Below are positions 1 to 64,000 of a stretch of 64,000 nucleotides of DNA, piece after piece. The number at the start of each line of letters is the position of its first letter. Position 1 is the stretch's first letter. The stretch is from positions 2,701,384 to 2,765,383 of the forward strand of contig OZ244905.1 in NCBI GenBank assembly GCA_965221695.1, in the 5' to 3' direction. This DNA is from Gammaproteobacteria bacterium. GTDB taxonomy: Bacteria > Pseudomonadota > Gammaproteobacteria > Eutrophobiales > Eutrophobiaceae. Made by a program: the position numbers and the translations under genes. Below the pieces are notes generated by a model. The model was given only the letters and a program-made list of their open reading frames with translations. It was not told the DNA's origin and did no database searches.

Positions 1-403
1 GCTGCAGATGGAAACGGAGTTGCGCCCGCAAAAACAGTTGAAACGGCTACGCGCTCGCCTGGCGTTCGATGATACCCCGGTCGAGGGTTACGAGATACAT
101 GCCGGGATCACGCGAGGTAAAGCTCTGCAAAGGCCGGCAGTGCTGTTACCGGACAGGCAGGATGGCGCGATCTCCGAAGACAACAGCATCCTGGGGTGTT
201 ACCTGCATGGCCTGTTCGATGACGACGCGGCTTGTTCAGCTTTACTGCAATGGGCGGGCCTGGAACGGCCACAGGCAACGGATTACCGCGCCATCAGAGA
301 GCAGCAGATCGACCGCCTGGCCGATGTGATAGAAGAAGAGATCGATTTAACAAGATTATTCCCGCTGCCCCATACCATTCCCGCGAAAGCGGGAATCTAC
401 TGA
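1..403 (+). CDS. cobQ: Cobyric acid synthase, C-terminal (glutamine amidotransferase) fragment; 5' end lies outside the window
   Basis: The translation contains GYEIHAGIT...LGCYLHGLFDDDAACSALLQWAGL, typical of the CobQ/CbiP C-terminus. The frame is open to the window edge. The last ~10 codons (HTIPAKAGIY) are encoded by a REP-A repeat. Confidence 0.75.
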   Translation, partial: LQMETELRPQKQLKRLRARLAFDDTPVEGYEIHAGITRGKALQRPAVLLPDRQDGAISEDNSILGCYLHGLFDDDAACSALLQWAGLERPQATDYRAIREQQIDRLADVIEEEIDLTRLFPLPHTIPAKAGIY

Positions 404-470
404 GACAAGGGGTCGCCCTGCGGGCGACACTGAATTTGACTGGACTCCCGCTTTCGCGGGAGTGGTATGG
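369..470. repeat. REP-A element copy (about 100 bp, three consecutive hairpins with terminal inverted repeats)
   Basis: The sequence is ccataccattcccgcgaaagcgggaat...gtcgccctgcgggcgac...actcccgctttcgcgggagtggtatgg. The same unit recurs at 496, 11.8 kb, 17.8 kb and 24.1 kb. Confidence 0.85.
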
Positions 471-495
471 TGGCGGTGTTCACGGACATGCCCCC

Positions 496-650
496 TATCC
501 CATTCCCGTGAAAACGGGAATCCAGTGAGACAAAGAGTCGCCTTTCGGGCGACACTGTATTGACTGGACTCCTGCTCTTGGGGGAGTGATACGAGGGAAT
601 GCCTTGGCCTTAGGCAACAGTTACGTGCAATCGGGGCGTTCGGATCACTG
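496..650. repeat. Second REP-A copy plus a ~50 bp shared extension
   Basis: The core is cccattcccgtgaaaacgggaat...gtcgcctttcgggcgac...ggactcctgctcttgggggagtgatacg. It is followed by ggaatgccttgg..caacagttacgtgcaatcgggg, which also follows the 17.9 kb copy. Confidence 0.8.
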
Positions 651-664
651 AAAAATGGTTTATA

Positions 665-885
665 ATCGCCGCTGTATGCAGGTTTCCACCGGGCAGGTCT
701 GCCGGGTGGATTAACGGGAAGCCTGGTGAGCTTTCACAAGTGATTCCAGCACTGCCCCCGCAACGGTGATCAGCCTTGGTCCCGGACGTTACCACTGTGC
801 ATCGCATGGGAAGGTGTTCGGGACGTTGACTGGCGACAGTCAGCGCTGTCAGTCCGGAGACCGACCTGGATATGCCGGACCGGGA
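665..885 (+). promoter_or_regulatory. Cobalamin (AdoCbl) riboswitch in the btuB leader; a TATAAT hexamer lies at 661-666
   Basis: Conserved riboswitch blocks are visible: ttaacgggaagcctggtga, gcactgcccccgcaacggt, ccactg...gggaaggtg, and the B12-box-like agtccggagaccgacc. The element sits directly upstream of a TonB-dependent receptor and between cob genes. Confidence 0.85.
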
Positions 886-1033
886 CCAGCCCGCGTGACT
901 CACCATCTGGTGTGAAACACGTCTGAAGCCCGGCGCCGTTAATGACATGTTGCGGAGGGCGGCATAGGGCATTCACCTGCTCATTGTTCCCTCTTTGCTG
1001 CTGTCTGAGTTCGAATTCTACGGGAGTGAAGAT

Positions 1034-2854
1034 GTGAACAAAGCAGTTATCCGGGCGCTGCTGGTTTGCGCCGTTCTCTACGGGCCGGTGATCCAGGCAG
1101 CCCAGCAGGAAGAAATTATCGTAACCGGGACGCGCGCGCCCATTGAAGCAAACAGGTTGCCGGCTGCTGTTACCGTGATTGATCGGGCGGAGATCGAGAA
1201 GCGGCAAGTACAGTCCCTGCCTGATCTGTTGCGCGGCATCGCCGGGATAGACGTGGCGGTCAGCGGCGGCTACGGCAAAGCGGCGGCGGTCCGCCTGCGC
1301 GGCACCGAGAACCATCACGCGCTGGTCGTTGTTGATGGCGTCAGGGTTGGCTCGGCAACCCTTGGCTATGCACCCCTTCACCATACCCCCCTGGCGCATG
1401 TGGACCGTATCGAAATCCTGCGCGGTCCCCGTTCCAGTCTCTGGGGGTCTGAGGCGTTGGGCGGCGTGATTCTGATATCCACCCGCAGGGGTTCAGGAGA
1501 AAAGCCCCGTTACAGCCTGGATGCGGGTGGCGGGTCTTACGGCGCCTTCGAAGTTACCGGCGGCGTCAGCGGCGCATACCGGGATTTTGACTACAGCGCT
1601 GCCGTTTCTCGATTTGATACCCGCGGTATCGATGCGAGACAACCTATCAGCGGCCTGTTTGGTGTCGACCAGCCGGATAAAGACGGTTATGACAATCTTT
1701 CCATGCAGTTGCGCGCGGGCTATGAATTCAGCGCTGACGGCAGGATCGAGGCCTTCCTCCTGAGGACGGAAGGTACTACAGAATACGACGGTAACTTCCA
1801 GGATGAGACCGACTACCTGCAACAGGTCGCAGGTGGTTCGCTTTCAATCAGCCCGCTCGAGCGCTGGAACATGTCTTTGCAGTTGTCTGAGTCCCGGGAT
1901 GAAGCAGATAATTTCTCCCCGTCGGGTGGGCGCTCTTCACGCTTCGACAGCCGGCTCCGGCAGTTGTCATGGCAAAACCATATCGCGTTGTTGAATGATA
2001 ATTCATTGACATTCGGTGTGGATTACCGGGAAGACAAGGTCAGCAGTTCCAGCGGCTACGACCGCACCCGTCGAAACAACACTGGCCTGTTCGGACAGTA
2101 CGGCGTGGATTTTCACGGCCACCAGTTACTGGCATCGGTTCGCTGGGACGATGATGGGGTATTTGGCGACAAGACGACAGGGGGAGTGGGTTGGAATTAC
2201 GCCTGGGGTGACGCGCTGCGTGTGTATGCCGCATACGGTACCGCTTACCGGACGCCCACTTTTAATGAGCTGTTTTTTCCTTTTTTCGGTAATCCGGACC
2301 TGCGGCCGGAGACCGCCGATTCCTGGGAAGCGGGACTGGAGGGCCGGCATGCGCGTTTCCGCTGGCATTTGCGGGCGTATCACATGCAGGCGGAGGACCT
2401 CATCGTTACCGTCTGTGACCAGTTTTTCAACTGTGCCCCGGAAAACGCCAACGAGGCTGAAATAACCGGTGTGGAGGGCGAGCTTTACGCGCAATGGAAT
2501 AATTGGGATGCCGTGCTGGCTGTGGAATATCTCGATCCCGAGGATAAAAACACGGGGAACAGGCTGGCACGCCGGGTGAAGCAGCGGTTATCGATTGACC
2601 TCAGACGGGATTTGGGCAGATTCAGCTTCGGCACACGACTGCTTGCCGAAGGGAATCGGTTCGATAATGCCGCCAACACGATCAGGGTCGGCGGGTTCGT
2701 GACGCTGGATTTATCGGCAGAGTACCGTCTAAATGAGCGCCTGACATTACGCGCAAAGGCGGCAAACCTGCTGGACAAGTCGTACCAGACTGTCAATACC
2801 TACAACTCCTTCGATCGGAACTTCTTCTTGTCGTTCCATTATCGAAGCCGATGA
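1034..2854 (+). CDS. btuB: TonB-dependent vitamin B12 receptor
   Basis: A GTG at 1034 gives the signal peptide MNKAVIRALLVCAVLYGPVIQA. A plug-domain motif (IVTGTRAP) and TBDR barrel repeats follow. A B12 riboswitch lies upstream. The track ORF starts at 995. Confidence 0.85.
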   Translation: MNKAVIRALLVCAVLYGPVIQAAQQEEIIVTGTRAPIEANRLPAAVTVIDRAEIEKRQVQSLPDLLRGIAGIDVAVSGGYGKAAAVRLRGTENHHALVVVDGVRVGSATLGYAPLHHTPLAHVDRIEILRGPRSSLWGSEALGGVILISTRRGSGEKPRYSLDAGGGSYGAFEVTGGVSGAYRDFDYSAAVSRFDTRGIDARQPISGLFGVDQPDKDGYDNLSMQLRAGYEFSADGRIEAFLLRTEGTTEYDGNFQDETDYLQQVAGGSLSISPLERWNMSLQLSESRDEADNFSPSGGRSSRFDSRLRQLSWQNHIALLNDNSLTFGVDYREDKVSSSSGYDRTRRNNTGLFGQYGVDFHGHQLLASVRWDDDGVFGDKTTGGVGWNYAWGDALRVYAAYGTAYRTPTFNELFFPFFGNPDLRPETADSWEAGLEGRHARFRWHLRAYHMQAEDLIVTVCDQFFNCAPENANEAEITGVEGELYAQWNNWDAVLAVEYLDPEDKNTGNRLARRVKQRLSIDLRRDLGRFSFGTRLLAEGNRFDNAANTIRVGGFVTLDLSAEYRLNERLTLRAKAANLLDKSYQTVNTYNSFDRNFFLSFHYRSR

Positions 2855-2924
2855 ACTGACAAGGGCGCCGGGCGCGCTGGCGCTCTTTCAACCTGGGATT
2901 GCCGCATGAATACTTGGGCAAGCT

Positions 2925-3113
2925 AAGGAACCTCTGGATTAAGTCAGAGTTTCCCTAAGGAAACTCTGAACAAGTCCATCCTGGACTTGTCAGAGTACGG
3001 AAAGCAAAAATGCGATTTTTGTTTTCCTCACAAAATCAATGTCTTACAGTCATTGATATTGACGATACATCCTTGTATCGTAGGAACCTCTGACTTAATC
3101 AGAGGTTCCCTAA
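2925..3113 (+). repeat. MITE-B element, full copy (five-hairpin structured repeat)
   Basis: Terminal hairpins aggaacctctg(g)attaagtcagag and aggaacctctgacttaatcagaggttcc are present. Internal hairpins are ctctgaacaagtccatcctggacttgtcagag, ggaaagcaaaaatgcgatttttgttttcc, atcaatg..cattgat and acgatacatccttgtatcgt. The copy is near-identical to those at 22.5 kb (inverted) and 60.7 kb. Confidence 0.9.
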
Positions 3114-3211
3114 TATTACAAAGAGTTTTGTTGTCCACTGGATTCCTGCTGTTGCGGTAATGGTATAGATTGGCGGACAATATCAGGTTGAATAACCCAT
3201 GAGATTGAAAG

Positions 3212-3817
3212 ATGACCGACAAGACAATCAGCGCTGACGAGCACAAGCAGAAGATGCAGGAGCAGCAACGCCAGGTGCGCGCCAAGATCGCGGCGGCGAA
3301 AACAAGGCGCGGGATCATCCTCTACCTGTACGGCAACGGCAAGGGAAAAAGCAGTTCGGCATTCGGCACCCTGGCCAGAAGCATTGGTCACGGTAAAAAA
3401 GGCGCGGTGGTGCAATTCATCAAGGGTAAATGGAAGACCGGGGAGCAAGCGATTTTCAAACAACTGGGCGTGAAACACCTGGTTATGGCAACTGGGTTTA
3501 CCTGGGACACCCAGGACCGGGAGAAGGACATCGCCGCCGCGGCAGCGGTCTGGAACGACGCGCTCCCGTTGTTCCGGGACCCTGCTTACGATATTGTGGT
3601 CCTCGATGAAATAACCTACATGTTCAAGTATGGCTACCTGCCGGCAGACGCCGTCTGCGAAGTCCTGCTGGCCCGGCCGGAGAAACAGAACGTGATTATC
3701 ACCGGCAGGGACCCGATCCCGGAATTGCTGGAGATTGCCGATACCATCAGCGAGGTCAAGGAAATCCGCCATGCCTTCCACCAGGGCATCAAGGCACAGA
3801 AAGGCATAGAGTATTAA
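3212..3817 (+). CDS. cobO: Cob(I)yrinic acid a,c-diamide adenosyltransferase
   Basis: P-loop-like GNGKGKSSSAFG and the QFIKGKW motif are typical of CobO/BtuR. The gene sits in a cob/btuB context. Confidence 0.85.
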   Translation: MTDKTISADEHKQKMQEQQRQVRAKIAAAKTRRGIILYLYGNGKGKSSSAFGTLARSIGHGKKGAVVQFIKGKWKTGEQAIFKQLGVKHLVMATGFTWDTQDREKDIAAAAAVWNDALPLFRDPAYDIVVLDEITYMFKYGYLPADAVCEVLLARPEKQNVIITGRDPIPELLEIADTISEVKEIRHAFHQGIKAQKGIEY

Positions 3818-3977
3818 AGAAGCTCTGAACAAGTCCATCCTGGACTTGCCAGAGCACGCACAACAAAAATGCGATTTTGTTGTGCTCACATATTCAATAA
3901 CTTGCAGTCATTGAATATGGCGATACATCCTTGAATCGCAAGAAGCTCTGAACAAGTCCATCCTGGACTTGACAGAG
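3817..3977 (+). repeat. MITE-B element, variant copy
   Basis: The copy starts at the cobO stop codon. It has the same internal hairpins with sequence variants. Both ends carry aagaagctctgaacaagtccatcctggacttg(c/a)cagag as a direct repeat. Confidence 0.85.
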
Positions 3978-3982
3978 ATTAC

Positions 3983-5653
3983 TTAACCGGAACCTGCGAG
4001 CATTTCCCGCGCATGATCACGGGACTGTTGCGATATCCTGATGCCGCCCAGCATGCGGGCGATTTCTTCCACCCGTTGTTCATCCGTCAGCACATCGACC
4101 CGGGTTTCAGTGGTTATACTGTCGGAGGTTTTCGTTACCCTGAAGTGGTTATCGCCCTGCGAGGCTACCTGCGGCAAATGGGTAACGCACAGTACCTGCC
4201 GGCGTTCCGCTAAGCTGTGTAACCGGTTGCCGACGATTTCCGCGATCCCGCCGGCAATTCCCGCGTCCACTTCGTCGAAAATCAACGTCGACGCGCCGCT
4301 GTCCCGGTTTGCGCTGACCTGCAGCGCAAGGCCGATGCGCGACAGTTCACCGCCGGAGGCGACTTTTCTCAGCGGTAACAACGCTTGCCCGGGATTGGTG
4401 GAAACGAGGAATTCCACCTGGTTGTTCCCGTTTCTGTGGGGTTTCAGGTCCGCACCCGGGGTGACATTGATTTGAAATCTCCCTTCAGGCATACCCAGGG
4501 TACGTATTCTGTCGCTGATGTCCGTAGCCATGTCTGCCGCGCACCGGCGCCGGCATTCACCCAGTTCATCTGCGGCCGATCGGTATTCCTCCAGCGCCCG
4601 TTGTTGTTCCTGTTCGAGTTCCGCCTGGCGCGTGCGATTGTGCTCCAGCGTACCCAGTTGCTGCGTTATCAATTGCTGGTGCGCGTAAAGCTGTTGCGGC
4701 TGTACCCGGTGTTTGCGGGCCAAATCGTGCAACTTCCCCATGCGTTGTTCCACCTCACCCAGGCGCGCAGGGTCCTGGTCCAGCTTGCCCAGGTAAGAGC
4801 GCAGTTCGTCGCTGGCCTCGGCAATGTGCAGAGACGCATTCTCCAGCAGTCCGGTTATGGTTGCCAGGGTTGAATCGAAGCGTTCCAGGTCAGCGAGATC
4901 CTTTTTGATGTGGTTGATCCTGTCGTTTGCCGACTTTTCGCCGGTATATAATCCGTCCAGGGCCTGTTGTGCCGTTTCCAGCAAGCTGTGCATGTTGACC
5001 AGACGCTTGTAATCATGTTCCAGCCGTTCCACTTCGTTCTCTTCCACTTCAAGCGCCTGCAGTTCCTCCACCTGGTACCTGAGCAGGGATAATCGTTCAC
5101 CTGCATCTCCGTCAGGTTCGGTGAGTGCACGCAAGGCCCTGTCTATTTCGTCCCAGTGTTCGTATGCCCGACTGACCCGCGCCAGGACCTCGTCATAGTC
5201 CCCGAAGCCGTCCAGCAATTCCCTTTGCGCATCTCTTTTCAACAACTTCTGGTGTTCGTGTTGCCCATGGATATCTATCAGCAGCGCGCCGATGTCGCGC
5301 AGTAACTGCAAGGGGACGGGAGTGGTATCGATATAAGCGCGCGAAGGGCCTTCCCTGTTAACCGCCCGGCGCAACAGCAATTCGTTTTCTGCGCAGGTGA
5401 TGGACTGTTCGTCCAGTAATTGCATCAGCGACTCATTTCCACCCACATCGAACAGCGCGCTGATCTCGGCGCGTGCGCACCCGGTTCGTATCACTGTGGT
5501 ATCCGCCCGGTCGCCCAGCACCAGCCCCAGGGCATCGATCAAAATGGATTTGCCGGCGCCGGTCTCGCCGGTAAGCACCGTCAGGCCCTCACAGAACGAC
5601 AGCTCGAGATTTTCAATTACCGCCAGATTGTTAATACAAAGATGTTTCAGCAT
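3983..5653 (-). CDS. recN: DNA repair protein RecN
   Basis: N-terminal Walker A (LTGETGAGKSIL), long coiled-coil middle, C-terminal SMC signature (SGGELSRI) and Walker B (LIFDEVD). Confidence 0.95.
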   Translation of the reverse strand: MLKHLCINNLAVIENLELSFCEGLTVLTGETGAGKSILIDALGLVLGDRADTTVIRTGCARAEISALFDVGGNESLMQLLDEQSITCAENELLLRRAVNREGPSRAYIDTTPVPLQLLRDIGALLIDIHGQHEHQKLLKRDAQRELLDGFGDYDEVLARVSRAYEHWDEIDRALRALTEPDGDAGERLSLLRYQVEELQALEVEENEVERLEHDYKRLVNMHSLLETAQQALDGLYTGEKSANDRINHIKKDLADLERFDSTLATITGLLENASLHIAEASDELRSYLGKLDQDPARLGEVEQRMGKLHDLARKHRVQPQQLYAHQQLITQQLGTLEHNRTRQAELEQEQQRALEEYRSAADELGECRRRCAADMATDISDRIRTLGMPEGRFQINVTPGADLKPHRNGNNQVEFLVSTNPGQALLPLRKVASGGELSRIGLALQVSANRDSGASTLIFDEVDAGIAGGIAEIVGNRLHSLAERRQVLCVTHLPQVASQGDNHFRVTKTSDSITTETRVDVLTDEQRVEEIARMLGGIRISQQSRDHAREMLAGSG

Positions 5654-5665
5654 CGGGTAACCGGC

Positions 5666-6532
5666 TCAACCCCAATTCAGTTTATCCCTGAGGATCTTGA
5701 AGTGATCATGGTCCGCAGGATGGATCAGCCGTATTTTCTTGTCCTTCTTCTGTATGTTCACCTTGTCGCCGGTAACCAGTTCACAGACGATTTCTCCGTC
5801 GCAGGTCAGGTAAGCGCGATCAATTTGCGGCGTACCGATGATGACTTCCACTACGTTGTTGCCGTCAATGACCACCGGGCGGTTACTCAGGGTATGCGGG
5901 CAGATGGGGACCAGCACCAGCGCGTTCAGCGCGGGATGCAATATCGGGCCTCCACCTGCCAGCGCGTAAGCGGTTGACCCGGTGGGAGAGGAGATGATCA
6001 TGCCGTCGGAACGTTGCCGGTGAAGAAAATTACCGTCAACAAAGGTCTCGAGTTCTATCAGCTTGGCGATATTGCCTTTTTGTATGATGACATCGTTGAA
6101 AGCGTGGCTTTCCATCAGGGTCTTGCTCTGGCTTTCGATTTCGCAGTGTAATTGAAAGCGTTCATCCTCGATGAAGTTACCGCGCAGGATTTCGTCCAGC
6201 CGGCGGACCACCGCATTCGCGGGAATATCTGCCAGGAATCCCAGGCGTCCGCGGTTGATGCCCAGTAACGGCACGTTGTAATCGGCCAACAGGTGAGCGG
6301 CCCGCAACATGGTGCCATCGCCACCTATGGCTATCGCGAGATCGCAGTTCATGCCGAAATATTCCGCATTTCCCTGCGGCAGATTCAGGTTGGGCACCAG
6401 CGTGGTGGAGAACTCATCTAAGATAACTTCCTTTTTATGTTCCTGGAGGTAGTCTATAACTGTCTGTAAAGTATAAATTATTTCAGAAGTGCTATTATTT
6501 GTAATGATAGCTATGGTGTTGAACATGGTCAT
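5666..6532 (-). CDS. nadK: NAD kinase
   Basis: GGDGTML motif, 288 aa, and the conserved position next to recN. Confidence 0.9.
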   Translation of the reverse strand: MTMFNTIAIITNNSTSEIIYTLQTVIDYLQEHKKEVILDEFSTTLVPNLNLPQGNAEYFGMNCDLAIAIGGDGTMLRAAHLLADYNVPLLGINRGRLGFLADIPANAVVRRLDEILRGNFIEDERFQLHCEIESQSKTLMESHAFNDVIIQKGNIAKLIELETFVDGNFLHRQRSDGMIISSPTGSTAYALAGGGPILHPALNALVLVPICPHTLSNRPVVIDGNNVVEVIIGTPQIDRAYLTCDGEIVCELVTGDKVNIQKKDKKIRLIHPADHDHFKILRDKLNWG

Positions 6533-6613
6533 GGTTTATATTGGCCGGTGTCTTGACTCATCATGACTTAGCCGGTGATTTACCCGGTAATTTACCCAGT
6601 AACCGGGCAGGAT

Positions 6614-6640
6614 TTTGCACTGCCATGAATAGAGTGTTAA
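6614..6640 (+). promoter_or_regulatory. CIRCE-like inverted repeat (putative HrcA operator)
   Basis: tttgcactg-N9-gagtgttaa compared with consensus TTAGCACTC-N9-GAGTGCTAA. It lies about 40 bp upstream of the hrcA start. Confidence 0.55.
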
Positions 6641-6678
6641 ATTTTCCATTGAGAAACTTTGCCACATTACACTGAACA

Positions 6679-7737
6679 ATGCCAAAAAATCGTCTGGAAT
6701 CCGTACAGGATTTGAATGAACGCAGTCTGCTTTTGTTCAAATCACTGGTGGAGCATTTCATCCACGATGGTCATCCGGTCGGTTCGCGTACCCTGTCCAG
6801 GGACTCGAACCTGGATCTGAGCCCGGCTACCATCCGCAATGTGATGGCCGACCTGGAGGACATGGGGCTATTGCGTTCTCCCCATACTTCGGCCGGACGC
6901 GTCCCCACGGCGCGCGGCTTCCGCCTGTTCGTTGACAGTCTGCTCAGCGTTGAACAACTGGAAGAACGAACGGTGGAGCGTATGGCGCGGGAGATGGAAG
7001 CGGAAGCCGATCTGCAGCACCTGGTTGTGCGCACGTCAAGCCTGCTGTCCGATATTACCAAGCTGGCCGCTGTGGTCATGCTGCCGCGCGTCAGGCGGAA
7101 TTCGCTCGAACATATCGAATTCATCCCCCTGTCTGAGAATCGAATCCTGGTCATACTGGTGTTGAGTAACAAGGAGATCCAGAACCGGATCATACATACA
7201 GCAAAATCCTACCCGCAATCTGAGTTGCAAAGAACCGCAAACTATCTCAACTCCACCTTTCGCGGCAAGGATCTGGAGACGATTCGCAGCGAGATGCTCA
7301 CCGAGCTGAGAAGGCTTAAGAAAGACGTTAACGATCTGATGCAGACCGCCATCGAAATGGCACAAAAAGCGTTTGTGTCGCCAACCGCGGAGGATGACGT
7401 GGTGATTTCAGGGCATACCAACCTGATGGGAGTGGCGGAACTGGGCGACCTGGAAAAATTGAAACGATTGTTCGAGAGCTTCAACCAGAAACGCGACATT
7501 CTTCACCTGCTGGAGAACGCAATCAGCGCCAAGGGCGTGCAGATATTCATTGGCGAAGAATCCGGCTACGAGGTGCTGGATGATTGCAGTATTGTTACCT
7601 CTCCGTACCAGCGCGAAGGCCAGGTCCTCGGTGTGCTGGGTGTCATCGGGCCCACCCGTATGGATTACGAAAGAGTCATCCCGGTCGTGGATGTGACCGC
7701 AAGAATTCTGGGCTCGGTCTTGAATTCTACGAATTAG
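6679..7737 (+). CDS. hrcA: Heat-inducible transcription repressor HrcA
   Basis: N-terminal winged helix (LLLFKSLVEHFIHDGHPVGSRTL), 352 aa, followed by grpE-dnaK-dnaJ. Confidence 0.9.
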   Translation: MPKNRLESVQDLNERSLLLFKSLVEHFIHDGHPVGSRTLSRDSNLDLSPATIRNVMADLEDMGLLRSPHTSAGRVPTARGFRLFVDSLLSVEQLEERTVERMAREMEAEADLQHLVVRTSSLLSDITKLAAVVMLPRVRRNSLEHIEFIPLSENRILVILVLSNKEIQNRIIHTAKSYPQSELQRTANYLNSTFRGKDLETIRSEMLTELRRLKKDVNDLMQTAIEMAQKAFVSPTAEDDVVISGHTNLMGVAELGDLEKLKRLFESFNQKRDILHLLENAISAKGVQIFIGEESGYEVLDDCSIVTSPYQREGQVLGVLGVIGPTRMDYERVIPVVDVTARILGSVLNSTN

Positions 7738-7822
7738 TCCATATCTTCTTCTACGGGTAACAGGGCGCCGGTTGCGCGCGCCCGGAATTCATTATTATCG
7801 ATCAGGACATAATGGTCTAATC

Positions 7823-8443
7823 ATGATGGTTGAAGAAAAACAAAATGCCGGCAACGGGGCAGAGCCTGTAACAAACGGGGGATCTTCCCCGGCTGAAGCA
7901 CGGTCAGAAGAGGAGATAACCGGAGCGGTACCCCTGGGTCAGGAGGAGGCCGGTGACGACCCGGACAAGATTTCTGAAGAGATTGCCGAACTCCAGCAGG
8001 AAAACGAACGGCTGAACCTGGAAGTCCGGGAACATGCCGACAACGCGTTGCGCGCCTCGGCGGAACTGGAGAATATCCGTAAACGCACTGCGCGCGATGT
8101 TGAGAATGCCCATAAGTACGCGCTGGAGCGCTTCCTTAATGAATTACTGCCGGTTATCGACAGTATGGAATTGGGCATGAACGCATCGCAGTCGGCGGAA
8201 GACATCGAGAGTTTGCGCGAAGGGATGGACCTTACCCTGAAGATGCTGCTCGACTGCCTGGAGAAGTTCGGGGTTAAAGCCATTGATCCGGCCGGTGATA
8301 AATTCGACCCCGAGTGGCATGAGGCCGTCTCCATGCAGGAACTGGAGGGCGCTGATTCAGGCAAGGTCATCAGCGTAATGCAAAAAGGCTATGAACTGAA
8401 CGGGCGACTGGTCAGACCGGCGATGGTAGTGGTTGCGAAATAG
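7823..8443 (+). CDS. grpE: Nucleotide exchange factor GrpE
   Basis: Acidic N-terminus, coiled coil and the RKRTARD motif. The start was taken at the ATG giving MMVEEKQ; the track ORF starts at 7772. Confidence 0.9.
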   Translation: MMVEEKQNAGNGAEPVTNGGSSPAEARSEEEITGAVPLGQEEAGDDPDKISEEIAELQQENERLNLEVREHADNALRASAELENIRKRTARDVENAHKYALERFLNELLPVIDSMELGMNASQSAEDIESLREGMDLTLKMLLDCLEKFGVKAIDPAGDKFDPEWHEAVSMQELEGADSGKVISVMQKGYELNGRLVRPAMVVVAK

Positions 8444-8532
8444 TGGGGTCAGATTATGGGGCCTGGGCAATATCAGTTTGGTATTTCTGGCGATTTCAGC
8501 GTTTCACCGAACCTTGCTGTGTCCCGCGTAAT

Positions 8533-8563
8533 CCTTGAATTTCGGGGTGATAACCCACACTTA
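8533..8563 (+). promoter_or_regulatory. Sigma-32-like heat-shock promoter upstream of dnaK
   Basis: ccttgaa-N14-cccacactta compared with consensus CCCTTGAA-N13-15-CCCCATNTA. Confidence 0.45.
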
Positions 8564-8613
8564 TATCTCTGGTAAGACAATAAAATTCTGAGCAATATAC
8601 AAGAGGCTTGAAC

Positions 8614-10542
8614 ATGAGCAAAATTATCGGCATAGACCTGGGCACGACCAATTCCTGCGTTGCCGTTCTGGAAGGCGGCCAGGCCAGGGTTATTGAGAAC
8701 AGCGAAGGCGGCAGAACCACGCCGTCCATCGTCGCATTTTCCGACGACGATGAAGTTCTGGTAGGGCAGTCGGCCAAGCGCCAGGCGGTCACCAACCCCA
8801 ACAACACCTTGTTTGCGGTCAAACGTTTGATCGGCCGGCGCTATGATGACAATGTTGTGCAGAAGGATATCAACATGGTTCCGTATAAAATCGTCAAGGC
8901 TGACAACGGCGATGCCTGGGTTGATGTAAAAGGTAAGAAGATGGCCCCCCCGGAGGTCTCGGCGCGCGTGCTGATGAAAATGAAGCAGACGGCTGAGGAT
9001 TACCTGGGTGAAAAAGTGACCGAGGCGGTGATTACCGTTCCGGCCTATTTCAATGATTCGCAACGCCAGGCGACCAAGGATGCAGGCAAGATCGCGGGGC
9101 TGGAAGTTCGGCGCATCATCAATGAGCCTACGGCCGCGGCGCTGGCCTATGGCATGGACAAGAAACAGGGCGACTCCAGGATTGCCGTCTATGACCTGGG
9201 CGGCGGCACGTTCGATGTATCCATCATTGAAATTGCCGAAGTGGACGGTGAGCACCAGTTCGAAGTACTCTCCACCAACGGCGATACGTTCCTGGGCGGC
9301 GAGGATTTTGACCTGCGTATCATCGATTTTCTGTGCGACGAATTCAAGAAGGACCAGGGTATCGACCTGCACAATGACCCGCTGGCCTTGCAGCGTTTGA
9401 AAGAGGCTGCGGAAAAGGCCAAGATCGAACTGTCATCCAGCCAGCAGACCGATATCAACCTGCCGTATATCACCGCGGATGCCGGCGGTCCGAAGCATCT
9501 CAACATAAAGATGAGCCGTTCCAAACTTGAATCACTGGTGGAAGACCTCGTTGATCGTACCATAGAGCCTTGCCGCGTAGCCCTGGAGGATGCCGGCTAT
9601 GCTGCAGCGGATATCACTGACGTCATCCTGGTAGGCGGACAGACCCGCATGCCCAAGGTACAGGAGAAGGTCAAGCAGTTTTTCAATAAAGAACCGCGCA
9701 AGGATGTCAACCCGGATGAAGCTGTTGCGGTGGGCGCGGCCATCCAGGCCGGTGTACTCGGCGGTGACGTGAAGGATGTGTTGCTGCTCGATGTCACGCC
9801 TCTCTCGCTGGGCATTGAAACTCTGGGCGGCGTGATGACCCGTCTCATCGAGAAGAATACGACGATCCCGACCAAGGCACAGCAAGTGTTCTCCACCGCG
9901 GATGATAACCAGACAGCGGTGACCGTGCACGTGTTGCAGGGCGAGCGCGAGATGGTCGCGGGCAACAAGTCCCTGGGCCGCTTCGACTTGTCGGACATAC
10001 CGCCTGCGCCCCGCGGCATACCCCAGATCGAGGTAACTTTTGATATCGACGCCAACGGCATCATGAATGTTTCGGCCAAGGACAAGGCCACCGGCAAGGA
10101 ACAATCCATCGTTATCAAGGCTTCCAGCGGGTTGTCGGATGAGGAAATCGAGAACATGGTCAAAGACGCGGAAGCCCATGCCGAGGAAGACCGGCAGGCA
10201 AAGGAATTGGTCGAGGCCCGCAACCTGGCGGAGAACCTGGTGCATTCAACGAAAAAATCCATGGAGGAACTGGGCGACAAGGTTGAAGAACAGGAGAAAA
10301 AAGACATCGAATCTGCAATAGCCGAGGTAGAGGAAACCGTTAAAGGGAATGACAAGGAGGCCATAGAGGAGAAAACCCGGAAACTGACCGAGATCGCGGG
10401 CAAACTTGCGGAGCGTGCATACCAGCAGGCCGCAGCGGCGGGCGCCAACGGTGAGGGCAAGCCCGCGGGCACGGATAACGGACCCGGCGATGAAAATGTC
10501 GTCGATGCAGAATTCGAGGAAGTGGATGACAACAAGAAGTAA
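8614..10542 (+). CDS. dnaK: Molecular chaperone DnaK (Hsp70)
   Basis: [18 protein letters not shown] start, and Hsp70 signatures throughout. Confidence 0.98.
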
Positions 10543-10562
10543 ATCGGCGAGAAATGCAGGTT

Positions 10563-11693
10563 ATGGCCGCAAAACGAGATTACTATGACGTTCTTGGCGT
10601 ATCAAAAAATGCGTCTGACGCCGATATAAAAAAAGCCTTCCGCCGCCTGGCGATGAAGTACCATCCGGATCGCAATCCGGATGACCAGGAAGCGGAGGAA
10701 AAATTCAAGGAGGCCAAGGAGGCAAATGACATCCTCAGCGACCAGCAGAAACGGGCGGCTTACGACCAGTTTGGCCATGCCGGGGTCAGCACTTCGGCCG
10801 GTGGCGCGGACGGCCAGGGTTTCAGCGGCTTCGGCGATATATTCGACAGTGTGTTCGGAGACATATTCGGCGCGCAAGGACGCGGCGGCCAACGCACCCA
10901 GTCCGGCGCTAACCTCCGTTACGACCTGGAATTGAACCTGGAGGAAGCCATTGCCGGCTCCACCATCAAGATACGGGTACCCAGGCTGATAAGCTGTAAT
11001 GACTGTTCAGGCAGCGGCGCCAAACGGGGATCGAGTCCGTCCCAGTGCCCTACCTGCAACGGCGCCGGACAGATCCGTATGCAACAGGGATTTTTCTCGG
11101 TGCAGCAGACCTGTCCCAAATGCCGCGGCAAAGGAAGCATCATCAATGATCCATGCCGCACGTGCAATGGGCAGGGCAGGGTCCGCGACAGCAAGACTAT
11201 TTCCGTAAAAGTCCCGCCCGGTGTCAATACCGGCGACCGGATACGCCTCACCGGCGAGGGTGAAGCCGGCGAGTACGGCGCCCCACCCGGCGATCTTTAC
11301 GTACATGTCATCGTCAAGGATCACGAGATATTTACCCGCGACGGTTCGGACCTGTACTGTGAAGTGCCAATCAGTTTTGCCGCCGCCGCCCTGGGCCGGG
11401 ATATAGAAATACCCACGCTGGACGGCAAAATCAAACTGCGCATCCCGCCGGAAACCCAGAGCGGCAGGTTGTTCCGCCTGCGCGGCAAGGGCGTGCGCTC
11501 GGTGCGTTCGGCTGCAAGAGGCGACCTGTTATGCCGCGTCGCGGTTGAGACTCCGGTAAACCTGAGCAAACAACAGAAAGACATCCTGGAATCCCTTGAG
11601 GATTCCATGGAGAACGATGAATCACGCTTCCGCCCTAAGGCCAGCAAGTGGTTCGACAGCGTGAAGAAATTTTTCGAAAACGCCAACCGCTGA
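10563..11693 (+). CDS. dnaJ: Molecular chaperone DnaJ
   Basis: J domain ([10 protein letters not shown]...HPDRN), G/F-rich region, and four CxxCxGxG zinc-finger repeats. Confidence 0.97.
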
Positions 11694-11724
11694 CCCGCAT
11701 GCTCAAAGCACTGCATGCCCGGGC

Positions 11725-11975
11725 AACAGCAGGAGTCCAGTCATATTACAGTGTAGTCCGGAGAGCTTACCCATATAGAACGTGGGGCAATCCTTTGTTT
11801 CACCGGTTGAAATAGTTGCCACAGACCAGGGCATTCTCCCGTACCACTCCCGCGAAAGCGGGAGTCCAGTAAAATACTATGTCGCCTGAAAGGCGACCCT
11901 TTGTTCCACCGGCCGGAAAAGCTGTATTCCCACCCAAGCGGGAATCCAGTAAAATAACCGTCTCAAAGAGACACC
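11725..11975 (-). repeat. Cluster of two to three REP-A copies (inverted orientation, partly degenerate)
   Basis: gtaccactcccgcgaaagcgggagtccagt...gtcgcctgaaaggcgac...attcccacccaagcgggaatccagt, plus degenerate flanking copies. Confidence 0.75.
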
Positions 11976-11985
11976 TTATTCACCC

Positions 11986-12789
11986 ATGATCAAAACAGCA
12001 ATATGCGGCGCCGCGGGCAGGATGGGAAAAACCATCCTGGAAGTTGTCAGCGAGAGCGAAGGGATCACGGCGGGCGCGGCCATTGAACAACGCGGCTCAC
12101 CGGCGCTAGGCCGGGACGCGGGCGAACAGGCCGGCATCGGCAATCTCGGAGTCAGCGTGACCGATGATATCGAAACCGTCCTGGATGACTTCGATGTGCT
12201 GATAGACTTCACCCGGGCCGATGCGGTGCTCAAAAACCTGGAAGTTTGCCGTGCAGGCAATAAAAAAGTGGTGATCGGTACCACCGGCCTGACCGGTGAG
12301 CAACAACAGACACTGCACAGGGCCAGCGAAGATATCGCGATCGTATTTGCCCCCAACATGAGCGTCGGTGTTAACCTGTGTTTCAAACTGACGGAACTGG
12401 CCGCAAGCATAGTCGGTGACAGCACGGATATCGAGATTATAGAAGCTCACCATAACCGCAAAATCGATGCGCCGTCAGGCACTGCGGTGCGCCTGGGAGA
12501 AATCATCGCGGCGCAATTGGGGCGCGACCTGGCAGAATGCGCGGTTTACGGGCGAGAGGGTATTACCGGCCCGCGCGATCGCAAGACCATCGGCTTTGAG
12601 ACCATACGCGCCGGTGATATTGTGGGTGAGCACACCGTTATGTTCGCCGGCGAGGGCGAACGGGTGGAGATCAAGCATGTCGCCGGCAACCGCAAGACAT
12701 TTGCCGGCGGTGCAGTGCGCGCCGCGCAATGGGTCATGAGCAAGAAAACCGGCCTGTACAGTATGCAGGACGTGCTGGGGTTGCATTGA
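11986..12789 (+). CDS. dapB: 4-hydroxy-tetrahydrodipicolinate reductase
   Basis: N-terminal GAAGRMG Rossmann motif and the EAHHNRKIDAPSGTA active-site block. Confidence 0.95.
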   Translation: MIKTAICGAAGRMGKTILEVVSESEGITAGAAIEQRGSPALGRDAGEQAGIGNLGVSVTDDIETVLDDFDVLIDFTRADAVLKNLEVCRAGNKKVVIGTTGLTGEQQQTLHRASEDIAIVFAPNMSVGVNLCFKLTELAASIVGDSTDIEIIEAHHNRKIDAPSGTAVRLGEIIAAQLGRDLAECAVYGREGITGPRDRKTIGFETIRAGDIVGEHTVMFAGEGERVEIKHVAGNRKTFAGGAVRAAQWVMSKKTGLYSMQDVLGLH

Positions 12790-12791
12790 TT

Positions 12792-13301
12792 ATGCCGATA
12801 GAAGCGCCATTCCGGGCAAACAGGCAACTGATCGTCCCCGAATGGATCGACTACAACGGCCACATGAACGTGACCTACTATGTCCTCGTGTTTGACCGCG
12901 CCACCGACGATTTTTTCGACTTCATGGGGTTGACCGCCGAATACAGGGCCGCCAGCAATCTCTCGGCCTTCACGGCGGAAATGCATGTGAATTATCTCCG
13001 TGAGGTGAAGGAAGGTGACGAAGTATCCGTAACCACCCAATTGCTGGGTTACGATGCCAAACGCTTCCATTATTTTCACCACATGTACCACGCCGAACAA
13101 GGCTACCTGGCCGCCACCAGTGAACTGCTGTGCCTGTTCATGGACATGAACCAGCGACGGGTAACGCAAATTCCACCCCCGATCCAGGACAGACTGGCCG
13201 AAATCAAGCAAAGCCACGCCGCTTTGCCGTTGCCCGAACAGGTCGGCAGCGTGATGCGAGTGAAACCTGCCGCACCAGCCGATAACGCAGATAATCGATA
13301 A
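12792..13301 (+). CDS. Hotdog-fold acyl-CoA thioesterase family protein
   Basis: EWIDYNGHMNVTYY is characteristic of 4HBT-type thioesterases. The ATG lies 3 nt after the dapB stop. The 3' end is duplicated at 15560-15648. Confidence 0.7.
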   Translation: MPIEAPFRANRQLIVPEWIDYNGHMNVTYYVLVFDRATDDFFDFMGLTAEYRAASNLSAFTAEMHVNYLREVKEGDEVSVTTQLLGYDAKRFHYFHHMYHAEQGYLAATSELLCLFMDMNQRRVTQIPPPIQDRLAEIKQSHAALPLPEQVGSVMRVKPAAPADNADNR

Positions 13302-13406
13302 GAAACCTGTGAGCTACCTTCAACAGAGGGTATGCACAAGGAATGCGCCATCAACTGTGAGCATATCCAGACGGTTTCCAAAGGTGGATTAAGCGGATGG
13401 TGAATT
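13224..13406 (+). repeat. Duplicated segments A1 (13224-13312) and B1 (13318-13406)
   Basis: A1 is about 94% identical by eye to 15560-15648. B1 is about 90% identical by eye to 15337-15425. A and B are contiguous here but permuted in the second locus. Confidence 0.85.
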
Positions 13407-13483
13407 CTGCATATATACTGGATTTTTGCGACCTAAGCGCTTAGACTATGATTATACCCCCTGCGGCTTCGACCGCAGGCCGC

Positions 13484-13513
13484 GGGGCCTCTACGGAGGC
13501 CCCTGCTTTTTTT
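13484..13513 (+). terminator. Rho-independent terminator
   Basis: Stem ggggcctc-tacg-gaggcccc followed by tgcttttttt. It is preceded by a second hairpin, ctgcgg-cttcga-ccgcag, at 13461-13478. Confidence 0.7.
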
Positions 13514-13521
13514 GGTGAGAA

Positions 13522-14145
13522 ATGCGCACATACATCTATGTCGATGGTTTTAACCTCTACTATGGCGCGCTGAAAGACACGGCCTGGAAGTGGCTGGATC
13601 TGACCGCTCTATTCGAGAAAGTCCTCCAACCCAAACACGACATCCTGGCCATAAAGTACTTCACGGCTCACGTTTCAAGCACGCCTGCGGACCCGTTGAA
13701 ACCACAACGGCAAGAGGCCTATCTGCGCGCACTTCGGCATTTCCGACCTGAAGTCGACGTGTATTTCGGGCATTTTCTGAGTCATAAAGTCAGGGCGCCG
13801 CTTGCACATCCTGTGGGAAAACAGCGTTCTGCCAAAGTAATCCGAACCGAGGAGAAAGGTTCGGATGTTAACCTTGCCGTACACTTGCTAAATGATAGCT
13901 GGTTGAATGTCTATGATTGTGCAGTTGTCGTTAGCAATGATAGCGATATCGCCGAGGCAATGCGCCTTGTGAGGGAGCATCAAGGCAAGAGGATTGGATT
14001 GGTGACACCGGGAACTGGCCGCCCGTCCAGCCAACTCATGTTACACGCGGATTTTGCGAGACACATCCGACCGAATGCTTTGAGACAATCACAACTTCCG
14101 GACCAAATTCCCAACACCAACATCAGAAAGCCAGCGCGCTGGTAG
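13522..14145 (+). CDS. NYN-domain (LabA/PIN-like) putative ribonuclease
   Basis: N-terminus RTYIYVDGFNLYYG, then EEKGSDVNLAVHLLNDSW and VVSNDSDI, matching NYN-domain acidic motifs. Confidence 0.7.
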   Translation: MRTYIYVDGFNLYYGALKDTAWKWLDLTALFEKVLQPKHDILAIKYFTAHVSSTPADPLKPQRQEAYLRALRHFRPEVDVYFGHFLSHKVRAPLAHPVGKQRSAKVIRTEEKGSDVNLAVHLLNDSWLNVYDCAVVVSNDSDIAEAMRLVREHQGKRIGLVTPGTGRPSSQLMLHADFARHIRPNALRQSQLPDQIPNTNIRKPARW

Positions 14146-14189
14146 GACTATGACATAAGATTCGAGGAACAACCGTTTCAATCAAGAAA

Positions 14190-14330
14190 ATGTCCTCTAA
14201 AGGCCAGATTGTCATCCCTGAGCAAATACGCACGCAAATAGACCTAGAAGCGGGTTTCCAGTTACAGTACGTAGCCTCACCAATGCGCGTTTGCGGGAGA
14301 TTCTATTACAATCACAGTATCAAAGGTTAA
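14190..14330 (+). CDS. Short AbrB/MazE/SpoVT-like antitoxin ORF, probably truncated (46 codons)
   Basis: My own translation is MSSKGQIVIPEQIRTQIDLEAGFQL..., which matches the swapped-hairpin KGQ(I/V)xIPxxIR motif. It is too short for a full domain and has no adjacent toxin. It is absent from the track because it is under 60 aa. Confidence 0.35.
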   Translation: MSSKGQIVIPEQIRTQIDLEAGFQLQYVASPMRVCGRFYYNHSIKG

Positions 14331-14515
14331 ATCCTTAAAGCGGGATTCGCTTACGCCTCCAGATTCTAAGGTTTCCCAAAATTAAGGCTGGATATGGGTG
14401 CCCCAGGACGCTCGTGCTCAGGATACCATGTCATTGAGAAGCACATAACGCTGCAGGGATCGCGTCGAATGTGTATTCCCAAGGGTATTCGAAGGTGTGT
14501 CCTCTGATCACGGCA

Positions 14516-14971
14516 TCAGGTCAATTCTGCGTGGATACTACGCGCGTCCAGAAGTGGCATATCCAACACAGTTTGAACAAAGCCCGGGCCTTTCTCGTGC
14601 TGTTTAAGGTATCGGCGCAAAATGCCAAAGAATGGCGTCTCAAAGGTTTTCTCGACCGTAGTGATATACTCCCGCGCGTCAGGCTTTGCGCGGCTATCGC
14701 CCCTGAAGTTGCCAAACAGCGCTGCGCTGAGGTTGGGATATGCTTTATTGAAATTTGTCACGGCGCCGGGAAATCCCCTGCCAAGGGAGAGTTTTGGTTT
14801 GTTTATCTGCGCCGCATAGTTGTTGACTTGCTTTTCAACTGTATAGGGCGAAATCTTAACTTCGTCTGCCAGAGTGAGAATACGCTCAATTCTCGCTGCG
14901 TTGGTTGATTGCCGGTTGAGAATGGCATAAGCCCGTTTTGCCAATTCATGCGGATACAACAGGTTCGTCAA
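14516..14971 (-). CDS. Hypothetical protein (151 aa), convergent with the NYN gene
   Basis: This is the only long ORF in the segment and I recognise no family. A helix-turn-helix near STNAARIERILTLADEVKISPYTV is possible. The overlapping + strand ORFs look spurious. Confidence 0.45.
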   Translation of the reverse strand: MTNLLYPHELAKRAYAILNRQSTNAARIERILTLADEVKISPYTVEKQVNNYAAQINKPKLSLGRGFPGAVTNFNKAYPNLSAALFGNFRGDSRAKPDAREYITTVEKTFETPFFGILRRYLKQHEKGPGFVQTVLDMPLLDARSIHAELT

Positions 14972-15073
14972 GTTACCAGTTTACTTGCACCTGACACCAA
15001 TGCGTATAAATTTGACCTAAACTGAATATACTCTTACAGTCTGACCAGACAGATCAGAATTGGGTAGACCGCA

Positions 15074-15379
15074 TTGATAAGAGAAACAAAATGGCAATTA
15101 CAGGAAGCCAAGGCGGACCTGAGTGAGCTGGTAAAGTCCGCTCAGAATAACGGACCGCAACAAATCACTGTACACGGCAAGCCTGCCGCTGTTGTCCTTT
15201 CCTGTTACGACTATACCCGGCTTGCCAGGAGTAAGCCGTCATTCGTCGGTCTGATGCGGCAATCTCCGCTCATAGGCGTAGACCTGCAACTTGAGCGGGA
15301 CCAATCGCTGGCACGCGAACAAACCCTGTGTACTATCTTCAACAGAGGGTATGCCGAAGGAATGCGCCATCAACTCTGA
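15074..15379 (+). CDS. Phd/YefM-type (VapB-like) antitoxin lacking a cognate toxin gene
   Basis: WQLQEAKADLSELVKSAQNNGPQQITVHGKPAAVVLS is a typical Phd/YefM N-terminus. The last ~14 codons lie in repeat B2. No PIN toxin follows. Confidence 0.7.
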   Translation: MIRETKWQLQEAKADLSELVKSAQNNGPQQITVHGKPAAVVLSCYDYTRLARSKPSFVGLMRQSPLIGVDLQLERDQSLAREQTLCTIFNRGYAEGMRHQL

Positions 15380-15425
15380 TCACATCCAGACGGTTTCCAA
15401 AGGTAGATTAATCGGATGGTAAATT
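15337..15425 (+). repeat. Duplicated segment B2
   Basis: Matches 13318-13406. Both copies keep the frame ..FNRGYA(E/Q)GMRHQL-stop. Confidence 0.85.
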
Positions 15426-15559
15426 ATTATCACGCTATACACCTGGAAGAAAAACACCGCAAAGGTTACGAATTACAGCCTGTGGGTAATAACGAGTTCG
15501 CTATGTGGGAAGCAGAACAGGATTGGGGAGACAGTTTAACAAGGGAAAGCCAAGCAGAG

Positions 15560-15648
15560 TTGCCGTTGCCCAAACAAGTCGGCAGCGTGATGCAAGTTAA
15601 ACCTGCCGCACCAGCCGATAACGCAGATAATCGATAAGAAACCTGTGA
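15560..15648 (+). repeat. Duplicated segment A2 (second copy of the thioesterase 3' end)
   Basis: Encodes LPLPKQVGSVMQVKPAAPADNADNR-stop, compared with LPLPEQVGSVMRVKPAAPADNADNR-stop at 13224-13312. Confidence 0.85.
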
Positions 15649-15723
15649 TGATTAAGTATTTCTGAGATTCCAACTGTCACTTTTCACTTGTTCGGAATAT
15701 CCGGAGATTGCTATACTTTCTAC

Positions 15724-15963
15724 ATGTCTTATCATGAACGAATTACGGTGGAACCAGGCAAACGGGGAGGCAAACCCTGTATTCGAAGGTTGCGAATTAC
15801 TGTCAATGACGTACTGGAATATCTTGCTTCCGGAATGACAGAGCAAGAAATCCTAGCTGATTTTCCTGATTTAGAACCAGAAGATATCAAAGCATGTTTG
15901 GCATTTGCTGCCGAGCGAAAACGGAAATTCGTATTGGCGCAAAAAAGTGAAACTGCTTGTTGA
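15724..15963 (+). CDS. DUF433-family antitoxin-like protein
   Basis: ITVEPGKRGGKPCIRRLRITVNDVLEYLASGMTEQEILADFPDLEPEDIKACL is the classic DUF433 pattern. Confidence 0.75.
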   Translation: MSYHERITVEPGKRGGKPCIRRLRITVNDVLEYLASGMTEQEILADFPDLEPEDIKACLAFAAERKRKFVLAQKSETAC

Positions 15964-16279
15964 CGAAAACCTGTCACCCCGTCTAACTGGCTTTCTTTCG
16001 ACCAACTTTCCCGGTTCCGCACATGTGCGCGATGTTGGACTGGCCAGAGCCGATGATGAAACTATCTGGGCCTATGCGAAAAACCATGGATTTGTAATTG
16101 TTTCCAAGGGTTCGGATTTTTTCCTCAAAGCAGTCAAGTCAATGCCTCATCCCAAACTGATTTGGATTCAACGTGGTAACTGTAGTACGAGGGAAGTAAG
16201 GACTCTGTTTGAAGATTACCTGCCTGTTCTTCAAAGCTTTGAAAAAAGTACGGATGTATCCTTTCTTAAAATGGTATGA
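15947..16279 (+). CDS. DUF5615 / PIN-like (Mut7-C type) putative toxin, partner of DUF433
   Basis: VKLLVDENLSPRL...DDETIWAYAKNHGFVIVSKGSDF. A GTG start overlaps the DUF433 stop, which is the usual paired arrangement. Confidence 0.65.
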   Translation: MKLLVDENLSPRLTGFLSTNFPGSAHVRDVGLARADDETIWAYAKNHGFVIVSKGSDFFLKAVKSMPHPKLIWIQRGNCSTREVRTLFEDYLPVLQSFEKSTDVSFLKMV

Positions 16280-16281
16280 CT

Positions 16282-16626
16282 TCAACGGTTGATATCATGC
16301 CTGGCTTCAAACTCAGCTGTGAACTCATCAAGTGGCCGGCCTTGTTCAGACAGGGCATGTCTGATAATCCGCACGCTCTCGGCATAGTTTGCCAATACCG
16401 CTATTTTTTCGTAGGTTTCAGAATCCTGGACTACCACAGCAGCGTTGCCATTGACCGTTAGAAGCTCTGGACGTTTGCTTTTGTTCGGTCGTGTAATATG
16501 CGTCGCCGGTTTCCGGCTGAAGTCAGTGACCGATTGTTGTTCAAACGTGAGCGGAGATTTCGTGTAGGCTTCTGCCACTGGAGATCCTCGGTACGCAGGC
16601 AAAAAAAAGCCGCCAAGGTTGCGCAT
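16282..16626 (-). CDS. Phd/YefM-family antitoxin, orphan
   Basis: The central block is PELLTVNGNAAVVVQDSETYEKI. No toxin ORF lies downstream on the minus strand, because the DUF5615 gene abuts it. The exact start is uncertain. Confidence 0.55.
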   Translation of the reverse strand: MRNLGGFFLPAYRGSPVAEAYTKSPLTFEQQSVTDFSRKPATHITRPNKSKRPELLTVNGNAAVVVQDSETYEKIAVLANYAESVRIIRHALSEQGRPLDEFTAEFEARHDINR

Positions 16627-17142
16627 TGTTAAGAGGCGTGACGGCTATGTTACTCATATTATAGTTCCTGCTGGAAACAGATTCAAGAGAGAGATAGTGT
16701 TTTCCATATTAGCGGGAGATTCTGTTAGCAACAAATTGATTTGTCCGCTTTTGTAACAAATCAATTCCTCTTTTATCTTTACACTGACACCGTCAAGATG
16801 TTAGCGGGAGCTTCTTGTAAATCCCTGATATGGTTGTTAAAGTATTTTGCATGGAAAAATTGATCGAAAGAATAAAACTAGGTCTTGAGAAAGGGCATTA
16901 TTCACGCGAAGAACAAGTATGGGGTAGTGGCGCCGAAGTGGAATTTGAAATACCTACACGCACTTAGAGTTCAACAGCCAGTTGACACAGTCGGCTAACC
17001 TGACAAAAAAGCAAACCAACCGTTATCGGTTGAAAAACTAATCTCTGGTTTAGACAGTTGTGAAACCACAATGGAGGGATCGTTGTCCGAGACCGAATGA
17101 ATCATAACGTGGAATACAAGCCGTTTGACAGCGCGTAAAGAA

Positions 17143-17781
17143 ATGACTCCCGGACAACAATTTGTCGAAGCATTGAGCGAACTCGATTTTGAGAATACGT
17201 TTAACCCTTATTCGGATCAATGTTTTGTTCACGACCTGGATGGTGCGCCAGTCTTTCGGTCACACGCATTGCAGGCTATGCTGGATGCGGCAACTGAGCA
17301 GGAAATTGATTCCCTCTGGATTGGGAGAGACCTTGGCTATCGTGGAGGCAGGCGGACTGGATTGGCCCTGACAGATGACGCCCATATTCAGGCCCATGCC
17401 AAACGCTGGAAGCTGTCGATTCAACGGCCAACAAAAGGCGCTCCGGTTACTGAACAAACAGCAGCGGTAACCTGGCGCGTGCTTGCGCAAATTGAATTAT
17501 CCGTTTTCCTGTGGAATGTCTTCCCACTGCATCCTCATGAACCCGATAATCCTTTCAGTAATCGCTCGCATAACGCGCGCGAACGCAGGGCCGGGGAAGA
17601 ATTTCTCTCTGAGCTTATCCTGCTTCTGAAGCCTCGTCGGCTTGTTGCAATCGGCAATGACGCGGCGCAGACGGTAAACCGTCTGAGACATGGGCATGAA
17701 GCCATCAAAATACGGCATCCTGGCCATGGTGGACAAACCCGGTTCCTTGACCAAGTCAGCGCGCTGTACAACCTGCACTGA
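17143..17781 (+). CDS. Uracil-DNA glycosylase superfamily protein, divergent
   Basis: GRDLGYRGGRRTGLALTDD occupies the position of the GEAPG motif-A block. Also present are VTEQTAAVTW, LWNVFPLHPH and a C-terminal IRHPGHGG (motif B-like). Confidence 0.5.
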   Translation: MTPGQQFVEALSELDFENTFNPYSDQCFVHDLDGAPVFRSHALQAMLDAATEQEIDSLWIGRDLGYRGGRRTGLALTDDAHIQAHAKRWKLSIQRPTKGAPVTEQTAAVTWRVLAQIELSVFLWNVFPLHPHEPDNPFSNRSHNARERRAGEEFLSELILLLKPRRLVAIGNDAAQTVNRLRHGHEAIKIRHPGHGGQTRFLDQVSALYNLH

Positions 17782-17828
17782 GATTTTGCTGATATATGCT
17801 GTGTAAATTTTACTAACTGTCCTGCACC

Positions 17829-17980
17829 CCGAACATTCCGGTACGTACAGGAATTCAGTGAAACAAAGGGTCGCCCTCCGGGCGACACAGAATTTGACTG
17901 GACTCCCGCTTTCGCGGGAGTGGTACGGGGGAATACCTTGTTCTGTGCCAACAGTTACATGTAATCGGGGTGTGCAGAGA
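17829..17980 (+). repeat. REP-A copy plus shared extension
   Basis: ...cagtgaaacaaagggtcgccctccgggcgacacagaatttgactggactcccgctttcgcgggagtggtacggggg, followed by gaataccttg..caacagttacatgtaatcgggg. Confidence 0.85.
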
Positions 17981-18124
17981 GCTGATCATAAGGGTTTAGA
18001 GTTTGCAAACAACGTCTCGGATGAGATGACGTAATCAGGTCATGCCTGCTGGCGGTTTCTCCACATAACCGGCAGGGTTGCGACGGCGGGCCAGTAGTTT
18101 GTCAATTTCCCAGCGGGCGGCTGG

Positions 18125-21100
18125 TTAGACATCGGTGAGGCAGGTAGTCACTCCATTCAATTGTTTTGCGACCGGCAAGCCGTTTTTGAACAATATCCTG
18201 TTGGTATGCAAGGCCGGGATGCGGTCGCCGGGCAATATCACGCCTACCAGGTTCAGCGGATCGGTGGCGGAGATGACGACTGGAGGCAGCTCCTGCGTGG
18301 CGTTTTTCTGTTTCCTCAACAAGGCAATCGCCTCCGGTCGGGCAAATTGTTCGCCGGAGCAGCCTTCGACAAAATAACCGCCACGGATCTCGCCTCGCGC
18401 CTCCATGCGCCGGCACATATACAGCAGCTCTCTCCACGGCGGTAAGTCGGGTTCGCGTTCCAGTACCTTGCGGAACAGCACACCATAACGCTTCAGCAGG
18501 GTATCGACAACCGCGCTCAGCGTGTTTTCGTCCGTGCCCGGCCAGGCGCGCTGTTCCGGGGTTTCGGGGTCTTCCGTTGAACTGACAATGGCCGACCAGC
18601 GCCCTGCGGCATCGACGCTGTTCATGCTCGACGCTCGCCGGCGTCGCCTCCCATGGCCGTAGCCGGGGCGCTTGCTCTCCGGTGTGATCAGTGCCCGGAG
18701 CCCTGCGTAGCTGTCTGAGGTGACGGCGCCGCCAGCGGCCAGTTCAGCCAGCGCCGTTTCCACCTGGGTGCGCAGTAAACCGGTCTGTTGCGCCAGGTCC
18801 ATGAAAAATGATGCGCCCTGGCGCCGCAGGGTGTCCAGGGTTTTTGCTGCTGCGGACGATAACTTCCTGCCCTGGATCGCATCCGGCAGCAGAAGTTTCT
18901 GCCACAGGTCAAGGCGTTCACGGTCCAGCAGGGTGATGGGCGTGTTCCTCAGCAATACCGCTTTGCCCGCAGACATTTCATCCGCTGCAGCCCTGTGCCT
19001 GGCAGAACGCAGGCGCGACCAGACGATGCGGCCACTACTGCACAAGCGGTCCAGGGCCGCGCTGGAGTAGTCGTTCAGGCGGGCAGGCAGGATATCCTTT
19101 TCCCACGCAGCCGCGGCAATGGCGTAACCCTCCAGTTTTTCCAGCGCCGCCAGCAGCGCGGCGTCACCCTCGGGTCGTATTTCACCCATACCGTGCCACG
19201 CAAACAGGAAACGCATATAGCCGGCGGCTGTTACCGGTTTGATTTCCTGCCGTAACGATTGAATGGTATAGCGGTGCATCCTGGCGAGCAGGCCGCGCTC
19301 GCACCACTCTGTCTCCACGGCGTCAGGGCTGTACCGGCCCTGCATCGCATAGCCCTCGTTCTGCAATGCCAGCAGGGACGCGTTAACCTCGGTGGCGCTT
19401 GCGTCAAACAGTTCAGCCAACTCGGCTTCGGTCACGGGTCCGCAGCATTCGAGCCGGGCGCGCACAAGTTCGATCAGCGCGGACTCTCTGGCAGGTCTTC
19501 CTGTACCAAGGGCTGCCTCTGGCGGCATCTCGGATAACTGGATTTTTGCTTCCGCCGTGATGGCGGCAGAGGAGCGCCGGGATGGTGGGGAGGCAGCAGT
19601 ATCGATAGAAGAAGCAGGCGCTGGGGGCAAGCCGGCAGCCGCAGTGGTTGGCCCGCCGGCATATACTGCCTGAGCCTGGGGAAGCCGTTCGGCGCAAACC
19701 CATAGGGTCTGTTTGCCGGCGCGCAGCACGGTTGCGCGTTTCTCCTCCATAAGCCGAGGCAACCAGGGGCGACCGTCTGCCAGCGCCGGGTTATCGCCGC
19801 TGCCTTCGCGTGCACTCATCACGCCGGTAAGCATCAGCGCATCATGCAGTTCATCTGCGTCACGGAATGCCGGCCAGGCTTCACTGCGTACCTGGGCGAT
19901 GGCTTCCGGACTCAAGCGGGCAAGGTTTGCGGCGTCGGCCGGGTCCAGGAAGCGCCTGGCAATGACCGCGTTGGTGCGGCGTTCTTCCGCCGGCGCATCA
20001 TCCAGGAATGCATACGGCCGGGCGTTCAGGATTTCCTGTGCCAGCGGAGAGGGCCCGCCCAGGTCGCGGCAATGGAAGCGGATCCGGCCGTTCTCGTATG
20101 CCCGAAGAATTTCTTCCAGTCCGGCAATGTCCATCAGGTCGTTCAGGCAGTCGTTGACGGTCTGTTCTACCAGCGGATGCCGTGGTATTTCCCTTTCTCC
20201 GATGAGATTGTCCTGGCAGGCCAGTTGGTCGGGGAAGACCACCGCCATCAGGTCCTCGGCATCGCTGCGCTGGAACTGTGCGGGCACTTTCTGCCCGCCG
20301 CTGTTGCGCCTGACGGCCAGGGCCGTGGTGGCATTCCAGCGCCAGTGTGTGGGGAACATCGGCGTCGCCAGCAGCGCCTGGGTGACCGCGTCCCTGACGC
20401 TCGCGGAATTAAGGTAGCGGGTCACATCCTCCAGGGGAAAGCTGTGGATCGCGCCCAGGGATATGACAATGCTGTCGTCCAGGGCTGCGGCCTGCAACTC
20501 AAAATTGAACTGCCGGCAGAAGCGCTTGCGCAGGCCCAGGCCCCAGGCGCGGTTGATGCGGGAGCCGTAAGGGCTGTGCAGCACCAGGTGCTGGTCTCCT
20601 GCCTCGTCAAAAAAGCGCTCGAACACGACATCCTGCCGGGTCGGGACGCGTCCCAGGGCGGCGCGCGCGCCGGCCAGGTGATCGGTCAACTGGCGTGCAG
20701 CCGCCTCGTTCAGATTTAATTCGCCAACCAGCCAGTGATATGCGGTATCCCCGCCCTGCGCCAGTTTTTCATCCATGACGCTGCGCAGGCGTGAGACCGC
20801 ACGACTCAGTTCATCGGACCGGCCCGGCGCCTCGCCGAACCAGAACGGAATGTTCGGAGGCTGGCCTTGTGCGTCCGCAACCCGCACTTTGCTCTGTTCG
20901 ACCTTGAGGATGCGATACGAGGTATTGCCCAGTTGGAAGATGTCGCCAGGCAGGCTCTCGAATGCAAAATCTTCGTTCAATGTCCCGATAAAATGGCCCT
21001 CCGGTTCCAACACCACATCGTAATCGAACTGGTCCGGTATCACCCCGCCGTTGGTAACGGCAGTCAGCCTCGCGCTCTTCCTGGGCCGGATGCGCTTGTT

Positions 21101-22516
21101 GACGCTGTCATGGTGGATGTACCGGCTGCGCCGGCCGCGGCGCGTGGAAAACCCCTGCGCCAGCATGCCCAATACCTCCGTGAATTTCTGCCGCGTCAGT
21201 TCCCGGTACGGGTAAGCGTGCGTCACTTGCCGGAACAATTCATCTTCCTGCAACTCCGCGCAGGCAGCCTCCGCGACCAGGTGCTGCGCGAGCACATCCA
21301 GGTGGCCCTCAGGTATGGCGAGCCGGTCCAGCTCGTCACGCCGCGCCGCGTCCAGCAACGCCGCGCATTCCACCAGGTCATCCCGGCTCAGCGGGAACAG
21401 TCGTCCCTTTGGAGTCGCACCCAGGTGGTGGCCGGAACGTCCAACCCGTTGCAGGAACACGGCAATGGATCGGGGCGAGCCAAGCTGGCACACCAGGTCC
21501 ACATCTCCGATGTCGATGCCCAGTTCCAGCGATGCAGTCGCGACCAGCGCCTTGAGTTCTCCCCGTTTCAGCCGTTGTTCCGCATTCAGGCGATGTTCTT
21601 TTGCCAGGCTGCCGTGATGGGCGGTCACATTTTCTTCACCTACCCGTTCCGCCAGCGCGCGCGCGGCCCGTTCGGCCAGGCGGCGGGTATTGACGAAGAT
21701 CAGCGTGGTCCTGTGCTGCCCAATCAGGTCAGCCAGCCGAGCGTACAATTCCAGCCATACCTCGCCGGCCATCACGGCTTCCAAGGGTGAGTCGGTAAGC
21801 GCCAGCGCGATGTCCATACGCCTGGCATGGCCGCGATCCAGGATGTTGCACTGTTGCTCCCGGTTACCGATCAGGAACCGGGCAATCTCTTCTATCGGCC
21901 GTTGAGTCGCAGACAGGCCGATACGCGCGAACGGGCGTCCGGTGAGCGCCTCCAGCCGTTCCAGTGAAAGCGCCAGGTGCGCCCCCCGTTTGTTTGGCGC
22001 CAGGGCATGAATCTCGTCAATGATCACGTTGCGCACGGTTTGCAGCATATTTCTACCGGAACTGCTGGTGAGCAGGATATAAAGGGATTCCGGGGTGGTG
22101 ACCAGGATATGGGGTGGCGTGCGCCGCATACGCTCGCGCGCTGCCTGCGTGGTATCACCGGTTCGCACCAGGGCGCGGATGTCCGCCGTCGCCAAGCCCT
22201 GTGCCTGCATCCTGTCGCGGATGCCTTGCAGCGGTCCCTGCAGGTTCTTCTGTATATCGTTGGACAAGGCCTTCAGAGGAGAGACATACAGGATATACGT
22301 CTCATCAGCAAGCCGGCCGGCCACAGCTTCCCGCACCAGGTCGTCAATGGCCGCGAGGAACGCGGCCAAGGTCTTGCCGCTACCGGTCGGGGCGGCAATC
22401 AGGGCATGTTTGCCCTGTTTTATCGCAGGCCAGGCGTCCTCCTGTACCGGCGTCGGTCCGGCAAATTCACTGTTAAACCAGGACGCGGTCACCGGGTGAA
22501 AAATATCGGTTGACAT
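18125..22516 (-). CDS. lhr: Lhr-family large ATP-dependent DEAD/DEAH helicase (1463 aa)
   Basis: N-terminus PTPVQEDAWPAIKQGKHALIAAPTGSGKTLAAFL, DEIH box, HHGSL motif, and the long Lhr-type C-terminal extension. Confidence 0.9.
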   Translation of the reverse strand: MSTDIFHPVTASWFNSEFAGPTPVQEDAWPAIKQGKHALIAAPTGSGKTLAAFLAAIDDLVREAVAGRLADETYILYVSPLKALSNDIQKNLQGPLQGIRDRMQAQGLATADIRALVRTGDTTQAARERMRRTPPHILVTTPESLYILLTSSSGRNMLQTVRNVIIDEIHALAPNKRGAHLALSLERLEALTGRPFARIGLSATQRPIEEIARFLIGNREQQCNILDRGHARRMDIALALTDSPLEAVMAGEVWLELYARLADLIGQHRTTLIFVNTRRLAERAARALAERVGEENVTAHHGSLAKEHRLNAEQRLKRGELKALVATASLELGIDIGDVDLVCQLGSPRSIAVFLQRVGRSGHHLGATPKGRLFPLSRDDLVECAALLDAARRDELDRLAIPEGHLDVLAQHLVAEAACAELQEDELFRQVTHAYPYRELTRQKFTEVLGMLAQGFSTRRGRRSRYIHHDSVNKRIRPRKSARLTAVTNGGVIPDQFDYDVVLEPEGHFIGTLNEDFAFESLPGDIFQLGNTSYRILKVEQSKVRVADAQGQPPNIPFWFGEAPGRSDELSRAVSRLRSVMDEKLAQGGDTAYHWLVGELNLNEAAARQLTDHLAGARAALGRVPTRQDVVFERFFDEAGDQHLVLHSPYGSRINRAWGLGLRKRFCRQFNFELQAAALDDSIVISLGAIHSFPLEDVTRYLNSASVRDAVTQALLATPMFPTHWRWNATTALAVRRNSGGQKVPAQFQRSDAEDLMAVVFPDQLACQDNLIGEREIPRHPLVEQTVNDCLNDLMDIAGLEEILRAYENGRIRFHCRDLGGPSPLAQEILNARPYAFLDDAPAEERRTNAVIARRFLDPADAANLARLSPEAIAQVRSEAWPAFRDADELHDALMLTGVMSAREGSGDNPALADGRPWLPRLMEEKRATVLRAGKQTLWVCAERLPQAQAVYAGGPTTAAAGLPPAPASSIDTAASPPSRRSSAAITAEAKIQLSEMPPEAALGTGRPARESALIELVRARLECCGPVTEAELAELFDASATEVNASLLALQNEGYAMQGRYSPDAVETEWCERGLLARMHRYTIQSLRQEIKPVTAAGYMRFLFAWHGMGEIRPEGDAALLAALEKLEGYAIAAAAWEKDILPARLNDYSSAALDRLCSSGRIVWSRLRSARHRAAADEMSAGKAVLLRNTPITLLDRERLDLWQKLLLPDAIQGRKLSSAAAKTLDTLRRQGASFFMDLAQQTGLLRTQVETALAELAAGGAVTSDSYAGLRALITPESKRPGYGHGRRRRRASSMNSVDAAGRWSAIVSSTEDPETPEQRAWPGTDENTLSAVVDTLLKRYGVLFRKVLEREPDLPPWRELLYMCRRMEARGEIRGGYFVEGCSGEQFARPEAIALLRKQKNATQELPPVVISATDPLNLVGVILPGDRIPALHTNRILFKNGLPVAKQLNGVTTCLTDV

Positions 22517-22538
22517 AAGAGAACAGTTTATCCGAAAC

Positions 22539-22698
22539 TTAAGGAACCTCTGATTAAGTCAGAGGTTCCTACGATACAAGGATGTATCGTCAATATCAAT
22601 GACTGTAAGGCATTGATATTGTGAGGAAAACAAAAATCGCATTTTTGTTTTCCGTACTCTGACAAGTCCTGGATGGACTTGTTCAGAGTTTTCTTAAG
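22539..22698 (-). repeat. MITE-B element, full copy, inverted orientation
   Basis: Reverse complement of the 60745-60900 copy with few differences. Confidence 0.9.
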
Positions 22699-22845
22699 TT
22701 CCAGGGGGACGGATTTCAAGCATGCCCTGTATGTTGTAAACAGTACGCCGTCCCTGTACATCAAACAGAAACTTAAAAAATTGCCCAAAGGCAGGCTTAA
22801 GCGCAAACATAAGGGCTTGCCGTTGGCAGCGTGAGGATACCTTGA

Positions 22846-23244
22846 ATGAGCGAAGAGCTGCTGACACATAAAGGCGGCTGCCATTGCGGCGCGGTGAAGT
22901 TCGAGGTGGATGCCCCCGCTGCGATCACCGTGATGGACTGTAACTGCTCCATCTGCCGGATGAGCGGCTACTTGCACCTGCAGGTCCCGAGGTCGCGCTT
23001 CCGGCTGCTGCGAGGCAAGGATGCGCTGTCGACCTACACTTTCAATACCGGTGTCGCGCAACACTATTTCTGCGGCGCTTGCGGCGTCAAGTCATTCTAC
23101 GTGCCGCGCTCATTCCCCGAGGGCTACAGCGTCAACCTCAACTGCCTCGACCGGTCACAGGTAATAAACGTTACGGTGGAAAAGTTTGACGGTGACAACT
23201 GGGAAGCGGCATATAACAGAAAAAAACACACGCCGGTTGATTAA
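22846..23244 (+). CDS. GFA / CENP-V family (glutathione-dependent formaldehyde-activating-like) protein
   Basis: GGCHCGAV...CNCSIC...FCGACG cysteine pattern. Confidence 0.8.
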   Translation: MSEELLTHKGGCHCGAVKFEVDAPAAITVMDCNCSICRMSGYLHLQVPRSRFRLLRGKDALSTYTFNTGVAQHYFCGACGVKSFYVPRSFPEGYSVNLNCLDRSQVINVTVEKFDGDNWEAAYNRKKHTPVD

Positions 23245-23275
23245 GAGAACCTCTGAGATTAAGTCAGAGGTTCCT
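23243..23275. repeat. Solo MITE-B terminal hairpin
   Basis: aagagaacctctgagattaagtcagaggttcct lies between two convergent genes and overlaps both stop codons. Confidence 0.75.
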
Positions 23276-23866
23276 GAGCTTCTCCAGGTCGGCGGGCACA
23301 TCAAGGTCAAATTCGGCTTCGGCAAGAGGGAGTGTGCTGACCCGGTCGGCGTTGTTTTTCAGCATTAATTTTGCCCCAGTATCGCCTTTCAGCGCCAGCA
23401 ATTGCGGGTAAAACTCTGCGGGAATGATGGCCGGTGTGCCGATGACGCCGGCGTAGCGGGCGGCTGCTATATCGGACGGGCTGGCAAGCCAAAGGTTGAG
23501 CAGGCTGTTCAGGTGCTGCTGAGTAACCAGCGCCTGGTCGCACAAGGTAATCATCACGGCCGGACAGTCCGGCTCAAGACTGCGCACTCCTGCTTGAACA
23601 GAGGATGCCAGCCCCTGGCGCCAATCCTTGTTGAGCGCTATGTTGACTCCCAGGTCGTCGACAGCTTGTGCGACGGCCTCCGAGTTGGCGCCGACGACCA
23701 CATTGATCCGGCCGGGCGCGAACAGCGCCAGGAGCTTGTTCACGGCAAGCCGCACCAGGCTGGAACCCTTTATTTCAACCAGTTGTTTACACTGGCCGTA
23801 CCTGCTTGAACCTCCCGCCGCCAGAACTACCGCGGCCGCATTTTGCTCCAGGTTTGACGTCTTCAC
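23264..23866 (-). CDS. MobA/MocA-like nucleotidyltransferase (molybdenum cofactor cytidylyltransferase family)
   Basis: N-terminus AVVLAAGGSSRYGQCKQL matches the LAAGxSxRxGxxK signature. Length 200 aa. Confidence 0.7.
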   Translation of the reverse strand: MKTSNLEQNAAAVVLAAGGSSRYGQCKQLVEIKGSSLVRLAVNKLLALFAPGRINVVVGANSEAVAQAVDDLGVNIALNKDWRQGLASSVQAGVRSLEPDCPAVMITLCDQALVTQQHLNSLLNLWLASPSDIAAARYAGVIGTPAIIPAEFYPQLLALKGDTGAKLMLKNNADRVSTLPLAEAEFDLDVPADLEKLRNL

Positions 23867-24039
23867 GGTTTCAGCCTCTACTGGACTCGCTTAAGGTTAA
23901 TTTGCAAGCGCTGTGCCGGAAAGTTATTGGTGTTAAGCTTACATTGCGCTCCCAGGCTAATGCCGCGCTATGCAGGCCGGAAGCCGACCTCAGCCGTCAG
24001 AGCCAGTGCGGGGAGGCTCAGCGGTGGTAGGCGTCAGTA

Positions 24040-24161
24040 TAGCACAGGCCAAGGTATTGCCCCGTACCACTCCCGCAACAGCGGGAGTCCAGTCAAATAA
24101 GTGTCGCCCGCAGGGCGACTCATCTGTTTACTGGATTCCCGTTTTCACGGGAATGGTACGG
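24040..24161 (-). repeat. REP-A copy (inverted) with part of the extension
   Basis: ccaaggtattgccccgtaccactcccgcaacagcgggagtccagt...gtcgcccgcagggcgac...attcccgttttcacgggaatggtacgg. Confidence 0.85.
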
Positions 24162-24340
24162 AGCGCACGTCAGTTAGTAAAACGTACACAAAAAACCAAT
24201 CGACACCGAAGCCCTTGATTTAGTACACTGTACCATGTTGGTAGACGGGAGTAATCGGAAGATTGCTCCCGTTTTATATGTGTATTGCTATAGCCTGAAT
24301 TTTCTATCAGTTGATGCGAAGTTCGGGTGAATGGAGGAAT

Positions 24341-25474
24341 TTGTTGGGTCATACGGCTTTACTTGCGCTGGCGGATGGCAGTCTCTTCTACGGCGATTCC
24401 ATCGGCGTTGACGGTGCGGCCGTGGGGGAAGTGGTGTTCAATACCTCAATGACGGGCTACCAGGAGATTCTGACGGACCCATCCTACTGCCGCCAAATCA
24501 TTACGTTTACCCAACCGCAGATCGGCAATGTGGGCGTCAATTCGGAAGATATGGAGTCCGCCCGGGTATACGCGTCCGGCATGATCATCAAGCAGGCGCC
24601 CTATCTGCCGAGCAACTGGCGCAACGAGCAATCCCTCACCGACTACCTGGTTGCCAACGAAGTCGTCGCTATTGCGAATATCGATACCCGGCGCCTGACC
24701 CGGCTGTTGCGGGACCAGGGCGCACAAAGCGGTTGCATTGTAGCCGGCGAGCGGCCGGAGGCCGAGCGCGCGCTGGCGCTGGCCCGGGACTTCCCCGGAC
24801 TCAAAGGCATGGACCTCGCCCGTGAAGTCACGACTGCGCAAAACTACCGCTGGCAAGAGGGTGTCTGGTCGTTGGGAGAAGGCCACCGGCGACCGGAGAC
24901 GGCGCGCAAGAAAAAGGTTGTCGCCTATGATTTCGGTGTGAAAAAGAACATCTTGCGCATTCTCTGCGACCTGGGCTGTGAACTGGACGTGGCGCCGGCG
25001 ACCACGAGCGCGCAACAGACGTTGTCCAGTGCGCCTGACGGCGTATTTTTATCCAACGGTCCCGGCGACCCCGAGCCTTGTGATTATGCGATAAACGCGA
25101 TCAGGGAGATTGTGGACGCGGGAATCCCCACCTTCGGTATTTGCCTGGGACACCAGTTGCTGGGGTTGGCCTGCGGCGCGGAAACGGTGAAAATGAAGTT
25201 CGGCCATCATGGCGGTAACCACCCGGTGCAGGAACTGGCGACCGGCAGGGTGATGATCACCAGCCAGAACCACGGTTTTACCGTTGCGGAAGATTCCATC
25301 CCGGACACTTTGACGGTCACGCACCGGTCATTGTTCGACGATACGGTACAGGGCATCCATCACCGGGAACTCCCGGCGTTCGGTTTCCAGGGCCACCCTG
25401 AAGCCAGCCCCGGTCCCCATGACCTCAAGCCGTTGTTCGACCACTTCATGGACCTGATGGAAGCAAACAAATGA
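24341..25474 (+). CDS. carA: Carbamoyl-phosphate synthase small subunit
   Basis: [14 protein letters not shown]-terminus and the GICLGHQ glutaminase site. The start is probably a TTG near 24341-24344, after a GGAGG; the track ORF starts at 24311. Confidence 0.95.
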
Positions 25475-25505
25475 AATCGCTGTGTCCTCTGTGGCTGACA
25501 GATAC

Positions 25506-28715
<3,210 letters not shown>

Positions 28716-28722
28716 CAACAAA

Positions 28723-29199
28723 ATGAACAGAATGCCAATGACAGCTATAGGCGCCGAGCGTTTACGCCGCCAGTTGCACACATTGAAAACGGTAGAGCGC
28801 CCCGGAATCATCCAGTCCCTGGCGGAGGCCAGGGCGCATGGAGACCTTAGCGAAAATGCCGAATATCATGCCGCGCGCGAACGTCAGAGTTTTATTGAAG
28901 GTCGCATCGCGACCATAGAAGAGGCGCTAGCCGTCGCGGAAATCATTGACGTGACGAAAATCGACGCGGACGGTAAAATCGTTTTCGGCGCAACGGCAGA
29001 ATTACTTAATCTTGATACAGAACAAGAAGCCCGTTACCAGATTGTGGGGGAGATGGAAGCGGATATTGACCAGGGACTGCTGTCCGTAAATGCCCCGATA
29101 GCCCGGGCCATGATTGGCAAGGAAGAGGGTGATATCATTCAGGTCGATGCGCCTGGAGGTGTGGTCGAATACGAGATCCTGTCGGTTGCGTATATTTGA
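28723..29199 (+). CDS. greA: Transcription elongation factor GreA
   Basis: The ATG at 28723 gives 158 aa. The sequence contains [15 protein letters not shown]. Confidence 0.95.
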
Positions 29200-29251
29200 C
29201 GTCACAGGGACGGTATGCGGCGCGCTTCCCGCGCGCTAATAATGTCGAGAT

Positions 29252-29866
29252 ATGTCTAAAAGTTCCAAACGCTGGCTGCAGGAACATAACCGGGATAGGT
29301 ACGTTAACCTGGCCCGGAGCCGGCGACTGCGTTCTCGCGCGGTGTTCAAACTTGAGGAGTTGGACCGGCGTCACAGACTGTTCCGCCCGGGACAGACGGT
29401 GCTTGACCTGGGCGCGGCGCCGGGTAGCTGGTCAGCCTACGTGGCTGAAAAGGTTAGGCCCGACGGCAAAGTCATCGCGGTCGACTTGCTGGCGATGCGG
29501 CCTATTGCCGATGTGATCTTCCTGCAAGCTGACCTGAGCAATGCAGCCAACCTGCAGAATTGTATCGCCCGGCTGAGCGAATACCGCGTTGACCTTGTAA
29601 TTTCTGATATGGCCCCCAATTTATCAGGCATAGCTGCCGCGGATCAGGCCAACAGTCTGAAACTGGCGGAAACCGCTCTCCGAATAGCCTGTTCGGCGCT
29701 GCGCGGTAACGGGCATTTTCTGGTCAAGCTGTTTCAAGGAGCTGACAGCGACGCATTCAGAAAGCAATTGACGGAGAAATTTGCTAAAGTATCAGTGAGC
29801 AAGCCGAAGGCGTCGAGGACGAACTCCAGTGAGGTATACATCCTGGCAAAAGGTTATGAGGTTTAA
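29252..29866 (+). CDS. rlmE: 23S rRNA (uridine2552-2'-O)-methyltransferase RlmE/FtsJ
   Basis: SKRWLQEH..., the DLGAAPGSWS SAM motif, and the conserved position before ftsH. Confidence 0.95.
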   Translation: MSKSSKRWLQEHNRDRYVNLARSRRLRSRAVFKLEELDRRHRLFRPGQTVLDLGAAPGSWSAYVAEKVRPDGKVIAVDLLAMRPIADVIFLQADLSNAANLQNCIARLSEYRVDLVISDMAPNLSGIAAADQANSLKLAETALRIACSALRGNGHFLVKLFQGADSDAFRKQLTEKFAKVSVSKPKASRTNSSEVYILAKGYEV

Positions 29867-29902
29867 GAAAGCTTTGAACAAGTCCATCGTTGATCTGTCA
29901 GG
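29866..29902 (+). repeat. MITE-B fragment (degenerate first hairpin)
   Basis: aagaaagctttgaacaagtccatcgttgatctgtcagg lies directly after the rlmE stop. Confidence 0.55.
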
Positions 29903-29984
29903 TGATGCAAACAATGTAAGTGATAGGATGTATGCTGGCAGGCGCTCGTCCGTTTGTTGAGATAAAGCTCAGGCATAAGGCGTT

Positions 29985-31910
29985 ATGATAAAAAGTATAT
30001 TATTGTGGGTAGTCATCGCCCTGGTCATGATGATGGTATTTCAGAATTTTGGGGCCCGGCCCATCGATACCACCATTCCCTATTCGCAGTTTATTCTGGA
30101 TGTAAAAACAGGCAAAGTGCTCTCCGTCATTATCGAGGGCAACACCATCTCCGGCAACCTGGCGGATGGGTCCCGGTTCAACACGTACAGTCCGGAAACC
30201 AGCAATGATGCCCTGATTGGCACCCTGCTGGATAATAACGTGGAGGTGCTGGGCGCCGAGCCCAATAAGAATTCGTTTTGGGCGCACGCTTTTATCTCCT
30301 GGTTTCCTATCTTACTGTTACTGGGCATTTGGATTTACTTCATGCGCCAGATGCAGGGTGGCGGCGGCCGCGGCGCGCTATCGTTTGGCAAGAGCCGGGC
30401 GCGACTGTTGAATGAAGACCAGGTGAAGATTACATTTAACGATGTTGCCGGCGTTGAGGAGGCGAAAGAAGAAGTCGTCGAGCTGGTTGAATTCCTGCGC
30501 GATCCGGGCAAGTTCCAGAAACTGGGAGGTAAGATTCCACGGGGCGTATTGATGGTAGGCTCACCGGGCACAGGCAAGACCCTACTGGCGAAAGCGATAG
30601 CCGGTGAGGCGCAGGTTCCGTTTTTTACCATTTCCGGTTCGGATTTCGTGGAAATGTTCGTCGGCGTAGGCGCCTCGAGGGTGCGCGACATGTTTGAACA
30701 GGCGAAAAAACACGCGCCCTGTATCATCTTCATTGATGAAATCGATGCGGTAGGACGCCACCGCGGCGCTGGTCTTGGCGGCGGTCATGATGAACGTGAA
30801 CAGACACTCAACCAGCTTCTGGTTGAAATGGATGGGTTTGAAGGCAACGAAGGCATTATCGTCATAGCCGCGACCAACCGGCCCGATGTGCTGGATCCGG
30901 CTTTGCTGCGCCCTGGGCGGTTTGACCGGCAAGTGGTCGTCCCATTGCCGGATATCCGGGGGCGTGAACAGATTCTCAAGGTGCATTTGCGCAAGGTCGC
31001 ATTAGCCGATGATGTTGATCCCTCTATCATCGCGCGCGGCACGCCCGGGTTTTCCGGAGCGGACCTGGCCAACCTGATTAACGAAGCGGCGCTGTTCGCG
31101 GCGCGGGCCAACAAGGAACAGGTTGACATGGAGGAGTTTGAACGGGCTAAGGATAAGGTGATGATGGGCGCCGAGCGGCGTTCCATGGTGATGACTGATG
31201 AGGAAAAGAAACTCACTGCCTACCACGAAGCTGGTCATGCCATTGTCGGACGGCTTGTTCCCAATCATGATCCAGTCTACAAGGTTACTATTATTCCGCG
31301 CGGACGCGCCCTGGGTGTCACCATGTTCCTGCCGGAACAGGACAGGTTGAGCTATTCCCGAGAGTTTTTGCAGAGCCAAATCTGTTCCCTGTTCGGCGGC
31401 CGTATCGCCGAGAGCCTGATTTTCGGAGAAGATGCCGTCACAACAGGGGCGAGCAACGATATAGAGCGCGCCACGCTGCTGGCAAGAAACATGGTAACCA
31501 AATGGGGGCTGTCCGAAAAAATGGGACCGCTCGCCTACCAGGAGGATGAAGGAGAAGTCTTCCTGGGACATTCCGTGACCAAGCACTCAACTGTTTCCGC
31601 TGCCACACAGAATGATATTGACGCAGAGGTAAGGCGCATCATTGATTTGAACTATCAGCGCGCAAAAGAGTTGCTTGAAGCAAACATGGAGAAGCTGCAC
31701 ATGATGGCGGAGGCCCTGGTCAAGTATGAAACCATCGATACCGGTCAGATTGACAGCATCATGGAAGGCAAGGAGCCCGGACCGCCGGCTGATTGGCGCA
31801 ATAATCATAAGACGCGTGGCACACAGTCCGGACCTGATGAAACACAGCAGAAAACCGATGATGAGCCAGTTGAAGGCCCTGCCATGGACGGGCCGGCCCG
31901 TCCAGCCTGA
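29985..31910 (+). CDS. ftsH: ATP-dependent zinc metalloprotease FtsH
   Basis: Two N-terminal TM helices, the AAA module (GPPGTGKT-like [11 protein letters not shown]) and the HEAGH zinc site. Confidence 0.98.
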
Positions 31911-31979
31911 AGTATAACCTCTCAGCCACGGAACAGGTTGTCCCGGGTTTTCTTGCCGCCAGCAACAATTCTCTATCGT

Positions 31980-33317
31980 ATGCAGGTTAATTCACGCAAA
32001 TACTTCGGCACCGACGGCATTCGCGGCAAGGTGGGCGAGGAACCCGTCACGCCCGATTTTGTCATGAAATTGGGCTGGGCTATTGGCAAGGCGCTGCATA
32101 AAAACAACGCAGGGCCCATTCTTATCGGCAAAGATACTCGGGTGTCCGGTTATATGTTTGAATCGGCGCTGGAAGCGGGACTGTCTGCCGCAGGCGTTGA
32201 TATTCGCCTGCTTGGCCCAACGCCGACGCCGGCCGTAGCCTACCTGACAAAAAATACCCGCGCCGAGGCAGGTATAGTGATCAGCGCTTCCCACAACCCC
32301 TATTTTGACAATGGCATCAAGATCTTTTCCAGAAACGGCAGGAAACTGCCGGATGCTGTCGAATTATTGATAGAAGAGCATCTGGCGAGTTCCATTGAGG
32401 TTGTGGAACCGAACAAGCTGGGCAAGGCGCGCCGGATTACGGACGCGGCGCGCAGGTATATAGAGTACTGCAAAAGCAGGATCGACTGTGACCTGAACGG
32501 TATTCGTATGGTGGTCGATTGCGCTAACGGCGCAGCCTACAGGATTGCGCCCAAGGTGTTTGAGGAATTGGGCGCCACGGTCAATGCGATAGGTGTGGAA
32601 CCGGATGGCTTAAATATAAACAACGGCTGCGGCGCCACCAAACCGGCAGTTTTGCAACAGACCGTGCTGGAATGCCAGGCGGATGTCGGCATCTCGCTGG
32701 ATGGTGATGGCGACCGCTTGATTATGGTCGATCATAAGGGCCAACTGGTGGATGGCGACGAGTTGCTCTACATCATTGCAAATCACCAACGAAAGACGCT
32801 CAATGGGGGCGTTGTGGGCACGCAGATGAGCAACCTGGGACTGGAGCAAGCGCTGAGGGATATGGGATTTGAGTTTTACCGGTCGCAGGTGGGAGACCGA
32901 TATGTCGCGGAAATGCTGGATGAAAAAAATCTGACGCTGGGAGGTGAACAATCGGGCCATATCGTAAACAGGAATTTTTCGGATACGGGTGATGGCATCA
33001 TTTCCGCGCTACAAGTATTGAAAGCTATGTTGGACACCGGAGAGAATTTGTGTGCCTTAAAAAGTGGCATGAAAAAATTTCCACAGGCGTTATTGAATAT
33101 AGTCCTGCGCAAACCTGTGCGGCTTCAGGATTATCCGGAGATCGACGGCATGGTGAGAGAAGTTGAAAAACAGCTCGATGACCTGGGACGGGTGTTGTTG
33201 CGCTGTTCGGGTACCGAGCCTGTGTTGCGGGTAATGGTGGAAGGCCGGGATGCCGGTAAAGTGCACAAGCTGACGCGCAAACTGGCCGGGGACATTGATG
33301 AGTTGATCAGTGGTTAA
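31980..33317 (+). CDS. glmM: Phosphoglucosamine mutase
   Basis: KYFGTDGIRGKVG N-terminus and the SASHNP phosphoserine loop. The start was taken at the ATG at 31980. Confidence 0.95.
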   Translation: MQVNSRKYFGTDGIRGKVGEEPVTPDFVMKLGWAIGKALHKNNAGPILIGKDTRVSGYMFESALEAGLSAAGVDIRLLGPTPTPAVAYLTKNTRAEAGIVISASHNPYFDNGIKIFSRNGRKLPDAVELLIEEHLASSIEVVEPNKLGKARRITDAARRYIEYCKSRIDCDLNGIRMVVDCANGAAYRIAPKVFEELGATVNAIGVEPDGLNINNGCGATKPAVLQQTVLECQADVGISLDGDGDRLIMVDHKGQLVDGDELLYIIANHQRKTLNGGVVGTQMSNLGLEQALRDMGFEFYRSQVGDRYVAEMLDEKNLTLGGEQSGHIVNRNFSDTGDGIISALQVLKAMLDTGENLCALKSGMKKFPQALLNIVLRKPVRLQDYPEIDGMVREVEKQLDDLGRVLLRCSGTEPVLRVMVEGRDAGKVHKLTRKLAGDIDELISG

Positions 33318-34911
33318 AGAGAACCGGCAGAAACGCATACTGGTAGCCGACAGGATTTCGCCTGAAGGCAAGGAATTCCTTGACGGCCAGGAGAATTTCA
33401 TCACAGATCATATCACCGGACTTGATGAGGCCGGGTTATGTGAGAAAATCGGCGCGTACCATGCGGTAATCGTGCGCAGCGCCACGACGATATCGGCGCC
33501 AGTCCTGGACGCGGCCGGCAGGCTTGAAGTAATCGGCAGGGCCGGCATTGGTGTCGATAATATTGACGTCAACCATGCCACGGGCAAAGGCGTTGTGGTG
33601 CTCAACACCCCGGACGCGAACGTAACGACAACGGCGGAACTGACGTTGGCGCATCTTTTTTCCCTGAGTCGAAACCTGCCCCAGGCCGACTCTTCAGTGA
33701 AAGCAGGAGAATGGAAGCGCGCCCGCTTCATGGGTGTGGAACTGAGCGGCAAGACCCTGGGCATCATCGGCTACGGGCATATCGGCAGGATTGTGGCAGC
33801 CAAGGCGCTGGCCCTGGAAATGCTGGTAATCGCCCATGATCCGTTTGTTACCGAAGAAAAGTTTCTCGCCGACGGCGTTACCGGCGTCGGTCTCGATGAA
33901 CTGCTCAGCGAGGCGGATTTTGTCAGCGTGCATTGCCCGTTGAATGACAAGACCCGTAACATCATCAATGCCGACCGGCTCAAGACAATGAAACGCGGCG
34001 CGCGGCTGATCAACTGCGCCCGCGGCGGGCTCGTCGACGAAACCGCGTTATATGAAGCGCTCAAGAGCGGGCAATTGTCCGGCGCGGCGCTGGATGTATT
34101 TTCCCGCGAGCCTCCGGATGGTTCTCCCCTGTTGGAACTCGATAACGTATTGCTGACGCCGCACCTTGGCGCATCGACCCGGGAAGCACAGGCTGCGGCC
34201 GGCATCGAGATAGCACAGCAGGTCAGCATTTACCTGAAGACCGGTGAACCCATTAACGCGATCAACCTGCCGGCGGTATCATCGGAGGAACTGGTGAAGC
34301 TGCAGCCGTACATGGCGCTGGCGAGACGCCTGGGAAACCTGCTCGGTCTTATGATTCCGGACTCCATACACCGGCTGGAAGTGTCCCTGTTTGGCGAAGC
34401 CGCAGAGCGGGACATGAGCAGCATCGCCACGGAGGGGTTGGTGGGGTTATTGGGTGTCCATATGTCAACCGAGGTAAACCGGGTGAACGCAAAACATATC
34501 GCCGAGCAACAGGGTTTGAGCCTGGTGGAGGCCCGTGGTGGCGAACATCCGGATTACCATTCAGCGGTCAGCCTTTCGGTGCATAACGGTGAAGGCGAAA
34601 CGCGGGTTGTCGGGACACTGTTCCAAAGAAGATACCCGCGCCTGATCAGGATCAACGATTACGAGATAGAAGCCGTGCTGGAAGGACACCTGCTGGTTAC
34701 CAGGCATAATGATCAACCCGGCGTGATCGCCGCCATCAGCAACCTGCTGGCAGGTGAAAAGATCAACATTTCGCGTATGCAACTGGGGATCGTATCCGGC
34801 AGCGACAAAGCGGTCGCGGTGATTGGCGTGTCGACCCCGCTGAACAATGAACTGATGAAGGAACTGGCTCAAATCGAGGCGATAAACAAGGTGATACAGG
34901 TCAGCCTGTAA
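33310..34911 (+). CDS. serA: D-3-phosphoglycerate dehydrogenase (long form with C-terminal ACT domain)
   Basis: GIIGYGHIGR NAD motif. The 533 aa length fits a C-terminal ASB/ACT region. The GTG start overlaps the glmM end by 8 nt. Confidence 0.9.
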   Translation: MVKENRQKRILVADRISPEGKEFLDGQENFITDHITGLDEAGLCEKIGAYHAVIVRSATTISAPVLDAAGRLEVIGRAGIGVDNIDVNHATGKGVVVLNTPDANVTTTAELTLAHLFSLSRNLPQADSSVKAGEWKRARFMGVELSGKTLGIIGYGHIGRIVAAKALALEMLVIAHDPFVTEEKFLADGVTGVGLDELLSEADFVSVHCPLNDKTRNIINADRLKTMKRGARLINCARGGLVDETALYEALKSGQLSGAALDVFSREPPDGSPLLELDNVLLTPHLGASTREAQAAAGIEIAQQVSIYLKTGEPINAINLPAVSSEELVKLQPYMALARRLGNLLGLMIPDSIHRLEVSLFGEAAERDMSSIATEGLVGLLGVHMSTEVNRVNAKHIAEQQGLSLVEARGGEHPDYHSAVSLSVHNGEGETRVVGTLFQRRYPRLIRINDYEIEAVLEGHLLVTRHNDQPGVIAAISNLLAGEKINISRMQLGIVSGSDKAVAVIGVSTPLNNELMKELAQIEAINKVIQVSL

Positions 34912-34921
34912 ATTCCCAATA

Positions 34922-36166
34922 ATGTTAATCAAGGCTTTCAGAGGTTATCGCCCCGACAGGGACAGGGTTGCCAGGGTTGCATCAAGACCGTATGACGTGA
35001 TCACAACGGAAGAAGCCAGGGAGGAAGCAGCCGGCAACCCGTATTCCTTCCTGAACATCGTCAAACCGGAGATCGGTTATCCCGCCGGCACAGAACCCGG
35101 TGACCCGGAAATGTACCGTGCCGCGGCGGCAAACTTCCAAGCCTTGGTCGATAGCGGGACATTTGTCCGGGATGAACAGGAATGCCTGTATATCTATGAA
35201 CTAAGTGTGAACCGGCGTCCGAGGACGGGCATTGTCGCCGCCGCCGCTGTGGACGATTACCTGGACGGCCGTATCAGGAAACACGAATTGACCCGGTTTG
35301 ACAAGGAGGCGGACCGGGCGAACCATATTCGTACAACAATGCTCAACGTGGAGCCGGTGATGTTTGCCTATCGCGATGACCGGCGAATGGGCGATCTTGT
35401 AGATTCAATCAAATCGGGGCAACCGGAGTACGACTTCGTTGACGAGGACTCGGTGCAGCACAGGTTCTGGATCGTCAATGAGCCTGGGACCGTTGCTGCG
35501 ATTATCCGCGCATTTGCCGGCATCCCCGCAACTTACGTGGCTGACGGTCACCACCGCACCGCTGCTGCCGCGATCGTCAGCCAGCAACTGGACAGTGAAG
35601 GCCAAAAGAGCAATGCGGATCAGGGACATCATTTCTTTCTGGCTGTACATTTTCCCGACAGCGAACTGGAAATTCTCGATTACAACCGGCTGGTCACCGA
35701 CCTCAACGCTCTTGAACAAGATGAATTCCTGCGCGAGTTGGGGCTGGCGTTCGTAGTTGAGAGGACTGGAGGGCGGCCCGTAAGACCGAAGCAACCCGGC
35801 GTCATGGGCATGTACCTCGCAGGCAGTTGGTACCGCCTGAGCGCGCGGCCCGGTACGTATAATCCCGATGATGTGATGTCGGCGCTGGGCGTCAGCATCC
35901 TGTCCGACCTGATCCTGGCGCCCATACTGGGCATTCACGACCAGAGGACCGACCCGCGCATAATCTATGTCGGTGGCGTGAGCGGCACAGAGAAGCTCCA
36001 GGAGAGGGTGGACAGCGGCGAAATGGCTGTTGCCTTCACTCTGCACCCGGTATCGATACAGGAACTGATGGCCATCGCTGACTCCGGCAGGATTATGCCA
36101 CCCAAGGCCACCTGGTTTGAACCGAAACTGCGCAGCGGCCTTGTAGTCTACAGTCTTAAGGACTAA
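34922..36166 (+). CDS. DUF1015 domain-containing protein
   Basis: MLIKAFRGYRP...ASRPYDVI N-terminus and ADGHHR motif. This family commonly sits next to serA. Confidence 0.8.
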   Translation: MLIKAFRGYRPDRDRVARVASRPYDVITTEEAREEAAGNPYSFLNIVKPEIGYPAGTEPGDPEMYRAAAANFQALVDSGTFVRDEQECLYIYELSVNRRPRTGIVAAAAVDDYLDGRIRKHELTRFDKEADRANHIRTTMLNVEPVMFAYRDDRRMGDLVDSIKSGQPEYDFVDEDSVQHRFWIVNEPGTVAAIIRAFAGIPATYVADGHHRTAAAAIVSQQLDSEGQKSNADQGHHFFLAVHFPDSELEILDYNRLVTDLNALEQDEFLRELGLAFVVERTGGRPVRPKQPGVMGMYLAGSWYRLSARPGTYNPDDVMSALGVSILSDLILAPILGIHDQRTDPRIIYVGGVSGTEKLQERVDSGEMAVAFTLHPVSIQELMAIADSGRIMPPKATWFEPKLRSGLVVYSLKD

Positions 36167-36260
36167 TTCCGCAGCTTTGCCAACCGTTCTATGCGGTTGC
36201 CCTGCGCAGCGATGCAGGGATAATGTGCTGTACCGCATAATCAGCTACAATAACCAGCCC

Positions 36261-36347
36261 GGAGAGGTGCCAGAGTGGTTGAATGGGGCAGACTCGAAAT
36301 CTGTTGTACGCGTCAGCGTACCGTGGGTTCGAATCCCACCCTCTCCG
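36261..36347 (+). tRNA. tRNA-Ser (anticodon CGA)
   Basis: ggagaggtgccagagtggttgaatggg...gactCGAaatc..., a long variable arm (gtacgcgtcagcgtac), T arm gtgggttcgaatcccac, and an acceptor pairing GGAGAGG/CCTCTCC with discriminator G. No CCA is encoded. Confidence 0.9.
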
Positions 36348-36701
36348 TAACATTCATGCCACAGGCGCATCTGGCGCCTGTGGCATGAATGTTGATGCAA
36401 TGGGGTTCGAACCCACGGTAATTAAATACGGGTTCGACAAATTCGCTGGGAGCGAATTTGAACAGCGTAGCTGGCCCCGGAGGGGCAAACTACATGGATG
36501 TAGTTTGTAATCCCACCCTCTCCGTAACATTCATGGCACAGGCGCTTCTGTCGCCTGTGCCATGAATGTTGATGCAATGGGGTTCGAACCCACGGTAATT
36601 AAATACGGGTTCGACAAATTCGCTGGGAGCGAATTTGAACAGCGTAGCTGGCCCCGGAGGGGCAAACTACATGGATGTAGTTTGTAATCCCACCCTCTCC
36701 G
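36332..36701 (+). repeat. Two tandem 177-bp units, each bounded by the 16-nt tRNA-Ser 3' end (three copies: 36332, 36509, 36686)
   Basis: aatcccaccctctccg occurs three times with an exact 177-bp period. Each unit starts with a 20-bp-stem hairpin (36349-36393; 36526-36570). Confidence 0.9.
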
Positions 36702-36705
36702 CCAT

Positions 36706-37896
36706 CTAATAGTCCGGTAAAGTCCGGAGTCTTCCAAGCGCTTCAATGAAATGTGCTAGTGACAGGATGGTTGTGTCCTGGCTGCCGGGGAATGTATCTT
36801 CGCCAGTGTAAACAACAAATTTCTGTTTTACCTTTAAGTCTTCACAGGCCATGTGAAAGCCTTTTTTCAAGGTTGGAGTTCGGCTTGCTTTGATCTCAAC
36901 GGCCCAGTATTCATCAAGACCAAACTCAATTACCAAATCAATTTCTGCCCCAGCAGATGTGCGATAGAAAAACGGATGAGCGCTTGAAGGTAAGGCGTTA
37001 ATAATGGTCTCAATGACAAACCCCTCCCAGCTTTTTCCGAATATAGGATGCCCCAACAAAGCTTCATAATTCGGAATTTGCAGCAAGGCATGCACAAGAC
37101 CGCTATCGCGTACATAGGTACGTGGTGATTTCACCAGCCGTTTTTTGACGTTCCCATGCCAAGGCTCTAGCCTGCGAACCAATAACAAATCAACCATGAG
37201 GTCCAGATATCGACTAACGGTGACACTCTCTACGCCAAGAGAGCTTGCGAGTTTTGACGCGTTCAGTAGTTCACCTTGTGTATGGGCAAGCATGGTCCAA
37301 AAGCGCATCAAGGTCGTTGCTGGAATTCTTGGTCCTAGCTGAGGGATGTCTCGTTCCAGATAGGTGCGAATAAAATTCTGCCGCCACTGGTGACTGGCCG
37401 CATCATCTTCAGCGGCATAGCTGTCGGGAAACCCACCACGTATCCAGAGCTTTTGTAAGGGCTCTCCGGATGTTTCTTCAATTTCAAAAAGGTTTAAGCC
37501 AGTCAGTTCAGAGTAATGAATGCGGCCAGCAAGGCTCTCAGAGCTTTGTTTTAGCAACTCATTGGTTGCCGATCCTAAAACAAGAAAGCGTCCGTTTCCG
37601 CGCCCCTCACGACGTCTGGCATCAATGATTCCGCGCAGTGACATAAACAAATCAGGGTAGCGTTGGACCTCATCGAGAATGACCAGCTTATCTGCATGTA
37701 GTTCTAGATAGTGGGCAGGGTCTTTGAGCTTTTGGAAATCCTCTGGGTTCTCGAGATCCAAATAAACAGATGGTTGCCCTTTGGCGATCTCATGGGCAAG
37801 CGTTGTCTTGCCAATCTGGCGCGGGCCAAGAATGGCAACAGCCGGATTTTGACTGAGACTTTTGATGATTTTCTGTGTAAGCTCTCTTTCATACAT
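36706..37896 (-). CDS. AAA-family ATPase with C-terminal DUF4143-type domain
   Basis: MYERELTQKI...VAILGPRQIGKTTLAHEIA (Walker A), VILDEVQ (Walker B), about 396 aa. The track ORF extends to 37971. Confidence 0.75.
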   Translation of the reverse strand: MYERELTQKIIKSLSQNPAVAILGPRQIGKTTLAHEIAKGQPSVYLDLENPEDFQKLKDPAHYLELHADKLVILDEVQRYPDLFMSLRGIIDARRREGRGNGRFLVLGSATNELLKQSSESLAGRIHYSELTGLNLFEIEETSGEPLQKLWIRGGFPDSYAAEDDAASHQWRQNFIRTYLERDIPQLGPRIPATTLMRFWTMLAHTQGELLNASKLASSLGVESVTVSRYLDLMVDLLLVRRLEPWHGNVKKRLVKSPRTYVRDSGLVHALLQIPNYEALLGHPIFGKSWEGFVIETIINALPSSAHPFFYRTSAGAEIDLVIEFGLDEYWAVEIKASRTPTLKKGFHMACEDLKVKQKFVVYTGEDTFPGSQDTTILSLAHFIEALGRLRTLPDY

Positions 37897-38276
37897 GCTA
37901 GCAATACTAACACAAAATATTAAATATGCAAGGTAAATGTTTTTGTGGTGATCTGTTTCCAATGAAGGCAAAGCGGGATTAGAACCCGCGATACGGTACC
38001 GTGTTCACAACAAAAACCGGCGCTTGGCGAGGAAGGTGTACAGGCGGGTGGTGAACAAGTCGCCGGTACGGCGAACTTTGCGAGGCACAAACCTCTTATC
38101 ACCCAATGTAATTCGGTTTGTATAGTCCGCAACATCCGTAATTGGTTTTGAAAATCCTGTGTCTATGGACAACCCCCCCATACTTGATTAGCATAAGTCA
38201 TAAGGAGGACCTATCGTGAACGTTGATTTCGTGACAAAGCGCCAGTCTGACAATCTCATGCAAATGCCGACCATCC

Positions 38277-38684
38277 ATGTCCAGGATTCGTTGTTATAGT
38301 ATCGGTCGAGACCCCTCCGCATCCATCGTACTGCGTCATGAGACGGTGTCGCGCAGGCATGCAGAGTTGATTCCCGTATCCGGCGGGCAGGTATACGTCA
38401 CGGATTGCGCCAGCGCCTGCGGGACTTTCATCGATAAGGGCAGGCGCTGGGAGAGGCTTACCCAGGATTTCGTCGGCGCAGGCGGCAGGGTGCGTTTCGG
38501 CGAGGTTGAGGTCAGCGTGCAGAGTCTGCTGGCGGACATTGCCCGCTTGCCTGCCGGCGGTGGAACGGGTCCCGGCGGTTCGGCGGAGCCCGGCGGTACC
38601 CCAGGCGCCGATAAGAAGAAACATGTGGATGCCGGCCGCGGGGTCATGCGCGACCCGGAAACGGGCGAGCCGATTCCCATGTAA
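38277..38684 (+). CDS. Small FHA-domain protein with Gly/Pro-rich tail (operon gene 1)
   Basis: YSIGRDPSASIVLRHETVSRRHAEL...VTDCASACGTFI carries the FHA G-R...S-R-x-H...GT pattern. Confidence 0.75.
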   Translation: MSRIRCYSIGRDPSASIVLRHETVSRRHAELIPVSGGQVYVTDCASACGTFIDKGRRWERLTQDFVGAGGRVRFGEVEVSVQSLLADIARLPAGGGTGPGGSAEPGGTPGADKKKHVDAGRGVMRDPETGEPIPM

Positions 38685-38699
38685 TCGGACAGACAGACC

Positions 38700-39473
38700 A
38701 TGAACCAGAGAATGAGGATATTCATAGGGGCGCTGGGCGCGGGCGTGATCTTCATCGGCCTGCTCAGCCTGTTTTTCTCCGAAGGTTTCTTCGCCGACTT
38801 CCTGCTGGACCGGAATTCGAAGTTCATGCCCTACCCGGTCACGATACAGAATATCATGTGGCTGGTGTTCTTCATCGGGGCGGGAGAATTGCTGTCGCGC
38901 TACCTGCAGACGGACCGGGAAATCAGCCAGATCCGCCTGGGACTGTTGCCGGAGGACAGCACAACCCTATTGCGCAAGCAAGATCTGGGCGGCGTGTACC
39001 AGCGCGTCAAGGAAACCATGCACCCGGCGCCGGGCGCTGCGGAGGATTCCTATTTCCTGCAACGCCTGCTGTCCCGTTGTATCCTGCAGTTCCAGGTCAG
39101 CGGCGCCATTGATAAGGCAAACAACATGTTCAACTCCAGCCTGGAGTTGTTCCAGCACGAGGTCGAGCTGAGGTACAATGCCATTCGCTATATCGTCTGG
39201 CTGATCCCGACCCTGGGGTTCATCGGCACCGTGGTCGGCATCGCGCTGGCGCTCAGCAACGCCGGCAGCGTCGACAACTTCCAGGACCCCACCTTGCTGA
39301 AACAGCTTACCCAGAGTCTCGGCGTAGCGTTCTTTACCACCTTGCTGGCCTTGCTGCAATCCGCGGCGCTGATGTTCGCGCTGCATGTCGTACAAGGACA
39401 GGAGGAAGCGTCGCTGAACCGGATAGGGCAGTATTGCCTGGATAACCTGATTAACCGGTTGTACGAGACTTGA
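38700..39473 (+). CDS. MotA/TolQ/ExbB-family proton-channel-like membrane protein (operon gene 2)
   Basis: Predicted TM helices are present. The C-terminal block IPTLGFIGTVVGIALAL...LGVAFFTTLLALLQSAALMF matches the MotA_ExbB signature PxLGxxGTVxG...AxxTTxxGL. Confidence 0.7.
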   Translation: MNQRMRIFIGALGAGVIFIGLLSLFFSEGFFADFLLDRNSKFMPYPVTIQNIMWLVFFIGAGELLSRYLQTDREISQIRLGLLPEDSTTLLRKQDLGGVYQRVKETMHPAPGAAEDSYFLQRLLSRCILQFQVSGAIDKANNMFNSSLELFQHEVELRYNAIRYIVWLIPTLGFIGTVVGIALALSNAGSVDNFQDPTLLKQLTQSLGVAFFTTLLALLQSAALMFALHVVQGQEEASLNRIGQYCLDNLINRLYET

Positions 39474-39715
39474 TGGGGGTCGCCTGCGCGAGACAAATCG
39501 GCAGGACAGCCGATTTGCGCAGCGACTGCTGCCCGCAGGGTTGTATCCAGGGAAGGATGCAATGAGTGACGGAAGGAGAGAGGAATGACGGGTGGGTTCA
39601 AGAATGACGGTTAAGGGGCGAAGGGAGGTGTCGGCAAGTGGGTGTCGGCAAGTTGAACGCAGGGTGGTTTTCTGTTAAATTTTCATCAACCGCAACACCA
39701 GAAGGGGAGGACATC

Positions 39716-40375
39716 ATGCCGGTAAAACGCGATGCGGACGGGAACATCATAAAGGAACAGACAAGAACTACCGGAGTGGGTGATCCGGTGTTGCCGACCT
39801 TGGGGCGCTCCACTGTCGGCGCCACGGTCGGCCCCGGCAGGTCTCCCGAGACCAACCCCGGCCAGTCATCGGGTTATGAGGCCCAGACGGTGCTGGCAGG
39901 TTCGCCCCGTGTCGCGGAAGGGGAAGCCAGGACCCGGATCTACCGGCCCGGCAGGACGGGGCGGCAACAGCCGGAGACACCGGCTCCAGGTACGGGCGCT
40001 GAGGACGCGACGTCCTCTGCCATGGACGACCCGCCCGTAGGCTGGCTGGTCGTCGTCAGTGGGCCGGGACAGGGGAACTACATGGCCGTCGGCAACGGTT
40101 CGAATTCAGTCGGACGCGATGAGCGCGAGCGAGTGCGCGTGGATTTCGGTGACGAGTTGATCTCCCGCAGCGACCATTCAACGATCACCTACGATCCCAG
40201 GGGTAAGAAGTTTTACCTGCAGCACGGCGCCGGAAAAAACCTCACTTACCTGGAAGGCAAACCTGTCCTGGCGCCGACCGAACTGCCCGGGTTTTCCCGG
40301 ATCACGATTGGGAACACCGAATTGCTGTTCATCCCGCTCTGTTGCGATCAGTTTGACTGGGACGACTACACGTAA
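39716..40375 (+). CDS. FHA-domain protein with Thr/Pro/Gly-rich disordered N-terminus (operon gene 3)
   Basis: The ATG at 39716 is preceded by gaaggggagga. The C-terminus reads GWLVVVSGPGQGNYMAVGNGSNSVGRD...ISRSDHSTITYD...NLTYLEGKPV...ITIGNTELLF. Confidence 0.8.
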   Translation: MPVKRDADGNIIKEQTRTTGVGDPVLPTLGRSTVGATVGPGRSPETNPGQSSGYEAQTVLAGSPRVAEGEARTRIYRPGRTGRQQPETPAPGTGAEDATSSAMDDPPVGWLVVVSGPGQGNYMAVGNGSNSVGRDERERVRVDFGDELISRSDHSTITYDPRGKKFYLQHGAGKNLTYLEGKPVLAPTELPGFSRITIGNTELLFIPLCCDQFDWDDYT

Positions 40376-40384
40376 CAGGTCGTT

Positions 40385-41368
40385 ATGAATGCCCTCAAGC
40401 AGTGGGTGTCGGGAGAGCAGATCCAGGGAGACCGAAATTACCAGGAAGACTATTTCTCGCTCAGCCTGCTTTCCCAGGGCCGGGAACCTCCGGATGAAGA
40501 CTGCCTGCTGCTCGTGCTGGCCGACGGCATGGGCGGACATGCCGGCGGCGCCGTTGCCAGCGAGACGGTAGTCAAGGCATTCCAGGAGGGCTTCAACCGC
40601 GATGCAACCGGGATCGCAGAGCGTTTCAGCGCCGGCATCGACACCGCCAACAACGCCGTCAGGGAAAAACAACAGGCCGATCCGGAACTGTCCGAGATGG
40701 GTTGCACCCTGGTGGCCGCGCTGGTGGTCGGGTCGACCCTTTACTGGACCAGCGTCGGCGATTCCATACTGTGGCTGTGCCGGCAGGGACATTTGCAGAG
40801 ATTGAATGCGGACCATTCCATGAAACCGCTGTTGCTGGACCTGGTCGAATTGGGCAGGATGACCGAAGAAGAGGCGCTGAGCGATTACCGGATCAACCAG
40901 CTACGCTCGGCCATTTTCGGCGAGGAGGTTCAGCTGATTGACATGAACGCGGACGGTTTCCAACTGGAGAGTGGTGATCTCGTTTTACTGGCCAGCGACG
41001 GCCTGGAAACCCTGTCCGGGCAAAGCATGACAGATGTCATCGAGGCCCGCGCGGACGATGCCGATGAGATAGTGAACGCCCTGCTTGACGCAGTTGCCAT
41101 GGCGGGGGTGCGCGGGCAGGACAATACTACGGCGCTGGCGTACCGGGTCGGCCAGGGGCATGATTCACTGCACGGCGTACTGGCGGGCATCAGCACAGAT
41201 GACAAGGATGCCGTATTCGAGCAGCAAGTGAAACCCTCCCGAACCTGCGAGTTGCGCCCGGCACAGGAACAGGAAGCGCCGGCAAAGCGGCCCGGCATCT
41301 TCGCCCGAGCCATACATGCCTTCTCCGGTAGACCGGCGCGTCAAGACACTCGTGACGGGAAGCAATGA
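40385..41368 (+). CDS. PP2C-family Ser/Thr protein phosphatase (operon gene 4)
   Basis: RNYQEDY, LADGMGGHAGG, LASDGL and GQDNTTA motifs. Confidence 0.85.
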   Translation: MNALKQWVSGEQIQGDRNYQEDYFSLSLLSQGREPPDEDCLLLVLADGMGGHAGGAVASETVVKAFQEGFNRDATGIAERFSAGIDTANNAVREKQQADPELSEMGCTLVAALVVGSTLYWTSVGDSILWLCRQGHLQRLNADHSMKPLLLDLVELGRMTEEEALSDYRINQLRSAIFGEEVQLIDMNADGFQLESGDLVLLASDGLETLSGQSMTDVIEARADDADEIVNALLDAVAMAGVRGQDNTTALAYRVGQGHDSLHGVLAGISTDDKDAVFEQQVKPSRTCELRPAQEQEAPAKRPGIFARAIHAFSGRPARQDTRDGKQ

Positions 41369-43104
41369 CAGCAATACGAGCATTGATGTTGTGTGCGCTT
41401 CTGGTGTACCTGCCGGCAGGCAACAGCCAGACGACCGGTGATGACGCAGAAGCGCCGGCTGTTTCCTCTGCCACTGCACCCGCTGTGCCTGCTGATACGC
41501 CCGTGACAACGGAGGACCCAGCGCAAATAGCCGCCCCCTCAGCGGATACAGCCACGGCGATTGCCGCGGTTGTGCAGGTTCCCGAACCCGTAGATTTCAG
41601 TGCGGTGCGGCCCCACCTGGTGGTCATAAGAGAAGGGATGGACGCCGCCGCACGTCGCACGCCGGGATTCAGCATCAGCGACCAGGGCCATATCCTGACT
41701 TATTCCGGAGAATTACGCGCCCGGGAGTACTACCTTGTCTCGGTTGCAGGCGGTCAGGTCTTTACTGCTGCGCTGCTTGATGAAGATGAAGACACCGGCC
41801 TCATGCTACTGAGGATCGCAGGAGAAGGGCACGGCCTCACCGCCCTGAAGTTTGCCAGAACGACGCTGGAAGCCGCGGTGCCGCTCTATGCAGTACGGTT
41901 CGACCCGGTGCGGGCGGAGCCGTTCGTGCCCGTTCCCGGCACGGTCACGCGGTTGCCTGCAACGGATGAGGAGACACCGGCAATCGTGCATAATGCCCTG
42001 TTCAATACGGCGGCCGCCGGGACGCCCTTGTTCAACCGTTGTTACCAGGCGGTCGGTGTCAGCGTGCTGCAAAGGAAGGGCTTCCCGCCGAGAACTCTCG
42101 ATCCCCAACAACAGGGTAGCGCCATCTCCCTGGCGGCCTACTCGTTGAGCGTGATCCTGGCGTCGGCCAACCTGACCCTGCCCATCGCTGAGGCGGAGTG
42201 CCAGAGTGCGGAGGAGGAGGCGCGACTGCGGCTGGAACAACTTCAGCAGGAAAAAGAGGCGGAGCGGGCAAATGCCGAAGCCCTGGCCCTTGCCGCCGCG
42301 GAGGAAGCGCTGCGCAGGGAGGCGGTAATGAACCTGGAGCGGGAAGCAGCGCAACAGCAGCTTGAACAGGCGCGCCAAGAGAAAGAAGCGGCCCTGCAGG
42401 CGGAGCGGGCAAGTGCCGAAGCCGATAAGCGCCGTTTGGAAGAAGAAGCGCAGCAACAACTTGAACAGGCGCAGCAGGAGAAGGAACAGGCCCTGCAGGC
42501 ACAACAGCAGGAGAATGAACAGGCTCTGCAGGTGGAGCGGCAGGAGACCGAACAGGCCCGGCGGGAAGCCCGGCAGGCGACGCATACGGGGAAACAGATC
42601 CTGCTGTTATCGCTAGCGGTCGTCTTCGTCCTGGCGCTGGTCTTCTTCCTGGTCCTGCGCGCCAGGCGTAAACACCTGCAACGCGTGGAACAGGAAAAAC
42701 AGCAGTTCGCCCAGGACCTGGACAGGGCAGAGGCAGACCTGTCAGACGCCTCCGAGAGGGAGCAGCTACGCGCCGGCGCCCCCGACGTGTTTATCGAGGG
42801 TGTCACGCCGCAGAACGAGCGCATCGCCCTGAAAATACCCGGCGCCTCACTGGTCAAACCCTCAGGTGTCACGGTAGGCAGGAGTCCCTCCGAATCCGAG
42901 TTCGTCATCAATCACGAACAGGTCTCCCGCCGCCATTTCCGCCTCATGCTGGTGTCTGGGCAGGTGATGATCGAAGATATGGGCTCGACCAATGGGACCG
43001 TCGTGAACGGCGTGCCCCTCAGTCCCGGCGCCCGGCAGACGCTGGGCGACGGCAGCCGCATGCAGGTCGGGCGCGTGACGATGACGGTGCGGATAGGTCT
43101 CTGA
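41365..43104 (+). CDS. Bitopic membrane protein: signal peptide, trypsin-like (apparently inactive) periplasmic domain, repetitive coiled coil, TM helix, cytoplasmic FHA domain (operon gene 5)
   Basis: Signal MTAIRALMLCALLVYLPAGNSQ. The HtrA-like layout (GFSISDQGHILTY...DTGLMLLRI...AAAGTPLF) lacks an obvious His or Ser. QQLEQAxQEKExALQA repeats follow, then TM ILLLSLAVVFVLALVFFLVL. The FHA region reads VTVGRSPSESEFVINHEQVSRRHFRL...STNGTVVNG. Confidence 0.65.
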   Translation: MTAIRALMLCALLVYLPAGNSQTTGDDAEAPAVSSATAPAVPADTPVTTEDPAQIAAPSADTATAIAAVVQVPEPVDFSAVRPHLVVIREGMDAAARRTPGFSISDQGHILTYSGELRAREYYLVSVAGGQVFTAALLDEDEDTGLMLLRIAGEGHGLTALKFARTTLEAAVPLYAVRFDPVRAEPFVPVPGTVTRLPATDEETPAIVHNALFNTAAAGTPLFNRCYQAVGVSVLQRKGFPPRTLDPQQQGSAISLAAYSLSVILASANLTLPIAEAECQSAEEEARLRLEQLQQEKEAERANAEALALAAAEEALRREAVMNLEREAAQQQLEQARQEKEAALQAERASAEADKRRLEEEAQQQLEQAQQEKEQALQAQQQENEQALQVERQETEQARREARQATHTGKQILLLSLAVVFVLALVFFLVLRARRKHLQRVEQEKQQFAQDLDRAEADLSDASEREQLRAGAPDVFIEGVTPQNERIALKIPGASLVKPSGVTVGRSPSESEFVINHEQVSRRHFRLMLVSGQVMIEDMGSTNGTVVNGVPLSPGARQTLGDGSRMQVGRVTMTVRIGL

Positions 43105-43818
43105 ATGAACCGTTCATTGTGGTGCGGTTTGATATTTCTCAGCCTCTGGGGTCTGAGTTACCAGGGTGGCGCGGATATTGATGACCAGGAAGAACATTTC
43201 AGGGAGGAGCAGGGGGCGCAACAGGATCAGGAAGCCGCGCGACGGGAACGCAAGCGTGCCCGACAGGCAGAACAGGAGGCGCTCCGGCAACAGGAAGCGG
43301 CGCGCCAGCGCGTGGTTCAGCAAAATCTGTTCGTAACCTTGCTGGCTCTGTTGACCCTGCTGGCCTTGATACTGGCCTTGAGAAAACCCCGGCAGGCCAT
43401 TGTTTGGGCCGCCGGCCACGCAATCGAACCACTCAGTCGGCGCTTCAAACCGGCAGGGCGCTTGCCCGCGCCGGGCGCAGCCCGCGCCGGGACGGCAAAC
43501 GTCGTACTTACGGGCTTTGACAGCCGGGGCAAACCGGTGAATATCCCGTTGCCGGAGGAGGAACTGGATCGGAAACGGGGCGGTTTCACCCTGGGGCGCC
43601 ATCACCTGCTGGTCGATACGGCGCTGGACGATGACCGGATATCGAAGCGCCATGCCCGGTTCACCCGCAACGGTCACGGCTATTTTATCGAAGACCTCAA
43701 TTCGAGAAACGGCACTGTGATCAACGGTGAGCAACCCTGCGCGCCGTTCAAACCCATGCGAATCAGGCCCGGCGACACGGTGCGGCTAGGCGGCATGGAG
43801 TTGCTCGTATCGGCCTGA
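43105..43818 (+). CDS. Membrane-anchored FHA-domain protein (operon gene 6)
   Basis: N-terminal hydrophobic segment, a charged E/Q/R-rich stretch, TM LFVTLLALLTLLALILAL, and a C-terminal FHA (FTLGRHHLLVDTALDDDRISKRHARF...SRNGTVING). The ATG abuts the gene 5 stop. Confidence 0.75.
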   Translation: MNRSLWCGLIFLSLWGLSYQGGADIDDQEEHFREEQGAQQDQEAARRERKRARQAEQEALRQQEAARQRVVQQNLFVTLLALLTLLALILALRKPRQAIVWAAGHAIEPLSRRFKPAGRLPAPGAARAGTANVVLTGFDSRGKPVNIPLPEEELDRKRGGFTLGRHHLLVDTALDDDRISKRHARFTRNGHGYFIEDLNSRNGTVINGEQPCAPFKPMRIRPGDTVRLGGMELLVSA

Positions 43819-43831
43819 TTCGGAAGCGCCC

Positions 43832-44635
43832 GTGAGGCTACGCAGCAAGGAGATCAATGTCTTCAACATGTCCGCGCTGGACCTGTTCGCCTCCGCGCTG
43901 GGTGCGTTTATCCTTATTTCCGTGGTCTTGTTTCCCTATTTTCCCAACACCGGCGATTCCCAGGAACGGGTGGACGAGGTCAAGGCGCAACTGGCTGAGG
44001 CCAATGCGCGATTGGAGGAAACCAGCGCCGAACTGGAGCAGGTCCGCGCCCGGTTGAACCCCGCCCTGGAACAAGAACTGCAGGTCGCACGAGAACAACT
44101 CGGCGCGTGCCAGGCCCGACTCCGGGAGGCAGAGGCCGCGCTAAACGCCTGCCAGGTTGAACAGCGAGAAGTTGCATCATTGGATTCCGCGCTGGGCGCC
44201 TGCGAGAACCGCAACCGGCAGATGCAACAGGAACTGCAATCCTGCGAGAATGAATTGCGCAAGAAATTCGTGCTGGTCGTGATCAGCTGGGGCACGCCGG
44301 ACGATATCGACCTGCACGTGATCGATCCGCAAGGCCGGGAGTTCTTCTACGGGCGCAAACACATCCCCGGTTCCCTGGCAAAACTGGAAGAGGACAACAC
44401 CAGAGGTCCCGGCAATGAGATCTGGCTGCACCCGGCCGCGGAGCCGGGCGCCTACGAGGTTTACTACAAATATTACGATGGATCAACCGGCAACGTGCAG
44501 GTGCGCGGCGCGGCGCTGACGCCCCGCGGCAGGACGGAGTTGCCGGACATCACTCTGCGGTACGTGGGTGAGAAGCCCCTGGTGGCAACCATTTTCGTCA
44601 ATGAGGATGGCAACGCTGAGGTGAGGGCATGGTAA
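43832..44635 (+). CDS. Bitopic protein with MotB/ExbD/TolR-like Asp-containing TM helix, Cys-bearing coiled coil and C-terminal DUF2135 (YfaP)-like domain (operon gene 7)
   Basis: N-terminus MRLRSKEINVFNMSALDLFASALGAFILISVVLF (compare TolR SEINIVPLLDVLLVLLLIF and MotB ADFMTAMMAFFLV). The coiled coil has four xAC(Q/E)/SCE motifs. The C-terminus reads VISWGTPDDIDLHVIDPQGREFFYG...EEDNTRGPGNEIW...PGAYEVYYKYY. Confidence 0.6.
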   Translation: MRLRSKEINVFNMSALDLFASALGAFILISVVLFPYFPNTGDSQERVDEVKAQLAEANARLEETSAELEQVRARLNPALEQELQVAREQLGACQARLREAEAALNACQVEQREVASLDSALGACENRNRQMQQELQSCENELRKKFVLVVISWGTPDDIDLHVIDPQGREFFYGRKHIPGSLAKLEEDNTRGPGNEIWLHPAAEPGAYEVYYKYYDGSTGNVQVRGAALTPRGRTELPDITLRYVGEKPLVATIFVNEDGNAEVRAW

Positions 44636-44660
44636 CGCGGCGGGAGGGGAATTTTCCGCA

Positions 44661-44690
44661 TTGACACGATTTCCCAGGCCCCCTTAGAAT
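44661..44690 (+). promoter_or_regulatory. Sigma-70-like promoter candidate upstream of the kinase gene
   Basis: TTGACA (44661-44666), an 18-nt spacer, then TAGAAT (44685-44690). A perfect 9-bp inverted repeat, ccggtgaca-N11-tgtcaccgg, follows at 44700-44728. Confidence 0.4.
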
Positions 44691-44766
44691 ACGGTTTAAC
44701 CGGTGACACAATTTAATTCTGTCACCGGATTTACGGGGCAAACATAACAAACAAAGACGGCCTTCC

Positions 44767-47373
44767 ATGAACTCCGACCACCTGCATGCCCTACCGCCCG
44801 GCACGCGCCTTGAAGAATTTCGGCTGGAGGCGCAGGTGGGCGCCGGCGGGTTCAGCATCACCTATCGGGCCTATGACGAATTACTGGACAAGGTGGTGGC
44901 CGTCAAGGAATACCTGCCGCGGGATTTCGCCACCCGCACCGCCGGCAATACAGTGGCGCCCATATCCGATGCGGACGCCCGGGATTACCAGTGGGGCCTG
45001 ACCCGGTTCCTGGACGAGGCCCGCACGCTGGCCAGGTTCGACCATCCGCATCTCAACAAGGTGCGTCGTTTCTTCGAGGCCAACGGCACGGCCTACATGG
45101 CGCTGGAGCATATCCATGGCGAGACCCTGGCTACCCGGTTAAGCCGCGAGCGGCGCTTGCCGGAAACGGACCTGCTGCGCCTGCTGGAGGAAGTGTTATC
45201 GGGACTTGCTGTGATTCACGAGGCTGGCTACGTGCACCGGGACATCAAACCGGGCAACCTGATGCTGCGCGAGGAAGACGACAGCATAGTGCTGCTGGAC
45301 TTCGGCGCCGCGCGCCAGGCAGTGGGCCAGAGTTCCAAGTCAATCACCAGCATCCTGACACCGGGCTATGCCCCGATAGAGCAGTACGAAAGCAAAGCGG
45401 ACGCCGTCGGACCGTGGAGTGATATCTATGCATTGGGGATGGTGGCGTACAAGTGCATCAGCGGCGCGGGTGACGGGGAGTTGCCCGATGCCGTGACCCG
45501 GGCCCGCTCCCAACGCAAAGGGGGTAAGGACCTGGCGATGGCGGCGGAGGTGGGCCAGAGCAGGTACAGTGCGAAGCTGCTGGCGGCGATAGACTGGGCC
45601 ATCGAGGTGGATGAGGAGTCCCGGCCGCAGGGGGTGGGTGAGTGGAGTGAGGCGCTGGTGGGGAGCGGGAGCAAGCAACGAGCCGCCAAACCGGCGCCTA
45701 ATACAACGGCACGGTCTGCAAAGGCTCCGGCCACCGAGCGCCAGGGTATGAATTGGTACAGCATGGCCCTGACCGCGGTGATAGTGGTGTTACTGGGAGC
45801 GAGCGCCTGGCAGGGCTGGCGGCTGTATCAGGGGATGCCCGGGCTTGGCGTAGACGGCGCCGCCACGGCAGTTGAGTCGCAGGCAAACGCACAGGGCAAA
45901 GCAGAGTTAGCAGCAGAACCCTATGCACAAACACCAACGGTAACGCCAGAACAAGGCTCCGGGCCTGACGCGCCCACACTGGCCGCGCCGGTTGAGGAAG
46001 ACGAAGTCGCCCGGCTGCTGGCTGCAGCCGAAGCCGACTTGGAGGCAAGACGCCTGACCAGTCCGCAGGGGAACAACGCCTGGGAGAAGTACCGGCGGGT
46101 ATTGGGTTTATCCTCCGCGCACCCCGAGGCCATAGCGGGGATGGAGCGGGTGATCGGGAGTTACATGGACCTGTTCGGCGCTGTTCTGGAGCAGGAGGAT
46201 TTTGACCAGGCGGAGGGGTATCTCTCACGCATCCGCGACCTGCACCCGGATTCGCCACTCTTGTTGACGGGGAAAGAACGTTTGGAACAAGCCCGGCAGG
46301 CTCATGTCGAGCGGTTGGCGGAAGAAGAGCGCCTGCGCCAGGCCGAGGAAGCGGCGCGCCAGGCGGAACAGGAGCGCCAGCGAATAGCACAGGAAATCGA
46401 GAGACACTGGCAGTCCTTTGAGACGGCAATGCAGCAAGACAAATTGGACCGGGCGGAAGACAGTCTCAACCTCGTGCGGGAGTTGGACTCGGACGCGCCG
46501 GGGTTAGCGGATGCGGAACGACGCCTGTCACAGGCGCGGGAAGCATCCCGGCAGAAGGCGCTGCAGTATGCCGGTGAGATGGTCTCCATCCCTGCCGGCA
46601 GTTTCCGCATGGGGGACCTGACAGGCGCTGACGCTGAGAAACCGGTCCACAGTGTGCGAGTCGCGGCCTTCAGCATGGGCAAGTATGAGGTAACGGTGGG
46701 CCAGTTCCAGCGGTTTGTGGAGGCGACGGGGTACCTCACGGATGCGGAGCGTTATACGGACGGCAAAGCAGGTTGTTCTGTCTATACAACAAAAAGATGG
46801 AAGTACACCGAGGGCAAGAGTTGGCGCAATCCGGGGTTTTCAGTCGGAGACAAGCACCCGGTGGTGTGCGTGAACTGGAATGATGTGCAGGCGTTCGTGA
46901 AGTGGCTGAACGGCAATACCGATGGGGATTTCCGCTTGCCGACCGAGGCGGAGTGGGAGTATGCGGTGCGCGCCGGGAGCAGTACGAAGTATCATTTCGG
47001 CAATGATGAGTCACAACTGTGCCGGTTTGCCAGCCATGCGGACAGCGGGACGGATATTGATTGGAAAAACAAGTCCTGCTCGGACGGTGTGGGCGAACGC
47101 ACCGCCGAAGTGGGCCGTTACCAGCCGAACAGTTTCGGGCTGTATGACATGCACGGCAATGTCTGGGAGTGGGTGACAGATTGCTGGAATGAGAGTTATG
47201 TGGGCGCCCCGACAGACGGTAGCGCCTGGACGAATGGGGACTGCAGCCGGCGCGTCATTCGGGGCGGGGCCTGGGACAGCTCACCGTGGAACCTGCGTTC
47301 CGCGCACCGTTACGGGAGCTCCCGTTCGAATCACAGCTCTTATCTGGGCTTTCGCTTGGCCCGGGACAACTGA
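44767..47373 (+). CDS. Transmembrane Ser/Thr protein kinase fused to a C-terminal FGE-sulfatase (SUMF1/formylglycine-generating enzyme family) domain (operon gene 8)
   Basis: Kinase motifs GAGGFSITY, VAVKEY, HRDIKPGNLML, DFGAAR and TPGYAPIEQY. TM WYSMALTAVIVVLLGASAW. A helical/coiled periplasmic linker follows. The FGE domain reads MVSIPAGSFRMGD...FRLPTEAEWEYAVRAG...GLYDMHGNVWEWV...RVIRGGAWDS...LRSAHR. Confidence 0.85.
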   Translation: MNSDHLHALPPGTRLEEFRLEAQVGAGGFSITYRAYDELLDKVVAVKEYLPRDFATRTAGNTVAPISDADARDYQWGLTRFLDEARTLARFDHPHLNKVRRFFEANGTAYMALEHIHGETLATRLSRERRLPETDLLRLLEEVLSGLAVIHEAGYVHRDIKPGNLMLREEDDSIVLLDFGAARQAVGQSSKSITSILTPGYAPIEQYESKADAVGPWSDIYALGMVAYKCISGAGDGELPDAVTRARSQRKGGKDLAMAAEVGQSRYSAKLLAAIDWAIEVDEESRPQGVGEWSEALVGSGSKQRAAKPAPNTTARSAKAPATERQGMNWYSMALTAVIVVLLGASAWQGWRLYQGMPGLGVDGAATAVESQANAQGKAELAAEPYAQTPTVTPEQGSGPDAPTLAAPVEEDEVARLLAAAEADLEARRLTSPQGNNAWEKYRRVLGLSSAHPEAIAGMERVIGSYMDLFGAVLEQEDFDQAEGYLSRIRDLHPDSPLLLTGKERLEQARQAHVERLAEEERLRQAEEAARQAEQERQRIAQEIERHWQSFETAMQQDKLDRAEDSLNLVRELDSDAPGLADAERRLSQAREASRQKALQYAGEMVSIPAGSFRMGDLTGADAEKPVHSVRVAAFSMGKYEVTVGQFQRFVEATGYLTDAERYTDGKAGCSVYTTKRWKYTEGKSWRNPGFSVGDKHPVVCVNWNDVQAFVKWLNGNTDGDFRLPTEAEWEYAVRAGSSTKYHFGNDESQLCRFASHADSGTDIDWKNKSCSDGVGERTAEVGRYQPNSFGLYDMHGNVWEWVTDCWNESYVGAPTDGSAWTNGDCSRRVIRGGAWDSSPWNLRSAHRYGSSRSNHSSYLGFRLARDN

Positions 47374-47463
47374 AACGAAGGCATTATAAAGACTCTATAC
47401 ACAGGACTATCCGGCTGGATTCCCTTTTCCCCTTCTATCTCATCGGCAATCGCCTGGCGAACT

Positions 47464-49089
47464 TCACCGCATCGATTTTTGCAGTACCGAGAAGTTTCTT
47501 ACCCAAGGCTCTAGTTTGCGTATTTCATCGGGCAAATCATCTATAGCTCTTTCGGCAAGCTCATAGTCATGGTACAGACCATAAAACACGCGATAGTAAG
47601 TTATCTGCTCGATCTCGATCCTGATATAGGCAATCTGCTGTGTCAGGTTATTCTGTTTGAGGAAATTTAGCACACGTTCTTCACTGGAAAAGCTGGCCAG
47701 TTGCAAAGTGTAGTGATACGGAGATTGTGCGGCGACCCAGTCTTCCCGCCTGATAGCGGTCTCACCGGCGTCAGAGGCATCCTCGCCAGCCAACTCATCT
47801 TCATCGGAAATGACCTCGCTGGTGGTCGCAACCAGATCGGAAATGGCCTCTGGTACAGCCGCAATGTATTCCGCTGTCGCTGGTACAGGGCTGGTGTCCG
47901 CGGTCTCTGCAACAGTCTCCGGCGTTTCCTCCTCCGCGGCGTTCAGCGCGATCTCGGCGGTGTCCTCATCCGTCTGAGCAGCTACGATGGTCGGCGTTTC
48001 TTCGACAGCAGGCGCTGTGTCTTCTGCTTCAGTTGCCTCAGCAGCAGTTTGAGCAAGGCTGGTCTCCGCGGTCTCTGCAACGATCTCCGGCGCTTCCTTC
48101 TCCGCATCGAACAGTGCGGTCTCGGCTGTGTCTTCGTCCGACTGAGCGGCTATGGTCGGCGCTTCCTCCTGCGTGACGCTCAGTGCGGTCTCGGCAGCGT
48201 CCTCATCCGGCTGAGCAGCTATAATCGGTGTTTCCTCGACGGCAGGTACCGTATCTTCTTCAGTTGCCTGCGCAAAGGGTTCTGTTGTTTCCTGCATTGC
48301 AGGCGCTTGCGATACGGTCGTGTCCTCTTCAATATCGACATAAGCAAGTCTTTGTAAGCTTTCTTCTGCCTGTTGCAGACCCCCGGCGGCCGCGCGTTGA
48401 TACCATTTTTTCGCCTCCACCAGGTCCTTTTCTACCGCGTAACCATTTTCATAGTACACGCCCATGTTGAATTGCGCCTGTGGGACATCGGCGTCAGCGG
48501 CTTTTCTGAACCAGAGTAGCGCTACATCATAGTCCTGGTCGACGCTGTAACCGAAGGCGTACATGACAGCCAGGCTGTATTGCGCATTTCCGTTTCCCTG
48601 CTCTGCTGCTTGGCGGAAAAGCCGGGTGGCTGTTTCATAATCCCGGGTAATCTGCTCACTGCCGTTGAAGTACAAAAGGCCAAGGTTGAACAGCGCATCC
48701 GATTGCCCGGCCGCCGCGGCCAGCTTCCACCATTGCATGACTTTAGACGGGTCTTTTGTGACACCATCACCGTGCAAGTACTTGACGCCGAGCTCGAATT
48801 GGGCGTCGGGGTGCCCTTGATCCGCCGCAAGCAAGTACCATTTTACTGCTTCGGCAGAATCTGCGTTAACGCCATGGCCATAGTCATACATGAGGCCAAG
48901 CATTCTTTGCGCATCCGAGTTGCCGTCCTCAGCCAGTGGTTGCAGTATTTCGTAGGCTTTTTCGTAGTCTTTGGCCAGGTAGGCCTGTCTCGCCGTTTCA
49001 AAAGATTGCGCCAGCACAGGGCCGGAAAATACCAACCCCAATAACAGGAAAGGAATTAACTTGGTCAGCATAAACCGTATCTTTGACAT
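47464..49089 (-). CDS. Exported Sel1-repeat protein with acidic repetitive linker and C-terminal SPOR domain
   Basis: Signal-like N-terminus, about five Sel1 repeats (DAQxxLGxxYxxGxGVxxDxxxAxxWY), an E/T/A/D-rich repeat region, and the C-terminal YTLQLASFSSEERVLNFL...YYRVFYGLY. Confidence 0.75.
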   Translation of the reverse strand: MSKIRFMLTKLIPFLLLGLVFSGPVLAQSFETARQAYLAKDYEKAYEILQPLAEDGNSDAQRMLGLMYDYGHGVNADSAEAVKWYLLAADQGHPDAQFELGVKYLHGDGVTKDPSKVMQWWKLAAAAGQSDALFNLGLLYFNGSEQITRDYETATRLFRQAAEQGNGNAQYSLAVMYAFGYSVDQDYDVALLWFRKAADADVPQAQFNMGVYYENGYAVEKDLVEAKKWYQRAAAGGLQQAEESLQRLAYVDIEEDTTVSQAPAMQETTEPFAQATEEDTVPAVEETPIIAAQPDEDAAETALSVTQEEAPTIAAQSDEDTAETALFDAEKEAPEIVAETAETSLAQTAAEATEAEDTAPAVEETPTIVAAQTDEDTAEIALNAAEEETPETVAETADTSPVPATAEYIAAVPEAISDLVATTSEVISDEDELAGEDASDAGETAIRREDWVAAQSPYHYTLQLASFSSEERVLNFLKQNNLTQQIAYIRIEIEQITYYRVFYGLYHDYELAERAIDDLPDEIRKLEPWVRNFSVLQKSMR

Positions 49090-49262
49090 TGTTTATCTCA
49101 CAGTCATTCTACCTGCTTCACCATTATGGCAAGGATTTTATAACACGCTACAACAGGTGAATACGTTGCATAGCATATCATTTCTTAGAATAAATGACAC
49201 TCTCGTCAGGACTGAAAAATATTCAATCCGTTGAATACCTGACAGCCTCCAAACTCAAATAC

Positions 49263-49312
49263 TGGGAGCGCGGGCGTTCCGCCCGCAGGCAGGCGAGACG
49301 CCCGCGCTCCCA
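49263..49312 (-). terminator. Long GC-rich hairpin just downstream of the enolase-family gene stop (putative terminator)
   Basis: The 14-bp arms are tgggagcgcgggcg / cgcccgcgctccca. On the minus strand they are followed by a moderately U-rich tract (gtatttgagttt). Confidence 0.45.
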
Positions 49313-49314
49313 GG

Positions 49315-50520
49315 CTAGGCCTTGGAAACCCGCACGCTGGCATCGTCCCGTTTGTGCAGGTCCGGCAGCAGGTCAATACCGATCCCCGGGTCCGGGTCCA
49401 GCGTGACCATGCCGTTTTCCACGACCGGCAGTTTGGTCGTCACGTCCTTGTACCAGCCGGTGTACAAGGCCCGGACCGATTCCTGGAATATCGCGTTAAC
49501 CGCGTTAAGCGACAGGTGTACGGATGCCGCCCATACCACGGGGCCGGTGCAGTCGTGCGGCGCCACCGGAAGTCCGTAAACCTCGGCCAGGCTGGCAATG
49601 TGTTTGGCTTCGGTTATGCCGCCGACCCAGCCGATATCCGGCATCGCAAAATCGGTGGCGCGCTGCTCAAACAGGTCCCGATAACCCCAGCGCGTTGCCA
49701 CCGTCTCACTCGCACAAACAGGGATGGATGCGCGCGCGCGAAACTCGGCCAGGTTTTCCAGGCTGTCCGACTTCACGGGGTCTTCAATGAAATAAGGCTG
49801 GTACGGTTCCAGCGCATGGGAAATAGCGATTGCGGTGGTCAGGTTCCAGAGCGAGTGGCACTCGACCATGATGTCCATCCGGTCGCCCGCGGCGGCGCGG
49901 ATTTTCTCAAATGGCTCCAACGCCGCGTCAAGTTCCGCGGCGCTTATTCTGTTGCCCAGGTTGCGTTCTGCGGCGAAGTCGAAAGGCCAGATTTTCATCG
50001 CGCTAATGCCTTCCTCCAGCAGGCTGAGCGCCAGTTCGTCAGCGCGGTTCAGGAACGCGTCCAGGTCTTCATAGGGTCCGTGTTCCGTGCCTATGCCCCA
50101 GTTCGATGTCTTCTGCCCTTCGGTGGAACGGATGTAGGTATAACCGGCGCAGGTATTGTAAACCCGGATGGCATCCCGCGACCTGCCGCCCAGCAAGTCA
50201 TACAGCGGCTGTCCTGTAAGCCGGCCCCAGAGGTCCCATAGCGCCATGTCAATCGCGGACAGCGCCCGCATCTCTGCGCCCGTGCTTCTGAAGCCCAGGT
50301 AGCCCCGCAGTTGCTTCCAGTGCAAGTCCCGTTGCAACGGGTTTTTCCCCAGCAGGTATGGCGCAATGGTTTCGTGGATATGCGCCTCGACGGACTCGGC
50401 GCCCAGAAAAGTCTCGCCCAGGCCGTAGACGCCCTGGTCCGAATGTACCTTGACCCAGACCAGGTTGCCGTAGGAACTGAGGCGCAGGGTTTCTATGCGG
50501 GTAATTGTGATGTTGTTCAT
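49315..50520 (-). CDS. Enolase-superfamily enzyme (mandelate racemase / muconate lactonizing family, acid-sugar dehydratase-like)
   Basis: N-terminal capping domain ITRIETLRL...VWVKVHSDQGVYGLGE, barrel residues (MVECH, EDP), 401 aa. Confidence 0.75.
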   Translation of the reverse strand: MNNITITRIETLRLSSYGNLVWVKVHSDQGVYGLGETFLGAESVEAHIHETIAPYLLGKNPLQRDLHWKQLRGYLGFRSTGAEMRALSAIDMALWDLWGRLTGQPLYDLLGGRSRDAIRVYNTCAGYTYIRSTEGQKTSNWGIGTEHGPYEDLDAFLNRADELALSLLEEGISAMKIWPFDFAAERNLGNRISAAELDAALEPFEKIRAAAGDRMDIMVECHSLWNLTTAIAISHALEPYQPYFIEDPVKSDSLENLAEFRARASIPVCASETVATRWGYRDLFEQRATDFAMPDIGWVGGITEAKHIASLAEVYGLPVAPHDCTGPVVWAASVHLSLNAVNAIFQESVRALYTGWYKDVTTKLPVVENGMVTLDPDPGIGIDLLPDLHKRDDASVRVSKA

Positions 50521-50563
50521 AGCGTCGGGTTTCCTTTAATTCAGGTAGGGACGGTTTTACGCG

Positions 50564-50601
50564 CTCTGACAAGTCCAGGATGGACGTGTTCAGAGTTTCC
50601 C
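50564..50601 (-). repeat. MITE-B fragment (first hairpin only)
   Basis: ctctgacaagtccaggatggacgtgttcagagtttccc. Confidence 0.6.
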
Positions 50602-50676
50602 AAAATCATAAAATGTTGACATAGATTACAAAAACACGGCATTATCTGCTTACTATTTTATGGGGGTGTTATAAAA

Positions 50677-52950
50677 ATGAAAAATTTCTTTCATTGTACA
50701 TTGCTGTTGCTATTCTTCAGTTCCAGTATCTCCTCTGCCGCCGTCCTTGAAGAAATCATCGTCACCGCCACCAAGCGTGAGGAAAGTTTACAGGATGTGC
50801 CGGTATCCGTATCGGTTATGGACGGCGTGGCGCTGGACAACGCTTCGATAAACAGTCTTGATGAACTGACATTGCGCATGCCATCGGTGATGATGACCGA
50901 AGCTCAGGCGGCAACCAATATTTTTATCCGCGGCGTCGGTTCGGGGCAGAACTACGGTTTTGAACAGTCCGTCGGCATGTTCATAGACGGCGCCTATTTC
51001 AGTCGCAGCCGCGCCTTTCGCAACCCCTTCTTTGATGTGCAACGTGTGGAAGTCCTTAAGGGCCCGCAGACCGTGCTGTTCGGCAAGAATGTCGTTGCCG
51101 GCGCGTTCAATATTGAAACCCGGCGTCCGACCGAGGAATGGGAAAACAGTATCAGCGCCTACTGGGATCCGGAGTATGACGGCAAGGAGTTCACTGCAGT
51201 CGTATCCGGTCCGCTCAGCGACAACGTGGGTATTCGTCTCGCCGGCAAATACTACGATGTCGATGGCTATATCGAAAATTCGCTCCCCGGTGTGCCCGAC
51301 CCGTACCAACGCGAGCATTATCTCATCCGCGGCACCATCCAGTGGGATATCACTCCTGATTTCAGCGCTACCCTGAAAGGGGAATTCGGCGCCTATGACG
51401 TGACCGGCGGTTACCATACCCAGCCGCAGTTCCTGTCGGCCAATCACCTGGCGCTGACGCAGGCCAATGACCCGCAGGCGGAAGCTGCATTCGATTACCG
51501 GGTCTCCATCCCGGCGCCCCCGGGCGATCCGTTTTTTGACGGTCTGTTCAATGATACCAACATGGAAAATGTGACCCTGACCCTGGACTGGAACGCCGGC
51601 GGTCACCAGGTTAAGTCCATCACCAGCTATGTCGCCTTCGATTTTGAGGCATTGACCAATAATGATCACACCAACCTCAGGATAGTTGCCGGACCGCAAC
51701 GGCAGGATTCGGAGACCATCTCTCAGGAGCTCCGCATCACCTCGCCGCAGGACCAGTTCATCGAATATATTATTGGGGCCTATTATGCCGATGATAAATA
51801 TCGAACCCGTCTGCAAGCGTCTCTTGACCTGGGTCAGTCCGCATTGGCCGCGGTATTTCCCATCGTGCGCCTCGGCAGGAACCAGCAGACCCGGCAGGAT
51901 GGCGAGACCTGGGCGGTATTCGGCGAGGCCACGATGAATTTCACGGACCGGGTGCGCTTGATCCTGGGCGCCCGTTATACGGAGGACCGCAAAACGGCTG
52001 ACAAACGGCTCTGGTATTCCGATGTGTCTACATTGGACAATGCCGTGCCGGATCCGGCCATCGCTGCAATCTATAACGGCGTTATCGGTGTGGAACATGA
52101 CCTCCGGGGCGTGAAACGCAAGACCGATGACGTCCCATTTGCCGTGACCGGTGAATTTGATGCAAGTGATGACCTGATGGTCTATGTAACCTATAGAGAA
52201 GGGTTCAAGGCCGGCGGGTTTGATGAGGACTTTAATTCCGGCGTGTTCTCGGAATATGAATTTGAAGACGAGCAGGTGGAGTCGTTTGCATACGGCGCCA
52301 AGATGACACTGGCGGACGGCAGGGCGTATATCAATGCCGAATATTTCCACTCGGAATACAGCAACCTACAGGTCTCAACCTTCTCCGTCGCCAGTTTCCT
52401 GGTAGGCAATGCAGCCTCGGCCACCACCCAGGGGCTGGATGTAGACGCACGTTGGCTGGTCACGGATCAATTCAGTGTAGGCGGCGCGTTTGTCTGGTTG
52501 GACGCCGAATACGATAACTACGAATCCGGCCCCTGCTTGCTTGACGCTGCCGGCAACGAAATCGCGGACTTTTGTGACCTGTCGGGTCGCCCGCTGCAAT
52601 ACGCGCCTGATATCGAATTCAATATCTACGCGGATCTGGTCGTGCCTGTCTACCAGGGCTGGGAACTTGGGCTGACCGGCGATCTCACCTATTCGGATGA
52701 CTTCTACCTGGCAGGCGATCTCGATCCGGACTATGTGCAGGAAGACTATGCCAAGCTCAATGCCACCCTGAGCCTGGCCTCACCCGACGGCAGGTACCGC
52801 TTTTCTGTCATCGGCAAGAATCTGACCGACAAGCAGACTTCGCACCAGCAGAATGATATTCCGCTGGCAGGTTTGTATGGCGGCAAGGCCGGTTCGGCAT
52901 TCTCCGACCCGCCGCGCGTCGTCGCACTGCAGGCAGAGGTTAAATTCTGA
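50677..52950 (+). CDS. TonB-dependent receptor
   Basis: Signal peptide, plug motif LEEIIVTATKREESLQDVPVSVSV, 757 aa, terminal ...LQAEVKF. Confidence 0.9.
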   Translation: MKNFFHCTLLLLFFSSSISSAAVLEEIIVTATKREESLQDVPVSVSVMDGVALDNASINSLDELTLRMPSVMMTEAQAATNIFIRGVGSGQNYGFEQSVGMFIDGAYFSRSRAFRNPFFDVQRVEVLKGPQTVLFGKNVVAGAFNIETRRPTEEWENSISAYWDPEYDGKEFTAVVSGPLSDNVGIRLAGKYYDVDGYIENSLPGVPDPYQREHYLIRGTIQWDITPDFSATLKGEFGAYDVTGGYHTQPQFLSANHLALTQANDPQAEAAFDYRVSIPAPPGDPFFDGLFNDTNMENVTLTLDWNAGGHQVKSITSYVAFDFEALTNNDHTNLRIVAGPQRQDSETISQELRITSPQDQFIEYIIGAYYADDKYRTRLQASLDLGQSALAAVFPIVRLGRNQQTRQDGETWAVFGEATMNFTDRVRLILGARYTEDRKTADKRLWYSDVSTLDNAVPDPAIAAIYNGVIGVEHDLRGVKRKTDDVPFAVTGEFDASDDLMVYVTYREGFKAGGFDEDFNSGVFSEYEFEDEQVESFAYGAKMTLADGRAYINAEYFHSEYSNLQVSTFSVASFLVGNAASATTQGLDVDARWLVTDQFSVGGAFVWLDAEYDNYESGPCLLDAAGNEIADFCDLSGRPLQYAPDIEFNIYADLVVPVYQGWELGLTGDLTYSDDFYLAGDLDPDYVQEDYAKLNATLSLASPDGRYRFSVIGKNLTDKQTSHQQNDIPLAGLYGGKAGSAFSDPPRVVALQAEVKF

Positions 52951-53002
52951 CTTGCATAATCGGTAACTGCCCGGCGAAAGAGCGGCTGGTACGGTTCCTC
53001 TT

Positions 53003-54784
53003 TTGGTGATGCGAACCGGTTGCAAAGCGGGAACGCCTTTTTACAGCACGCTGTTGGTCGTGGCGATGCTGTCAGTTATTGTGCCCGGGGCGCCTGCGCG
53101 TGATACCAGCCTGTACTGGGGTGACACCCATTTACACACGAACAACTCACCCGACGCATCGCTGAACGGCAACATTCGCATTGGTCCGGAAGAGGCGTTC
53201 CGTTTCGCCCGCGGCGAAGCCGTCGAAGGCCACAGCGGCGCACCGGCAAAACTGGAAAGGCCGCTGGACTTTCTGGTGGTAAGTGACCATGCTGAATATC
53301 TCGGCTTGCTGCCGAGAATACGCGATGGCGATACGCTGGTATTGAAAAATGCTGTGACCCGGCGCTGGCGCGACATGATAGACAGCGGTGATGGGGAACA
53401 GACCTGGAAAGCGATGTTTGAAGTCCTGGAGGACATTGAGACGAACAACCCGAGTTTCGATGATACGGATATAAGGCATTCCACCTGGGGGCGCTTTATC
53501 GAACTTGCCGACAGATATAACGAACCGGGCAGGTTTACCGCATTCATCGGTTTTGAGTGGACCTCGATGCCGGACGGGAACAACCTGCACAGGGTGGTCA
53601 TTTTCCGGGACGGCGCCGCAAAGGCAGGAACGGTATTGCCGTTCTCGGCGTTTGACGGCGATGACCCGGAACAACTCTGGGCGTTCCTGGAGAATTACGA
53701 GACGGACACGGGGGGCAGGGCGCTTGCCATTCCCCACAACGGTAATATGAGCAACGGTCGCATGTTCCCGGAAACAGACTTCGAGGGTAGACCGATCGAC
53801 GGGGATTACGCTCGCGCCAGGTCCCGCTGGGAACCCCTGTATGAAGTCACCCAGATCAAGGGTGACGCGGAGACACATCCGCAATTATCTCCCCGGGACC
53901 TTTTTGCCGATTTCGAGAACTGGGACAGGGGCAACATCACTGCAACAGCGCTGAAACAGACCGGGATGCTCAAGGCCGAATATGCGCGCGCGGCGCTGCA
54001 GACGGGCCTGGGACTCGAACGGCAGGTCGGCGCCAATCCGTACCGTTTCGGACTGATCGGCAGTTCGGATGCGCATACCGGATTTGCCGCCGTGGCTGAG
54101 CGGAACTTCTGGGGCAAGTTTTCCGTGTACGAGCCTGGTTTGCACCGCCTGACACACCACTCGGTTGTGAAGGGCAGGCAGGGGAAGACATACGATATCT
54201 GGGCTTACGAGATGGTTGCCTCGGGTTATGCCGCGGTCTGGGCAACGGAAAATACCCGCGCCGCGCTGTTCGATGCCATGCAACGCAGAGAAGTTTACGC
54301 CACCACCGGCTCGCGTATCAGGCTACAGTATTTTGCGGGCTGGGATTTCCTGCCCGAGGATGCAAACGGCGACGATTTTGCCGCCAATGGTTATCGAAAC
54401 GGCGTGCCCATGGGCGGCACACTGAGCGCCGCCCCGGCAAACTCCGGGCCGGCGTTCATCATCAATGCGCTCAAGGACCCGGCCGGCGTTTCGCTTGAAC
54501 GGGTCCAGGTCATCAAGGGATGGGTCGATGAAAATGGAGACACTCATGAAATCATCCATGATGCAGCCGTTGCGGAAAACGGCGCAGTCGGTTTCCACAC
54601 CTATTGGCAAGACCCGGATTTTGATCCCCGGCAGCATGCCTTTTATTACCTGAGGGTCCTTGAGATACCCAAACCCCGCTGGACGACACTGGAGGCTCGG
54701 CGGCTGAATACGGCTCTGCCGGAACAGGTACCTGCGCAGATACAGGACAGGGCATACAGCAGTCCCGTCTGGTACAGTCCGTGA
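53003..54784 (+). CDS. DUF3604 domain-containing protein (PHP-like metal-dependent hydrolase fold), exported
   Basis: Signal-like N-terminus and SLYWGDTHLHTNNSPDAS, typical of DUF3604. 593 aa. Confidence 0.75.
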   Translation: MVMRTGCKAGTPFYSTLLVVAMLSVIVPGAPARDTSLYWGDTHLHTNNSPDASLNGNIRIGPEEAFRFARGEAVEGHSGAPAKLERPLDFLVVSDHAEYLGLLPRIRDGDTLVLKNAVTRRWRDMIDSGDGEQTWKAMFEVLEDIETNNPSFDDTDIRHSTWGRFIELADRYNEPGRFTAFIGFEWTSMPDGNNLHRVVIFRDGAAKAGTVLPFSAFDGDDPEQLWAFLENYETDTGGRALAIPHNGNMSNGRMFPETDFEGRPIDGDYARARSRWEPLYEVTQIKGDAETHPQLSPRDLFADFENWDRGNITATALKQTGMLKAEYARAALQTGLGLERQVGANPYRFGLIGSSDAHTGFAAVAERNFWGKFSVYEPGLHRLTHHSVVKGRQGKTYDIWAYEMVASGYAAVWATENTRAALFDAMQRREVYATTGSRIRLQYFAGWDFLPEDANGDDFAANGYRNGVPMGGTLSAAPANSGPAFIINALKDPAGVSLERVQVIKGWVDENGDTHEIIHDAAVAENGAVGFHTYWQDPDFDPRQHAFYYLRVLEIPKPRWTTLEARRLNTALPEQVPAQIQDRAYSSPVWYSP

Positions 54785-56997
54785 TGCCGAAGAATGCCGA
54801 TAAATTCAGGCATTGTCCCGGTCTCCTCCTGTGTTTGTGCATAGCCCTGACGGCCTGTGCCGAACCGGATGTTCCCGCGGATGGCGTGCTGACCGCGACC
54901 AACGGGGAAGCGGAGTTTGGTCAGATCGATGACGAGCGCATACTGAACCATGCGGATGACCCCGACAACTGGCTGGCCCATGGGCGTGATTACAGTGAGA
55001 AGCGGTTTTCACCTCTCAGTGAGATAAACAAGTCCAATGTATCCGGACTGGGTCTGGCGTGGGCGCTCGATATGGGCACGAACCGGGCGCAGGAGGCAAC
55101 GCCCATCGTCGTGGACGATACACTTTTTCTCACCAGCGCCTGGAGCCGCGTGTTCGCCATTGATGCCCGCACGGGTTCAATACGCTGGAAATACGATCCG
55201 CAAGTGCCCGGCGCCTGGTCGCGGCGCGCCTGTTGCGACGTGGTCAACCGCGGCGTTGCCGTATACCGCGGGCGCGTCTATGTGGGCAGTCTTGACGGTC
55301 GCCTGATAGCTTTGGACGCGGCGACCGGCGCAGAGGTTTGGCAAGTGGACACGCTCATCGATCGGGACCGGTTTTACACCATCACCGGCGCGCCTCGGGC
55401 CGCCCGCGGCAAAGTTTACATTGGCAATGGCGGCGCAGAGTTCGGCGTGAGGGGATATGTGTCGGCCTACGATGCGGATACGGGCAAACTTGCGTGGCGT
55501 TTTTATACCGTTCCCGGCGATCCTTCGCAACCCTACGAACATCCCGAACTGGAACTGGCCGTTGCCACCTGGAGTGGTAATGAATGGTGGAAATACGGAG
55601 GCGGCGGGACAGTATGGAATTCGATCGTGTACGACGCCGAATTCAATCATCTTTATATCGGCGTCGGTAACGGTTCCCCCTGGGCGCGCGCGATACGCTC
55701 ACCGGGCGGCGGCGACAACCTGTTTCTGTCCTCAATCGTAGCCCTGGATGCCGACAGCGGCAGGATGAAATGGTATTACCAGACCACACCGGCGGATAAC
55801 TGGGACTATACCGCGGTGCAGGACATGGCCCTGGCGGAGCTGGAAGTCGGCGGGGAACTGCGCAAGGTATTGTTGCAGGCGCCGAAGAACGGGTTTTTCT
55901 ACGTGCTTGATCGCAGTGACGGTGAATTGCTGCGCGCGCACCCATACAGCGCAGTGAACTGGGCAACCCATGTCGACCTGGAAACCGGGCGGCCCGTGGA
56001 AAACCCTGATCTGGATTATCTCGAACAGGAAAAATGGGTGCTGCCGGGTTCCGCAGGCGCCCATGGCTGGCAGGCCATGTCCGTCGATGAAATGAGCGGC
56101 CTGGTGTATATCCCCACCCAGGAAAGTCCTCTTATCTTTGCCATGGCCGATGAATGGAAACAGAGCGGGCGCTTCGAGAGAAACCCCGGCAGATGGAATA
56201 TCGGCCTTGAGGTCGGGCGCCTGGCGCAGTTGTTTGTTGATAATGTTGCGACCCAACCGGCGCCGGCAGGCGCGCTGAAGGCATTCGACCCCATCAGTGG
56301 AGAGACCCGCTGGGAGGTGCGCAATCCCTATTACTGGAACGGCGGGGTACTGGCCACACAGGGCGGCCTGGTATTCCAGGGGGATGCCAACGGTGTCTTG
56401 TCTGCCTACGACAAGGAAAACGGCGACAGCTTATGGCAGTTCAATACCTGGACATCCATACTTGCGCCGCCGGTCACCTACAGCATCGACGGCACGCAAT
56501 ATGTTGCGTTGCTGACCGGTGGCGGCGGCGCCGACCTGTTCGGCGGCGAAGCGGACACGGCTACGAGCAAATACGGGAACAGGGGACAACTGCTGGCATT
56601 TCGCCTCGGTGGAGATGCGCTGCTGCCCGAACCCGAGCCGTTGGACAAGCGCATACCGGAACAGCCCGCGGTAACGGTGGACAGCATGGTGATTGCGCAG
56701 GGAGAACTGCTGTATAACAACTTCTGCGCCACGTGCCATGGCCTGTTGGCGCGCTCGGGTGGGTCTATCCCTGACCTGAGACTGATGTCCGACCAAAGCC
56801 ATGCCCTGTTCCATGATATCGTCAGTGATGGGATCCTGTCCGCGAACGGCATGGCGGGATTCGGGGATATCCTGACTACGGCTGAAGTTGAAAAAATTCA
56901 CCACTATGTGCGCGCGCGGGCCTCGGAAGACAGGGCCGTGGCAACAGGCGATAAGCAACAGGCGACACTGACCTGGCTGTCGCCGCCGGAAGAGTAA
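54781..56997 (+). CDS. PQQ-dependent dehydrogenase, quinohemoprotein type (C-terminal cytochrome c domain)
   Basis: PQQ beta-propeller repeats (W-rich, DAxTGxxxW motifs) and a C-terminal CATCHG heme-binding site. The GTGATG start overlaps the DUF3604 stop. Confidence 0.85.
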   Translation: MMPKNADKFRHCPGLLLCLCIALTACAEPDVPADGVLTATNGEAEFGQIDDERILNHADDPDNWLAHGRDYSEKRFSPLSEINKSNVSGLGLAWALDMGTNRAQEATPIVVDDTLFLTSAWSRVFAIDARTGSIRWKYDPQVPGAWSRRACCDVVNRGVAVYRGRVYVGSLDGRLIALDAATGAEVWQVDTLIDRDRFYTITGAPRAARGKVYIGNGGAEFGVRGYVSAYDADTGKLAWRFYTVPGDPSQPYEHPELELAVATWSGNEWWKYGGGGTVWNSIVYDAEFNHLYIGVGNGSPWARAIRSPGGGDNLFLSSIVALDADSGRMKWYYQTTPADNWDYTAVQDMALAELEVGGELRKVLLQAPKNGFFYVLDRSDGELLRAHPYSAVNWATHVDLETGRPVENPDLDYLEQEKWVLPGSAGAHGWQAMSVDEMSGLVYIPTQESPLIFAMADEWKQSGRFERNPGRWNIGLEVGRLAQLFVDNVATQPAPAGALKAFDPISGETRWEVRNPYYWNGGVLATQGGLVFQGDANGVLSAYDKENGDSLWQFNTWTSILAPPVTYSIDGTQYVALLTGGGGADLFGGEADTATSKYGNRGQLLAFRLGGDALLPEPEPLDKRIPEQPAVTVDSMVIAQGELLYNNFCATCHGLLARSGGSIPDLRLMSDQSHALFHDIVSDGILSANGMAGFGDILTTAEVEKIHHYVRARASEDRAVATGDKQQATLTWLSPPEE

Positions 56998-57001
56998 TAC
57001 C

Positions 57002-58126
57002 ATGCAGATAACAGATGTGCGCCTGCGCCGTTTACGGGTCATCGAGGAAGTGGGGACGGTGCAACTGGCCTGGAGTCCGGGCGATCAGATGCTGATCCAA
57101 AAAGGGGGCGGCGGTTTTGTTGAAGTTCTGACTGATGAAGGTATTGCCGGAATTGGTCCGGAGGTGGATGACCGCTTCATCCCGGTGTTGAAGAAGATAC
57201 TCATCGGCAGGGACCCCATGGAAGTGGAAAAGCTCAGCGCGATGCTGGAGTATTACCTTCAGGCAGGGACCCATTACCAACATGTGGCCGGAGTGGATAT
57301 CGCGCTGTGGGATATCGTGGGCAAGGCCAGGGGCTTGCCCCTGTATAAACTATGGGGCGGAAGTAAGGATCGTATTGTGCCCTATGCCGCAATGATCATG
57401 TTGTCCACGCCTGAGGAAAGGGCGGATATGGCGCGCCGGCTCAGGGATCAGGGCTGGCAGGCAATAAAGCTGCGTCTGCACCATGAGACCATGGCGGAAG
57501 ATATCCGCACGGTGGCCAAGGTCAGGGACGCAGTGGGCAGCGATATGCGCATCATGGTGGATGCCAACCAGGCACAATCCAAGGGTGACTGGCAACCGGG
57601 GGTGAGATGGGACTACCGGCGCGCGTACGACACCGCGCTGGAATTGCAACAGCTTGACTGCGTATGGCTGGAGGAGCCCAGGCCGCGCTATGCATTCGAG
57701 GAGCTGGCCAGGCTGAATGATTCGGTGGAGATAGACCTGGCAGGCGGTGAAAATGCCGCTGTCCTTTACGAGTTTCAACAGATGTGCGAACTGGGCGCCT
57801 ACAGCATATTGCAACCGGAATGCCTGGTATTGACCGGGATCACCGAAACCCTGAAGGTGGGGGAGATTGCAAAAAAATACGGCAAACAGGTTGCCCCCCA
57901 TAACGGCTACGTGAAACTCGGGTTGATCGCCCATATGCACATGGTGGCAAGCTGGCCGCACGCACCGTACCTGGAGCTGATCCACGACCCACCCGTCGGC
58001 GATTACCGCAATTTTTTTGCGTTGATGGATAATCCACCCCTGGTTGATGAACACGGGTGCATGACCGTACCGTCAGCGCCCGGCCTCGGCGTGGATATAG
58101 CCCCGGACCTGATCATCCCTGACTGA
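57002..58126 (+). CDS. Enolase-superfamily enzyme (mandelate racemase / muconate lactonizing family), paralog 2
   Basis: DIALWDIVGKARGLPLYKLWGG, MVDANQA and LEEP motifs. Confidence 0.8.
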   Translation: MQITDVRLRRLRVIEEVGTVQLAWSPGDQMLIQKGGGGFVEVLTDEGIAGIGPEVDDRFIPVLKKILIGRDPMEVEKLSAMLEYYLQAGTHYQHVAGVDIALWDIVGKARGLPLYKLWGGSKDRIVPYAAMIMLSTPEERADMARRLRDQGWQAIKLRLHHETMAEDIRTVAKVRDAVGSDMRIMVDANQAQSKGDWQPGVRWDYRRAYDTALELQQLDCVWLEEPRPRYAFEELARLNDSVEIDLAGGENAAVLYEFQQMCELGAYSILQPECLVLTGITETLKVGEIAKKYGKQVAPHNGYVKLGLIAHMHMVASWPHAPYLELIHDPPVGDYRNFFALMDNPPLVDEHGCMTVPSAPGLGVDIAPDLIIPD

Positions 58127-58163
58127 GCAACCCCTGTCCTGATCGCCGGTCGTGATCCCAAAC

Positions 58164-58196
58164 AAGGGGACCTCTGATTAAGTCTCAGAGTTTCCC
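58164..58196. repeat. MITE-B terminal-hairpin fragment
   Basis: aaggggacctctgattaagtctcagagtttccc. Confidence 0.6.
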
Positions 58197-58277
58197 AAGA
58201 TATCTATTCAGGGACCCTGTTCAACAATTTGTGTTACTCTGCGGTGAAATAAAAGCGAATAACATCGGGAGAACCCT

Positions 58278-59387
58278 ATGCACGTACATGCACTGGCGGC
58301 CGTTGCGCGGTCGCCCGAGGCGCCGTTTGATTTTCGCGAAATGGAACTGCTGCCACCGCGCAGTAACGAAGTACAGGTCAGGATTGCGGCGACCGGTATC
58401 TGCCATACGGATATTGCAGTCAAAGAACAGGCATTTCCATTGCCCTTGCCCATGGTGCTGGGCCATGAAGGCGCCGGGGTTGTCGAGGCGGTAGGTGAAG
58501 AAGTCACCCATCTACAGGTCGGGGACCATGTCGTGTTATGTGGCGATTCCTGTGGTAGGTGCGGTAATTGCCACCAGGGGTTGCCGTTTTACTGCCGCGA
58601 ATTCCCGGAGCGCAACCTGAGTGGCCTGCGCACTGACGGCAGCACCAGCCTGGTGTGCGATGGAGAGCCGATGCGGGGACGGTTTGTCGCCCAGTCGTCA
58701 TTTTCCACCCGGGTGATCGGCGCCGCAAGAGGCGCAATAAAAGTCCCCGGCGATTTACCCCTTGAATTGTTGGGGCCGCTGGGCTGTGGACTTGCCACCG
58801 GCGTGGGCACGGTGATGAATGCGCTGCGTCCGAGCGCCGGTTCAAGTATCGCGATTTTCGGCGCCGGAACCGTAGGGCTTGCCGCGGTGATGGGCGCGCG
58901 CCTTTCGGGTTGTACCTGCATAATCGTTACCGACATCCGGCCCGCGCGGCTTGAAATGGCGCGCGAACTGGGCGCGACCCATGTGCTTGATGCCGGTACG
59001 GAGGATGTGGTTGACGCGATCCATTCCATTACCGGCGGCGGCGCCAATTATGCGGTCGAATGCACGGGTGTACCCGAAGTCGTTATCCAGTCGGTCAACT
59101 GCCTTGCCCCGCCCGGCTGGTGTGCGCAGGTTGGGGTGACGCCTGCCGCCGCCACCGTGCCCCTGGAAATGGACCAGGTGATTTTCGGGCGCGGCCTGCG
59201 CGGTGTGGTGATGGGCGAAGCGAATGTGCAGGTCTTTGTACCGTTCCTGGCCGACCTGTTCAGGCAGGGGCGGCTCCCCTATGACCGCTTCGTCAAGTTC
59301 TATGACTTTGCCGATATCGACCGGGCAGTACATGACAGCGCCGTCACCGGCGAGGTGATCAAGCCGATCCTGCGCATGCCGGAATAG
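58278..59387 (+). CDS. Zinc-dependent NAD(P) alcohol dehydrogenase (aryl/benzyl-alcohol dehydrogenase-like)
   Basis: GICHTDIAV, GHEGAGVVEAVG, the structural-zinc cysteines CGRCGNC, and GAGTVGLAA. Confidence 0.85.
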   Translation: MHVHALAAVARSPEAPFDFREMELLPPRSNEVQVRIAATGICHTDIAVKEQAFPLPLPMVLGHEGAGVVEAVGEEVTHLQVGDHVVLCGDSCGRCGNCHQGLPFYCREFPERNLSGLRTDGSTSLVCDGEPMRGRFVAQSSFSTRVIGAARGAIKVPGDLPLELLGPLGCGLATGVGTVMNALRPSAGSSIAIFGAGTVGLAAVMGARLSGCTCIIVTDIRPARLEMARELGATHVLDAGTEDVVDAIHSITGGGANYAVECTGVPEVVIQSVNCLAPPGWCAQVGVTPAAATVPLEMDQVIFGRGLRGVVMGEANVQVFVPFLADLFRQGRLPYDRFVKFYDFADIDRAVHDSAVTGEVIKPILRMPE

Positions 59388-59433
59388 GTTAGTCCCTTTT
59401 CCTTTTAATTCTGATTATGTTCAGAGCAAAGCC

Positions 59434-60747
59434 GTGGCGTCAAGACAAGGCTCAGTCCGCAGTCCGGTGAATAGTCTGAATCCCTCCCTGCGGGAATACT
59501 GGCCCCGGCGTTACACGCTGACCGGCCTGGCGGTTATCGCGATGTTCATCTGCTACATGGACCGGGTGAACATTTCCATTGCCATCATACCGATGGCTGA
59601 CGACATGGGTTGGCAGCCGGAACAACAGGGCATGGTATTGTCGTCTTTTTTTCTCGGTTACCTGTTAACCCAGGTCCTCGGTGGCCGCCTGGCGGATCGC
59701 CATGGCGGCAAGCTTGTGCTGGGAGTTGCGGTACTGGTCTGGTCGTTGTTCACGTTTGTCACACCCGTAGCTGCAATGGCCGGTTTCGGCGCACTGCTCC
59801 TGGCGCGTATCGGTATGGGCGCAGGCGAAGGCGTGGCGTTGCCGGCCGTTTACAGTCTCTACGGTCGCTGGTTGCCGCGTCATGAGTTTTCCCGCGCCAT
59901 TGGCGCTACCTTTTCTGCGATGACCCTGGGGATTGTTTTCGGCATGGCAGCCACGCCCTGGATCATCGTCAATTTCGGTTGGCACTGGGCATTTTATTCA
60001 TTCGGTCTCGCCGGTTTTGCCTGGTTCATCTTCTGGCACAAAAGCGCTGCGTCGCATCCTGACCTGCATTCGGGTATCAGCGAGCAAGAGCGCGCGCTGA
60101 TACGCAGGGATGCGGCGCCGGTCACGGCAACACAGGCGCCGCCCTGGGGCCAGTTGTTAACCACACCGGCCGTCTGGGCTATCATCGTGGCCCATTTCTG
60201 TTCCAACTGGGGTGTGTACGTGCTGCTGGCGTGGATGCCCACCTATATCAACAAGGGGTTGCAGGTTGATTTCAATGCGGTGGGCTTGTATGCAATGATC
60301 CCCTACATCGCCGCCTTCCTGTTCTTTAACATAGCCGGCGCGCTCGCAGACAGACTGGCCATGCGTGGTTGGGAGACAATAAAAATCCGCAAGTTGATGC
60401 AAGTCATCGGTTTTGGCGGACCGGCGCTGATCCTGATGTTCGTCGGTAATGTCGATAATGCAGAAGCCGCGATTGCATTGATGACACTGGCCAATATTTT
60501 TATAGCCTTCAATGCGGGCGCTTTCATCGTCAACCACCTGGACATAGCCCCGAAATACGCCGGCGTTTTGATGGGCCTGTCGAACACGGCAGGCACAATA
60601 CCGGGTATCATAGGCGTTTATGTCAGCGGAATGATACTGGGGCTGACTGGTTCGTGGACGCTGGTGTTTCAGCTCGCAGCGCTGGTATACCTGCTGGGGC
60701 TGGTATTCTACCTGGCGTTCGCATCGGGCAAACGCCTGTTTGATTAG
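59434..60747 (+). CDS. MFS transporter (anion:cation symporter-like)
   Basis: About 12 predicted TM helices and GGRLADRHGGK (MFS loop 2-3 motif). The GTG start is uncertain. Confidence 0.8.
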   Translation: MASRQGSVRSPVNSLNPSLREYWPRRYTLTGLAVIAMFICYMDRVNISIAIIPMADDMGWQPEQQGMVLSSFFLGYLLTQVLGGRLADRHGGKLVLGVAVLVWSLFTFVTPVAAMAGFGALLLARIGMGAGEGVALPAVYSLYGRWLPRHEFSRAIGATFSAMTLGIVFGMAATPWIIVNFGWHWAFYSFGLAGFAWFIFWHKSAASHPDLHSGISEQERALIRRDAAPVTATQAPPWGQLLTTPAVWAIIVAHFCSNWGVYVLLAWMPTYINKGLQVDFNAVGLYAMIPYIAAFLFFNIAGALADRLAMRGWETIKIRKLMQVIGFGGPALILMFVGNVDNAEAAIALMTLANIFIAFNAGAFIVNHLDIAPKYAGVLMGLSNTAGTIPGIIGVYVSGMILGLTGSWTLVFQLAALVYLLGLVFYLAFASGKRLFD

Positions 60748-60900
60748 GGAAACTCTGAACAAGTCCATCCTGGACTTGTCAGAGTACGGAAAACAAAAAT
60801 GCGATTTTTGTTTTCCTCACAATATCAATGCCTTACAGACATTGATATTGACGATACATCCTTGTATCGTAGGAACCTCTGACTTAATCAGAGGTTCCTT
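60745..60900 (+). repeat. MITE-B element, full copy
   Basis: The copy starts at the MFS stop codon. All five hairpins are intact. Confidence 0.9.
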
Positions 60901-60917
60901 AGTTTTGGAGACAACTT

Positions 60918-61778
60918 ATGCAATGGCAAATAGGCAAGGTAAAAATAACCCGTGTGGTTGAGTTGGTCGTCAGCGGAGACAACGAATTTGTGTTGCCGGA
61001 CGCGCAAAACGAAAAGTGCCTGGCATACGACTGGATGCAGCCGCACTTCATGGATGAAAAAGGGTTTCTTCTTTTCAGCGTGCATGGTCTGATTGTCGAT
61101 ACCGGCGCCCACAAGGTCATGGTCGACACCTGTATCGGCAATGACAAGCAGTTGGCGGTTCCCACCTGGAATAATATGCAGACGAACTTTCTGGAAGACA
61201 TGAAGGCCGCCGGGTATGCGCGGGAGGATATCGATACGGTGCTGTGCACGCATCTTCACGTCGACCATGTGGGTTGGAATACCATGCTGGTGGACGGTAA
61301 ATGGACGCCAACCTTCAACAACGCCCGCTACCTGGTGGCGAAATCAGAGTGGGAGCACTGGGATGCCCATGAGGAGGAGATTGAGATAGGCCCGGTCATG
61401 CAGCAGTCCGTCCGGCCTGTAGTAGAGGCGGGGTTGATGGAACTGGTTGATCAGGATTACAGGGTCTGTCCCGAAATTAGACTGATACCGACACCCGGCC
61501 ATACTCCGGGTCATGTGAGCGTGCTGATCTCGTCCGAAGACAACCAGGCGCTGATTACCGGCGATTTTATCCACCACCCGGTACAGATGACACGGCCTGA
61601 TTGGTGCAGTTCGGCAGATTCCGACTCCGCGCAAGGCCTGCTCACCAGGAAGGAGATCCTGGAACGGTATGCCGCCACCGAGGTCCTGATTATCGGCAGC
61701 CATTTCCCCACACCGACCGCCGGTTATATCAAGCCCATGAGTAACGGTGATAATTACTGGCTGGACGTGAATGATTGA
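60918..61778 (+). CDS. MBL-fold metallo-hydrolase
   Basis: CTHLHVDHVGWN (HxHxDH motif) and the downstream TPGHTPGH. Confidence 0.8.
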   Translation: MQWQIGKVKITRVVELVVSGDNEFVLPDAQNEKCLAYDWMQPHFMDEKGFLLFSVHGLIVDTGAHKVMVDTCIGNDKQLAVPTWNNMQTNFLEDMKAAGYAREDIDTVLCTHLHVDHVGWNTMLVDGKWTPTFNNARYLVAKSEWEHWDAHEEEIEIGPVMQQSVRPVVEAGLMELVDQDYRVCPEIRLIPTPGHTPGHVSVLISSEDNQALITGDFIHHPVQMTRPDWCSSADSDSAQGLLTRKEILERYAATEVLIIGSHFPTPTAGYIKPMSNGDNYWLDVND

Positions 61779-61790
61779 CCGGAGTTTCTT

Positions 61791-62969
61791 ATGACCCGTA
61801 TCAAGTCGGTGGCCCTGACGGAATTTGAGTTTGGCGTGGACAACATAGGGCTGGAGACCGCGGCTGCCGGTGTCGGCAACATGGCCTATGTCAAGGGCAA
61901 CCGGTTCAAGGCCAGGCGCTGGGCCGTAAGCATCAGCGCCGACGAAGGCGCAACAGGTGAATATGTGACCAACTGGGTGGGAACGCCGTCATCGTTCGGC
62001 CAGGCATCCATGCTGGCGCCGTTGCTCGTCGGGCGTGACCCCGAACACAGGGAACAGATCTACAACGACCTGAAATGGGAAATACGGGCCTATGACCACA
62101 TGGGGCACGGCCCATTGGATATTGCCTTGTGGGACCTGGCAGGCAAGCTCCACGGCGTATCCATCAAGAGCATGCTTGGCGGCTACCGTGACAGGTTGCC
62201 GGTCTACGCGAGCACCTACGGGGGCCAGGAAAGCCCGGGCGGGTTGCACACGCCGGCGGATTTTGCCGACTATGCCGAACACTGCCTCGCTGCCGGTTTC
62301 CACGGCTTCAAGATCCACGGCTGGCGCAACAGCATACTGGCGCGTGAGATGGAAAACCTGCGCGGCGTGCGGGACAGGGTGGGAGATGATTACCCGGTGA
62401 TGATTGATCCGGCCTGCATGCTGGAAACCTGGATGGATGCCCTGGAACTGGGCAGGGTAGCCGACGAGGTCGGTTGCCTCTGGTATGAAGACCCCTACAA
62501 GGACGCGTCGGTCTCCGCGTTCGCGCACAGCCGCCTGCGGGAAAAACTGAAAACGCCGTTACTGGTCAGCGAGCATGTGCGCGGCCTGGAACAGAAAGCG
62601 TCCTTTCTGGTCAACGGCGGGTGCGACATGATCCATGCAGACCCGGAATACGATATGGGCATCACGGGCGTAATGAAAATAGCCCATTTCTGCGAAGCCA
62701 TGGGACTGGATGTGCAGATTCATGCTGTCGGCCCCGCCCATCGCCTGTGCATGTCGGCGATGCGCAACACCCTGATGTATGAAATGGCGCTGGTCGGCCC
62801 GGACATGCCCAACATCGTAGCGCCGGTATATACCTGTGGCTACTCGGATCGGGCGGAGGACCTGCCCGCCGACGGATTTCTGCCCGTTCCCGACGGCCCC
62901 GGCCTGGGCGTCAGCTATGACTGGGACTATATAAATGCCCACCAGACCAGGCGCCTGGTGTTTGAGTAA
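61791..62969 (+). CDS. Enolase-superfamily enzyme (mandelate racemase / muconate lactonizing family), paralog 3
   Basis: DIALWDLAGKLHGVSIKSMLGG, MIDPA and YEDP motifs. 392 aa. Confidence 0.75.
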   Translation: MTRIKSVALTEFEFGVDNIGLETAAAGVGNMAYVKGNRFKARRWAVSISADEGATGEYVTNWVGTPSSFGQASMLAPLLVGRDPEHREQIYNDLKWEIRAYDHMGHGPLDIALWDLAGKLHGVSIKSMLGGYRDRLPVYASTYGGQESPGGLHTPADFADYAEHCLAAGFHGFKIHGWRNSILAREMENLRGVRDRVGDDYPVMIDPACMLETWMDALELGRVADEVGCLWYEDPYKDASVSAFAHSRLREKLKTPLLVSEHVRGLEQKASFLVNGGCDMIHADPEYDMGITGVMKIAHFCEAMGLDVQIHAVGPAHRLCMSAMRNTLMYEMALVGPDMPNIVAPVYTCGYSDRAEDLPADGFLPVPDGPGLGVSYDWDYINAHQTRRLVFE

Positions 62970-63067
62970 CGGAGGTCAGCAGGCAAAGACCCAGGGCAGG
63001 CCGGCAGCAATCCGGAAACAGCGAACCGCCGGTTGAACCTCAGAAGCCCCCTGGTCCGGTCTCGCTT

Positions 63068-64000
63068 TTACCAGTTATAACCGACTTCAACGCCATAGGT
63101 GCGCGGCGGTCCTTGCATCTGATGGGCAAATCCCAGGGCCGAAATAATATCCTGGCCGGAGGACATGTACTTTGCGTTAGTGAGATTCATGACCCACACC
63201 GCTGCGTCCCAGTTGCCGTTATCCTGTTGGAAACTAAGACGCCCGTTCAGTAGGAAGTAGCCGTCTTCTTCCAGGATCAGGCGGTTGTTGGGTTCCAGGA
63301 AATGCTCGTCGACATACTTGAAGTCAGCCTGGAGGTAAGGACGAACTCCTCCCATCATGGGCAACTCGTAACGCGCTCTCCCATTGAAGGACCAGTCGGG
63401 CGCGTTGGTAATTTCATTACCCTTGATGGTTGAGGCTGGTCCGCCTGCCAACGAAGACAGGACCACATCGGTCTTGACGATCTCGTTATCCAGCCAGCTT
63501 AAGCCGACATCAATATAGAGCCGGTCAGTCATCAGCCATTGCAGAGAACCCTCGGCCCCGAAGATTTCCACATCGCCGGCGTTCTGTAGGCGGGCGCTCA
63601 CCTCGGTACCGCGCACGAAGGTAGCCTGGTACCCTTCAAAGTCATAGAAGAATCCGCTGCCGTTGAACTGCATGCGTCCGTCCAGCAAGGTCCACTTGAA
63701 GCCGCCCTCGTAGGCTCGCAGGGATTCGACGCCGAACGGCTGCAACGACGGCTGGGAAAAAATTACCGCGCCGGAATACCCACCACTGCGGAAACCTTCG
63801 CTGACTGATATATACCACATCATATCGTCGGTCGGGCTGTATTTGAGTGCGACACGGAAGTCCACGTTTTCCTCTTCCTGTTTGTTGTCGAAATCCAAGG
63901 GGCCGCCAGGCATAAACCCGTCGCAAGTGCCGCCTGCTGTAATAGGCAAGGCTGACAATGGACAAGGTGTGAAACCGGGAGTTGTCAGGGAAGTAAAAGC
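63068..64000 (-). CDS. TonB-dependent receptor, C-terminal barrel portion (5' end beyond the window)
   Basis: Barrel repeats and the terminal ...YGVEVGYNW. By my own translation, the reading frame stays open from 63958 to the window edge. Confidence 0.8.
   Translation of the reverse strand, partial: AFTSLTTPGFTPCPLSALPITAGGTCDGFMPGGPLDFDNKQEEENVDFRVALKYSPTDDMMWYISVSEGFRSGGYSGAVIFSQPSLQPFGVESLRAYEGGFKWTLLDGRMQFNGSGFFYDFEGYQATFVRGTEVSARLQNAGDVEIFGAEGSLQWLMTDRLYIDVGLSWLDNEIVKTDVVLSSLAGGPASTIKGNEITNAPDWSFNGRARYELPMMGGVRPYLQADFKYVDEHFLEPNNRLILEEDGYFLLNGRLSFQQDNGNWDAAVWVMNLTNAKYMSSGQDIISALGFAHQMQGPPRTYGVEVGYNW

What the first reader, a model, noticed from the sequence alone, without database searches (positions are those of the whole stretch)
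38216..47373. Eight-gene FHA / PP2C / Ser-Thr-kinase operon combined with a MotA/ExbB-like and a MotB/ExbD-like membrane protein: candidate undescribed envelope signalling-motor system
Eight same-strand genes are packed with gaps of -4 to +15 nt. The exceptions are a 242-nt gap before gene 3 and a 131-nt gap before gene 8. The set encodes four FHA domains (genes 1, 3, 5, 6), one PP2C phosphatase (gene 4) and one Hanks-type kinase (gene 8). That is a complete phospho-threonine writer/eraser/reader set.

The operon also encodes a MotA/TolQ/ExbB-like channel protein (gene 2) and a bitopic protein whose TM helix carries the stator-type Asp (gene 7). Predicted topology points to a trans-envelope device. 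Genes 5 and 6 put N-terminal parts in the periplasm and FHA domains in the cytoplasm. Gene 8 puts the kinase in the cytoplasm and an FGE-sulfatase-like domain in the periplasm. Gene 7 puts a coiled coil plus a DUF2135-like domain in the periplasm.

I know FHA/STK/PP2C triads as accessories of type VI secretion (Fha1/PpkA/PppA) and of actinobacterial division clusters. No T6SS, flagellar, Tol, TonB or division genes accompany this one. I do not recognise this gene combination as a described system. Possible roles, all speculative, are an ion-driven envelope stress or conflict (anti-phage) module gated by Thr phosphorylation.
Basis: partly seen in the sequence, partly recalled or inferred. Interest (0 to 1): 0.9.

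Follow-up and report, generated by a model that had tools for sequence, protein, structure and literature searches.

The report
Kinase-gated TolQ-like envelope motor cluster
This eight-gene operon joins a receptor kinase, its phosphatase and four phospho-threonine readers to a TolQ/ExbB-type ion-driven membrane motor; the same cluster recurs across at least six bacterial phyla, I found no published description of it, and in sister genomes a retroelement deliberately hypermutates the kinase's sensor domain.

Summary
Eight co-directional genes (38277-47373) encode four FHA proteins, a PP2C phosphatase, a Hanks kinase fused to a periplasmic FGE-sulfatase/C-type-lectin domain, a TolQ/ExbB/MotA-family protein, and a bitopic protein with an invariant Asp in its membrane helix.

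Corrections:
- Gene 1 starts at 38277, not 38216.
- The gene 7 head is a TerD-like β-sandwich, not a Pfam-detectable DUF2135.
- The gene 5 HtrA-like domain has lost its catalytic triad.

The cluster is conserved in Gammaproteobacteria, Alphaproteobacteria, Binatia, Latescibacterota, Acidobacteriota and Campylobacterota. Among 51 loci with full flanks, 44 have the MotA-like gene, 45 a kinase and 33 the whole core. It never sits inside T6SS, flagellar, Tol/Ton or Zorya loci.

Two new findings:
- In four lineages, including the closest relative, the cluster's kinase is the target of a diversity-generating retroelement. The window's copy has only a degraded remnant.
- The gene 7 membrane helix is also found fused to vWA heads.

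Best reading: ligand-activated Thr phosphorylation gates a proton-driven 5:2 motor or force transducer, possibly for periplasmic non-self surveillance. Every mechanistic step is inferred. I rate it a new variant of a known kind.

The parts
38164..38276 (+). Conserved 5' leader with a promoter-like site (TGGACA-17-TAGCAT, 38166-38194) and an AAGGAGG motif. DNA homology with the sister genome starts here.
   Evidence: The leader region is 89% identical to L005. The GTG at 38216 is not conserved and is out of frame.
38277..38684 (+). g1: small soluble FHA protein (135 aa). An FHA gene sits directly upstream of the MotA-like gene in 55 of 64 cases.
   Evidence: (FHA 3e-13)
38700..39473 (+). g2: TolQ/ExbB/MotA-family membrane protein (257 aa), the presumed pentameric A subunit of a 5:2 motor. 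PTLGFIGTVVGI and LGVAFxTTLLAL are invariant channel-helix motifs.
   Evidence: PF01618 1e-10; alignment to PomA TM3/TM4 Thr residues; Foldseek: TolQ TM-score up to 0.71
39474..39715 (.). 242-nt g2-g3 spacer with a strong stem-loop immediately after the g2 stop. It is largely absent from the sister genome.
   Evidence: z -2.4
39716..40375 (+). g3: soluble protein with a Ser/Thr/Pro/Gly-rich disordered N-terminus and a C-terminal FHA domain. The ORF is open from GTG 39638, but ATG 39716 has the better ribosome-binding site.
   Evidence: (FHA 4e-6)
40385..41368 (+). g4: PP2C Ser/Thr phosphatase with its metal-binding motifs present.
   Evidence: (Stp1 family 7e-41)
41365..43104 (+). g5: signal peptide, catalytically dead HtrA-like domain, periplasmic coiled coil, TM helix (412-430), cytoplasmic FHA domain.
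43105..43818 (+). g6: signal peptide, short charged periplasmic segment, TM helix (74-92), cytoplasmic FHA domain. It looks like a truncated paralog of g5.
   Evidence: (FHA 3e-17)
43832..44635 (+). g7: bitopic presumed B subunit. It has an N-terminal membrane helix with invariant Asp17 (SALDLFASALGAF), a roughly 100-residue periplasmic coiled coil with periodic Cys, and a TerD-like β-sandwich head with an invariant acidic motif (DxDLHV...LEEDNxxGPGNE).
44661..44690 (+). Promoter-like site (TTGACA-18-TAGAAT, 11 of 12) in the 131-nt gap before g8.
   Evidence: This is a consensus match only; the total count of such sites in the region does not exceed chance.
44767..47373 (+). g8: receptor Ser/Thr kinase. 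It has a cytoplasmic Hanks kinase, a TM helix (330-348), a periplasmic helical/TPR-like linker, and an FGE-sulfatase/C-type-lectin-fold domain.
47245..47365 (+). Segment of g8 homologous to the DGR variable region of its ortholog in the sister genome. It has about ten differences at non-adenine template positions, so that template cannot write it.
47374..47463 (+). Remnant of the conserved element that follows each variable region in the sister genome. The GGATTCCCTTT motif is kept, but the GC hairpin is degraded.

Best explanation
The eight genes form one system: a phospho-threonine-gated, ion-driven TolQ/ExbB-type motor of the inner membrane.

**Shown:**
- g2 belongs to the MotA/ExbB/TolQ family.
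- g7 has the topology and the invariant membrane Asp of a B subunit. It carries a long coiled-coil stalk with a TerD-like head, and in other genomes a vWA head.
- The kinase and the phosphatase keep their catalytic motifs.
- Four FHA readers are present, two of them tethered to the membrane.
- The set is syntenic across phyla.
- DGRs and tandem paralog arrays specifically diversify the kinase's periplasmic C-type-lectin domain.

**Inferred:**
1. g2 and g7 assemble as a 5:2 complex in which ion flow through Asp17 turns the g7 dimer.
2. Ligand binding to the periplasmic lectin-fold domain of g8 activates autophosphorylation on Thr.
3. The FHA proteins dock on the phospho-sites. g5 and g6 do so at the membrane. 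g1 and g3 do so on the motor's cytoplasmic face or on the Thr-rich tail of g3. Docking switches the motor on or off.
4. PP2C (g4) resets the system.
5. The conserved set has no enzymatic effector, so the output is the motor itself. It could apply force through the stalk and its metal-binding head to a periplasmic or outer-membrane partner. Alternatively it could dissipate the membrane potential.

Hypervariation of the sensor points to recognition of variable, probably non-self, ligands such as phage, competitor or host molecules that reach the periplasm.
For: - **Domain calls:**
- **g2:** its fold matches only 5:2-motor A subunits, and the channel Thr and Pro motifs are kept.
- **g7:** Asp17 and the surrounding motif are invariant in 31 sequences from several phyla. 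ZorB1 (MotB) is the only PADLOC family matched by the N-termini. No other B-subunit gene is present in the cluster.
- **Synteny:** of 51 loci with at least 6 kb on both sides of g7, 44 have MotA, 42 have two or more FHA, 39 have PP2C, 45 have a kinase and 33 have the full core. An FHA gene lies directly upstream of MotA in 55 of 64 cases.
- **Interchangeable heads:** TerD-like or vWA heads sit on the same membrane helix within the same cluster type.
- **Sensor diversification:** adenine-specific TR/VR pairs target the cluster's kinase in L005/L007, L013, L014 and L022. At least two kinases are present in 23 of 51 loci.
- **Independent prediction:** PMC12204202 predicted Asp-bearing transpore-helix-vWA proteins that rotate in TolQ-like pentamers.
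- **Precedent for the signalling logic:** the TerY-P triad (vWA + PP2C + kinase) is described as a phosphorylation switch, and related modules act as phage defence (PMC10542128).
Against: - There is no direct evidence for a g2-g7 complex, its stoichiometry, ion flow, any phosphorylation event or any FHA partner.
- The g7 membrane helix does not match Pfam MotB_plug or ExbD, nor any solved B subunit by sequence.
- g2 and g7 are 4.4 kb apart in the window, although they are adjacent in many other loci.
- The window itself has no DGR, and its variable-region homolog and hairpin are degraded. Hypervariation is therefore not acting here, unless a remote DGR lies outside the 64 kb.
- Only 4 of 51 loci have a reverse transcriptase nearby.
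- Some SAR86 genomes carry an orphan g7.
- The direction of information flow, kinase to motor or motor to kinase, is not determined.
- The flanks are housekeeping genes rather than a defence island.
Confidence: 0.45

Rival explanations
1. Reversed flow. The TolQ-like/g7 complex is the sensor, as proposed for ZorAB. Its periplasmic stalk and head detect envelope perturbation or a bound ligand. Motor activity is then read out by the FHA proteins and relayed by the kinase to cellular targets outside the cluster.
For: - The conserved set has no effector enzyme, so the kinase could be the output.
- There are weak ZorA and ZorB HMM matches.
- An FHA gene is tightly coupled to the MotA-like gene.
Against: - The part under diversification by DGRs and tandem paralogs is the kinase's periplasmic lectin-fold domain. 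That is the signature of an input domain.
- g2 lacks the long cytoplasmic tail that ZorA uses for signalling. It is 257 aa, and its AF2 model has no extension.
Confidence: 0.2
2. A PMF-energised adhesion, uptake or surface-remodelling machine with no role in conflict. The motor pulls on an outer-membrane or matrix partner through the vWA or TerD-like head, in the manner of TonB or TolA. The kinases tune this to nutrients, particles or a host.
For: - Force-transducer logic was proposed for transpore-helix-vWA proteins (PMC12204202).
- The hosts are marine heterotrophs, sulfur oxidisers, and lineages such as Binatia, Latescibacterota and Spongiihabitans.
- The window neighbourhood is housekeeping and includes a TonB-dependent receptor 3 kb downstream.
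Against: - No outer-membrane partner gene is conserved in the cluster.
- The flanks differ even between close relatives.
- In cellular genomes, DGR targeting of kinase-lectin proteins has so far been discussed mainly in conflict or regulatory contexts (PMC10907252, PMC7517822).
Confidence: 0.17
3. A novel trans-envelope scaffold or secretion-type assembly. The membrane-tethered FHA proteins g5 and g6 build a ring, as the FHA-bearing YscD/PrgH, EssC or GltG do. The motor energises the assembly, and phosphorylation controls it as in the T6SS PpkA/PppA/Fha1 pathway.
For: - The FHA domains also match the Yop-YscD_cpl, GltG and TagH FHA models.
- g5 and g6 have bitopic topology with periplasmic coiled coils.
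Against: - There is no ATPase, secretin, needle or sheath, substrate or outer-membrane component in the conserved set.
- The orientation of g5 and g6 (periplasmic N-terminus, cytoplasmic C-terminal FHA) is the opposite of YscD.
- The matches to those families are to the generic FHA fold and lie far below the family cut-offs.
Confidence: 0.08
4. Not one system. A general Ser/Thr signalling cassette happens to lie next to an unrelated ExbB-like gene and an unrelated membrane protein.
For: - Two larger intergenic gaps carry a hairpin and a promoter-like site, so more than one transcript is possible.
Against: - The same set is syntenic across distant phyla in different gene orders.
- DNA homology with the sister genome covers exactly the cluster and not its flanks.
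Confidence: 0.05

Closest known systems
Predicted 'transpore-helix (TPH)-vWA + TolQ-like' force transducers (Mol Biol Evol 2025, PMC12204202)
   Same: - A TolQ-family gene with no TolR/ExbD gene nearby.
- A bitopic partner whose membrane helix carries the conserved Asp.
- A non-OmpA periplasmic head.
- Paired paralogs of the partner in some genomes.

Relatives of g7 with vWA heads occur in this same cluster type.
   Different: - The window's head is TerD-like, not vWA.
- The paper's text does not mention kinases, FHA, PP2C or DGRs.
- I could not obtain that paper's Idiomarina sequences, so I do not know whether its family is the same as this one.
Zorya (ZorAB + ZorC/D or ZorE) anti-phage system
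   Same: - A MotA/MotB-like pair used outside motility.
- Weak HMM matches: g2 to ZorA2 at 7.5e-6, and g7 N-termini to ZorB1.
- The ZorA structure is among the fold hits.
   Different: - g2 has no long ZorA tail.
- g7 has no peptidoglycan-binding domain.
- There is no ZorC, ZorD or ZorE.
- The accessory genes here are FHA, PP2C and kinase.
T6SS threonine-phosphorylation pathway (PpkA/PppA/Fha1) and actinobacterial FhaA/FhaB-PknB-PstP clusters
   Same: - A Hanks kinase with an extracytoplasmic sensor, a PP2C and FHA adaptor(s) in one operon.
- The proposed logic is the same: phospho-Thr-dependent assembly or activation.
   Different: - The window and the related loci contain no T6SS or cell-division genes.
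- The presumed client is a TolQ-like motor.
TerY-P triad (TerY vWA + PP2C + Ser/Thr kinase) and TerD proteins (Anantharaman et al. 2012 and Gao et al. 2020, as cited in PMC10542128)
   Same: - The same trio of vWA, PP2C and kinase.
- A TerD-fold domain as the alternative to vWA.
- Both head types are metal-binding modules.
- The triad is proposed to be a phosphorylation switch, and related modules defend against phage.
   Different: - There are no TerY-P HMM matches.
- Here the vWA or TerD-like domain is periplasmic and tethered to a motor helix.
- FHA proteins and a TolQ-like gene are added.
- The kinase carries a lectin-fold sensor rather than a zinc ribbon or OB fold.
DGR-diversified kinase-C-type-lectin proteins (cyanobacteria, PMC7517822; Thiohalocapsa and other multicellular bacteria, PMC10907252; conflict systems, PMC7159879)
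   Same: - A Ser/Thr kinase N-terminal to an FGE-sulfatase/CLec domain whose C-terminal variable region is rewritten at template adenines.
- This was confirmed for orthologs of g8.
   Different: - Those papers do not report linkage to MotA/ExbB-like, FHA or PP2C genes.
- Most of the cyanobacterial proteins are predicted to be cytosolic, whereas g8 is a transmembrane receptor.
- The window's own copy has no DGR.

Membership tests
MotA/TolQ/ExbB family (A subunit of 5:2 ion-driven motors) | Match to PF01618 above the gathering score | tested here: met
   g2 scores 41.7 bits against a cut-off of 22.9, E 1e-10.
MotA/TolQ/ExbB family (A subunit of 5:2 ion-driven motors) | Conserved Pro/Gly-Thr motif in the penultimate TM helix and Thr in the last TM helix, lining the ion path | tested here: met
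   PTLGFIGTVVGI and AFxTTLLAL are invariant in 36 sequences. They align to PomA 149-200, including its GT and TT positions.
MotA/TolQ/ExbB family (A subunit of 5:2 ion-driven motors) | Fold of the protomer | tested here: met
   The AF2 model has pLDDT 83.7. All top Foldseek PDB hits are TolQ, ExbB, MotA, PomA or ZorA, with a TM-score up to 0.71.
MotA/TolQ/ExbB family (A subunit of 5:2 ion-driven motors) | Pentamer enclosing a dimer of the B subunit | not testable with these tools
   No multimer prediction or experiment was available.
MotB/ExbD/TolR/ZorB family (B subunit) | Single N-terminal TM helix (N-in) with an invariant Asp | tested here: met
   g7 has a TM helix at 11-29. D17 is invariant in 30 and in 31 aligned sequences.
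MotB/ExbD/TolR/ZorB family (B subunit) | Sequence homology to known B subunits | tested here: inconclusive
   ZorB1 is the only PADLOC family hit, in 13 of 31 N-termini, best E 2.3e-4. There is no Pfam MotB_plug or ExbD match, and no B subunit appears in the PDB profile search.
MotB/ExbD/TolR/ZorB family (B subunit) | OmpA-like or ExbD/TolR-type periplasmic domain | tested here: not met
MotB/ExbD/TolR/ZorB family (B subunit) | Genetic linkage to an A-subunit gene | tested here: met
   A MotA-like gene lies within 10 kb in 44 of 51 loci and is directly adjacent in many, for example L022, L028 and L032.
Zorya defence system | ZorA with a long C-terminal tail, ZorB with a peptidoglycan-binding domain, and ZorC/ZorD or ZorE | tested here: not met
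   g2 is 257 aa with no tail. g7 has no PG-binding domain. No ZorC, ZorD or ZorE matches were found.
T6SS threonine-phosphorylation pathway | Kinase, phosphatase and FHA genes embedded in a T6SS core gene cluster | tested here: not met
   No T6SS genes occur in the 64-kb window or in the related loci. The TagH model matches only the FHA fold (38 bits against a cut-off of 120).
DGR variable protein (target of a diversity-generating retroelement) | C-terminal CLec/FGE-sulfatase domain | tested here: met
   g8 residues 603-866 match PF03781 at 1e-67.
DGR variable protein (target of a diversity-generating retroelement) | Cognate template repeat whose differences from the variable region lie at template adenines, with a reverse transcriptase and Avd nearby | tested here: not met
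   The window has no repeat of 47245-47365 and no RT or Avd. There are about ten non-adenine differences from the sister genome's template. The feature is met for orthologs: 14-19 of 16-21 mismatches fall at template A in L005/L007, L013, L014 and L022. A remote DGR elsewhere in the genome could not be checked.
TerY-P triad / TerD family | Sequence match to the TerY, TerD or TerY-P models | tested here: not met
   There is no Pfam TerD hit for the g7 head at E <= 10. There are no TerY-P hits in PADLOC for g4, g8 or the vWA-type paralogs. The only similarity is at fold level.
   No Pfam family is reported for residues 141-267, even at E <= 10.
HtrA/DegP-type serine protease (g5 N-terminal domain) | His-Asp-Ser catalytic triad | tested here: not met
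   Alignments to MucD, HhoA and HtrA1 place Gly, Gly and Ala at the three triad positions. Most homologs also lack the Ser.

The most novel reading that the evidence does not exclude
The cluster is a programmable periplasmic surveillance system. An array of receptor kinases has lectin-fold sensors that are rewritten by a DGR or multiplied as paralogs. These sensors recognise changing non-self ligands and, through phospho-threonine/FHA adaptors, switch on a proton-driven rotary motor that acts as the effector. This would be a bacterial defence or recognition system with an anticipatory, hypervariable receptor repertoire coupled to a mechanical or ion-flux output.
Probability: 0.2. Interest if true: 0.9.

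Novelty: new variant of a known kind. Interest (0 to 1): 0.7.

Why it matters
Each 5:2 ion-driven motor described so far (flagellar stators, Ton, Tol, gliding/T9SS, Zorya) defined a new piece of envelope biology. This one would be the first wired to eukaryote-like Ser/Thr phosphorylation, and in some lineages to targeted hypermutation of its receptor.

It gives DGR biology a concrete downstream pathway for the many kinase-lectin targets whose function is unknown. It also gives a testable model of how a bacterial cell might turn recognition of a variable periplasmic ligand into mechanical or electrical action.

The cluster is present in cultured strains, so genetics is feasible:
- Nitrincola alkalisediminis JCM 19317
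- Thiomicrospira microaerophila ASL8-2
- Hansschlegelia beijingensis DSM 25481
- Gammaproteobacterium LSUCC0112

Tried and rejected
- **DGR in the window.** No reverse transcriptase, Avd or template repeat was found in the 64 kb. The hairpin downstream of g8 is degraded.
- **Start at 38216 / upstream ORF.** It is out of frame, and its start codon is not conserved in the sister genome.
- **DUF2135.** No Pfam support.
- **Zorya, T6SS and TerY-P membership.** Defining features are absent.
- **Sequence-level link of the g7 helix to solved B subunits.** A profile search of PDB sequences gave only non-significant hits to insect Orco. Pfam gave nothing relevant.
- **Conserved phospho-acceptor Thr in the g2 cytoplasmic loop.** The Thr in the LPEDxxTxLR motif is not invariant, so I make no claim.
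- **Integration island bounded by tRNA-Ser repeats.** The att-like repeats occur only at 36.3-36.7 kb and have no distal copy.
- **Identity with the published Idiomarina TPH-vWA family.** The sequences are not in the held supplements, and the homolog search returned no names.
- **AlphaFold-database fold search.** This library was not available.
- **Literature.** Eight full-text searches found no description of the combination. The library excludes most subscription-journal papers, so an earlier description cannot be ruled out.

Full report
**1. What is in the sequence**

Between 38.2 and 47.4 kb the + strand carries eight ORFs.

Two details need correction.
- The GTG at 38216 is in a different frame from the FHA ORF and meets a stop at 38297-38299. 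In the sister genome it reads GTA. Gene 1 therefore starts at ATG 38277.
- Gene 3 is open from GTG 39638, but ATG 39716 is preceded by GGGGAGG. That start gives the 242-nt gap.

**2. Domain assignments**

Pfam, NCBIfam and PADLOC give the following.

| Gene | Assignment | Score |
|---|---|---|
| g1 | FHA | 3e-13 |
| g2 | MotA_ExbB | 1e-10, above gathering |
| g3 | FHA | 4e-6 |
| g4 | PP2C (Stp1 family) | 7e-41 |
| g5 | Trypsin_2 + FHA | 3e-6; 2e-16 |
| g6 | FHA | 3e-17 |
| g7 | only coiled-coil noise, plus a weak ZorB1 match at residues 6-70 | 3.8e-4 |
| g8 | Pkinase + FGE-sulfatase | 2e-31; 1e-67 |

- The kinase has VAVK, HRDIKPGN and DFG. The phosphatase has DGMGG.
g5 and g6 each have a signal peptide, one TM helix and a cytoplasmic FHA domain. 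g7 has an N-terminal TM helix. g8 has one TM helix between the kinase and the periplasmic part.

**3. The two motor-like proteins**

*g2.*
- An AF2 model of g2 (pLDDT 83.7) retrieves only A subunits of 5:2 motors from the PDB: TolQ, ExbB, MotA, PomA and ZorA, with a TM-score up to 0.71.
- Its invariant PTLGFIGTVVGI and AFxTTLLAL motifs align with the ion-path residues of PomA.

*g7.*
- The N-terminal 30 residues are almost invariant from Gammaproteobacteria to Latescibacterota (MSALDLFASALGAFILI), with Asp17 invariant.
- Scanned alone against 5,027 PADLOC models, 13 of 31 such N-termini hit one family only, ZorB1/MotB (best E 2.3e-4).
- Pfam MotB_plug and ExbD, and a profile search of PDB sequences, do not detect it. 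Homology to B subunits is therefore weakly supported. The functional analogy rests on topology, the Asp, linkage, and the absence of any other B-type gene.
- Pfam finds nothing in that domain, even at E <= 10. 'DUF2135-like' is therefore not supported.
- The invariant acidic residues (DxDLHV..DP, LEEDN..GPGNE) resemble, from my own recollection, the calcium-binding motif of TerD. I did not test this.

**4. A dead protease**

Alignments of the g5 periplasmic domain to MucD, HhoA and HtrA1 place Gly, Gly and Ala at the catalytic His, Asp and Ser positions. Most homologs also lack the Ser. It is probably a binding module.

**5. Conservation elsewhere**

- g2 has 2,323 detectable relatives and g7 has 941.
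- A full HMM scan of 1.84 billion cluster representatives finds 197 clusters of the g2 subfamily at E <= 1e-30.
- A scan of one genome per species found 359 stretches encoding g7 relatives. They come from:
  - Gammaproteobacteria (SAR86, Pseudohongiella, Halieaceae, Thiomargarita, Beggiatoa-like, Nitrincola, Thiomicrospira)
  - Alphaproteobacteria (Hansschlegelia, Lichenihabitans)
  - Binatia
  - Latescibacterota
  - Vicinamibacterales
  - Campylobacterota
  - Phycisphaerales
- L006 is the window's own source, a Gammaproteobacteria MAG contig of 678,879 bp.
- I called ORFs in all loci and searched them with HMMs built from the window proteins and their first-round hits. Counts for the 51 loci with at least 6 kb on both sides of g7:

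| Feature | Loci (of 51) |
|---|---|
| MotA-like gene | 44 |
| FHA | 46 |
| Two or more FHA | 42 |
| PP2C | 39 |
| Kinase | 45 |
| FGE-sulfatase domain | 34 |
| HtrA-like-FHA | 37 |
| Full core | 33 |
| Two or more kinases | 23 |

- An FHA gene lies directly upstream of the MotA-like gene in 55 of 64 cases.
- Gene order varies between phyla while the content stays the same. That argues for functional linkage rather than inherited synteny.
- DNA similarity to the sister genome begins at 38164, stops near 44690, and does not extend into the flanks.
- No locus inspected lies within a T6SS, flagellar, Tol/Ton, gliding or Zorya cluster.
- A few SAR86 genomes have an orphan g7.

**6. Interchangeable heads**

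In Latescibacterota, Binatia and others, the same N-terminal helix and coiled coil are fused to a vWA domain with a MIDAS-type DxSGS/DxTGS motif instead of the TerD-like domain. Sometimes the two types lie in tandem. The vWA-type genes sit in the same FHA/MotA/PP2C/kinase clusters.

**7. Link to diversity-generating retroelements**

- In the closest relative (g2 92% identical; L004/L005/L007), the ortholog of g8 is followed by Avd and a reverse transcriptase.
- A 119-nt template repeat lies downstream of the RT. It matches the 3' ends of three kinase-FGE-sulfatase genes, and 16 of 17, 19 of 20 and 18 of 19 differences fall at template adenines.
- The same signature targets the cluster's kinases in two Latescibacterota genomes (L013, L014) and in Ca. 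Azophilus (L022).
- The window's g8 aligns to the variable region at 47245-47365. It has about ten differences at non-adenine positions.
- The conserved element downstream of the variable region is recognisable, but its hairpin is degraded.
- No RT, Avd or template exists in the 64 kb.
- The window's copy is therefore either a former DGR target or the target of a remote element I could not search for.
- Taken with the tandem kinase arrays, this marks the kinase's periplasmic lectin-fold domain as the part under diversifying pressure, which is what an input domain would show.

**8. Literature**

- Full-text searches that combined MotA/ExbB/TolQ with FHA, PP2C, kinase, FGE-sulfatase or DGR terms returned no paper describing this combination.
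- The closest concept is in PMC12204202 (Mol Biol Evol 2025). It predicts vWA proteins with an Asp-bearing transpore helix that would rotate inside TolQ-like pentamers lacking a TolR partner. Its text says nothing about kinases or FHA proteins. I could not check whether its Idiomarina family is the same as this one.
- Kinase-C-type-lectin DGR targets are described in cyanobacteria (PMC7517822), in Thiohalocapsa (PMC10907252) and in conflict systems (PMC7159879). None of these reports a motor or FHA linkage.
- The TerY-P triad (vWA + PP2C + kinase) is described as a phosphorylation switch, and related modules act in phage defence (PMC10542128). It is a thematic relative only, because there are no HMM matches.
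- A Deinococcus vWA-kinase-FHA-PP2C operon shows FHA/PP2C push-pull control of kinases (bioRxiv 10.64898/2026.01.23.701218).
- The search library omits most subscription-journal papers.

**9. Most likely mechanism**

*Shown:* family membership of g2, g4 and g8 and of the FHA domains; the invariant Asp and the architecture of g7; synteny across phyla; diversification aimed at the kinase sensor.

*Inferred:*
- g2 and g7 form a 5:2 complex.
- Ligand binding to g8 triggers Thr autophosphorylation.
- The FHA proteins (g5 and g6 at the membrane, g1 and g3 soluble) dock on the phospho-sites and gate the motor.
- g4 resets the system.
- The output is the motor itself, because the conserved set has no enzymatic effector. 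It could be force applied through the stalk and metal-binding head, or ion leak.

I put about 0.45 on this architecture. The biological role is open. It could be conflict or surveillance, or adhesion, uptake or host sensing. The rivals are a reversed flow with the motor as sensor (0.2), a non-conflict force transducer (0.17), a secretion-type scaffold (0.08), and unrelated neighbours (0.05).

**10. Verdict**

The components all belong to known families, and the motor-partner idea has a 2025 precedent. I therefore rate it a new variant of a known kind rather than categorically new.

The combination is unusual and testable. It joins a 5:2 motor, a complete pThr writer/eraser/reader set and a hypermutable receptor, and it is conserved across distant phyla. 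Interest: 0.7.

Noticed in passing
window 36260-36701: tRNA-Ser(CGA) at 36260-36348 is followed by two 177-nt tandem repeats. Each begins with a copy of the tRNA 3' end (3 copies found, 0.02 expected by chance) and is full of hairpins. This looks like repeated integration-site duplication or a REP array, 1.5 kb upstream of the cluster. A DUF4143/AAA_14 ATPase gene (36706-37971, - strand) lies between them. No distal repeat copy is present in the window.
   Followed up: partly
window 38164-44690 vs L005/L007: Nucleotide similarity to the sister genome covers the cluster only. The flanks are unrelated, so the cluster sits in different chromosomal contexts in close relatives.
   Followed up: partly
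window 38200-38299: A perfect AAGGAGG plus GTG opens a 27-codon ORF that overlaps the g1 start in another frame. The leader is 89% conserved in L005, but there the GTG is GTA. It is more likely a conserved untranslated leader than a real upstream ORF.
   Followed up: partly
window 39474-39715: The 242-nt g2-g3 spacer folds more stably than shuffled controls (z -2.4), with a long stem-loop right after the g2 stop. Most of it is missing from the sister genome, so it may be an inserted REP-like element.
   Followed up: partly
window 41617-42102 (g5 residues 85-246): The HtrA-like domain has all three catalytic residues replaced. Most homologs also lack the catalytic Ser, and only one locus examined (L056) keeps His, Asp and Ser.
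   Followed up: yes
window 663-883: A cobalamin riboswitch (86.7 bits) lies upstream of a TonB-dependent receptor gene (995-2854).
   Followed up: no
window 13200-17800: A low-GC islet (about 0.48, against about 0.57 elsewhere) contains a NYN-domain gene, small toxin-antitoxin-like ORFs, an Rfam abiF RNA match (16608-16645, - strand) and a UDG-superfamily gene. It is bracketed by direct repeats of about 100 nt (13210-13406 and 15322-15648).
   Followed up: no
window 2949-3117, 3813-4001, 29862-29927, 60738-60906 and 22647-22691, 50554-50598: A dispersed family of intergenic repeats of 45-170 nt shares the palindromic core CTCTGAACAAGTCCATCCTGGACTTGTCAGAG (REP/MITE-like).
   Followed up: no
window 47464-49089 (- strand): A Sel1-repeat + SPOR-domain protein is convergent with g8, with internal 108-nt repeats. 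It is not conserved next to the cluster in other genomes.
   Followed up: partly
L086 11152-11751; L085 15932-19915: A HEPN_AbiU2 gene lies directly after the vWA-type g7 in one genome. In another, a 1,327-aa kinase with PG_binding_1 and ankyrin repeats lies at the end of the cluster.
   Followed up: no
L021, L020, L023, L024, L029, L030: SAR86-type and some other genomes carry a g7 homolog alone among metabolic genes, with none of the other cluster genes within 10 kb.
   Followed up: partly
L005 2568-2635, 9254-9321, 18802-18869: Each DGR variable region in the sister genome is followed by the same 68-nt element, which ends in a GC-rich hairpin (GCCCGGCGCATAGCGCCGGGC). This is probably the target-recognition structure of that DGR.
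   Followed up: partly

What the first reader, a model, noticed from the sequence alone, without database searches (positions are those of the whole stretch)
38700..44635. Putative 5:2-type stator pair encoded by non-adjacent genes (gene 2 MotA/ExbB-like, gene 7 Asp-in-TM partner)
Gene 2 ends with the MotA_ExbB signature (IPTLGFIGTVVGI ... LGVAFFTTLLALL). Known MotA/ExbB/TolQ/ZorA proteins work with a small bitopic partner whose single TM helix carries an essential Asp.

The only candidate here is gene 7. Its N-terminus, KEINVFNMSALDLFASALGAFILI, resembles both TolR/ExbD (EINxxPxxDVxLVLL) and MotB/PomB (ADxMTxxMxFF). The usual periplasmic ExbD/OmpA-like domain is replaced by a coiled coil plus a DUF2135-like beta domain. 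The two genes are separated by four signalling genes instead of being adjacent. Both features are atypical for known stator units.
Basis: inference. Interest (0 to 1): 0.8.

Follow-up and report, generated by a model that had tools for sequence, protein, structure and literature searches.

The report
TolQ-like motor with unusual Asp-helix partner
Two genes in a tightly packed operon that also encodes a protein kinase, a phosphatase and phosphothreonine-binding (FHA) proteins very probably encode the two halves of a proton-driven membrane motor, whose small partner carries a TerD-like beta-sandwich on a long stalk instead of the usual domain.

Summary
Gene 2 (38700-39473) is a MotA/ExbB/TolQ-family protein by sequence and by predicted fold. 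Gene 7 (43832-44635) is an N-in single-pass protein with Asp17 inside its membrane helix.

That helix is the most conserved part of the protein. The Asp is present in every intact homologue examined, across about six phyla, and in 147 of 147 listed cluster representatives.

The pairing is strongly supported by gene context. A gene-2 homologue lies within 10 kb of gene 7 in 61 of 77 independent genomes. It lies directly next to gene 7 in 14 of them. One genome has only the two-gene module. No ExbD, TolR or MotB gene appears in any cassette.

The non-adjacency seen here is a lineage-specific arrangement of two blocks, FHA-gene2-FHA and protease/FHA x2-gene7.

What appears undescribed is the TerD-like head and the embedding in a kinase/PP2C/FHA cassette. 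Complex formation and 5:2 stoichiometry were not tested.

The parts
38277..38684 (+). Gene 1: small cytoplasmic FHA-domain protein (135 aa). It lies immediately upstream of gene 2 in most cassettes.
   Evidence: Pfam FHA E=3.2e-13. The gene1-gene2-gene3 block is conserved across rearranged cassettes.
38700..39473 (+). Gene 2: MotA/ExbB/TolQ-family A subunit (257 aa). Membrane helices lie at about aa 7-25, possibly 50-68, 163-185 and 208-230. P170, T177, T213 and T214 are invariant in the two C-terminal helices.
   Evidence: PF01618 E=1.1e-10. Invariant columns in a 63-sequence alignment. AF2 model with pLDDT 85 and pTM 0.79. 49 of the top 50 Foldseek PDB hits are TolQ, ExbB, MotA or ZorA, with TM-score up to 0.61/0.70. 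The HMMER alignment to PomA places T177 opposite the Thr of PomA's GMIGTLVG motif and T213/T214 opposite its LLTTL motif.
39638..40375 (+). Gene 3: FHA-domain protein with a long, low-complexity, Thr/Ser/Gly/Pro-rich N-terminal region. The true start may be the ATG at 39716 (my reading of the ORF, not tested).
   Evidence: Pfam FHA E=4.4e-06 over aa 157-225. Translation.
40385..41368 (+). Gene 4: PP2C-type Ser/Thr phosphatase.
   Evidence: PP2C_2 E=2.7e-13. NCBIfam Stp1/IreP-type PP2C E=7e-41.
41365..43104 (+). Gene 5: signal peptide, periplasmic trypsin-like domain lacking the catalytic Ser motif, coiled coil, membrane helix (aa 412-430) and a cytoplasmic C-terminal FHA domain.
   Evidence: Trypsin_2 E=3.1e-06 and FHA E=2e-16. 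Hydropathy. The GxSGGP motif is absent in 41 of 50 gene-5 homologues, and the window has AAAGTP at that position.
43105..43818 (+). Gene 6: coiled coil, membrane helix (aa 74-92) and a cytoplasmic FHA domain. Homologues elsewhere are about 440-490 aa and carry a trypsin domain with an intact GNSGGP motif, which this copy lacks.
   Evidence: FHA E=3.2e-17. Hydropathy. 38 of 38 long gene-6 homologues keep GxSGGP. Gene sizes.
43832..43942 (+). Gene 7 anchor (aa 1-37): basic N-terminus followed by a membrane helix with invariant Asp17 (GAC, 43880-43882). This is the proposed trans-pore helix of the B subunit.
   Evidence: Asp invariant. Anchor columns are 71% identical on average, against 48% for the whole protein. 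22 of 41 anchor fragments hit only the PADLOC ZorB1 model, in its membrane-helix region, best E=1.2e-3. Sequence shown.
43961..44260 (+). Gene 7 stalk (aa 44-143): one predicted helix of about 100 residues, with Cys at 93, 107, 124 and 138.
   Evidence: AF2 predicts a helix over aa 44-143. Homologues have an even number of stalk Cys in 55 of 59 cases. Spacings within Cys pairs are mostly multiples of 7 residues. Stalk length varies among homologues.
44270..44632 (+). Gene 7 head (aa 147-267): TerD-like beta-sandwich with an invariant acidic motif, SW..DDxDLHVxDPxGxE ... LEEDNxxGPGNExWLHP.
44767..47373 (+). Gene 8: receptor Ser/Thr kinase. It has an N-terminal kinase domain, a membrane helix (aa 330-348) and a periplasmic helical region followed by an FGE-sulfatase (C-type-lectin-like) domain.
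   Evidence: Pkinase E=1.7e-31 and FGE-sulfatase E=1.1e-67. Hydropathy.

Best explanation
Genes 2 and 7 encode the A and B subunits of an ion-driven membrane motor of the MotAB/ExbBD/TolQR class.

Proposed architecture (inferred)
- Gene 2 forms the TolQ/ExbB-like ring, pentameric by analogy.
- Two copies of gene 7 insert their N-terminal helices into its pore.
- Asp17 of each helix sits among the conserved Thr residues of gene 2 (T177, T213/T214) as the proton-binding site.

Periplasmic part of gene 7
- It is not a peptidoglycan-binding OmpA domain and not an ExbD fold.
- It is a helical stalk of about 100 residues carrying a TerD-like beta-sandwich head. I infer that the stalk is a disulfide-stapled dimer and that the head binds calcium.
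- In relatives the head is a vWA domain.
- Proton flow would turn or pull this stalk-and-head unit against a periplasmic or outer-membrane target.

Regulation (inferred)
- The motor belongs to a reversible Thr-phosphorylation circuit.
- A receptor kinase with a lectin-like periplasmic domain (gene 8) and a PP2C phosphatase (gene 4) set the phosphorylation state.
- Four FHA-domain proteins read it. Two are soluble and flank gene 2. Two are membrane proteins with periplasmic protease-like domains and lie next to gene 7.
- They would switch the motor on or off, or carry its output onward.

Shown versus inferred
- Shown: the family and fold of gene 2, the anchor and its invariant Asp, the fold of the head, the genomic linkage, and the absence of any other B-type gene in the cassettes.
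- Inferred: physical complex formation, 5:2 stoichiometry, proton coupling, the direction of signalling and the target.
For: Gene 2
- Pfam MotA_ExbB above threshold.
- 49 of the top 50 structural matches are TolQ, ExbB, MotA or ZorA.
- The P/T residues of the two inner helices are invariant in 63 homologues. They align to the equivalent PomA motifs.

Gene 7
- The basic N-terminus, acidic C-flank and one membrane helix predict an N-in orientation.
- Asp17 lies 3-4 residues into the helix and is invariant in every intact homologue.
- The anchor is far better conserved than the rest of the protein.
- The only library family hit by the isolated anchor is the ZorB (MotB-like) membrane-helix region.

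Linkage
- Among 77 independent genome loci, a gene-2 homologue lies within 10 kb in 61.
- It is directly adjacent on the same strand (10-81 nt gap) in 14, and separated only by the small FHA gene in 18.
- Ca. Spongiihabitans carries only gene 2, a 13-nt gap and gene 7, with no kinase, FHA or PP2C genes within 10 kb.
- Starting instead from gene-2 homologues, 3 of 3 contexts contain a small vWA or Pfam-unassigned gene in the position of gene 7 (anchor not examined in these three), and none contains an ExbD or MotB gene.
- No ExbD, TolR or MotB homologue was found in the 64-kb window by tblastn.

Modularity
- The same anchor plus coiled coil is fused to vWA domains in 56 of 76 other representatives. 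This is what one expects of a motor-insertion module.

Periplasmic dimeric stalk
- The number of stalk Cys is even in 55 of 59 homologues, and spacings within Cys pairs are mostly multiples of 7.

Precedent
- PMC12204202 reports TolQ-linked vWA proteins with an Asp-bearing trans-pore helix.
- Its AF3 5:2 models place the Asp residues inside the Thr ring.
Against: - Stoichiometry and proton coupling rest on analogy.
- The anchor has no significant sequence match to ExbD, TolR or MotB in Pfam, NCBIfam or PDB. The ZorB hit is weak (E about 1e-3), and the 22 hits come from near-identical fragments, so they are not independent.
- Six loci with at least 8 kb of flank on both sides have gene 7 but no gene 2. 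At least three of them (L020, L022, L023) show none of the other cassette genes either. Gene 7 may therefore function without a linked gene 2, or pair with one encoded elsewhere.
- The Foldseek E-values for gene 2 are modest (about 1e-3), although the hit list is uniform.
- It is not shown that the published Idiomarina TPH-vWA proteins carry this same anchor.
Confidence: 0.7

Rival explanations
1. Gene 7 is a bitopic periplasmic sensor or adaptor of the kinase/FHA signalling complex. Its polar Asp mediates helix-helix packing with the single membrane helices of genes 5, 6 or 8. Gene 2 is an unrelated channel that works alone or with a canonical ExbD/TolR protein encoded elsewhere.
For: - Gene 7 always sits next to the membrane FHA proteins (the gene5-gene6-gene7 block) in this type of cassette.
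- The anchor lacks significant similarity to ExbD, TolR or MotB.
- Orphan gene-7 loci without gene 2 exist.
Against: - Gene 2 and gene 7 are directly adjacent in 14 genomes where genes 5 and 6 are displaced or absent. In Ca. Spongiihabitans they stand alone with no kinase or FHA partner.
- The membrane helices of genes 5, 6 and 8 have no conserved polar partner in the window sequences.
- No ExbD/TolR gene accompanies gene 2 in any annotated context.
Confidence: 0.15
2. Gene 7 docks on the outside of a gene-2 ring, as TonB and TolA do, as a force transducer. The true pore subunit is missing or encoded elsewhere.
For: - PMC12204202 also describes a separate class of vWA transducers that bind the edge of TolQR-like motors.
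- Gene 7 has the three-part layout of membrane helix, long linker and globular head.
Against: - The edge-binding class carries the SHLS/His motif and co-occurs with tolR-like genes.
- Gene 7 has no His in its helix and instead has an invariant Asp.
- No tolR-like gene is present in the cassettes.
Confidence: 0.08
3. The resemblance is coincidental. Gene 7 has an ordinary signal-anchor that happens to contain an Asp, and the gene order reflects only shared regulation.
For: A profile of the anchor finds chance-level matches to insect Orco helices with better E-values (E=0.07) than to any stator protein, none of which was returned.
Against: - Signal-anchors are poorly conserved. This one is nearly invariant across phyla, in 709 clusters, and with two different head domains.
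- Linkage to gene 2 persists through several independent rearrangements.
Confidence: 0.03

Closest known systems
TPH-vWA / TolQ-like motors (PMC12204202, Mol Biol Evol 2025)
   Same: - A TolQ/ExbB-family gene with no tolR/exbD partner.
- A tightly linked membrane-tethered protein whose helix carries a conserved Asp and is proposed to sit in the pentamer pore.
- Relatives of gene 7 with the same anchor carry vWA heads and occur as tandem pairs.
   Different: - The head of gene 7 is a TerD-like beta-sandwich, not vWA.
- There is a single copy here, not a heterologous pair.
- In the text I searched, the paper reports no kinase, PP2C or FHA context.
- I could not obtain the Idiomarina sequences, so I could not confirm that they carry the same anchor motif.
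TolQR / ExbBD
   Same: - Gene 2 has the TolQ/ExbB fold, and the best structural matches are TolQ and ExbB.
- The partner is N-in and single-pass, with an Asp near the cytoplasmic end of the helix.
   Different: - There is no ExbD/TolR periplasmic fold.
- There is no TonB- or TolA-like third component with an SHLS motif.
- The anchor is not detectably homologous by sequence.
- In this window the two genes are separated by four signalling genes.
Zorya ZorAB (anti-phage 5:2 motor used as a signalling device)
   Same: - The best PADLOC hits are ZorA2 for gene 2 (E=7.5e-6) and the ZorB1 membrane-helix region for the gene-7 anchor (E=3.8e-4).
- Zorya is a precedent for a stator-type unit that signals rather than drives motility.
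   Different: - Gene 2 has no long ZorA cytoplasmic tail.
- No ZorC or ZorD homologues were detected.
- ZorB's periplasmic domain binds peptidoglycan, whereas gene 7 has a stalk with a TerD-like head.
Myxococcus AglRQS with GltG/GltJ
   Same: - A TolQR-type motor that works with membrane proteins carrying cytoplasmic FHA domains. The FHA domains in this operon give weak hits to the GltG model.
- vWA proteins also take part in that machinery (titles).
   Different: - The Agl motor has canonical TolR-like AglQ/AglS partners.
- No Glt homologues are present here.
- The FHA membrane proteins here have the opposite orientation, with a periplasmic N-terminus and a cytoplasmic C-terminal FHA domain.
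TerD / Ter stress-response proteins
   Same: - It has a similar acidic DxDL ... (E/G)DNxxGxGxE pattern (my reading of the motif).
- From my own knowledge of the Ter literature (Anantharaman et al. 2012), Ter systems also associate vWA, PP2C and kinase proteins. I did not check this here.
   Different: - There is no hit to any Pfam family, the TerD model included, at E up to 1.
- TerD proteins are soluble and cytoplasmic, whereas this domain is predicted to be periplasmic on a membrane stalk.

Membership tests
5:2 ion-driven motors (MotAB/ExbBD/TolQR/ZorAB class) | The A subunit belongs to the MotA/ExbB/TolQ family by sequence and fold. | tested here: met
   PF01618 E=1.1e-10, above the cut-off. 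49 of the top 50 Foldseek hits are TolQ, ExbB, MotA or ZorA. A profile search of PDB sequences returns only PomA and MotA, at non-significant E-values of 0.6-1.4.
5:2 ion-driven motors (MotAB/ExbBD/TolQR/ZorAB class) | Conserved Pro and Thr residues in the two pore-lining helices of the A subunit. | tested here: met
   P170, T177, T213 and T214 are invariant in 63 homologues. They align to the P...GT and TT motifs of PomA. Equivalence to TolQ T145/T178 is from my knowledge of those proteins.
5:2 ion-driven motors (MotAB/ExbBD/TolQR/ZorAB class) | The B subunit is an N-in single-pass protein with a conserved Asp near the cytoplasmic end of the helix. | tested here: met
   Asp17 is invariant. 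There is one helix at aa 15-36. The flanks are basic on the N side and acidic on the C side. Topology is predicted, not measured.
5:2 ion-driven motors (MotAB/ExbBD/TolQR/ZorAB class) | The B subunit is detectably homologous to MotB, ExbD, TolR or ZorB. | tested here: inconclusive
   Only the PADLOC ZorB1 membrane-helix region is hit, at E=3.8e-4 for the full protein and 1.2e-3 for the best fragment. Pfam, NCBIfam and PDB profile searches give nothing.
5:2 ion-driven motors (MotAB/ExbBD/TolQR/ZorAB class) | The A and B genes are adjacent or co-transcribed. | tested here: met
   In the window they share an operon but are 4.4 kb apart. They are directly adjacent in 14 of 77 other genomes and within 10 kb in 61 of 77.
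5:2 ion-driven motors (MotAB/ExbBD/TolQR/ZorAB class) | The periplasmic domain of the B subunit is OmpA-like (MotB, ZorB) or has the ExbD/TolR fold. | tested here: not met
   The AF2 model shows a long helix followed by a beta-sandwich. The best matches are TerD proteins, and no OmpA or ExbD fold appears among the listed hits.
5:2 ion-driven motors (MotAB/ExbBD/TolQR/ZorAB class) | Physical A5:B2 complex with the Asp residues inside the pore; ion-dependent activity. | not testable with these tools
This needs AF3 or cryo-EM and mutagenesis.
TPH-vWA partners of TolQ-like motors (PMC12204202) | Membrane-tethered protein with an Asp-bearing trans-pore helix, linked to a tolQ homologue with no tolR/exbD gene. 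| tested here: met
   Family definition.
TPH-vWA partners of TolQ-like motors (PMC12204202) | C-terminal vWA domain. | tested here: not met
   The head of gene 7 is a TerD-like beta-sandwich with no vWA hit. Relatives with the same anchor do carry vWA domains.
   No Pfam family of any kind matched aa 147-267 at E up to 1. Five homologues also showed no DUF2135 among their 25 best listed hits.
TerD family | TerD fold, and a match to the Pfam TerD model. | tested here: inconclusive
   [not shown]
Zorya defence system | ZorA with a long cytoplasmic tail, plus ZorC/ZorD or other Zorya effectors. | tested here: not met
   Gene 2 is 257 aa and the weak ZorA hits cover only the channel core. No ZorC or ZorD hits were found among the eight operon proteins.

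The most novel reading that the evidence does not exclude
The cassette is a phosphorylation-gated envelope machine.
- A receptor Ser/Thr kinase has a lectin-like periplasmic domain that, in some genomes, is diversified by a retroelement.
- This kinase recognises variable external ligands such as phage, competitors or host surfaces.
- Through FHA adaptors bound to the motor, it switches a proton-driven TolQ-like/gene-7 rotor that does mechanical work in the periplasm through its TerD-like or vWA head.
- Alternatively the flow runs the other way, and the rotor reports envelope disturbance to the kinase circuit.

Either way this would be the first stator-type motor under direct Ser/Thr-phosphorylation control.
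Probability: 0.25. Interest if true: 0.85.

Novelty: new variant of a known kind. Interest (0 to 1): 0.62.

Why it matters
- Stator-type motors (MotAB, ExbBD, TolQR, GldLM, ZorAB) are a small set of machines that turn the proton gradient into mechanical work. Each new partner type reveals a new use.
- This family is widespread. Relatives were found in 359 of about 186,000 species representatives, and 709 sequence clusters carry the anchor.
- It occurs in free-living marine and soil lineages that are poorly studied.
- It replaces the usual anchoring domain with interchangeable TerD-like or vWA heads on a long stalk.
- It is wired to a eukaryote-like kinase/phosphatase/FHA circuit. That makes the question of how such motors are switched on and off directly testable with point mutants and phosphoproteomics.
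- The cassette is present in at least three cultured strains: Nitrincola alkalisediminis JCM 19317, Thiomicrospira microaerophila ASL8-2 and Hansschlegelia beijingensis DSM 25481.

Tried and rejected
Searches that found nothing useful
- A profile of the 43-aa anchor against PDB sequences gave only chance-level hits to insect Orco helices (E about 0.07). No stator B subunit was hit.
- Anchor fragments against Pfam and NCBIfam at E up to 10 gave no ExbD, MotB_plug, TolR or ZorB model.
- Single-sequence and profile searches of gene 7 and its head against PDB gave only coiled-coil noise or nothing.
- Pfam on the head domain gave no hit of any kind, so no match to DUF2135 was detected.
- tblastn of the window with E. 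coli TolR, ExbD, MotB and TolQ found nothing.
- Literature searches for the cassette (FHA, PP2C, MotA/ExbB, FGE-sulfatase, vWA) found no description of it apart from the TPH-vWA report.

Searches that were wasted or unavailable
- The third homologue search, using the 45-aa anchor, returned only nine short fragments.
- The AlphaFold-database fold library was not available.
- The supplement of PMC12204202 held no TPH-vWA sequences, so identity with that family is not proven.

Ideas considered and dropped
- A helical-hairpin reading of the stalk, based on the symmetry of the Cys positions. That symmetry follows trivially from two pairs that each have 14-residue spacing.
- Gene 5 or gene 6 as the B subunit. 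Their membrane helices contain no acidic residue.
- A diversity-generating retroelement in the window itself. No matching repeat was found.

Full report
**What is in the window**

Eight closely spaced genes lie on the + strand, with domain assignments:
- Gene 1 (38277-38684): FHA protein.
- Gene 2 (38700-39473): MotA_ExbB family.
- Gene 3 (39638-40375): FHA protein.
- Gene 4 (40385-41368): PP2C phosphatase.
- Gene 5 (41365-43104): trypsin-like domain, coiled coil, membrane helix, FHA domain.
- Gene 6 (43105-43818): membrane helix and FHA domain.
- Gene 7 (43832-44635).
- Gene 8 (44767-47373): Ser/Thr kinase, membrane helix, FGE-sulfatase domain.

Gaps from gene 1 to gene 7 run from a 4-nt overlap to 15 nt, apart from about 160 nt before the annotated start of gene 3. 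The window is identical to a locus in a Gammaproteobacteria MAG, CBDCSC010000001.1 (L005).

**Gene 2 is a genuine A subunit**

- It matches PF01618 at E=1.1e-10, 41.7 bits against a cut-off of 22.9.
- A 63-sequence family profile searched against all PDB sequences returns only PomA and MotA, at non-significant E-values of 0.6-1.4.
- The AlphaFold2 model (pLDDT 85, pTM 0.79) gives a uniform Foldseek hit list. Of the top 50 PDB hits, 49 are TolQ, ExbB, MotA or ZorA. TM-scores reach 0.61/0.70 against Acinetobacter TolQ.
- P170, T177, T213 and T214 in the last two membrane helices are invariant across the family.
- They align with the P...GT and TT motifs of PomA. From prior knowledge, these are the positions that surround the B-subunit Asp in solved 5:2 motors.

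**Gene 7 has the hallmark of a B subunit but is not a recognisable ExbD, TolR or MotB**

- Its GTG start is supported by conservation of the encoded N-terminus across phyla.
- The protein has a basic N-terminus, one membrane helix (aa 15-36), a predicted helix of about 100 residues (aa 44-143) and a beta-sandwich (aa 147-266, pLDDT about 90).
- The anchor motif (E/D)(I/L)N(I/V)FS(M/I)SALDLFASA(L/M)GAF is nearly invariant in homologues only 31-48% identical overall.
- Asp17 is invariant in 59 of 59 aligned homologues and in all homologues with an intact N-terminus from 79 genome loci.
- It is also present in all 147 listed representatives of the 709 clusters that an exhaustive search finds with the 45-aa anchor. 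The anchor is at the N-terminus in nearly all of them.
- Anchor columns average 71% identity, against 48% for the whole protein.
- Against family libraries the isolated anchor hits only the membrane-helix region of the PADLOC ZorB1 (MotB-like) model. This holds for 22 of 41 fragments, best E=1.2e-3, and the full protein scores E=3.8e-4.
- Pfam, NCBIfam and a PDB profile search give nothing relevant. Homology to known B subunits is therefore unproven, and the case rests on function-like features and gene context.

**Gene context makes the pairing convincing**

A scan of one genome per species found 359 loci encoding a relative. I analysed the 77 independent loci among the 79 that were kept.

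| Arrangement of gene 2 relative to gene 7 | Loci (of 77) |
|---|---|
| Gene-2 homologue within 10 kb | 61 |
| Of these, directly adjacent on the same strand, 10-81 nt apart | 14 |
| Of these, separated only by the small FHA gene 1 | 18 |
| No gene 2 although at least 8 kb of flank on both sides | 6 |

- The cassette is built from two blocks, gene1-gene2-gene3 and gene5-gene6-gene7. Different lineages order them differently.
  - Gammaproteobacteria and Binatia use the order seen in this window.
  - Latescibacterota have gene5-gene6-gene7-gene1-gene2-gene3.
  - Several Pseudomonadales-like and Acidobacteriota genomes have gene 2 and gene 7 side by side.
- In Ca. Spongiihabitans the locus holds only gene 2, a 13-nt gap and gene 7. 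The pair sits beside housekeeping genes, with no kinase, FHA or PP2C genes within 10 kb.
- Starting from three gene-2 homologues, each context again has a small vWA or Pfam-unassigned gene in the position of gene 7. I did not examine the anchor in these three. None has an ExbD, TolR or MotB gene.
- No such gene is in the 64-kb window either (low sensitivity).
- At least three of the six loci without gene 2 show none of the other cassette genes either, including a SAR86 example.

**The anchor is a module with interchangeable heads**

- Only 25 of 147 anchor-bearing representatives have the gene-7 type of head.
- Of 76 other full-length representatives, 56 carry vWA domains with a conserved MIDAS-like D..S.S motif.
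- vWA-headed paralogues sit beside or replace gene 7 in the same cassettes.
- In L008 the two paralogues share an identical stretch of about 50 residues covering the anchor.

**The head of gene 7 is TerD-like, with no detectable match to DUF2135**

- The next hit scores 7.0.
- Foldseek gives only weak beta-sandwich matches.
- Pfam finds nothing at E up to 1.
- The invariant acidic residues (DDxDLHVxDP ... EEDNxxGPGNE) suggest a metal site like that of TerD. This is an inference.

**The stalk looks like a periplasmic dimeric coiled coil**

- The number of stalk Cys is even in 55 of 59 homologues.
- Spacings within Cys pairs are mostly multiples of seven residues.
- This fits core-position Cys forming interchain disulfides in a parallel dimer in an oxidising compartment. 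This is an inference.

**Relation to the literature**

- PMC12204202 (2025) describes membrane-tethered vWA proteins that co-occur tightly with tolQ homologues and without tolR or exbD.
- These proteins have a TolR-like trans-pore helix with a conserved Asp and are often found in heterologous pairs.
- Its AF3 5:2 models place the Asp residues inside the Thr ring.
My vWA-headed relatives fit the description, but I could not obtain the published sequences to prove identity.
- In the text I searched, that paper does not mention kinases, PP2C or FHA proteins, or a beta-sandwich head.
- A 2025 survey of MotAB homologues reports A and B genes as typically adjacent and does not mention FHA proteins.
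- A 2020 survey of vWA conflict systems does not mention MotA, ExbB or TolQ.

**Proposed mechanism**

- A gene-2 ring with a gene-7 dimer in its pore converts proton flow, through Asp17, into movement of a long periplasmic stalk. The stalk carries a TerD-like ligand- or metal-binding head. This part is inferred; my confidence that the two proteins form such a motor is about 0.7.
- The surrounding genes form a reversible Thr-phosphorylation circuit:
  - a receptor kinase with a lectin-like periplasmic domain;
  - a PP2C phosphatase;
  - two soluble FHA proteins that flank gene 2;
  - two membrane FHA proteins with periplasmic protease-like domains. Gene-5 homologues mostly lack the catalytic Ser motif, and gene-6 homologues keep it.
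- I infer that phosphothreonine-FHA interactions gate or read the motor. The direction of information flow and the target are unknown.

**Verdict**

- The finding is a new variant of a recently recognised kind of 5:2 motor partner. It has a head domain and a regulatory context that appear undescribed.
- Complex formation, stoichiometry and ion coupling remain to be tested.

Noticed in passing
L084:11639-20783: A diversity-generating retroelement targets the cassette's kinases in a related locus.
- This cassette has a vWA-type B subunit. Both kinase/FGE-sulfatase genes are followed by bAvd and reverse-transcriptase genes.
- A 117-nt template repeat (15837-15953) lies just 3' of the reverse-transcriptase gene. 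It matches the 3' ends of both kinase genes (14131-14247 and 19429-19545).
- The differences fall almost only at template adenines.
- The element therefore diversifies the periplasmic lectin-like domain of the cassette's kinases.
   Followed up: partly
window:36260-37971: tRNA-Ser(cga) at 36260-36348 is followed by a 177-nt tandem direct repeat (36323-36499 and 36500-36676, 95% identical) that overlaps the tRNA 3' end. Next comes an AAA-ATPase-like ORF on the minus strand, and then the cassette. This looks like an island inserted at the tRNA gene.
   Followed up: no
L001:945-1724 and 17428-18069: In a Binatia-type genome the same eight-gene cassette is flanked by a resolvase gene and a replicase-domain gene. 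L086 has transposase and group II intron reverse-transcriptase genes next to it. The cassette may be mobile.
   Followed up: no
window:43105-43818: Gene 6 here is 237 aa and has lost the periplasmic trypsin domain. Its homologues are about 440-490 aa and keep that domain with an intact GNSGGP motif. Gene-5 homologues mostly lack the catalytic Ser motif.
   Followed up: partly
L008:10001-11739; L079:9020-10951; L030:9884-15404: Some cassettes carry two anchor-bearing genes in tandem, one TerD-type and one vWA-type, or two vWA-type. In L008 the two share an identical stretch of about 50 residues covering the anchor. This suggests heterodimeric B subunits in one ring.
   Followed up: partly
L007, L024, L034, L063 (downstream of the gene-7 homologue): Three or four tandem paralogues of the kinase/FGE-sulfatase gene follow the cassette in several genomes. 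This points to expansion of the receptor repertoire.
   Followed up: no
window:2949-3117, 22535-22697, 60738-60906: A dispersed repeat of about 160 nt is present in three copies (93-96% identical, one of them inverted). A related copy of about 77 nt lies at 3875-3951.
   Followed up: no
window:44661-44690: A sigma-70-like promoter match (11 of 12 positions) lies in the 131-nt gap between gene 7 and gene 8. The kinase may therefore have its own promoter. The number of such matches in the region is no higher than in shuffled sequence.
   Followed up: no

What the first reader, a model, noticed from the sequence alone, without database searches (positions are those of the whole stretch)
41365..43104. 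Gene 5: apparently dead trypsin/HtrA-like periplasmic domain, DNA-level repetitive coiled coil, and a cytoplasmic FHA domain
The periplasmic portion follows the strand pattern of chymotrypsin-fold proteases (GFSISDQGHILTY ... DEDEDTGLMLLRI ... NTAAAGTPLFN..YQAVGVSV). The expected His is absent (HVV becomes YSG). The GNSGGP serine block reads AAAGTP, which suggests a pseudo-protease used for binding.

Next comes a ~130-aa coiled coil built from QQLEQA(R/Q)QEKE(A/Q)ALQA units, visible as ~90-bp DNA repeats between about 42236 and 42560. That region could vary in length by slippage or recombination. A TM helix and a canonical FHA domain finish the protein. The arrangement could link a periplasmic binding event to cytoplasmic pThr recognition.
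Basis: partly seen in the sequence, partly recalled or inferred. Interest (0 to 1): 0.55.

Follow-up and report, generated by a model that had tools for sequence, protein, structure and literature searches.

The report
Dead HtrA protease on stalk, FHA-anchored
Gene 5 encodes an inner-membrane protein that holds a catalytically dead HtrA-type protease domain about 19 nm out in the periplasm on a long helical stalk and carries a phosphothreonine-binding FHA domain in the cytoplasm; it belongs to a widespread, apparently undescribed operon that combines Ser/Thr kinase signalling with a MotA/MotB-like ion-driven motor.

Summary
Window 41365-43104 (+) is a 579-aa ORF with these parts: signal peptide, disordered Pro/Ala/Thr tail, HtrA/DegS-fold domain, 129-aa Gly/Pro-free helix, TM helix, and a canonical FHA domain.

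The AF2 model of the head (pLDDT 91) matches DegS, Deg1 and HtrA1 (Foldseek E 1e-11). All three catalytic positions are replaced (His->G115, Asp->G145, Ser->A218). None of 82 close homologues or 147 distant cluster representatives keeps a full triad.

The DNA repeats are real but old. Their periods are 33 and 99 bp, not ~90, which equals one and three 11-residue hendecads of the stalk. Four near-identical relatives show no length change.

- In most related loci the next gene is a sister protein with an intact HtrA triad. In this genome that sister (gene 6) has lost its protease head.
- Stalk length is held at about 105-150 residues across the family.
- The operon also encodes a MotA/ExbB-like protein, a probable MotB/ZorB-like partner, three further FHA proteins (four in all), a PP2C phosphatase and a kinase with a periplasmic FGE-like domain.

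My best reading is a non-catalytic, phosphothreonine-controlled periplasmic binding or adaptor subunit, analogous to MamO/MamE. The mechanism is inferred, not shown.

The parts
41365..43104 (+). Gene 5, complete ORF (579 aa): signal peptide, disordered tail, dead HtrA-like head, helical stalk, TM, FHA
   Evidence: ORF list. Pfam Trypsin_2 + FHA. 85 homologues share this architecture. The start at M1 is supported by alignment of homologue N-termini.
41365..41427 (+). Signal peptide (about residues 1-21: R5, hydrophobic core ALMLCALLVYL, AGNS/Q cleavage region)
   Evidence: Read from the sequence. Conserved in homologues. The AF2 full-length model has a helix at 2-14 followed by disorder. The cleavage site is inferred.
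41428..41592 (+). Disordered Pro/Ala/Thr-rich N-terminal tail (about residues 22-76), the most length-variable segment of the family
   Evidence: pLDDT is below 50 for residues 15-75. The distance from the N-terminus to the G101 equivalent ranges from 10 to 230 aa among homologues. P0002 has 51 extra residues here.
41593..42201 (+). Catalytically dead HtrA/DegS-fold domain (residues 77-279)
   Evidence: AF2 pLDDT 91. Foldseek against PDB finds DegS/Deg1/HtrA1 at E 1e-11. The family profile hits HTRA1 at E 4e-17. dN/dS is 0.12 against L018.
41707..41709 (+). Codon of G115, at the position of the catalytic His
   Evidence: Alignment to HTRA1 (TNAH versus TYSG). Column composition among 82 homologues: G 46, R 14, H 3.
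41797..41799 (+). Codon of G145, at the position of the catalytic Asp
   Evidence: Column composition: G 76, D 6.
42016..42018 (+). Codon of A218, at the position of the nucleophilic Ser (AAAGTP versus GNSGGP)
   Evidence: Column composition: A 73, Y 5, S 2. Among 147 distant representatives: Y 51, F 37, A 15, S 2.
42040..42042 (+). Codon of Cys226, first of a conserved Cys pair (probable disulfide tying the head to the start of the stalk)
   Evidence: Invariant in 82/82 homologues. The pair is present in 141/147 representatives and is shared with the active paralogues. The disulfide itself is inferred.
42199..42201 (+). Codon of Cys279, second Cys of the pair, three residues before the stalk helix starts
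   Evidence: Present in 81/82 homologues. The helix starts at residue 282 in both AF2 models.
42202..42594 (+). Periplasmic helical stalk (residues 280-410), E/A/Q/R-rich, with no Gly or Pro until residue 409 (G409); hendecad periodicity
   Evidence: Composition and heptad/hendecad layout. The family-averaged hydrophobic period is 3.6-3.65, with conserved Leu residues spaced 11, 11, 14, 8, 11, 11 apart. AF2 gives a helix at 282-362 with high confidence to about residue 340. Stalk length is 105-151 aa in 75 homologues and has a median of 121.5 in 140 representatives.
42343..42500 (+). 99-bp-period direct repeat (two 59-nt copies, 83% identical), equal to 33 aa or three hendecads
   Evidence: the repeat finder family D3.
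42472..42577 (+). 33-bp tandem repeat, 2.7-3.2 copies, 77-81% matches, equal to one hendecad per unit
   Evidence: Tandem Repeats Finder. Family D1.
42595..42663 (+). Transmembrane helix (residues 411-433), followed by RARRKHLQR on the cytoplasmic side
   Evidence: Hydropathy maximum of 3.33 at residue 412. AF2 helix 411-471.
42664..42780 (+). Cytoplasmic helical linker (residues 434-472). The length of the cytoplasmic part is nearly constant in the family (median 148 aa; mostly 144-153, full range 136-162)
42781..43104 (+). FHA domain with all canonical phosphothreonine-binding residues
   Evidence: Pfam FHA E 2e-16. GR, SRxH and TNG motifs are at least 90% conserved. NCBIfam FhaB/FipA gives E 4e-15 over the TM + FHA region, below the curated cutoff. 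pLDDT 91-96.
38277..38684 (+). Operon partner: small cytoplasmic FHA protein (135 aa)
   Evidence: ORF. Pfam FHA E 3e-13. Equivalent small FHA genes precede the MotA-like gene in L001, L010 and L019.
38700..39473 (+). Operon partner: MotA/ExbB/TolQ-family membrane protein (257 aa)
   Evidence: Pfam MotA_ExbB E 1e-10. PADLOC ZorA2 E 7.5e-6. Conserved next to gene-5 homologues in L001, L002, L004, L006, L008, L009, L018, L019, L020 and L021.
39638..40375 (+). Operon partner: cytoplasmic FHA protein with a disordered Thr/Ser/Gly/Pro-rich N-terminus
   Evidence: Pfam FHA. Present in all loci with an intact upstream flank.
40385..41368 (+). Operon partner: PP2C-type Ser/Thr phosphatase. Its stop codon overlaps the gene 5 start
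   Evidence: Pfam PP2C_2. NCBIfam Stp1 PP2C E 7e-41.
43105..43818 (+). Gene 6: sister protein (signal peptide, short stalk, TM, FHA). In most related loci it carries an intact HtrA protease head, which has been lost here
   Evidence: Pfam FHA. Orthologues in L002-L004 and L006-L008 have TNQHV / KDLAVIRA / GNSGGP. The alignment shows about 215 aa missing in the window. Orthologues in L018 and L019 also lack the head but have much longer stalks.
43832..44635 (+). Operon partner: probable MotB/ZorB-like subunit (invariant TM motif SALDLFASAxGAF containing an Asp), followed by a coiled coil and a DUF2135-like head
   Evidence: PADLOC ZorB1 E 3.8e-4 for residues 6-70. Invariant columns. Adjacent to the MotA-like gene in L009. 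DUF2135 in 3/8 members and vWA in 3/8.
44767..47373 (+). Operon partner: Hanks-type Ser/Thr kinase, then a TM helix, then a periplasmic FGE-sulfatase-like domain
   Evidence: Pfam Pkinase E 2e-31 and FGE-sulfatase E 1e-67.

Best explanation
Gene 5 is a type I inner-membrane protein and a pseudoenzyme.

Shown:
- Its periplasmic head has the HtrA/DegS fold but lacks all three catalytic residues.
- This has been so throughout a large and old family.
- The head is still under purifying selection.
- A Gly/Pro-free amphipathic helix of about 130 residues with an 11-residue repeat separates the head from the membrane. Its length is held within narrow limits across the family.
- The cytoplasmic end is an FHA domain with intact phosphothreonine-binding residues.
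- The gene sits in a tightly packed, widely conserved operon with a Hanks kinase that has a periplasmic FGE-like domain, a PP2C phosphatase, three more FHA proteins and a MotA/ExbB-like protein plus a probable MotB/ZorB-like partner.
- In most related loci the adjacent paralogue is the same kind of protein with an intact HtrA triad.

Inferred:
- The FHA domain docks the protein onto phosphothreonines written by the operon kinase and erased by the PP2C.
- The stalk, probably fixed to the head by a C226-C279 disulfide, acts as a spacer. It would place the head about 18-19 nm from the inner membrane, at the level of the cell wall or outer membrane.
- There the dead head binds, but does not cut, a peptide or protein ligand.
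- In most lineages it would present substrates to, or regulate, its active sister protease, as the dead HtrA MamO does for MamE. Cytoplasmic phosphorylation would thereby be coupled to a periplasmic binding or proteolysis event.
- In this genome the sister has lost its protease head, so only the binding or scaffolding role can remain.
For: Fold and dead triad: with column counts. No member has H-D-S among 82 + 147 sequences, while the control active paralogue reads H, D, S, C, C in the same columns.

Purifying selection: dN/dS for the head is 0.12, the stalk 0.13 and the FHA domain 0.15 against L018.

Topology: signal peptide, positive-inside rule and Cys pair.

Stalk as a ruler: lengths are 105-151 aa (median 127) in 75 homologues and have an interquartile range of 107-130 in 140 representatives. 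The N-terminal tail, by contrast, ranges from 10 to 230 aa. Hendecad periodicity.

FHA competence.

Operon conservation in Gammaproteobacteria, 'Ca. Binatia', Azotimanducaceae and Rhodospirillales MAGs. FHA1 + PP2C + gene 5 + kinase remain even in the minimal locus L005.

Active sister paralogue next door in L002, L003, L004, L006, L007, L008 and L009. Active single-copy versions in L010, L011 and L014.

Precedent for a dead HtrA that activates an active HtrA paralogue: MamO/MamE (PMC4794232).
Against: - No ligand, partner or phosphosite is known, and everything beyond the anatomy is inference.
- In this genome, and in L001, L018 and L019, the sister protein has no protease head. The 'regulates an active paralogue' role cannot operate here.
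- The stalk has a very sparse hydrophobic core (12% Leu/Val/Met). The monomer AF2 model loses confidence after about residue 340, so a straight 19-nm rod is not established.
- The presence of a MotA/MotB-like pair suggests a mechanical role that this explanation does not use.
Confidence: 0.55

Rival explanations
1. Gene 5, with gene 6, is the TolA/TonB/GltG-like arm of the operon's MotA/MotB-like 5:2 motor. Its TM helix and FHA domain would dock on the MotA-like pentamer. Proton-driven motion would be passed up the rigid stalk to the head, which grips a cell-wall or outer-membrane partner. Phosphorylation would gate the engagement. This rival overlaps with the best explanation rather than excluding it.
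For: - A MotA/ExbB-family gene and a probable MotB/ZorB-like gene with an invariant TM Asp motif lie in the same operon in 10 loci holding a dead gene-5 homologue and in two further loci holding only an active version.
- The stalk is periplasm-spanning and length-constrained, and the Cys pair could stiffen the head-stalk joint.
- In Myxococcus, GltG is a protein with an FHA domain next to its TM helix and a long periplasmic extension. It interacts with AglR through its TM helix, and modelling places the FHA domain on the motor (PMC11761067).
Against: - The topology is reversed relative to TonB, TolA and GltG: the head is N-terminal and the TM is C-terminal.
- There is no TonB_C domain and no SHLS-type TM motif.
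- Locus L005 keeps gene 5, FHA1, PP2C and the kinase with no MotA/MotB-like gene within 10 kb.
- The MotB-like assignment rests on one weak profile hit (E 3.8e-4) and a motif. PDB and Pfam searches gave nothing specific.
Confidence: 0.2
2. The head is still a hydrolase that uses a non-canonical catalytic set, for example the invariant H209 with a nearby Ser or Asp. On this view 'dead' would be a mis-call.
For: H209-N210-A211, H109 and several Ser residues are invariant or nearly so. Some members keep two of the three canonical residues: H+D in P0081, P0084 and P0085, and D+S in P0030 and P0031.
Against: - His209 is also present in the active paralogues (QH[SDT]A), so it is a subfamily feature and not a replacement catalytic residue.
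- The nucleophile position is Ala, Tyr or Phe in 171 of the 229 sequences examined (A/Y in 78 of 82; Y/F/A in 103 of 147).
- The His and Asp positions are mostly Gly, and no alternative residue is conserved at them.
Confidence: 0.05
3. The repetitive stalk is a contingency locus. Slippage or recombination between the DNA repeats would change stalk length often, giving strain-level or within-population variation.
For: - Direct and tandem repeats with 33- and 99-bp periods exist, beyond codon-shuffled expectation.
- Homologues differ by 4-, 7- and 11-residue indels in the stalk. The window has a 12-bp deletion (AALQ) relative to P0002.
Against: - The repeats are only 77-83% identical, and the longest exact repeat is 15 nt.
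- L001 (98% nucleotide identity) and the three other members of the 90% identity cluster have exactly the same stalk length.
- Across the family the length is constrained, not free.
- The truly variable segments are the N-terminal tail of gene 5 and the stalk of gene 6.
Confidence: 0.04
4. The head is a decaying relic of a once-active protease with no present function. Only the TM-FHA part would matter.
For: The sister gene has lost its head altogether in this lineage, which shows that heads are dispensable for some function of these proteins.
Against: - dN/dS for the head is 0.12, as low as for the FHA domain, in lineages without an active partner.
- The fold is predicted with pLDDT 91.
- The Cys pair and the HNA, GF and P221 motifs are conserved across hundreds of diverged sequences.
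Confidence: 0.03

Closest known systems
HtrA/DegS/DegP family serine proteases (MEROPS S1C), especially membrane-anchored DegS
   Same: The head has the same two-barrel chymotrypsin-like fold (Foldseek E 1e-11) and clear sequence homology (profile E 4e-17 to HTRA1). Like DegS it is periplasmic and tethered to the inner membrane.
   Different: No catalytic His, Asp or Ser. No PDZ domain. The anchor is C-terminal through a 130-residue stalk, not an N-terminal TM. A cytoplasmic FHA domain is added, and the subfamily has its own Cys pair.
MamO / MamE of magnetotactic bacteria (PMC4794232)
   Same: MamO is a bacterial HtrA-fold pseudoprotease with a degenerate active site, encoded together with an active HtrA paralogue whose proteolysis it promotes. 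Gene-5-type (dead) and gene-6-type (active) proteins are paired in the same way in L002-L004 and L006-L009.
   Different: MamO binds metal through a di-His motif and carries a TauE-like membrane domain. It has no FHA domain, no stalk and no kinase/phosphatase context. Metal binding was not tested here. In this window the active partner has lost its protease head.
Myxococcus GltG with the AglRQS motor (PMC11761067)
   Same: GltG is a bitopic inner-membrane protein with a cytoplasmic FHA domain next to the TM helix and a long periplasmic extension ending in a globular domain. It is genetically and physically linked to a MotA/TolQ-type 5:2 motor.
   Different: GltG has the opposite orientation (FHA at the N-terminus, TonB_C-like domain at the C-terminus). 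It has disordered linkers rather than a helical stalk, and no protease fold. The NCBIfam GltG match here is confined to residues 512-575, inside the FHA domain (E 1.5e-4, far below cutoff).
Actinobacterial PknB-PstP-FhaA-FhaB(FipA) cell-wall signalling cluster
   Same: The logic matches: a transmembrane Hanks kinase with an extracytoplasmic sensor domain, a PP2C phosphatase and several FHA proteins in one operon, one of them a TM + FHA protein. The TM + FHA part of gene 5 matches NCBIfam FhaB/FipA at E 4e-15.
   Different: The score (56 bits) is far below the curated cutoff (125 bits), so gene 5 is not an equivalog. There is no RodA/PbpA, the sensor is FGE-like rather than PASTA, and a periplasmic pseudoprotease, stalk and MotA/B-like genes are added.
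T6SS threonine-phosphorylation pathway (PpkA-PppA-Fha1) and T3SS YscD/EscD
   Same: In these systems FHA domains read Thr phosphorylation or act as cytoplasmic modules of envelope-spanning assemblies. Pfam Yop-YscD_cpl matches the FHA region above its cutoff (40.8 versus 33.2 bits).
   Different: No T6SS or T3SS genes lie in the operon or its flanks. YscD has the opposite topology and ring-building periplasmic domains.
TolA domain II and other long periplasmic helical spacers
   Same: Both have a long Ala/Glu/Gln/Lys/Arg-rich helix with few bulky hydrophobic residues, able to span the periplasm next to a TolQ/ExbB-type protein. The TolA composition is from my own knowledge. The gene 5 stalk composition is.
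   Different: No sequence homology was detected. The polarity is reversed. The stalk here has a regular 11-residue repeat.

Membership tests
HtrA/S1C serine protease (as an enzyme) | Chymotrypsin-like two-beta-barrel fold homologous to the HtrA protease domain | tested here: met
   AF2 pLDDT 91. Foldseek finds DegS/Deg1/HtrA1 at E 1e-11, with TM-score 0.65-0.77 normalised to the target. The profile hits HTRA1 at E 4e-17. Pfam Trypsin_2 is just above its cutoff.
HtrA/S1C serine protease (as an enzyme) | Catalytic triad His-Asp-Ser | tested here: not met
   G115, G145 and A218 occupy the three positions. None of 82 homologues or 147 representatives has the full triad.
HtrA/S1C serine protease (as an enzyme) | One or more C-terminal PDZ domains | tested here: not met
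   No PDZ hit in Pfam or NCBIfam. The head is followed directly by the stalk helix.
HtrA/S1C serine protease (as an enzyme) | Trimeric (or higher) assembly through the protease domain | not testable with these tools
   Only monomer prediction is available.
FHA domain (phosphothreonine reader) | FHA beta-sandwich with conserved Gly-Arg, Ser-x-x-His and Asn-Gly loops | tested here: met
   Pfam FHA E 2e-16. G505, R506, S521, R522, H524, T542, N543 and G544 are present and at least 90% conserved. pLDDT 91-96.
FHA domain (phosphothreonine reader) | Binding of a phosphothreonine ligand | not testable with these tools
   This needs ITC, fluorescence polarisation or phosphoproteomics.
MamO-type HtrA pseudoprotease | Degenerate active site in an HtrA fold | tested here: met
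MamO-type HtrA pseudoprotease | Partner active HtrA paralogue encoded alongside | tested here: inconclusive
   Met in L002, L003, L004, L006, L007, L008 and L009. Not met in this window, L001, L018 or L019, where gene 6 lacks the head.
MamO-type HtrA pseudoprotease | Surface di-His metal-binding motif and TauE-like domain | not tested
   No TauE hit in Pfam. A metal site cannot be judged without coordinates or experiment.
TonB/TolA/GltG-type periplasmic transducer | N-terminal TM anchor that docks on an ExbB/TolQ/AglR pentamer | tested here: not met
   The TM is C-terminal to the periplasmic part, giving type I topology. Docking itself is not testable here.
TonB/TolA/GltG-type periplasmic transducer | Long periplasm-spanning spacer | tested here: met
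   The stalk is 129 aa and Gly/Pro-free. The family median is 121-127 aa.
TonB/TolA/GltG-type periplasmic transducer | C-terminal TonB_C/TolA_III domain | tested here: not met
   No such Pfam or NCBIfam hit. The distal domain has the HtrA fold.
TonB/TolA/GltG-type periplasmic transducer | Genomic linkage to a MotA/ExbB/TolQ-type gene and its B subunit | tested here: met
   MotA_ExbB gene at 38700-39473. ZorB-like TM protein at 43832-44635. The linkage is conserved in other loci, except L005.
FhaB/FipA (Rv0019c) equivalog | NCBIfam NF049868 score above the curated cutoff (125 bits) | tested here: not met
   56.3 bits, E 3.8e-15, covering residues 413-573.
Canonical coiled coil | Regular heptad or hendecad hydrophobic periodicity | tested here: inconclusive
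   The family-averaged period is 3.6-3.65, and conserved Leu residues are spaced 11 apart. The signal exceeds 95% of permutations only when Ala is counted. Only 12% of residues are Leu/Val/Met. Oligomerisation is not testable.
Phase-variable (contingency) repeat locus | Near-perfect tandem repeats and length polymorphism among close strains | tested here: not met
   Repeats are 77-83% identical and the longest exact repeat is 15 nt. The length is identical in L001, P0086 and P0088, and in the stalk of P0087, whose total length differs only through a C-terminal frameshift.

The most novel reading that the evidence does not exclude
Gene 5 and its sister protein are the periplasm-spanning arms of a previously undescribed envelope machine. 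In it, a MotA/MotB(ZorAB)-like proton-driven 5:2 motor would be coupled to Hanks-type Thr phosphorylation, which is read by four FHA domains. The dead-HtrA head, held at a fixed height of about 18-19 nm, would work as a cell-wall or outer-membrane-level clamp or substrate presenter for a membrane-tethered HtrA protease. Cytoplasmic phosphorylation and ion-motive force would then jointly control a periplasmic binding or proteolysis event.
Probability: 0.25. Interest if true: 0.8.

Novelty: new variant of a known kind. Interest (0 to 1): 0.55.

Why it matters
Bacterial pseudoproteases are rare and poorly understood, and MamO is the main worked example. This family is large: 481 cluster representatives at E <= 1e-30. 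None of the 229 members examined keeps a full triad. It has a clear active sister protein, so a dead/active HtrA pair can be compared directly across lineages, including a natural case (this genome) where the active head has been lost.

The architecture links a periplasmic domain at a fixed distance from the membrane to a cytoplasmic phosphothreonine reader through a single helix. That offers a simple, testable model for how Ser/Thr phosphorylation is coupled across the inner membrane in Gram-negative bacteria.

The conserved operon joins FHA/PP2C/kinase signalling to a MotA/MotB-like stator pair. I found no description of this combination in the searchable literature.

Tried and rejected
- The exact-sequence contig look-up for P0001 found nothing on record.
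- phmmer of the MotA-like protein against PDB gave no hit.
- A profile of the MotB-like protein against PDB gave only coiled-coil noise. Pfam per member gave no ExbD or MotB_plug hit. The MotB-like call therefore rests on the PADLOC ZorB1 hit, the invariant Asp motif and adjacency to the MotA-like gene in L009.
- PADLOC gave no defence-system assignment for gene 5 or the FHA/PP2C genes. It gave only generic ZorA/ZorB, LmuB/JetC-type coiled-coil and kinase similarities, so I did not file the operon as a defence system.
- The afdb50 fold library was unavailable.
- Four literature searches for this architecture or operon found nothing relevant. The only FHA + trypsin fusion found in print is FHA-FHA-Tryp in Bacteroides thetaiotaomicron, which is a different arrangement.
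- I considered a lipoprotein signal, because a Cys lies in the signal peptide. I rejected it because LMLC is not a lipobox and the Cys is not conserved.
- The 598-aa cluster member P0087 looked like a length variant but is a C-terminal frameshift.
- A search for a DGR VR/TR pair next to the kinase in L018 found no repeat in the DNA held.

Full report
**1. The observation**

Window 41365-43104 (+) is a single 579-aa ORF. Its ATG overlaps the stop codon of the upstream PP2C gene (ATGA). The next gene's ATG follows its stop codon directly, so it sits inside a tightly packed operon.

Pfam finds Trypsin_2 at residues 101-232, barely above threshold (28.4 versus 27.6 bits), and a strong FHA domain at 502-569 (E 2e-16). 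A database search returned 85 homologues. Nearly all carry precomputed Trypsin_2 + FHA annotations, and none has a source name.

**2. Fold and active site**

A profile of 27 family members hits human HTRA1 in the PDB at E 4e-17. It also hits HhoA, DegP-like, MucD, HtrA2 and DegS. The very best hits are S328A active-site mutants of HTRA1, because the family has Ala where the nucleophile should be.

An AlphaFold2 model of residues 71-300, built on 82 sequences, has mean pLDDT 91. Foldseek places it with the DegS, Deg1 and HtrA1 protease domains (E about 1e-11, TM-score 0.65-0.77 normalised to the target, 18-20% identity).

The HMM alignment to HTRA1 maps the triad as follows:
- TNAH to T112-Y113-S114-G115
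- DEKADIALI to D-E-D-T-G145-L-M-L-L
- GN(S)GGP to A216-A217-A218-G219-T220-P221

All three catalytic residues are therefore replaced: His->Gly, Asp->Gly, Ser->Ala.

Among 82 homologues no sequence has the full triad. A few keep two residues: H+D with Ser->Tyr in P0081, P0084 and P0085, and D+S with His->Gly in P0030 and P0031.

A search of 1.84 billion cluster representatives with the family profile gave 481 proteins at E <= 1e-30. Of the best 147, none has H-D-S. The nucleophile column there is Tyr (51), Phe (37) or Ala (15). A control active paralogue read H, D, S in the same columns. This is an old, large pseudoprotease family and not a recent accident.

The head is still under purifying selection. 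dN/dS is 0.12 against the 78%-identical orthologue in L018, similar to the FHA domain at 0.15.

**3. Other conserved features of the head**

Cys226 (in LFNRC, just after the dead 'GNSGGP' block) is invariant. Cys279, three residues before the stalk helix starts, is present in 81/82 homologues. The pair is present in 141/147 representatives. In a periplasmic domain this probably means a disulfide that pins the start of the stalk to the barrel.

His209-Asn210-Ala211 is invariant. However, the His is shared with the active paralogues (QH[SDT]A), so it is a subfamily mark and not a new catalytic residue.

**4. The stalk and the DNA repeats**

Residues 280-408 contain no Gly or Pro. Their composition is 23% Glu, 22% Ala, 20% Gln and 11% Arg, with only 12% Leu/Val/Met.

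The family-averaged hydrophobicity has a period of 3.6-3.65 residues. Conserved Leu residues sit at 322, 333, 344, 358, 366, 377 and 388, mostly 11 apart. The signal exceeds 95% of permutations when Ala is counted. This is a hendecad-type amphipathic helix with a sparse core, closer to a straight bundle or a TolA-domain-II-like rod than to a classic heptad coiled coil.

The DNA repeats fit this:
- a 33-bp tandem array of 2.7-3.2 copies with 77-81% matches (42472-42577), which is one hendecad per unit
- a 59-nt pair 99 bp apart at 83% identity (42343 / 42442), which is three hendecads
- a 26-nt pair 141 bp apart at 96% identity

The longest exact repeat is 15 nt, against 10.2 +/- 1.3 in codon-shuffled controls. 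The repeats are real but old.

The full-length AF2 model (pLDDT 79) gives:
- disorder for residues 15-75
- the head at 85-266
- a helix at 282-362, confident to about residue 340
- low-confidence kinks at 363-376 and 397-410
- one helix at 411-471 covering the TM and a cytoplasmic extension
- FHA at 474-578

**5. Length variation**

The distance from Cys279 to the TM is 133 residues here. In 75 homologues it ranges from 105 to 151 (median 127). In 140 distant representatives the median is 121.5 with an interquartile range of 107-130.

Near relatives differ in steps of 4, 7 and 11 residues (126, 133, 137). The window lacks four residues (AALQ) that P0002 and almost all other homologues have.

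By contrast, L001 (98% nucleotide identity, 34 substitutions, no indel) and the other members of the 90% identity cluster have exactly the same stalk. Length is thus tuned over evolutionary time but constrained. This argues for a spacer or ruler of about 18-19 nm if the helix is continuous (0.15 nm per residue, from my own knowledge), not for a phase-variable locus.

The freely variable segment is the disordered N-terminal Pro/Ala/Thr tail, which ranges from 10 to 230 residues. The cytoplasmic part is almost constant: median 148 residues, mostly 144-153, full range 136-162.

**6. Topology**

Four features agree on a periplasmic head and stalk with a cytoplasmic FHA:
- an N-terminal signal peptide (R5, hydrophobic core, AGNS/Q)
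- the conserved Cys pair in the head
- a single strong TM helix at 411-433
- five basic residues immediately after the TM

The FHA domain keeps every canonical phosphothreonine-binding residue.

**7. Genomic context**

The operon reads as follows:

| Coordinates | Product |
|---|---|
| 38277-38684 | small FHA protein |
| 38700-39473 | MotA/ExbB-family protein |
| 39638-40375 | FHA protein |
| 40385-41368 | PP2C phosphatase |
| 41365-43104 | gene 5 |
| 43105-43818 | gene 6 |
| 43832-44635 | 267-aa TM protein |
| 44767-47373 | Hanks kinase, TM helix, periplasmic FGE-sulfatase-like domain |

The same gene set and order recur around gene 5 homologues in MAGs labelled Gammaproteobacteria, 'Ca. Binatia' and Azotimanducaceae, and around more distant relatives in Rhodospirillales.

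The 267-aa protein has an invariant N-terminal TM motif (S-A-L-D-L-F-A-S-A-x-G-A-F) in every locus. This holds even where its periplasmic head is swapped from a DUF2135-like domain to a vWA domain. Its first 70 residues hit the PADLOC ZorB1 (MotB) model at E 3.8e-4, and in L009 it lies directly after the MotA-like gene. It is therefore probably the B subunit of a MotAB/ExbBD/ZorAB-type 5:2 motor. PDB and Pfam searches did not confirm this independently.

One locus (L005) keeps only FHA, PP2C, gene 5 and kinase/FGE genes, with no MotA/B-like gene within 10 kb. The tightest association of gene 5 is therefore with the phospho-signalling genes.

**8. The sister protease**

In L002, L003, L004, L006, L007 and L008, the gene that follows the gene 5 homologue (the orthologue of window gene 6) encodes the following domains in order:
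- a signal peptide
- an HtrA-like domain with an intact triad (TNQHV, KDLAVIRA, GNSGGPLFDxCGRV)
- the same Cys pair
- a shorter stalk
- a highly conserved TM (LALRKPRQ)
- an FHA domain

L009 has a degenerate (H, D, Tyr) copy and an intact copy in tandem. L010, L011 and L014 have a single intact version with little or no stalk. The usual state is therefore a dead/active pair of membrane-tethered, FHA-linked HtrA proteins.

In this window gene 6 aligns with those orthologues from the stalk onward but lacks the roughly 215-residue protease head. No other intact HtrA domain is detectable in the 64-kb window. L001 is the same. In L018 and L019 gene 6 also lacks the head but has a stalk about 170-190 residues longer, built of E/A/Q/G-rich repeats.

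**9. How it most likely works**

The anatomy, conservation, context and pairing described above are shown. The following is inferred. The FHA domain docks gene 5 onto phosphothreonines produced by the operon kinase and removed by the PP2C. The stalk holds the head at a set height in the periplasm. The head binds a peptide or protein without cutting it.

By analogy with MamO, a dead HtrA that activates MamE-dependent proteolysis (PMC4794232), the head would present substrates to, or regulate, the active sister protease where one exists. In this genome only a binding or scaffolding role can remain, and the low dN/dS shows that role is still selected.

An overlapping alternative is that gene 5 is the transducing arm of the MotA/B-like motor. 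Myxococcus GltG is a precedent: its TM helix interacts with AglR, and its membrane-proximal FHA domain is modelled on the motor (PMC11761067). Against this, the reversed topology, the absence of a TonB_C domain and the motor-less locus L005 weigh.

**10. Comparison with known systems and novelty**

Gene 5 is a homologue of HtrA proteases but fails the enzyme's defining test, the triad, and has no PDZ domain. It works most like a MamO-type pseudoprotease fused to a FhaB/FipA-like TM-FHA module. The NCBIfam hit to FhaB/FipA is E 4e-15 but far below cutoff.

The operon logic resembles the actinobacterial PknB-PstP-FhaA-FhaB cluster and the T6SS PpkA-PppA-Fha1 pathway, but with different sensors and outputs.

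Four literature searches found no description of this architecture or operon. The library does not cover subscription journals. The only printed FHA + trypsin fusion found is a different arrangement in Bacteroides.

I rate it a new variant of a known kind. The individual parts are familiar. The combination is not: the dead/active pairing and the link to a MotA/B-like pair.

Noticed in passing
window 43105-43818 (+); L002:11630-12991; L018:9035-10273; L019:8819-10093: Gene 6 is the orthologue of an intact-triad HtrA, stalk, TM, FHA protein found next to gene 5 homologues in most loci. Here, and in L001, the roughly 215-aa protease head is cleanly missing. In L018 and L019 the head is also missing, but the stalk is about 170-190 aa longer and built of E/A/Q/G-rich repeats. 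The dramatic repeat-length variation is therefore in gene 6, not gene 5.
   Followed up: yes
window 43832-44635 (+): This 267-aa protein has an invariant N-terminal TM motif (SALDLFASAxGAF, containing an Asp) that resembles MotB/ZorB/ExbD plug-TM segments (PADLOC ZorB1 E 3.8e-4). It continues with a Cys-containing coiled coil and a DUF2135-like C-terminal domain. In the Rhodospirillales loci L010 and L011 the C-terminal domain is a vWA domain instead, and the gene is duplicated.
   Followed up: partly
window 38277-38684 (+): A small 135-aa FHA protein gene opens the operon, just upstream of the MotA/ExbB-like gene. It is easily missed in ORF lists with a 150-aa cutoff. The operon therefore encodes four FHA-domain proteins.
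   Followed up: yes
window 36706-37971 (-): An AAA_14/DUF4143 ATPase gene lies on the opposite strand between the DUF1015 gene and the operon. It is absent from the otherwise collinear, about 98% identical locus L001, where the corresponding gap is only about 0.7 kb. It also coincides with a GC dip (0.49 for 36-38 kb). It looks like a recent insertion or deletion polymorphism.
   Followed up: partly
L018:12654-16034: In a related locus the operon's kinase-FGE-sulfatase gene is followed immediately by bAvd and a reverse transcriptase (RVT_1), the hallmark of a diversity-generating retroelement. FGE/C-type-lectin folds are classic DGR targets (my own knowledge). No VR/TR repeat pair was found in the DNA held, which ends inside the RT gene. 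The window has no such element after its kinase.
   Followed up: partly
L005:13452-16895; L020:376-4005; L021:1-156: In several related loci the FGE-sulfatase-like periplasmic domains are fused to, or in L021 lie beside, PG_binding_1 domains. In the window a Sel1-repeat + SPOR protein (47464-49089, minus strand) lies just downstream. This points to a peptidoglycan-associated theme for the system.
   Followed up: no
L020:4275-6746 (-): Next to a distant gene 5 homologue lies a second kind of protease-FHA fusion (Peptidase_M4_C + FHA, 823 aa). This suggests that FHA-tethered envelope proteases are a recurring design in these clusters.
   Followed up: no
window 14001-18000: This region has markedly lower GC (0.475-0.478) than the rest of the window (0.52-0.63). 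It was not examined.
   Followed up: no
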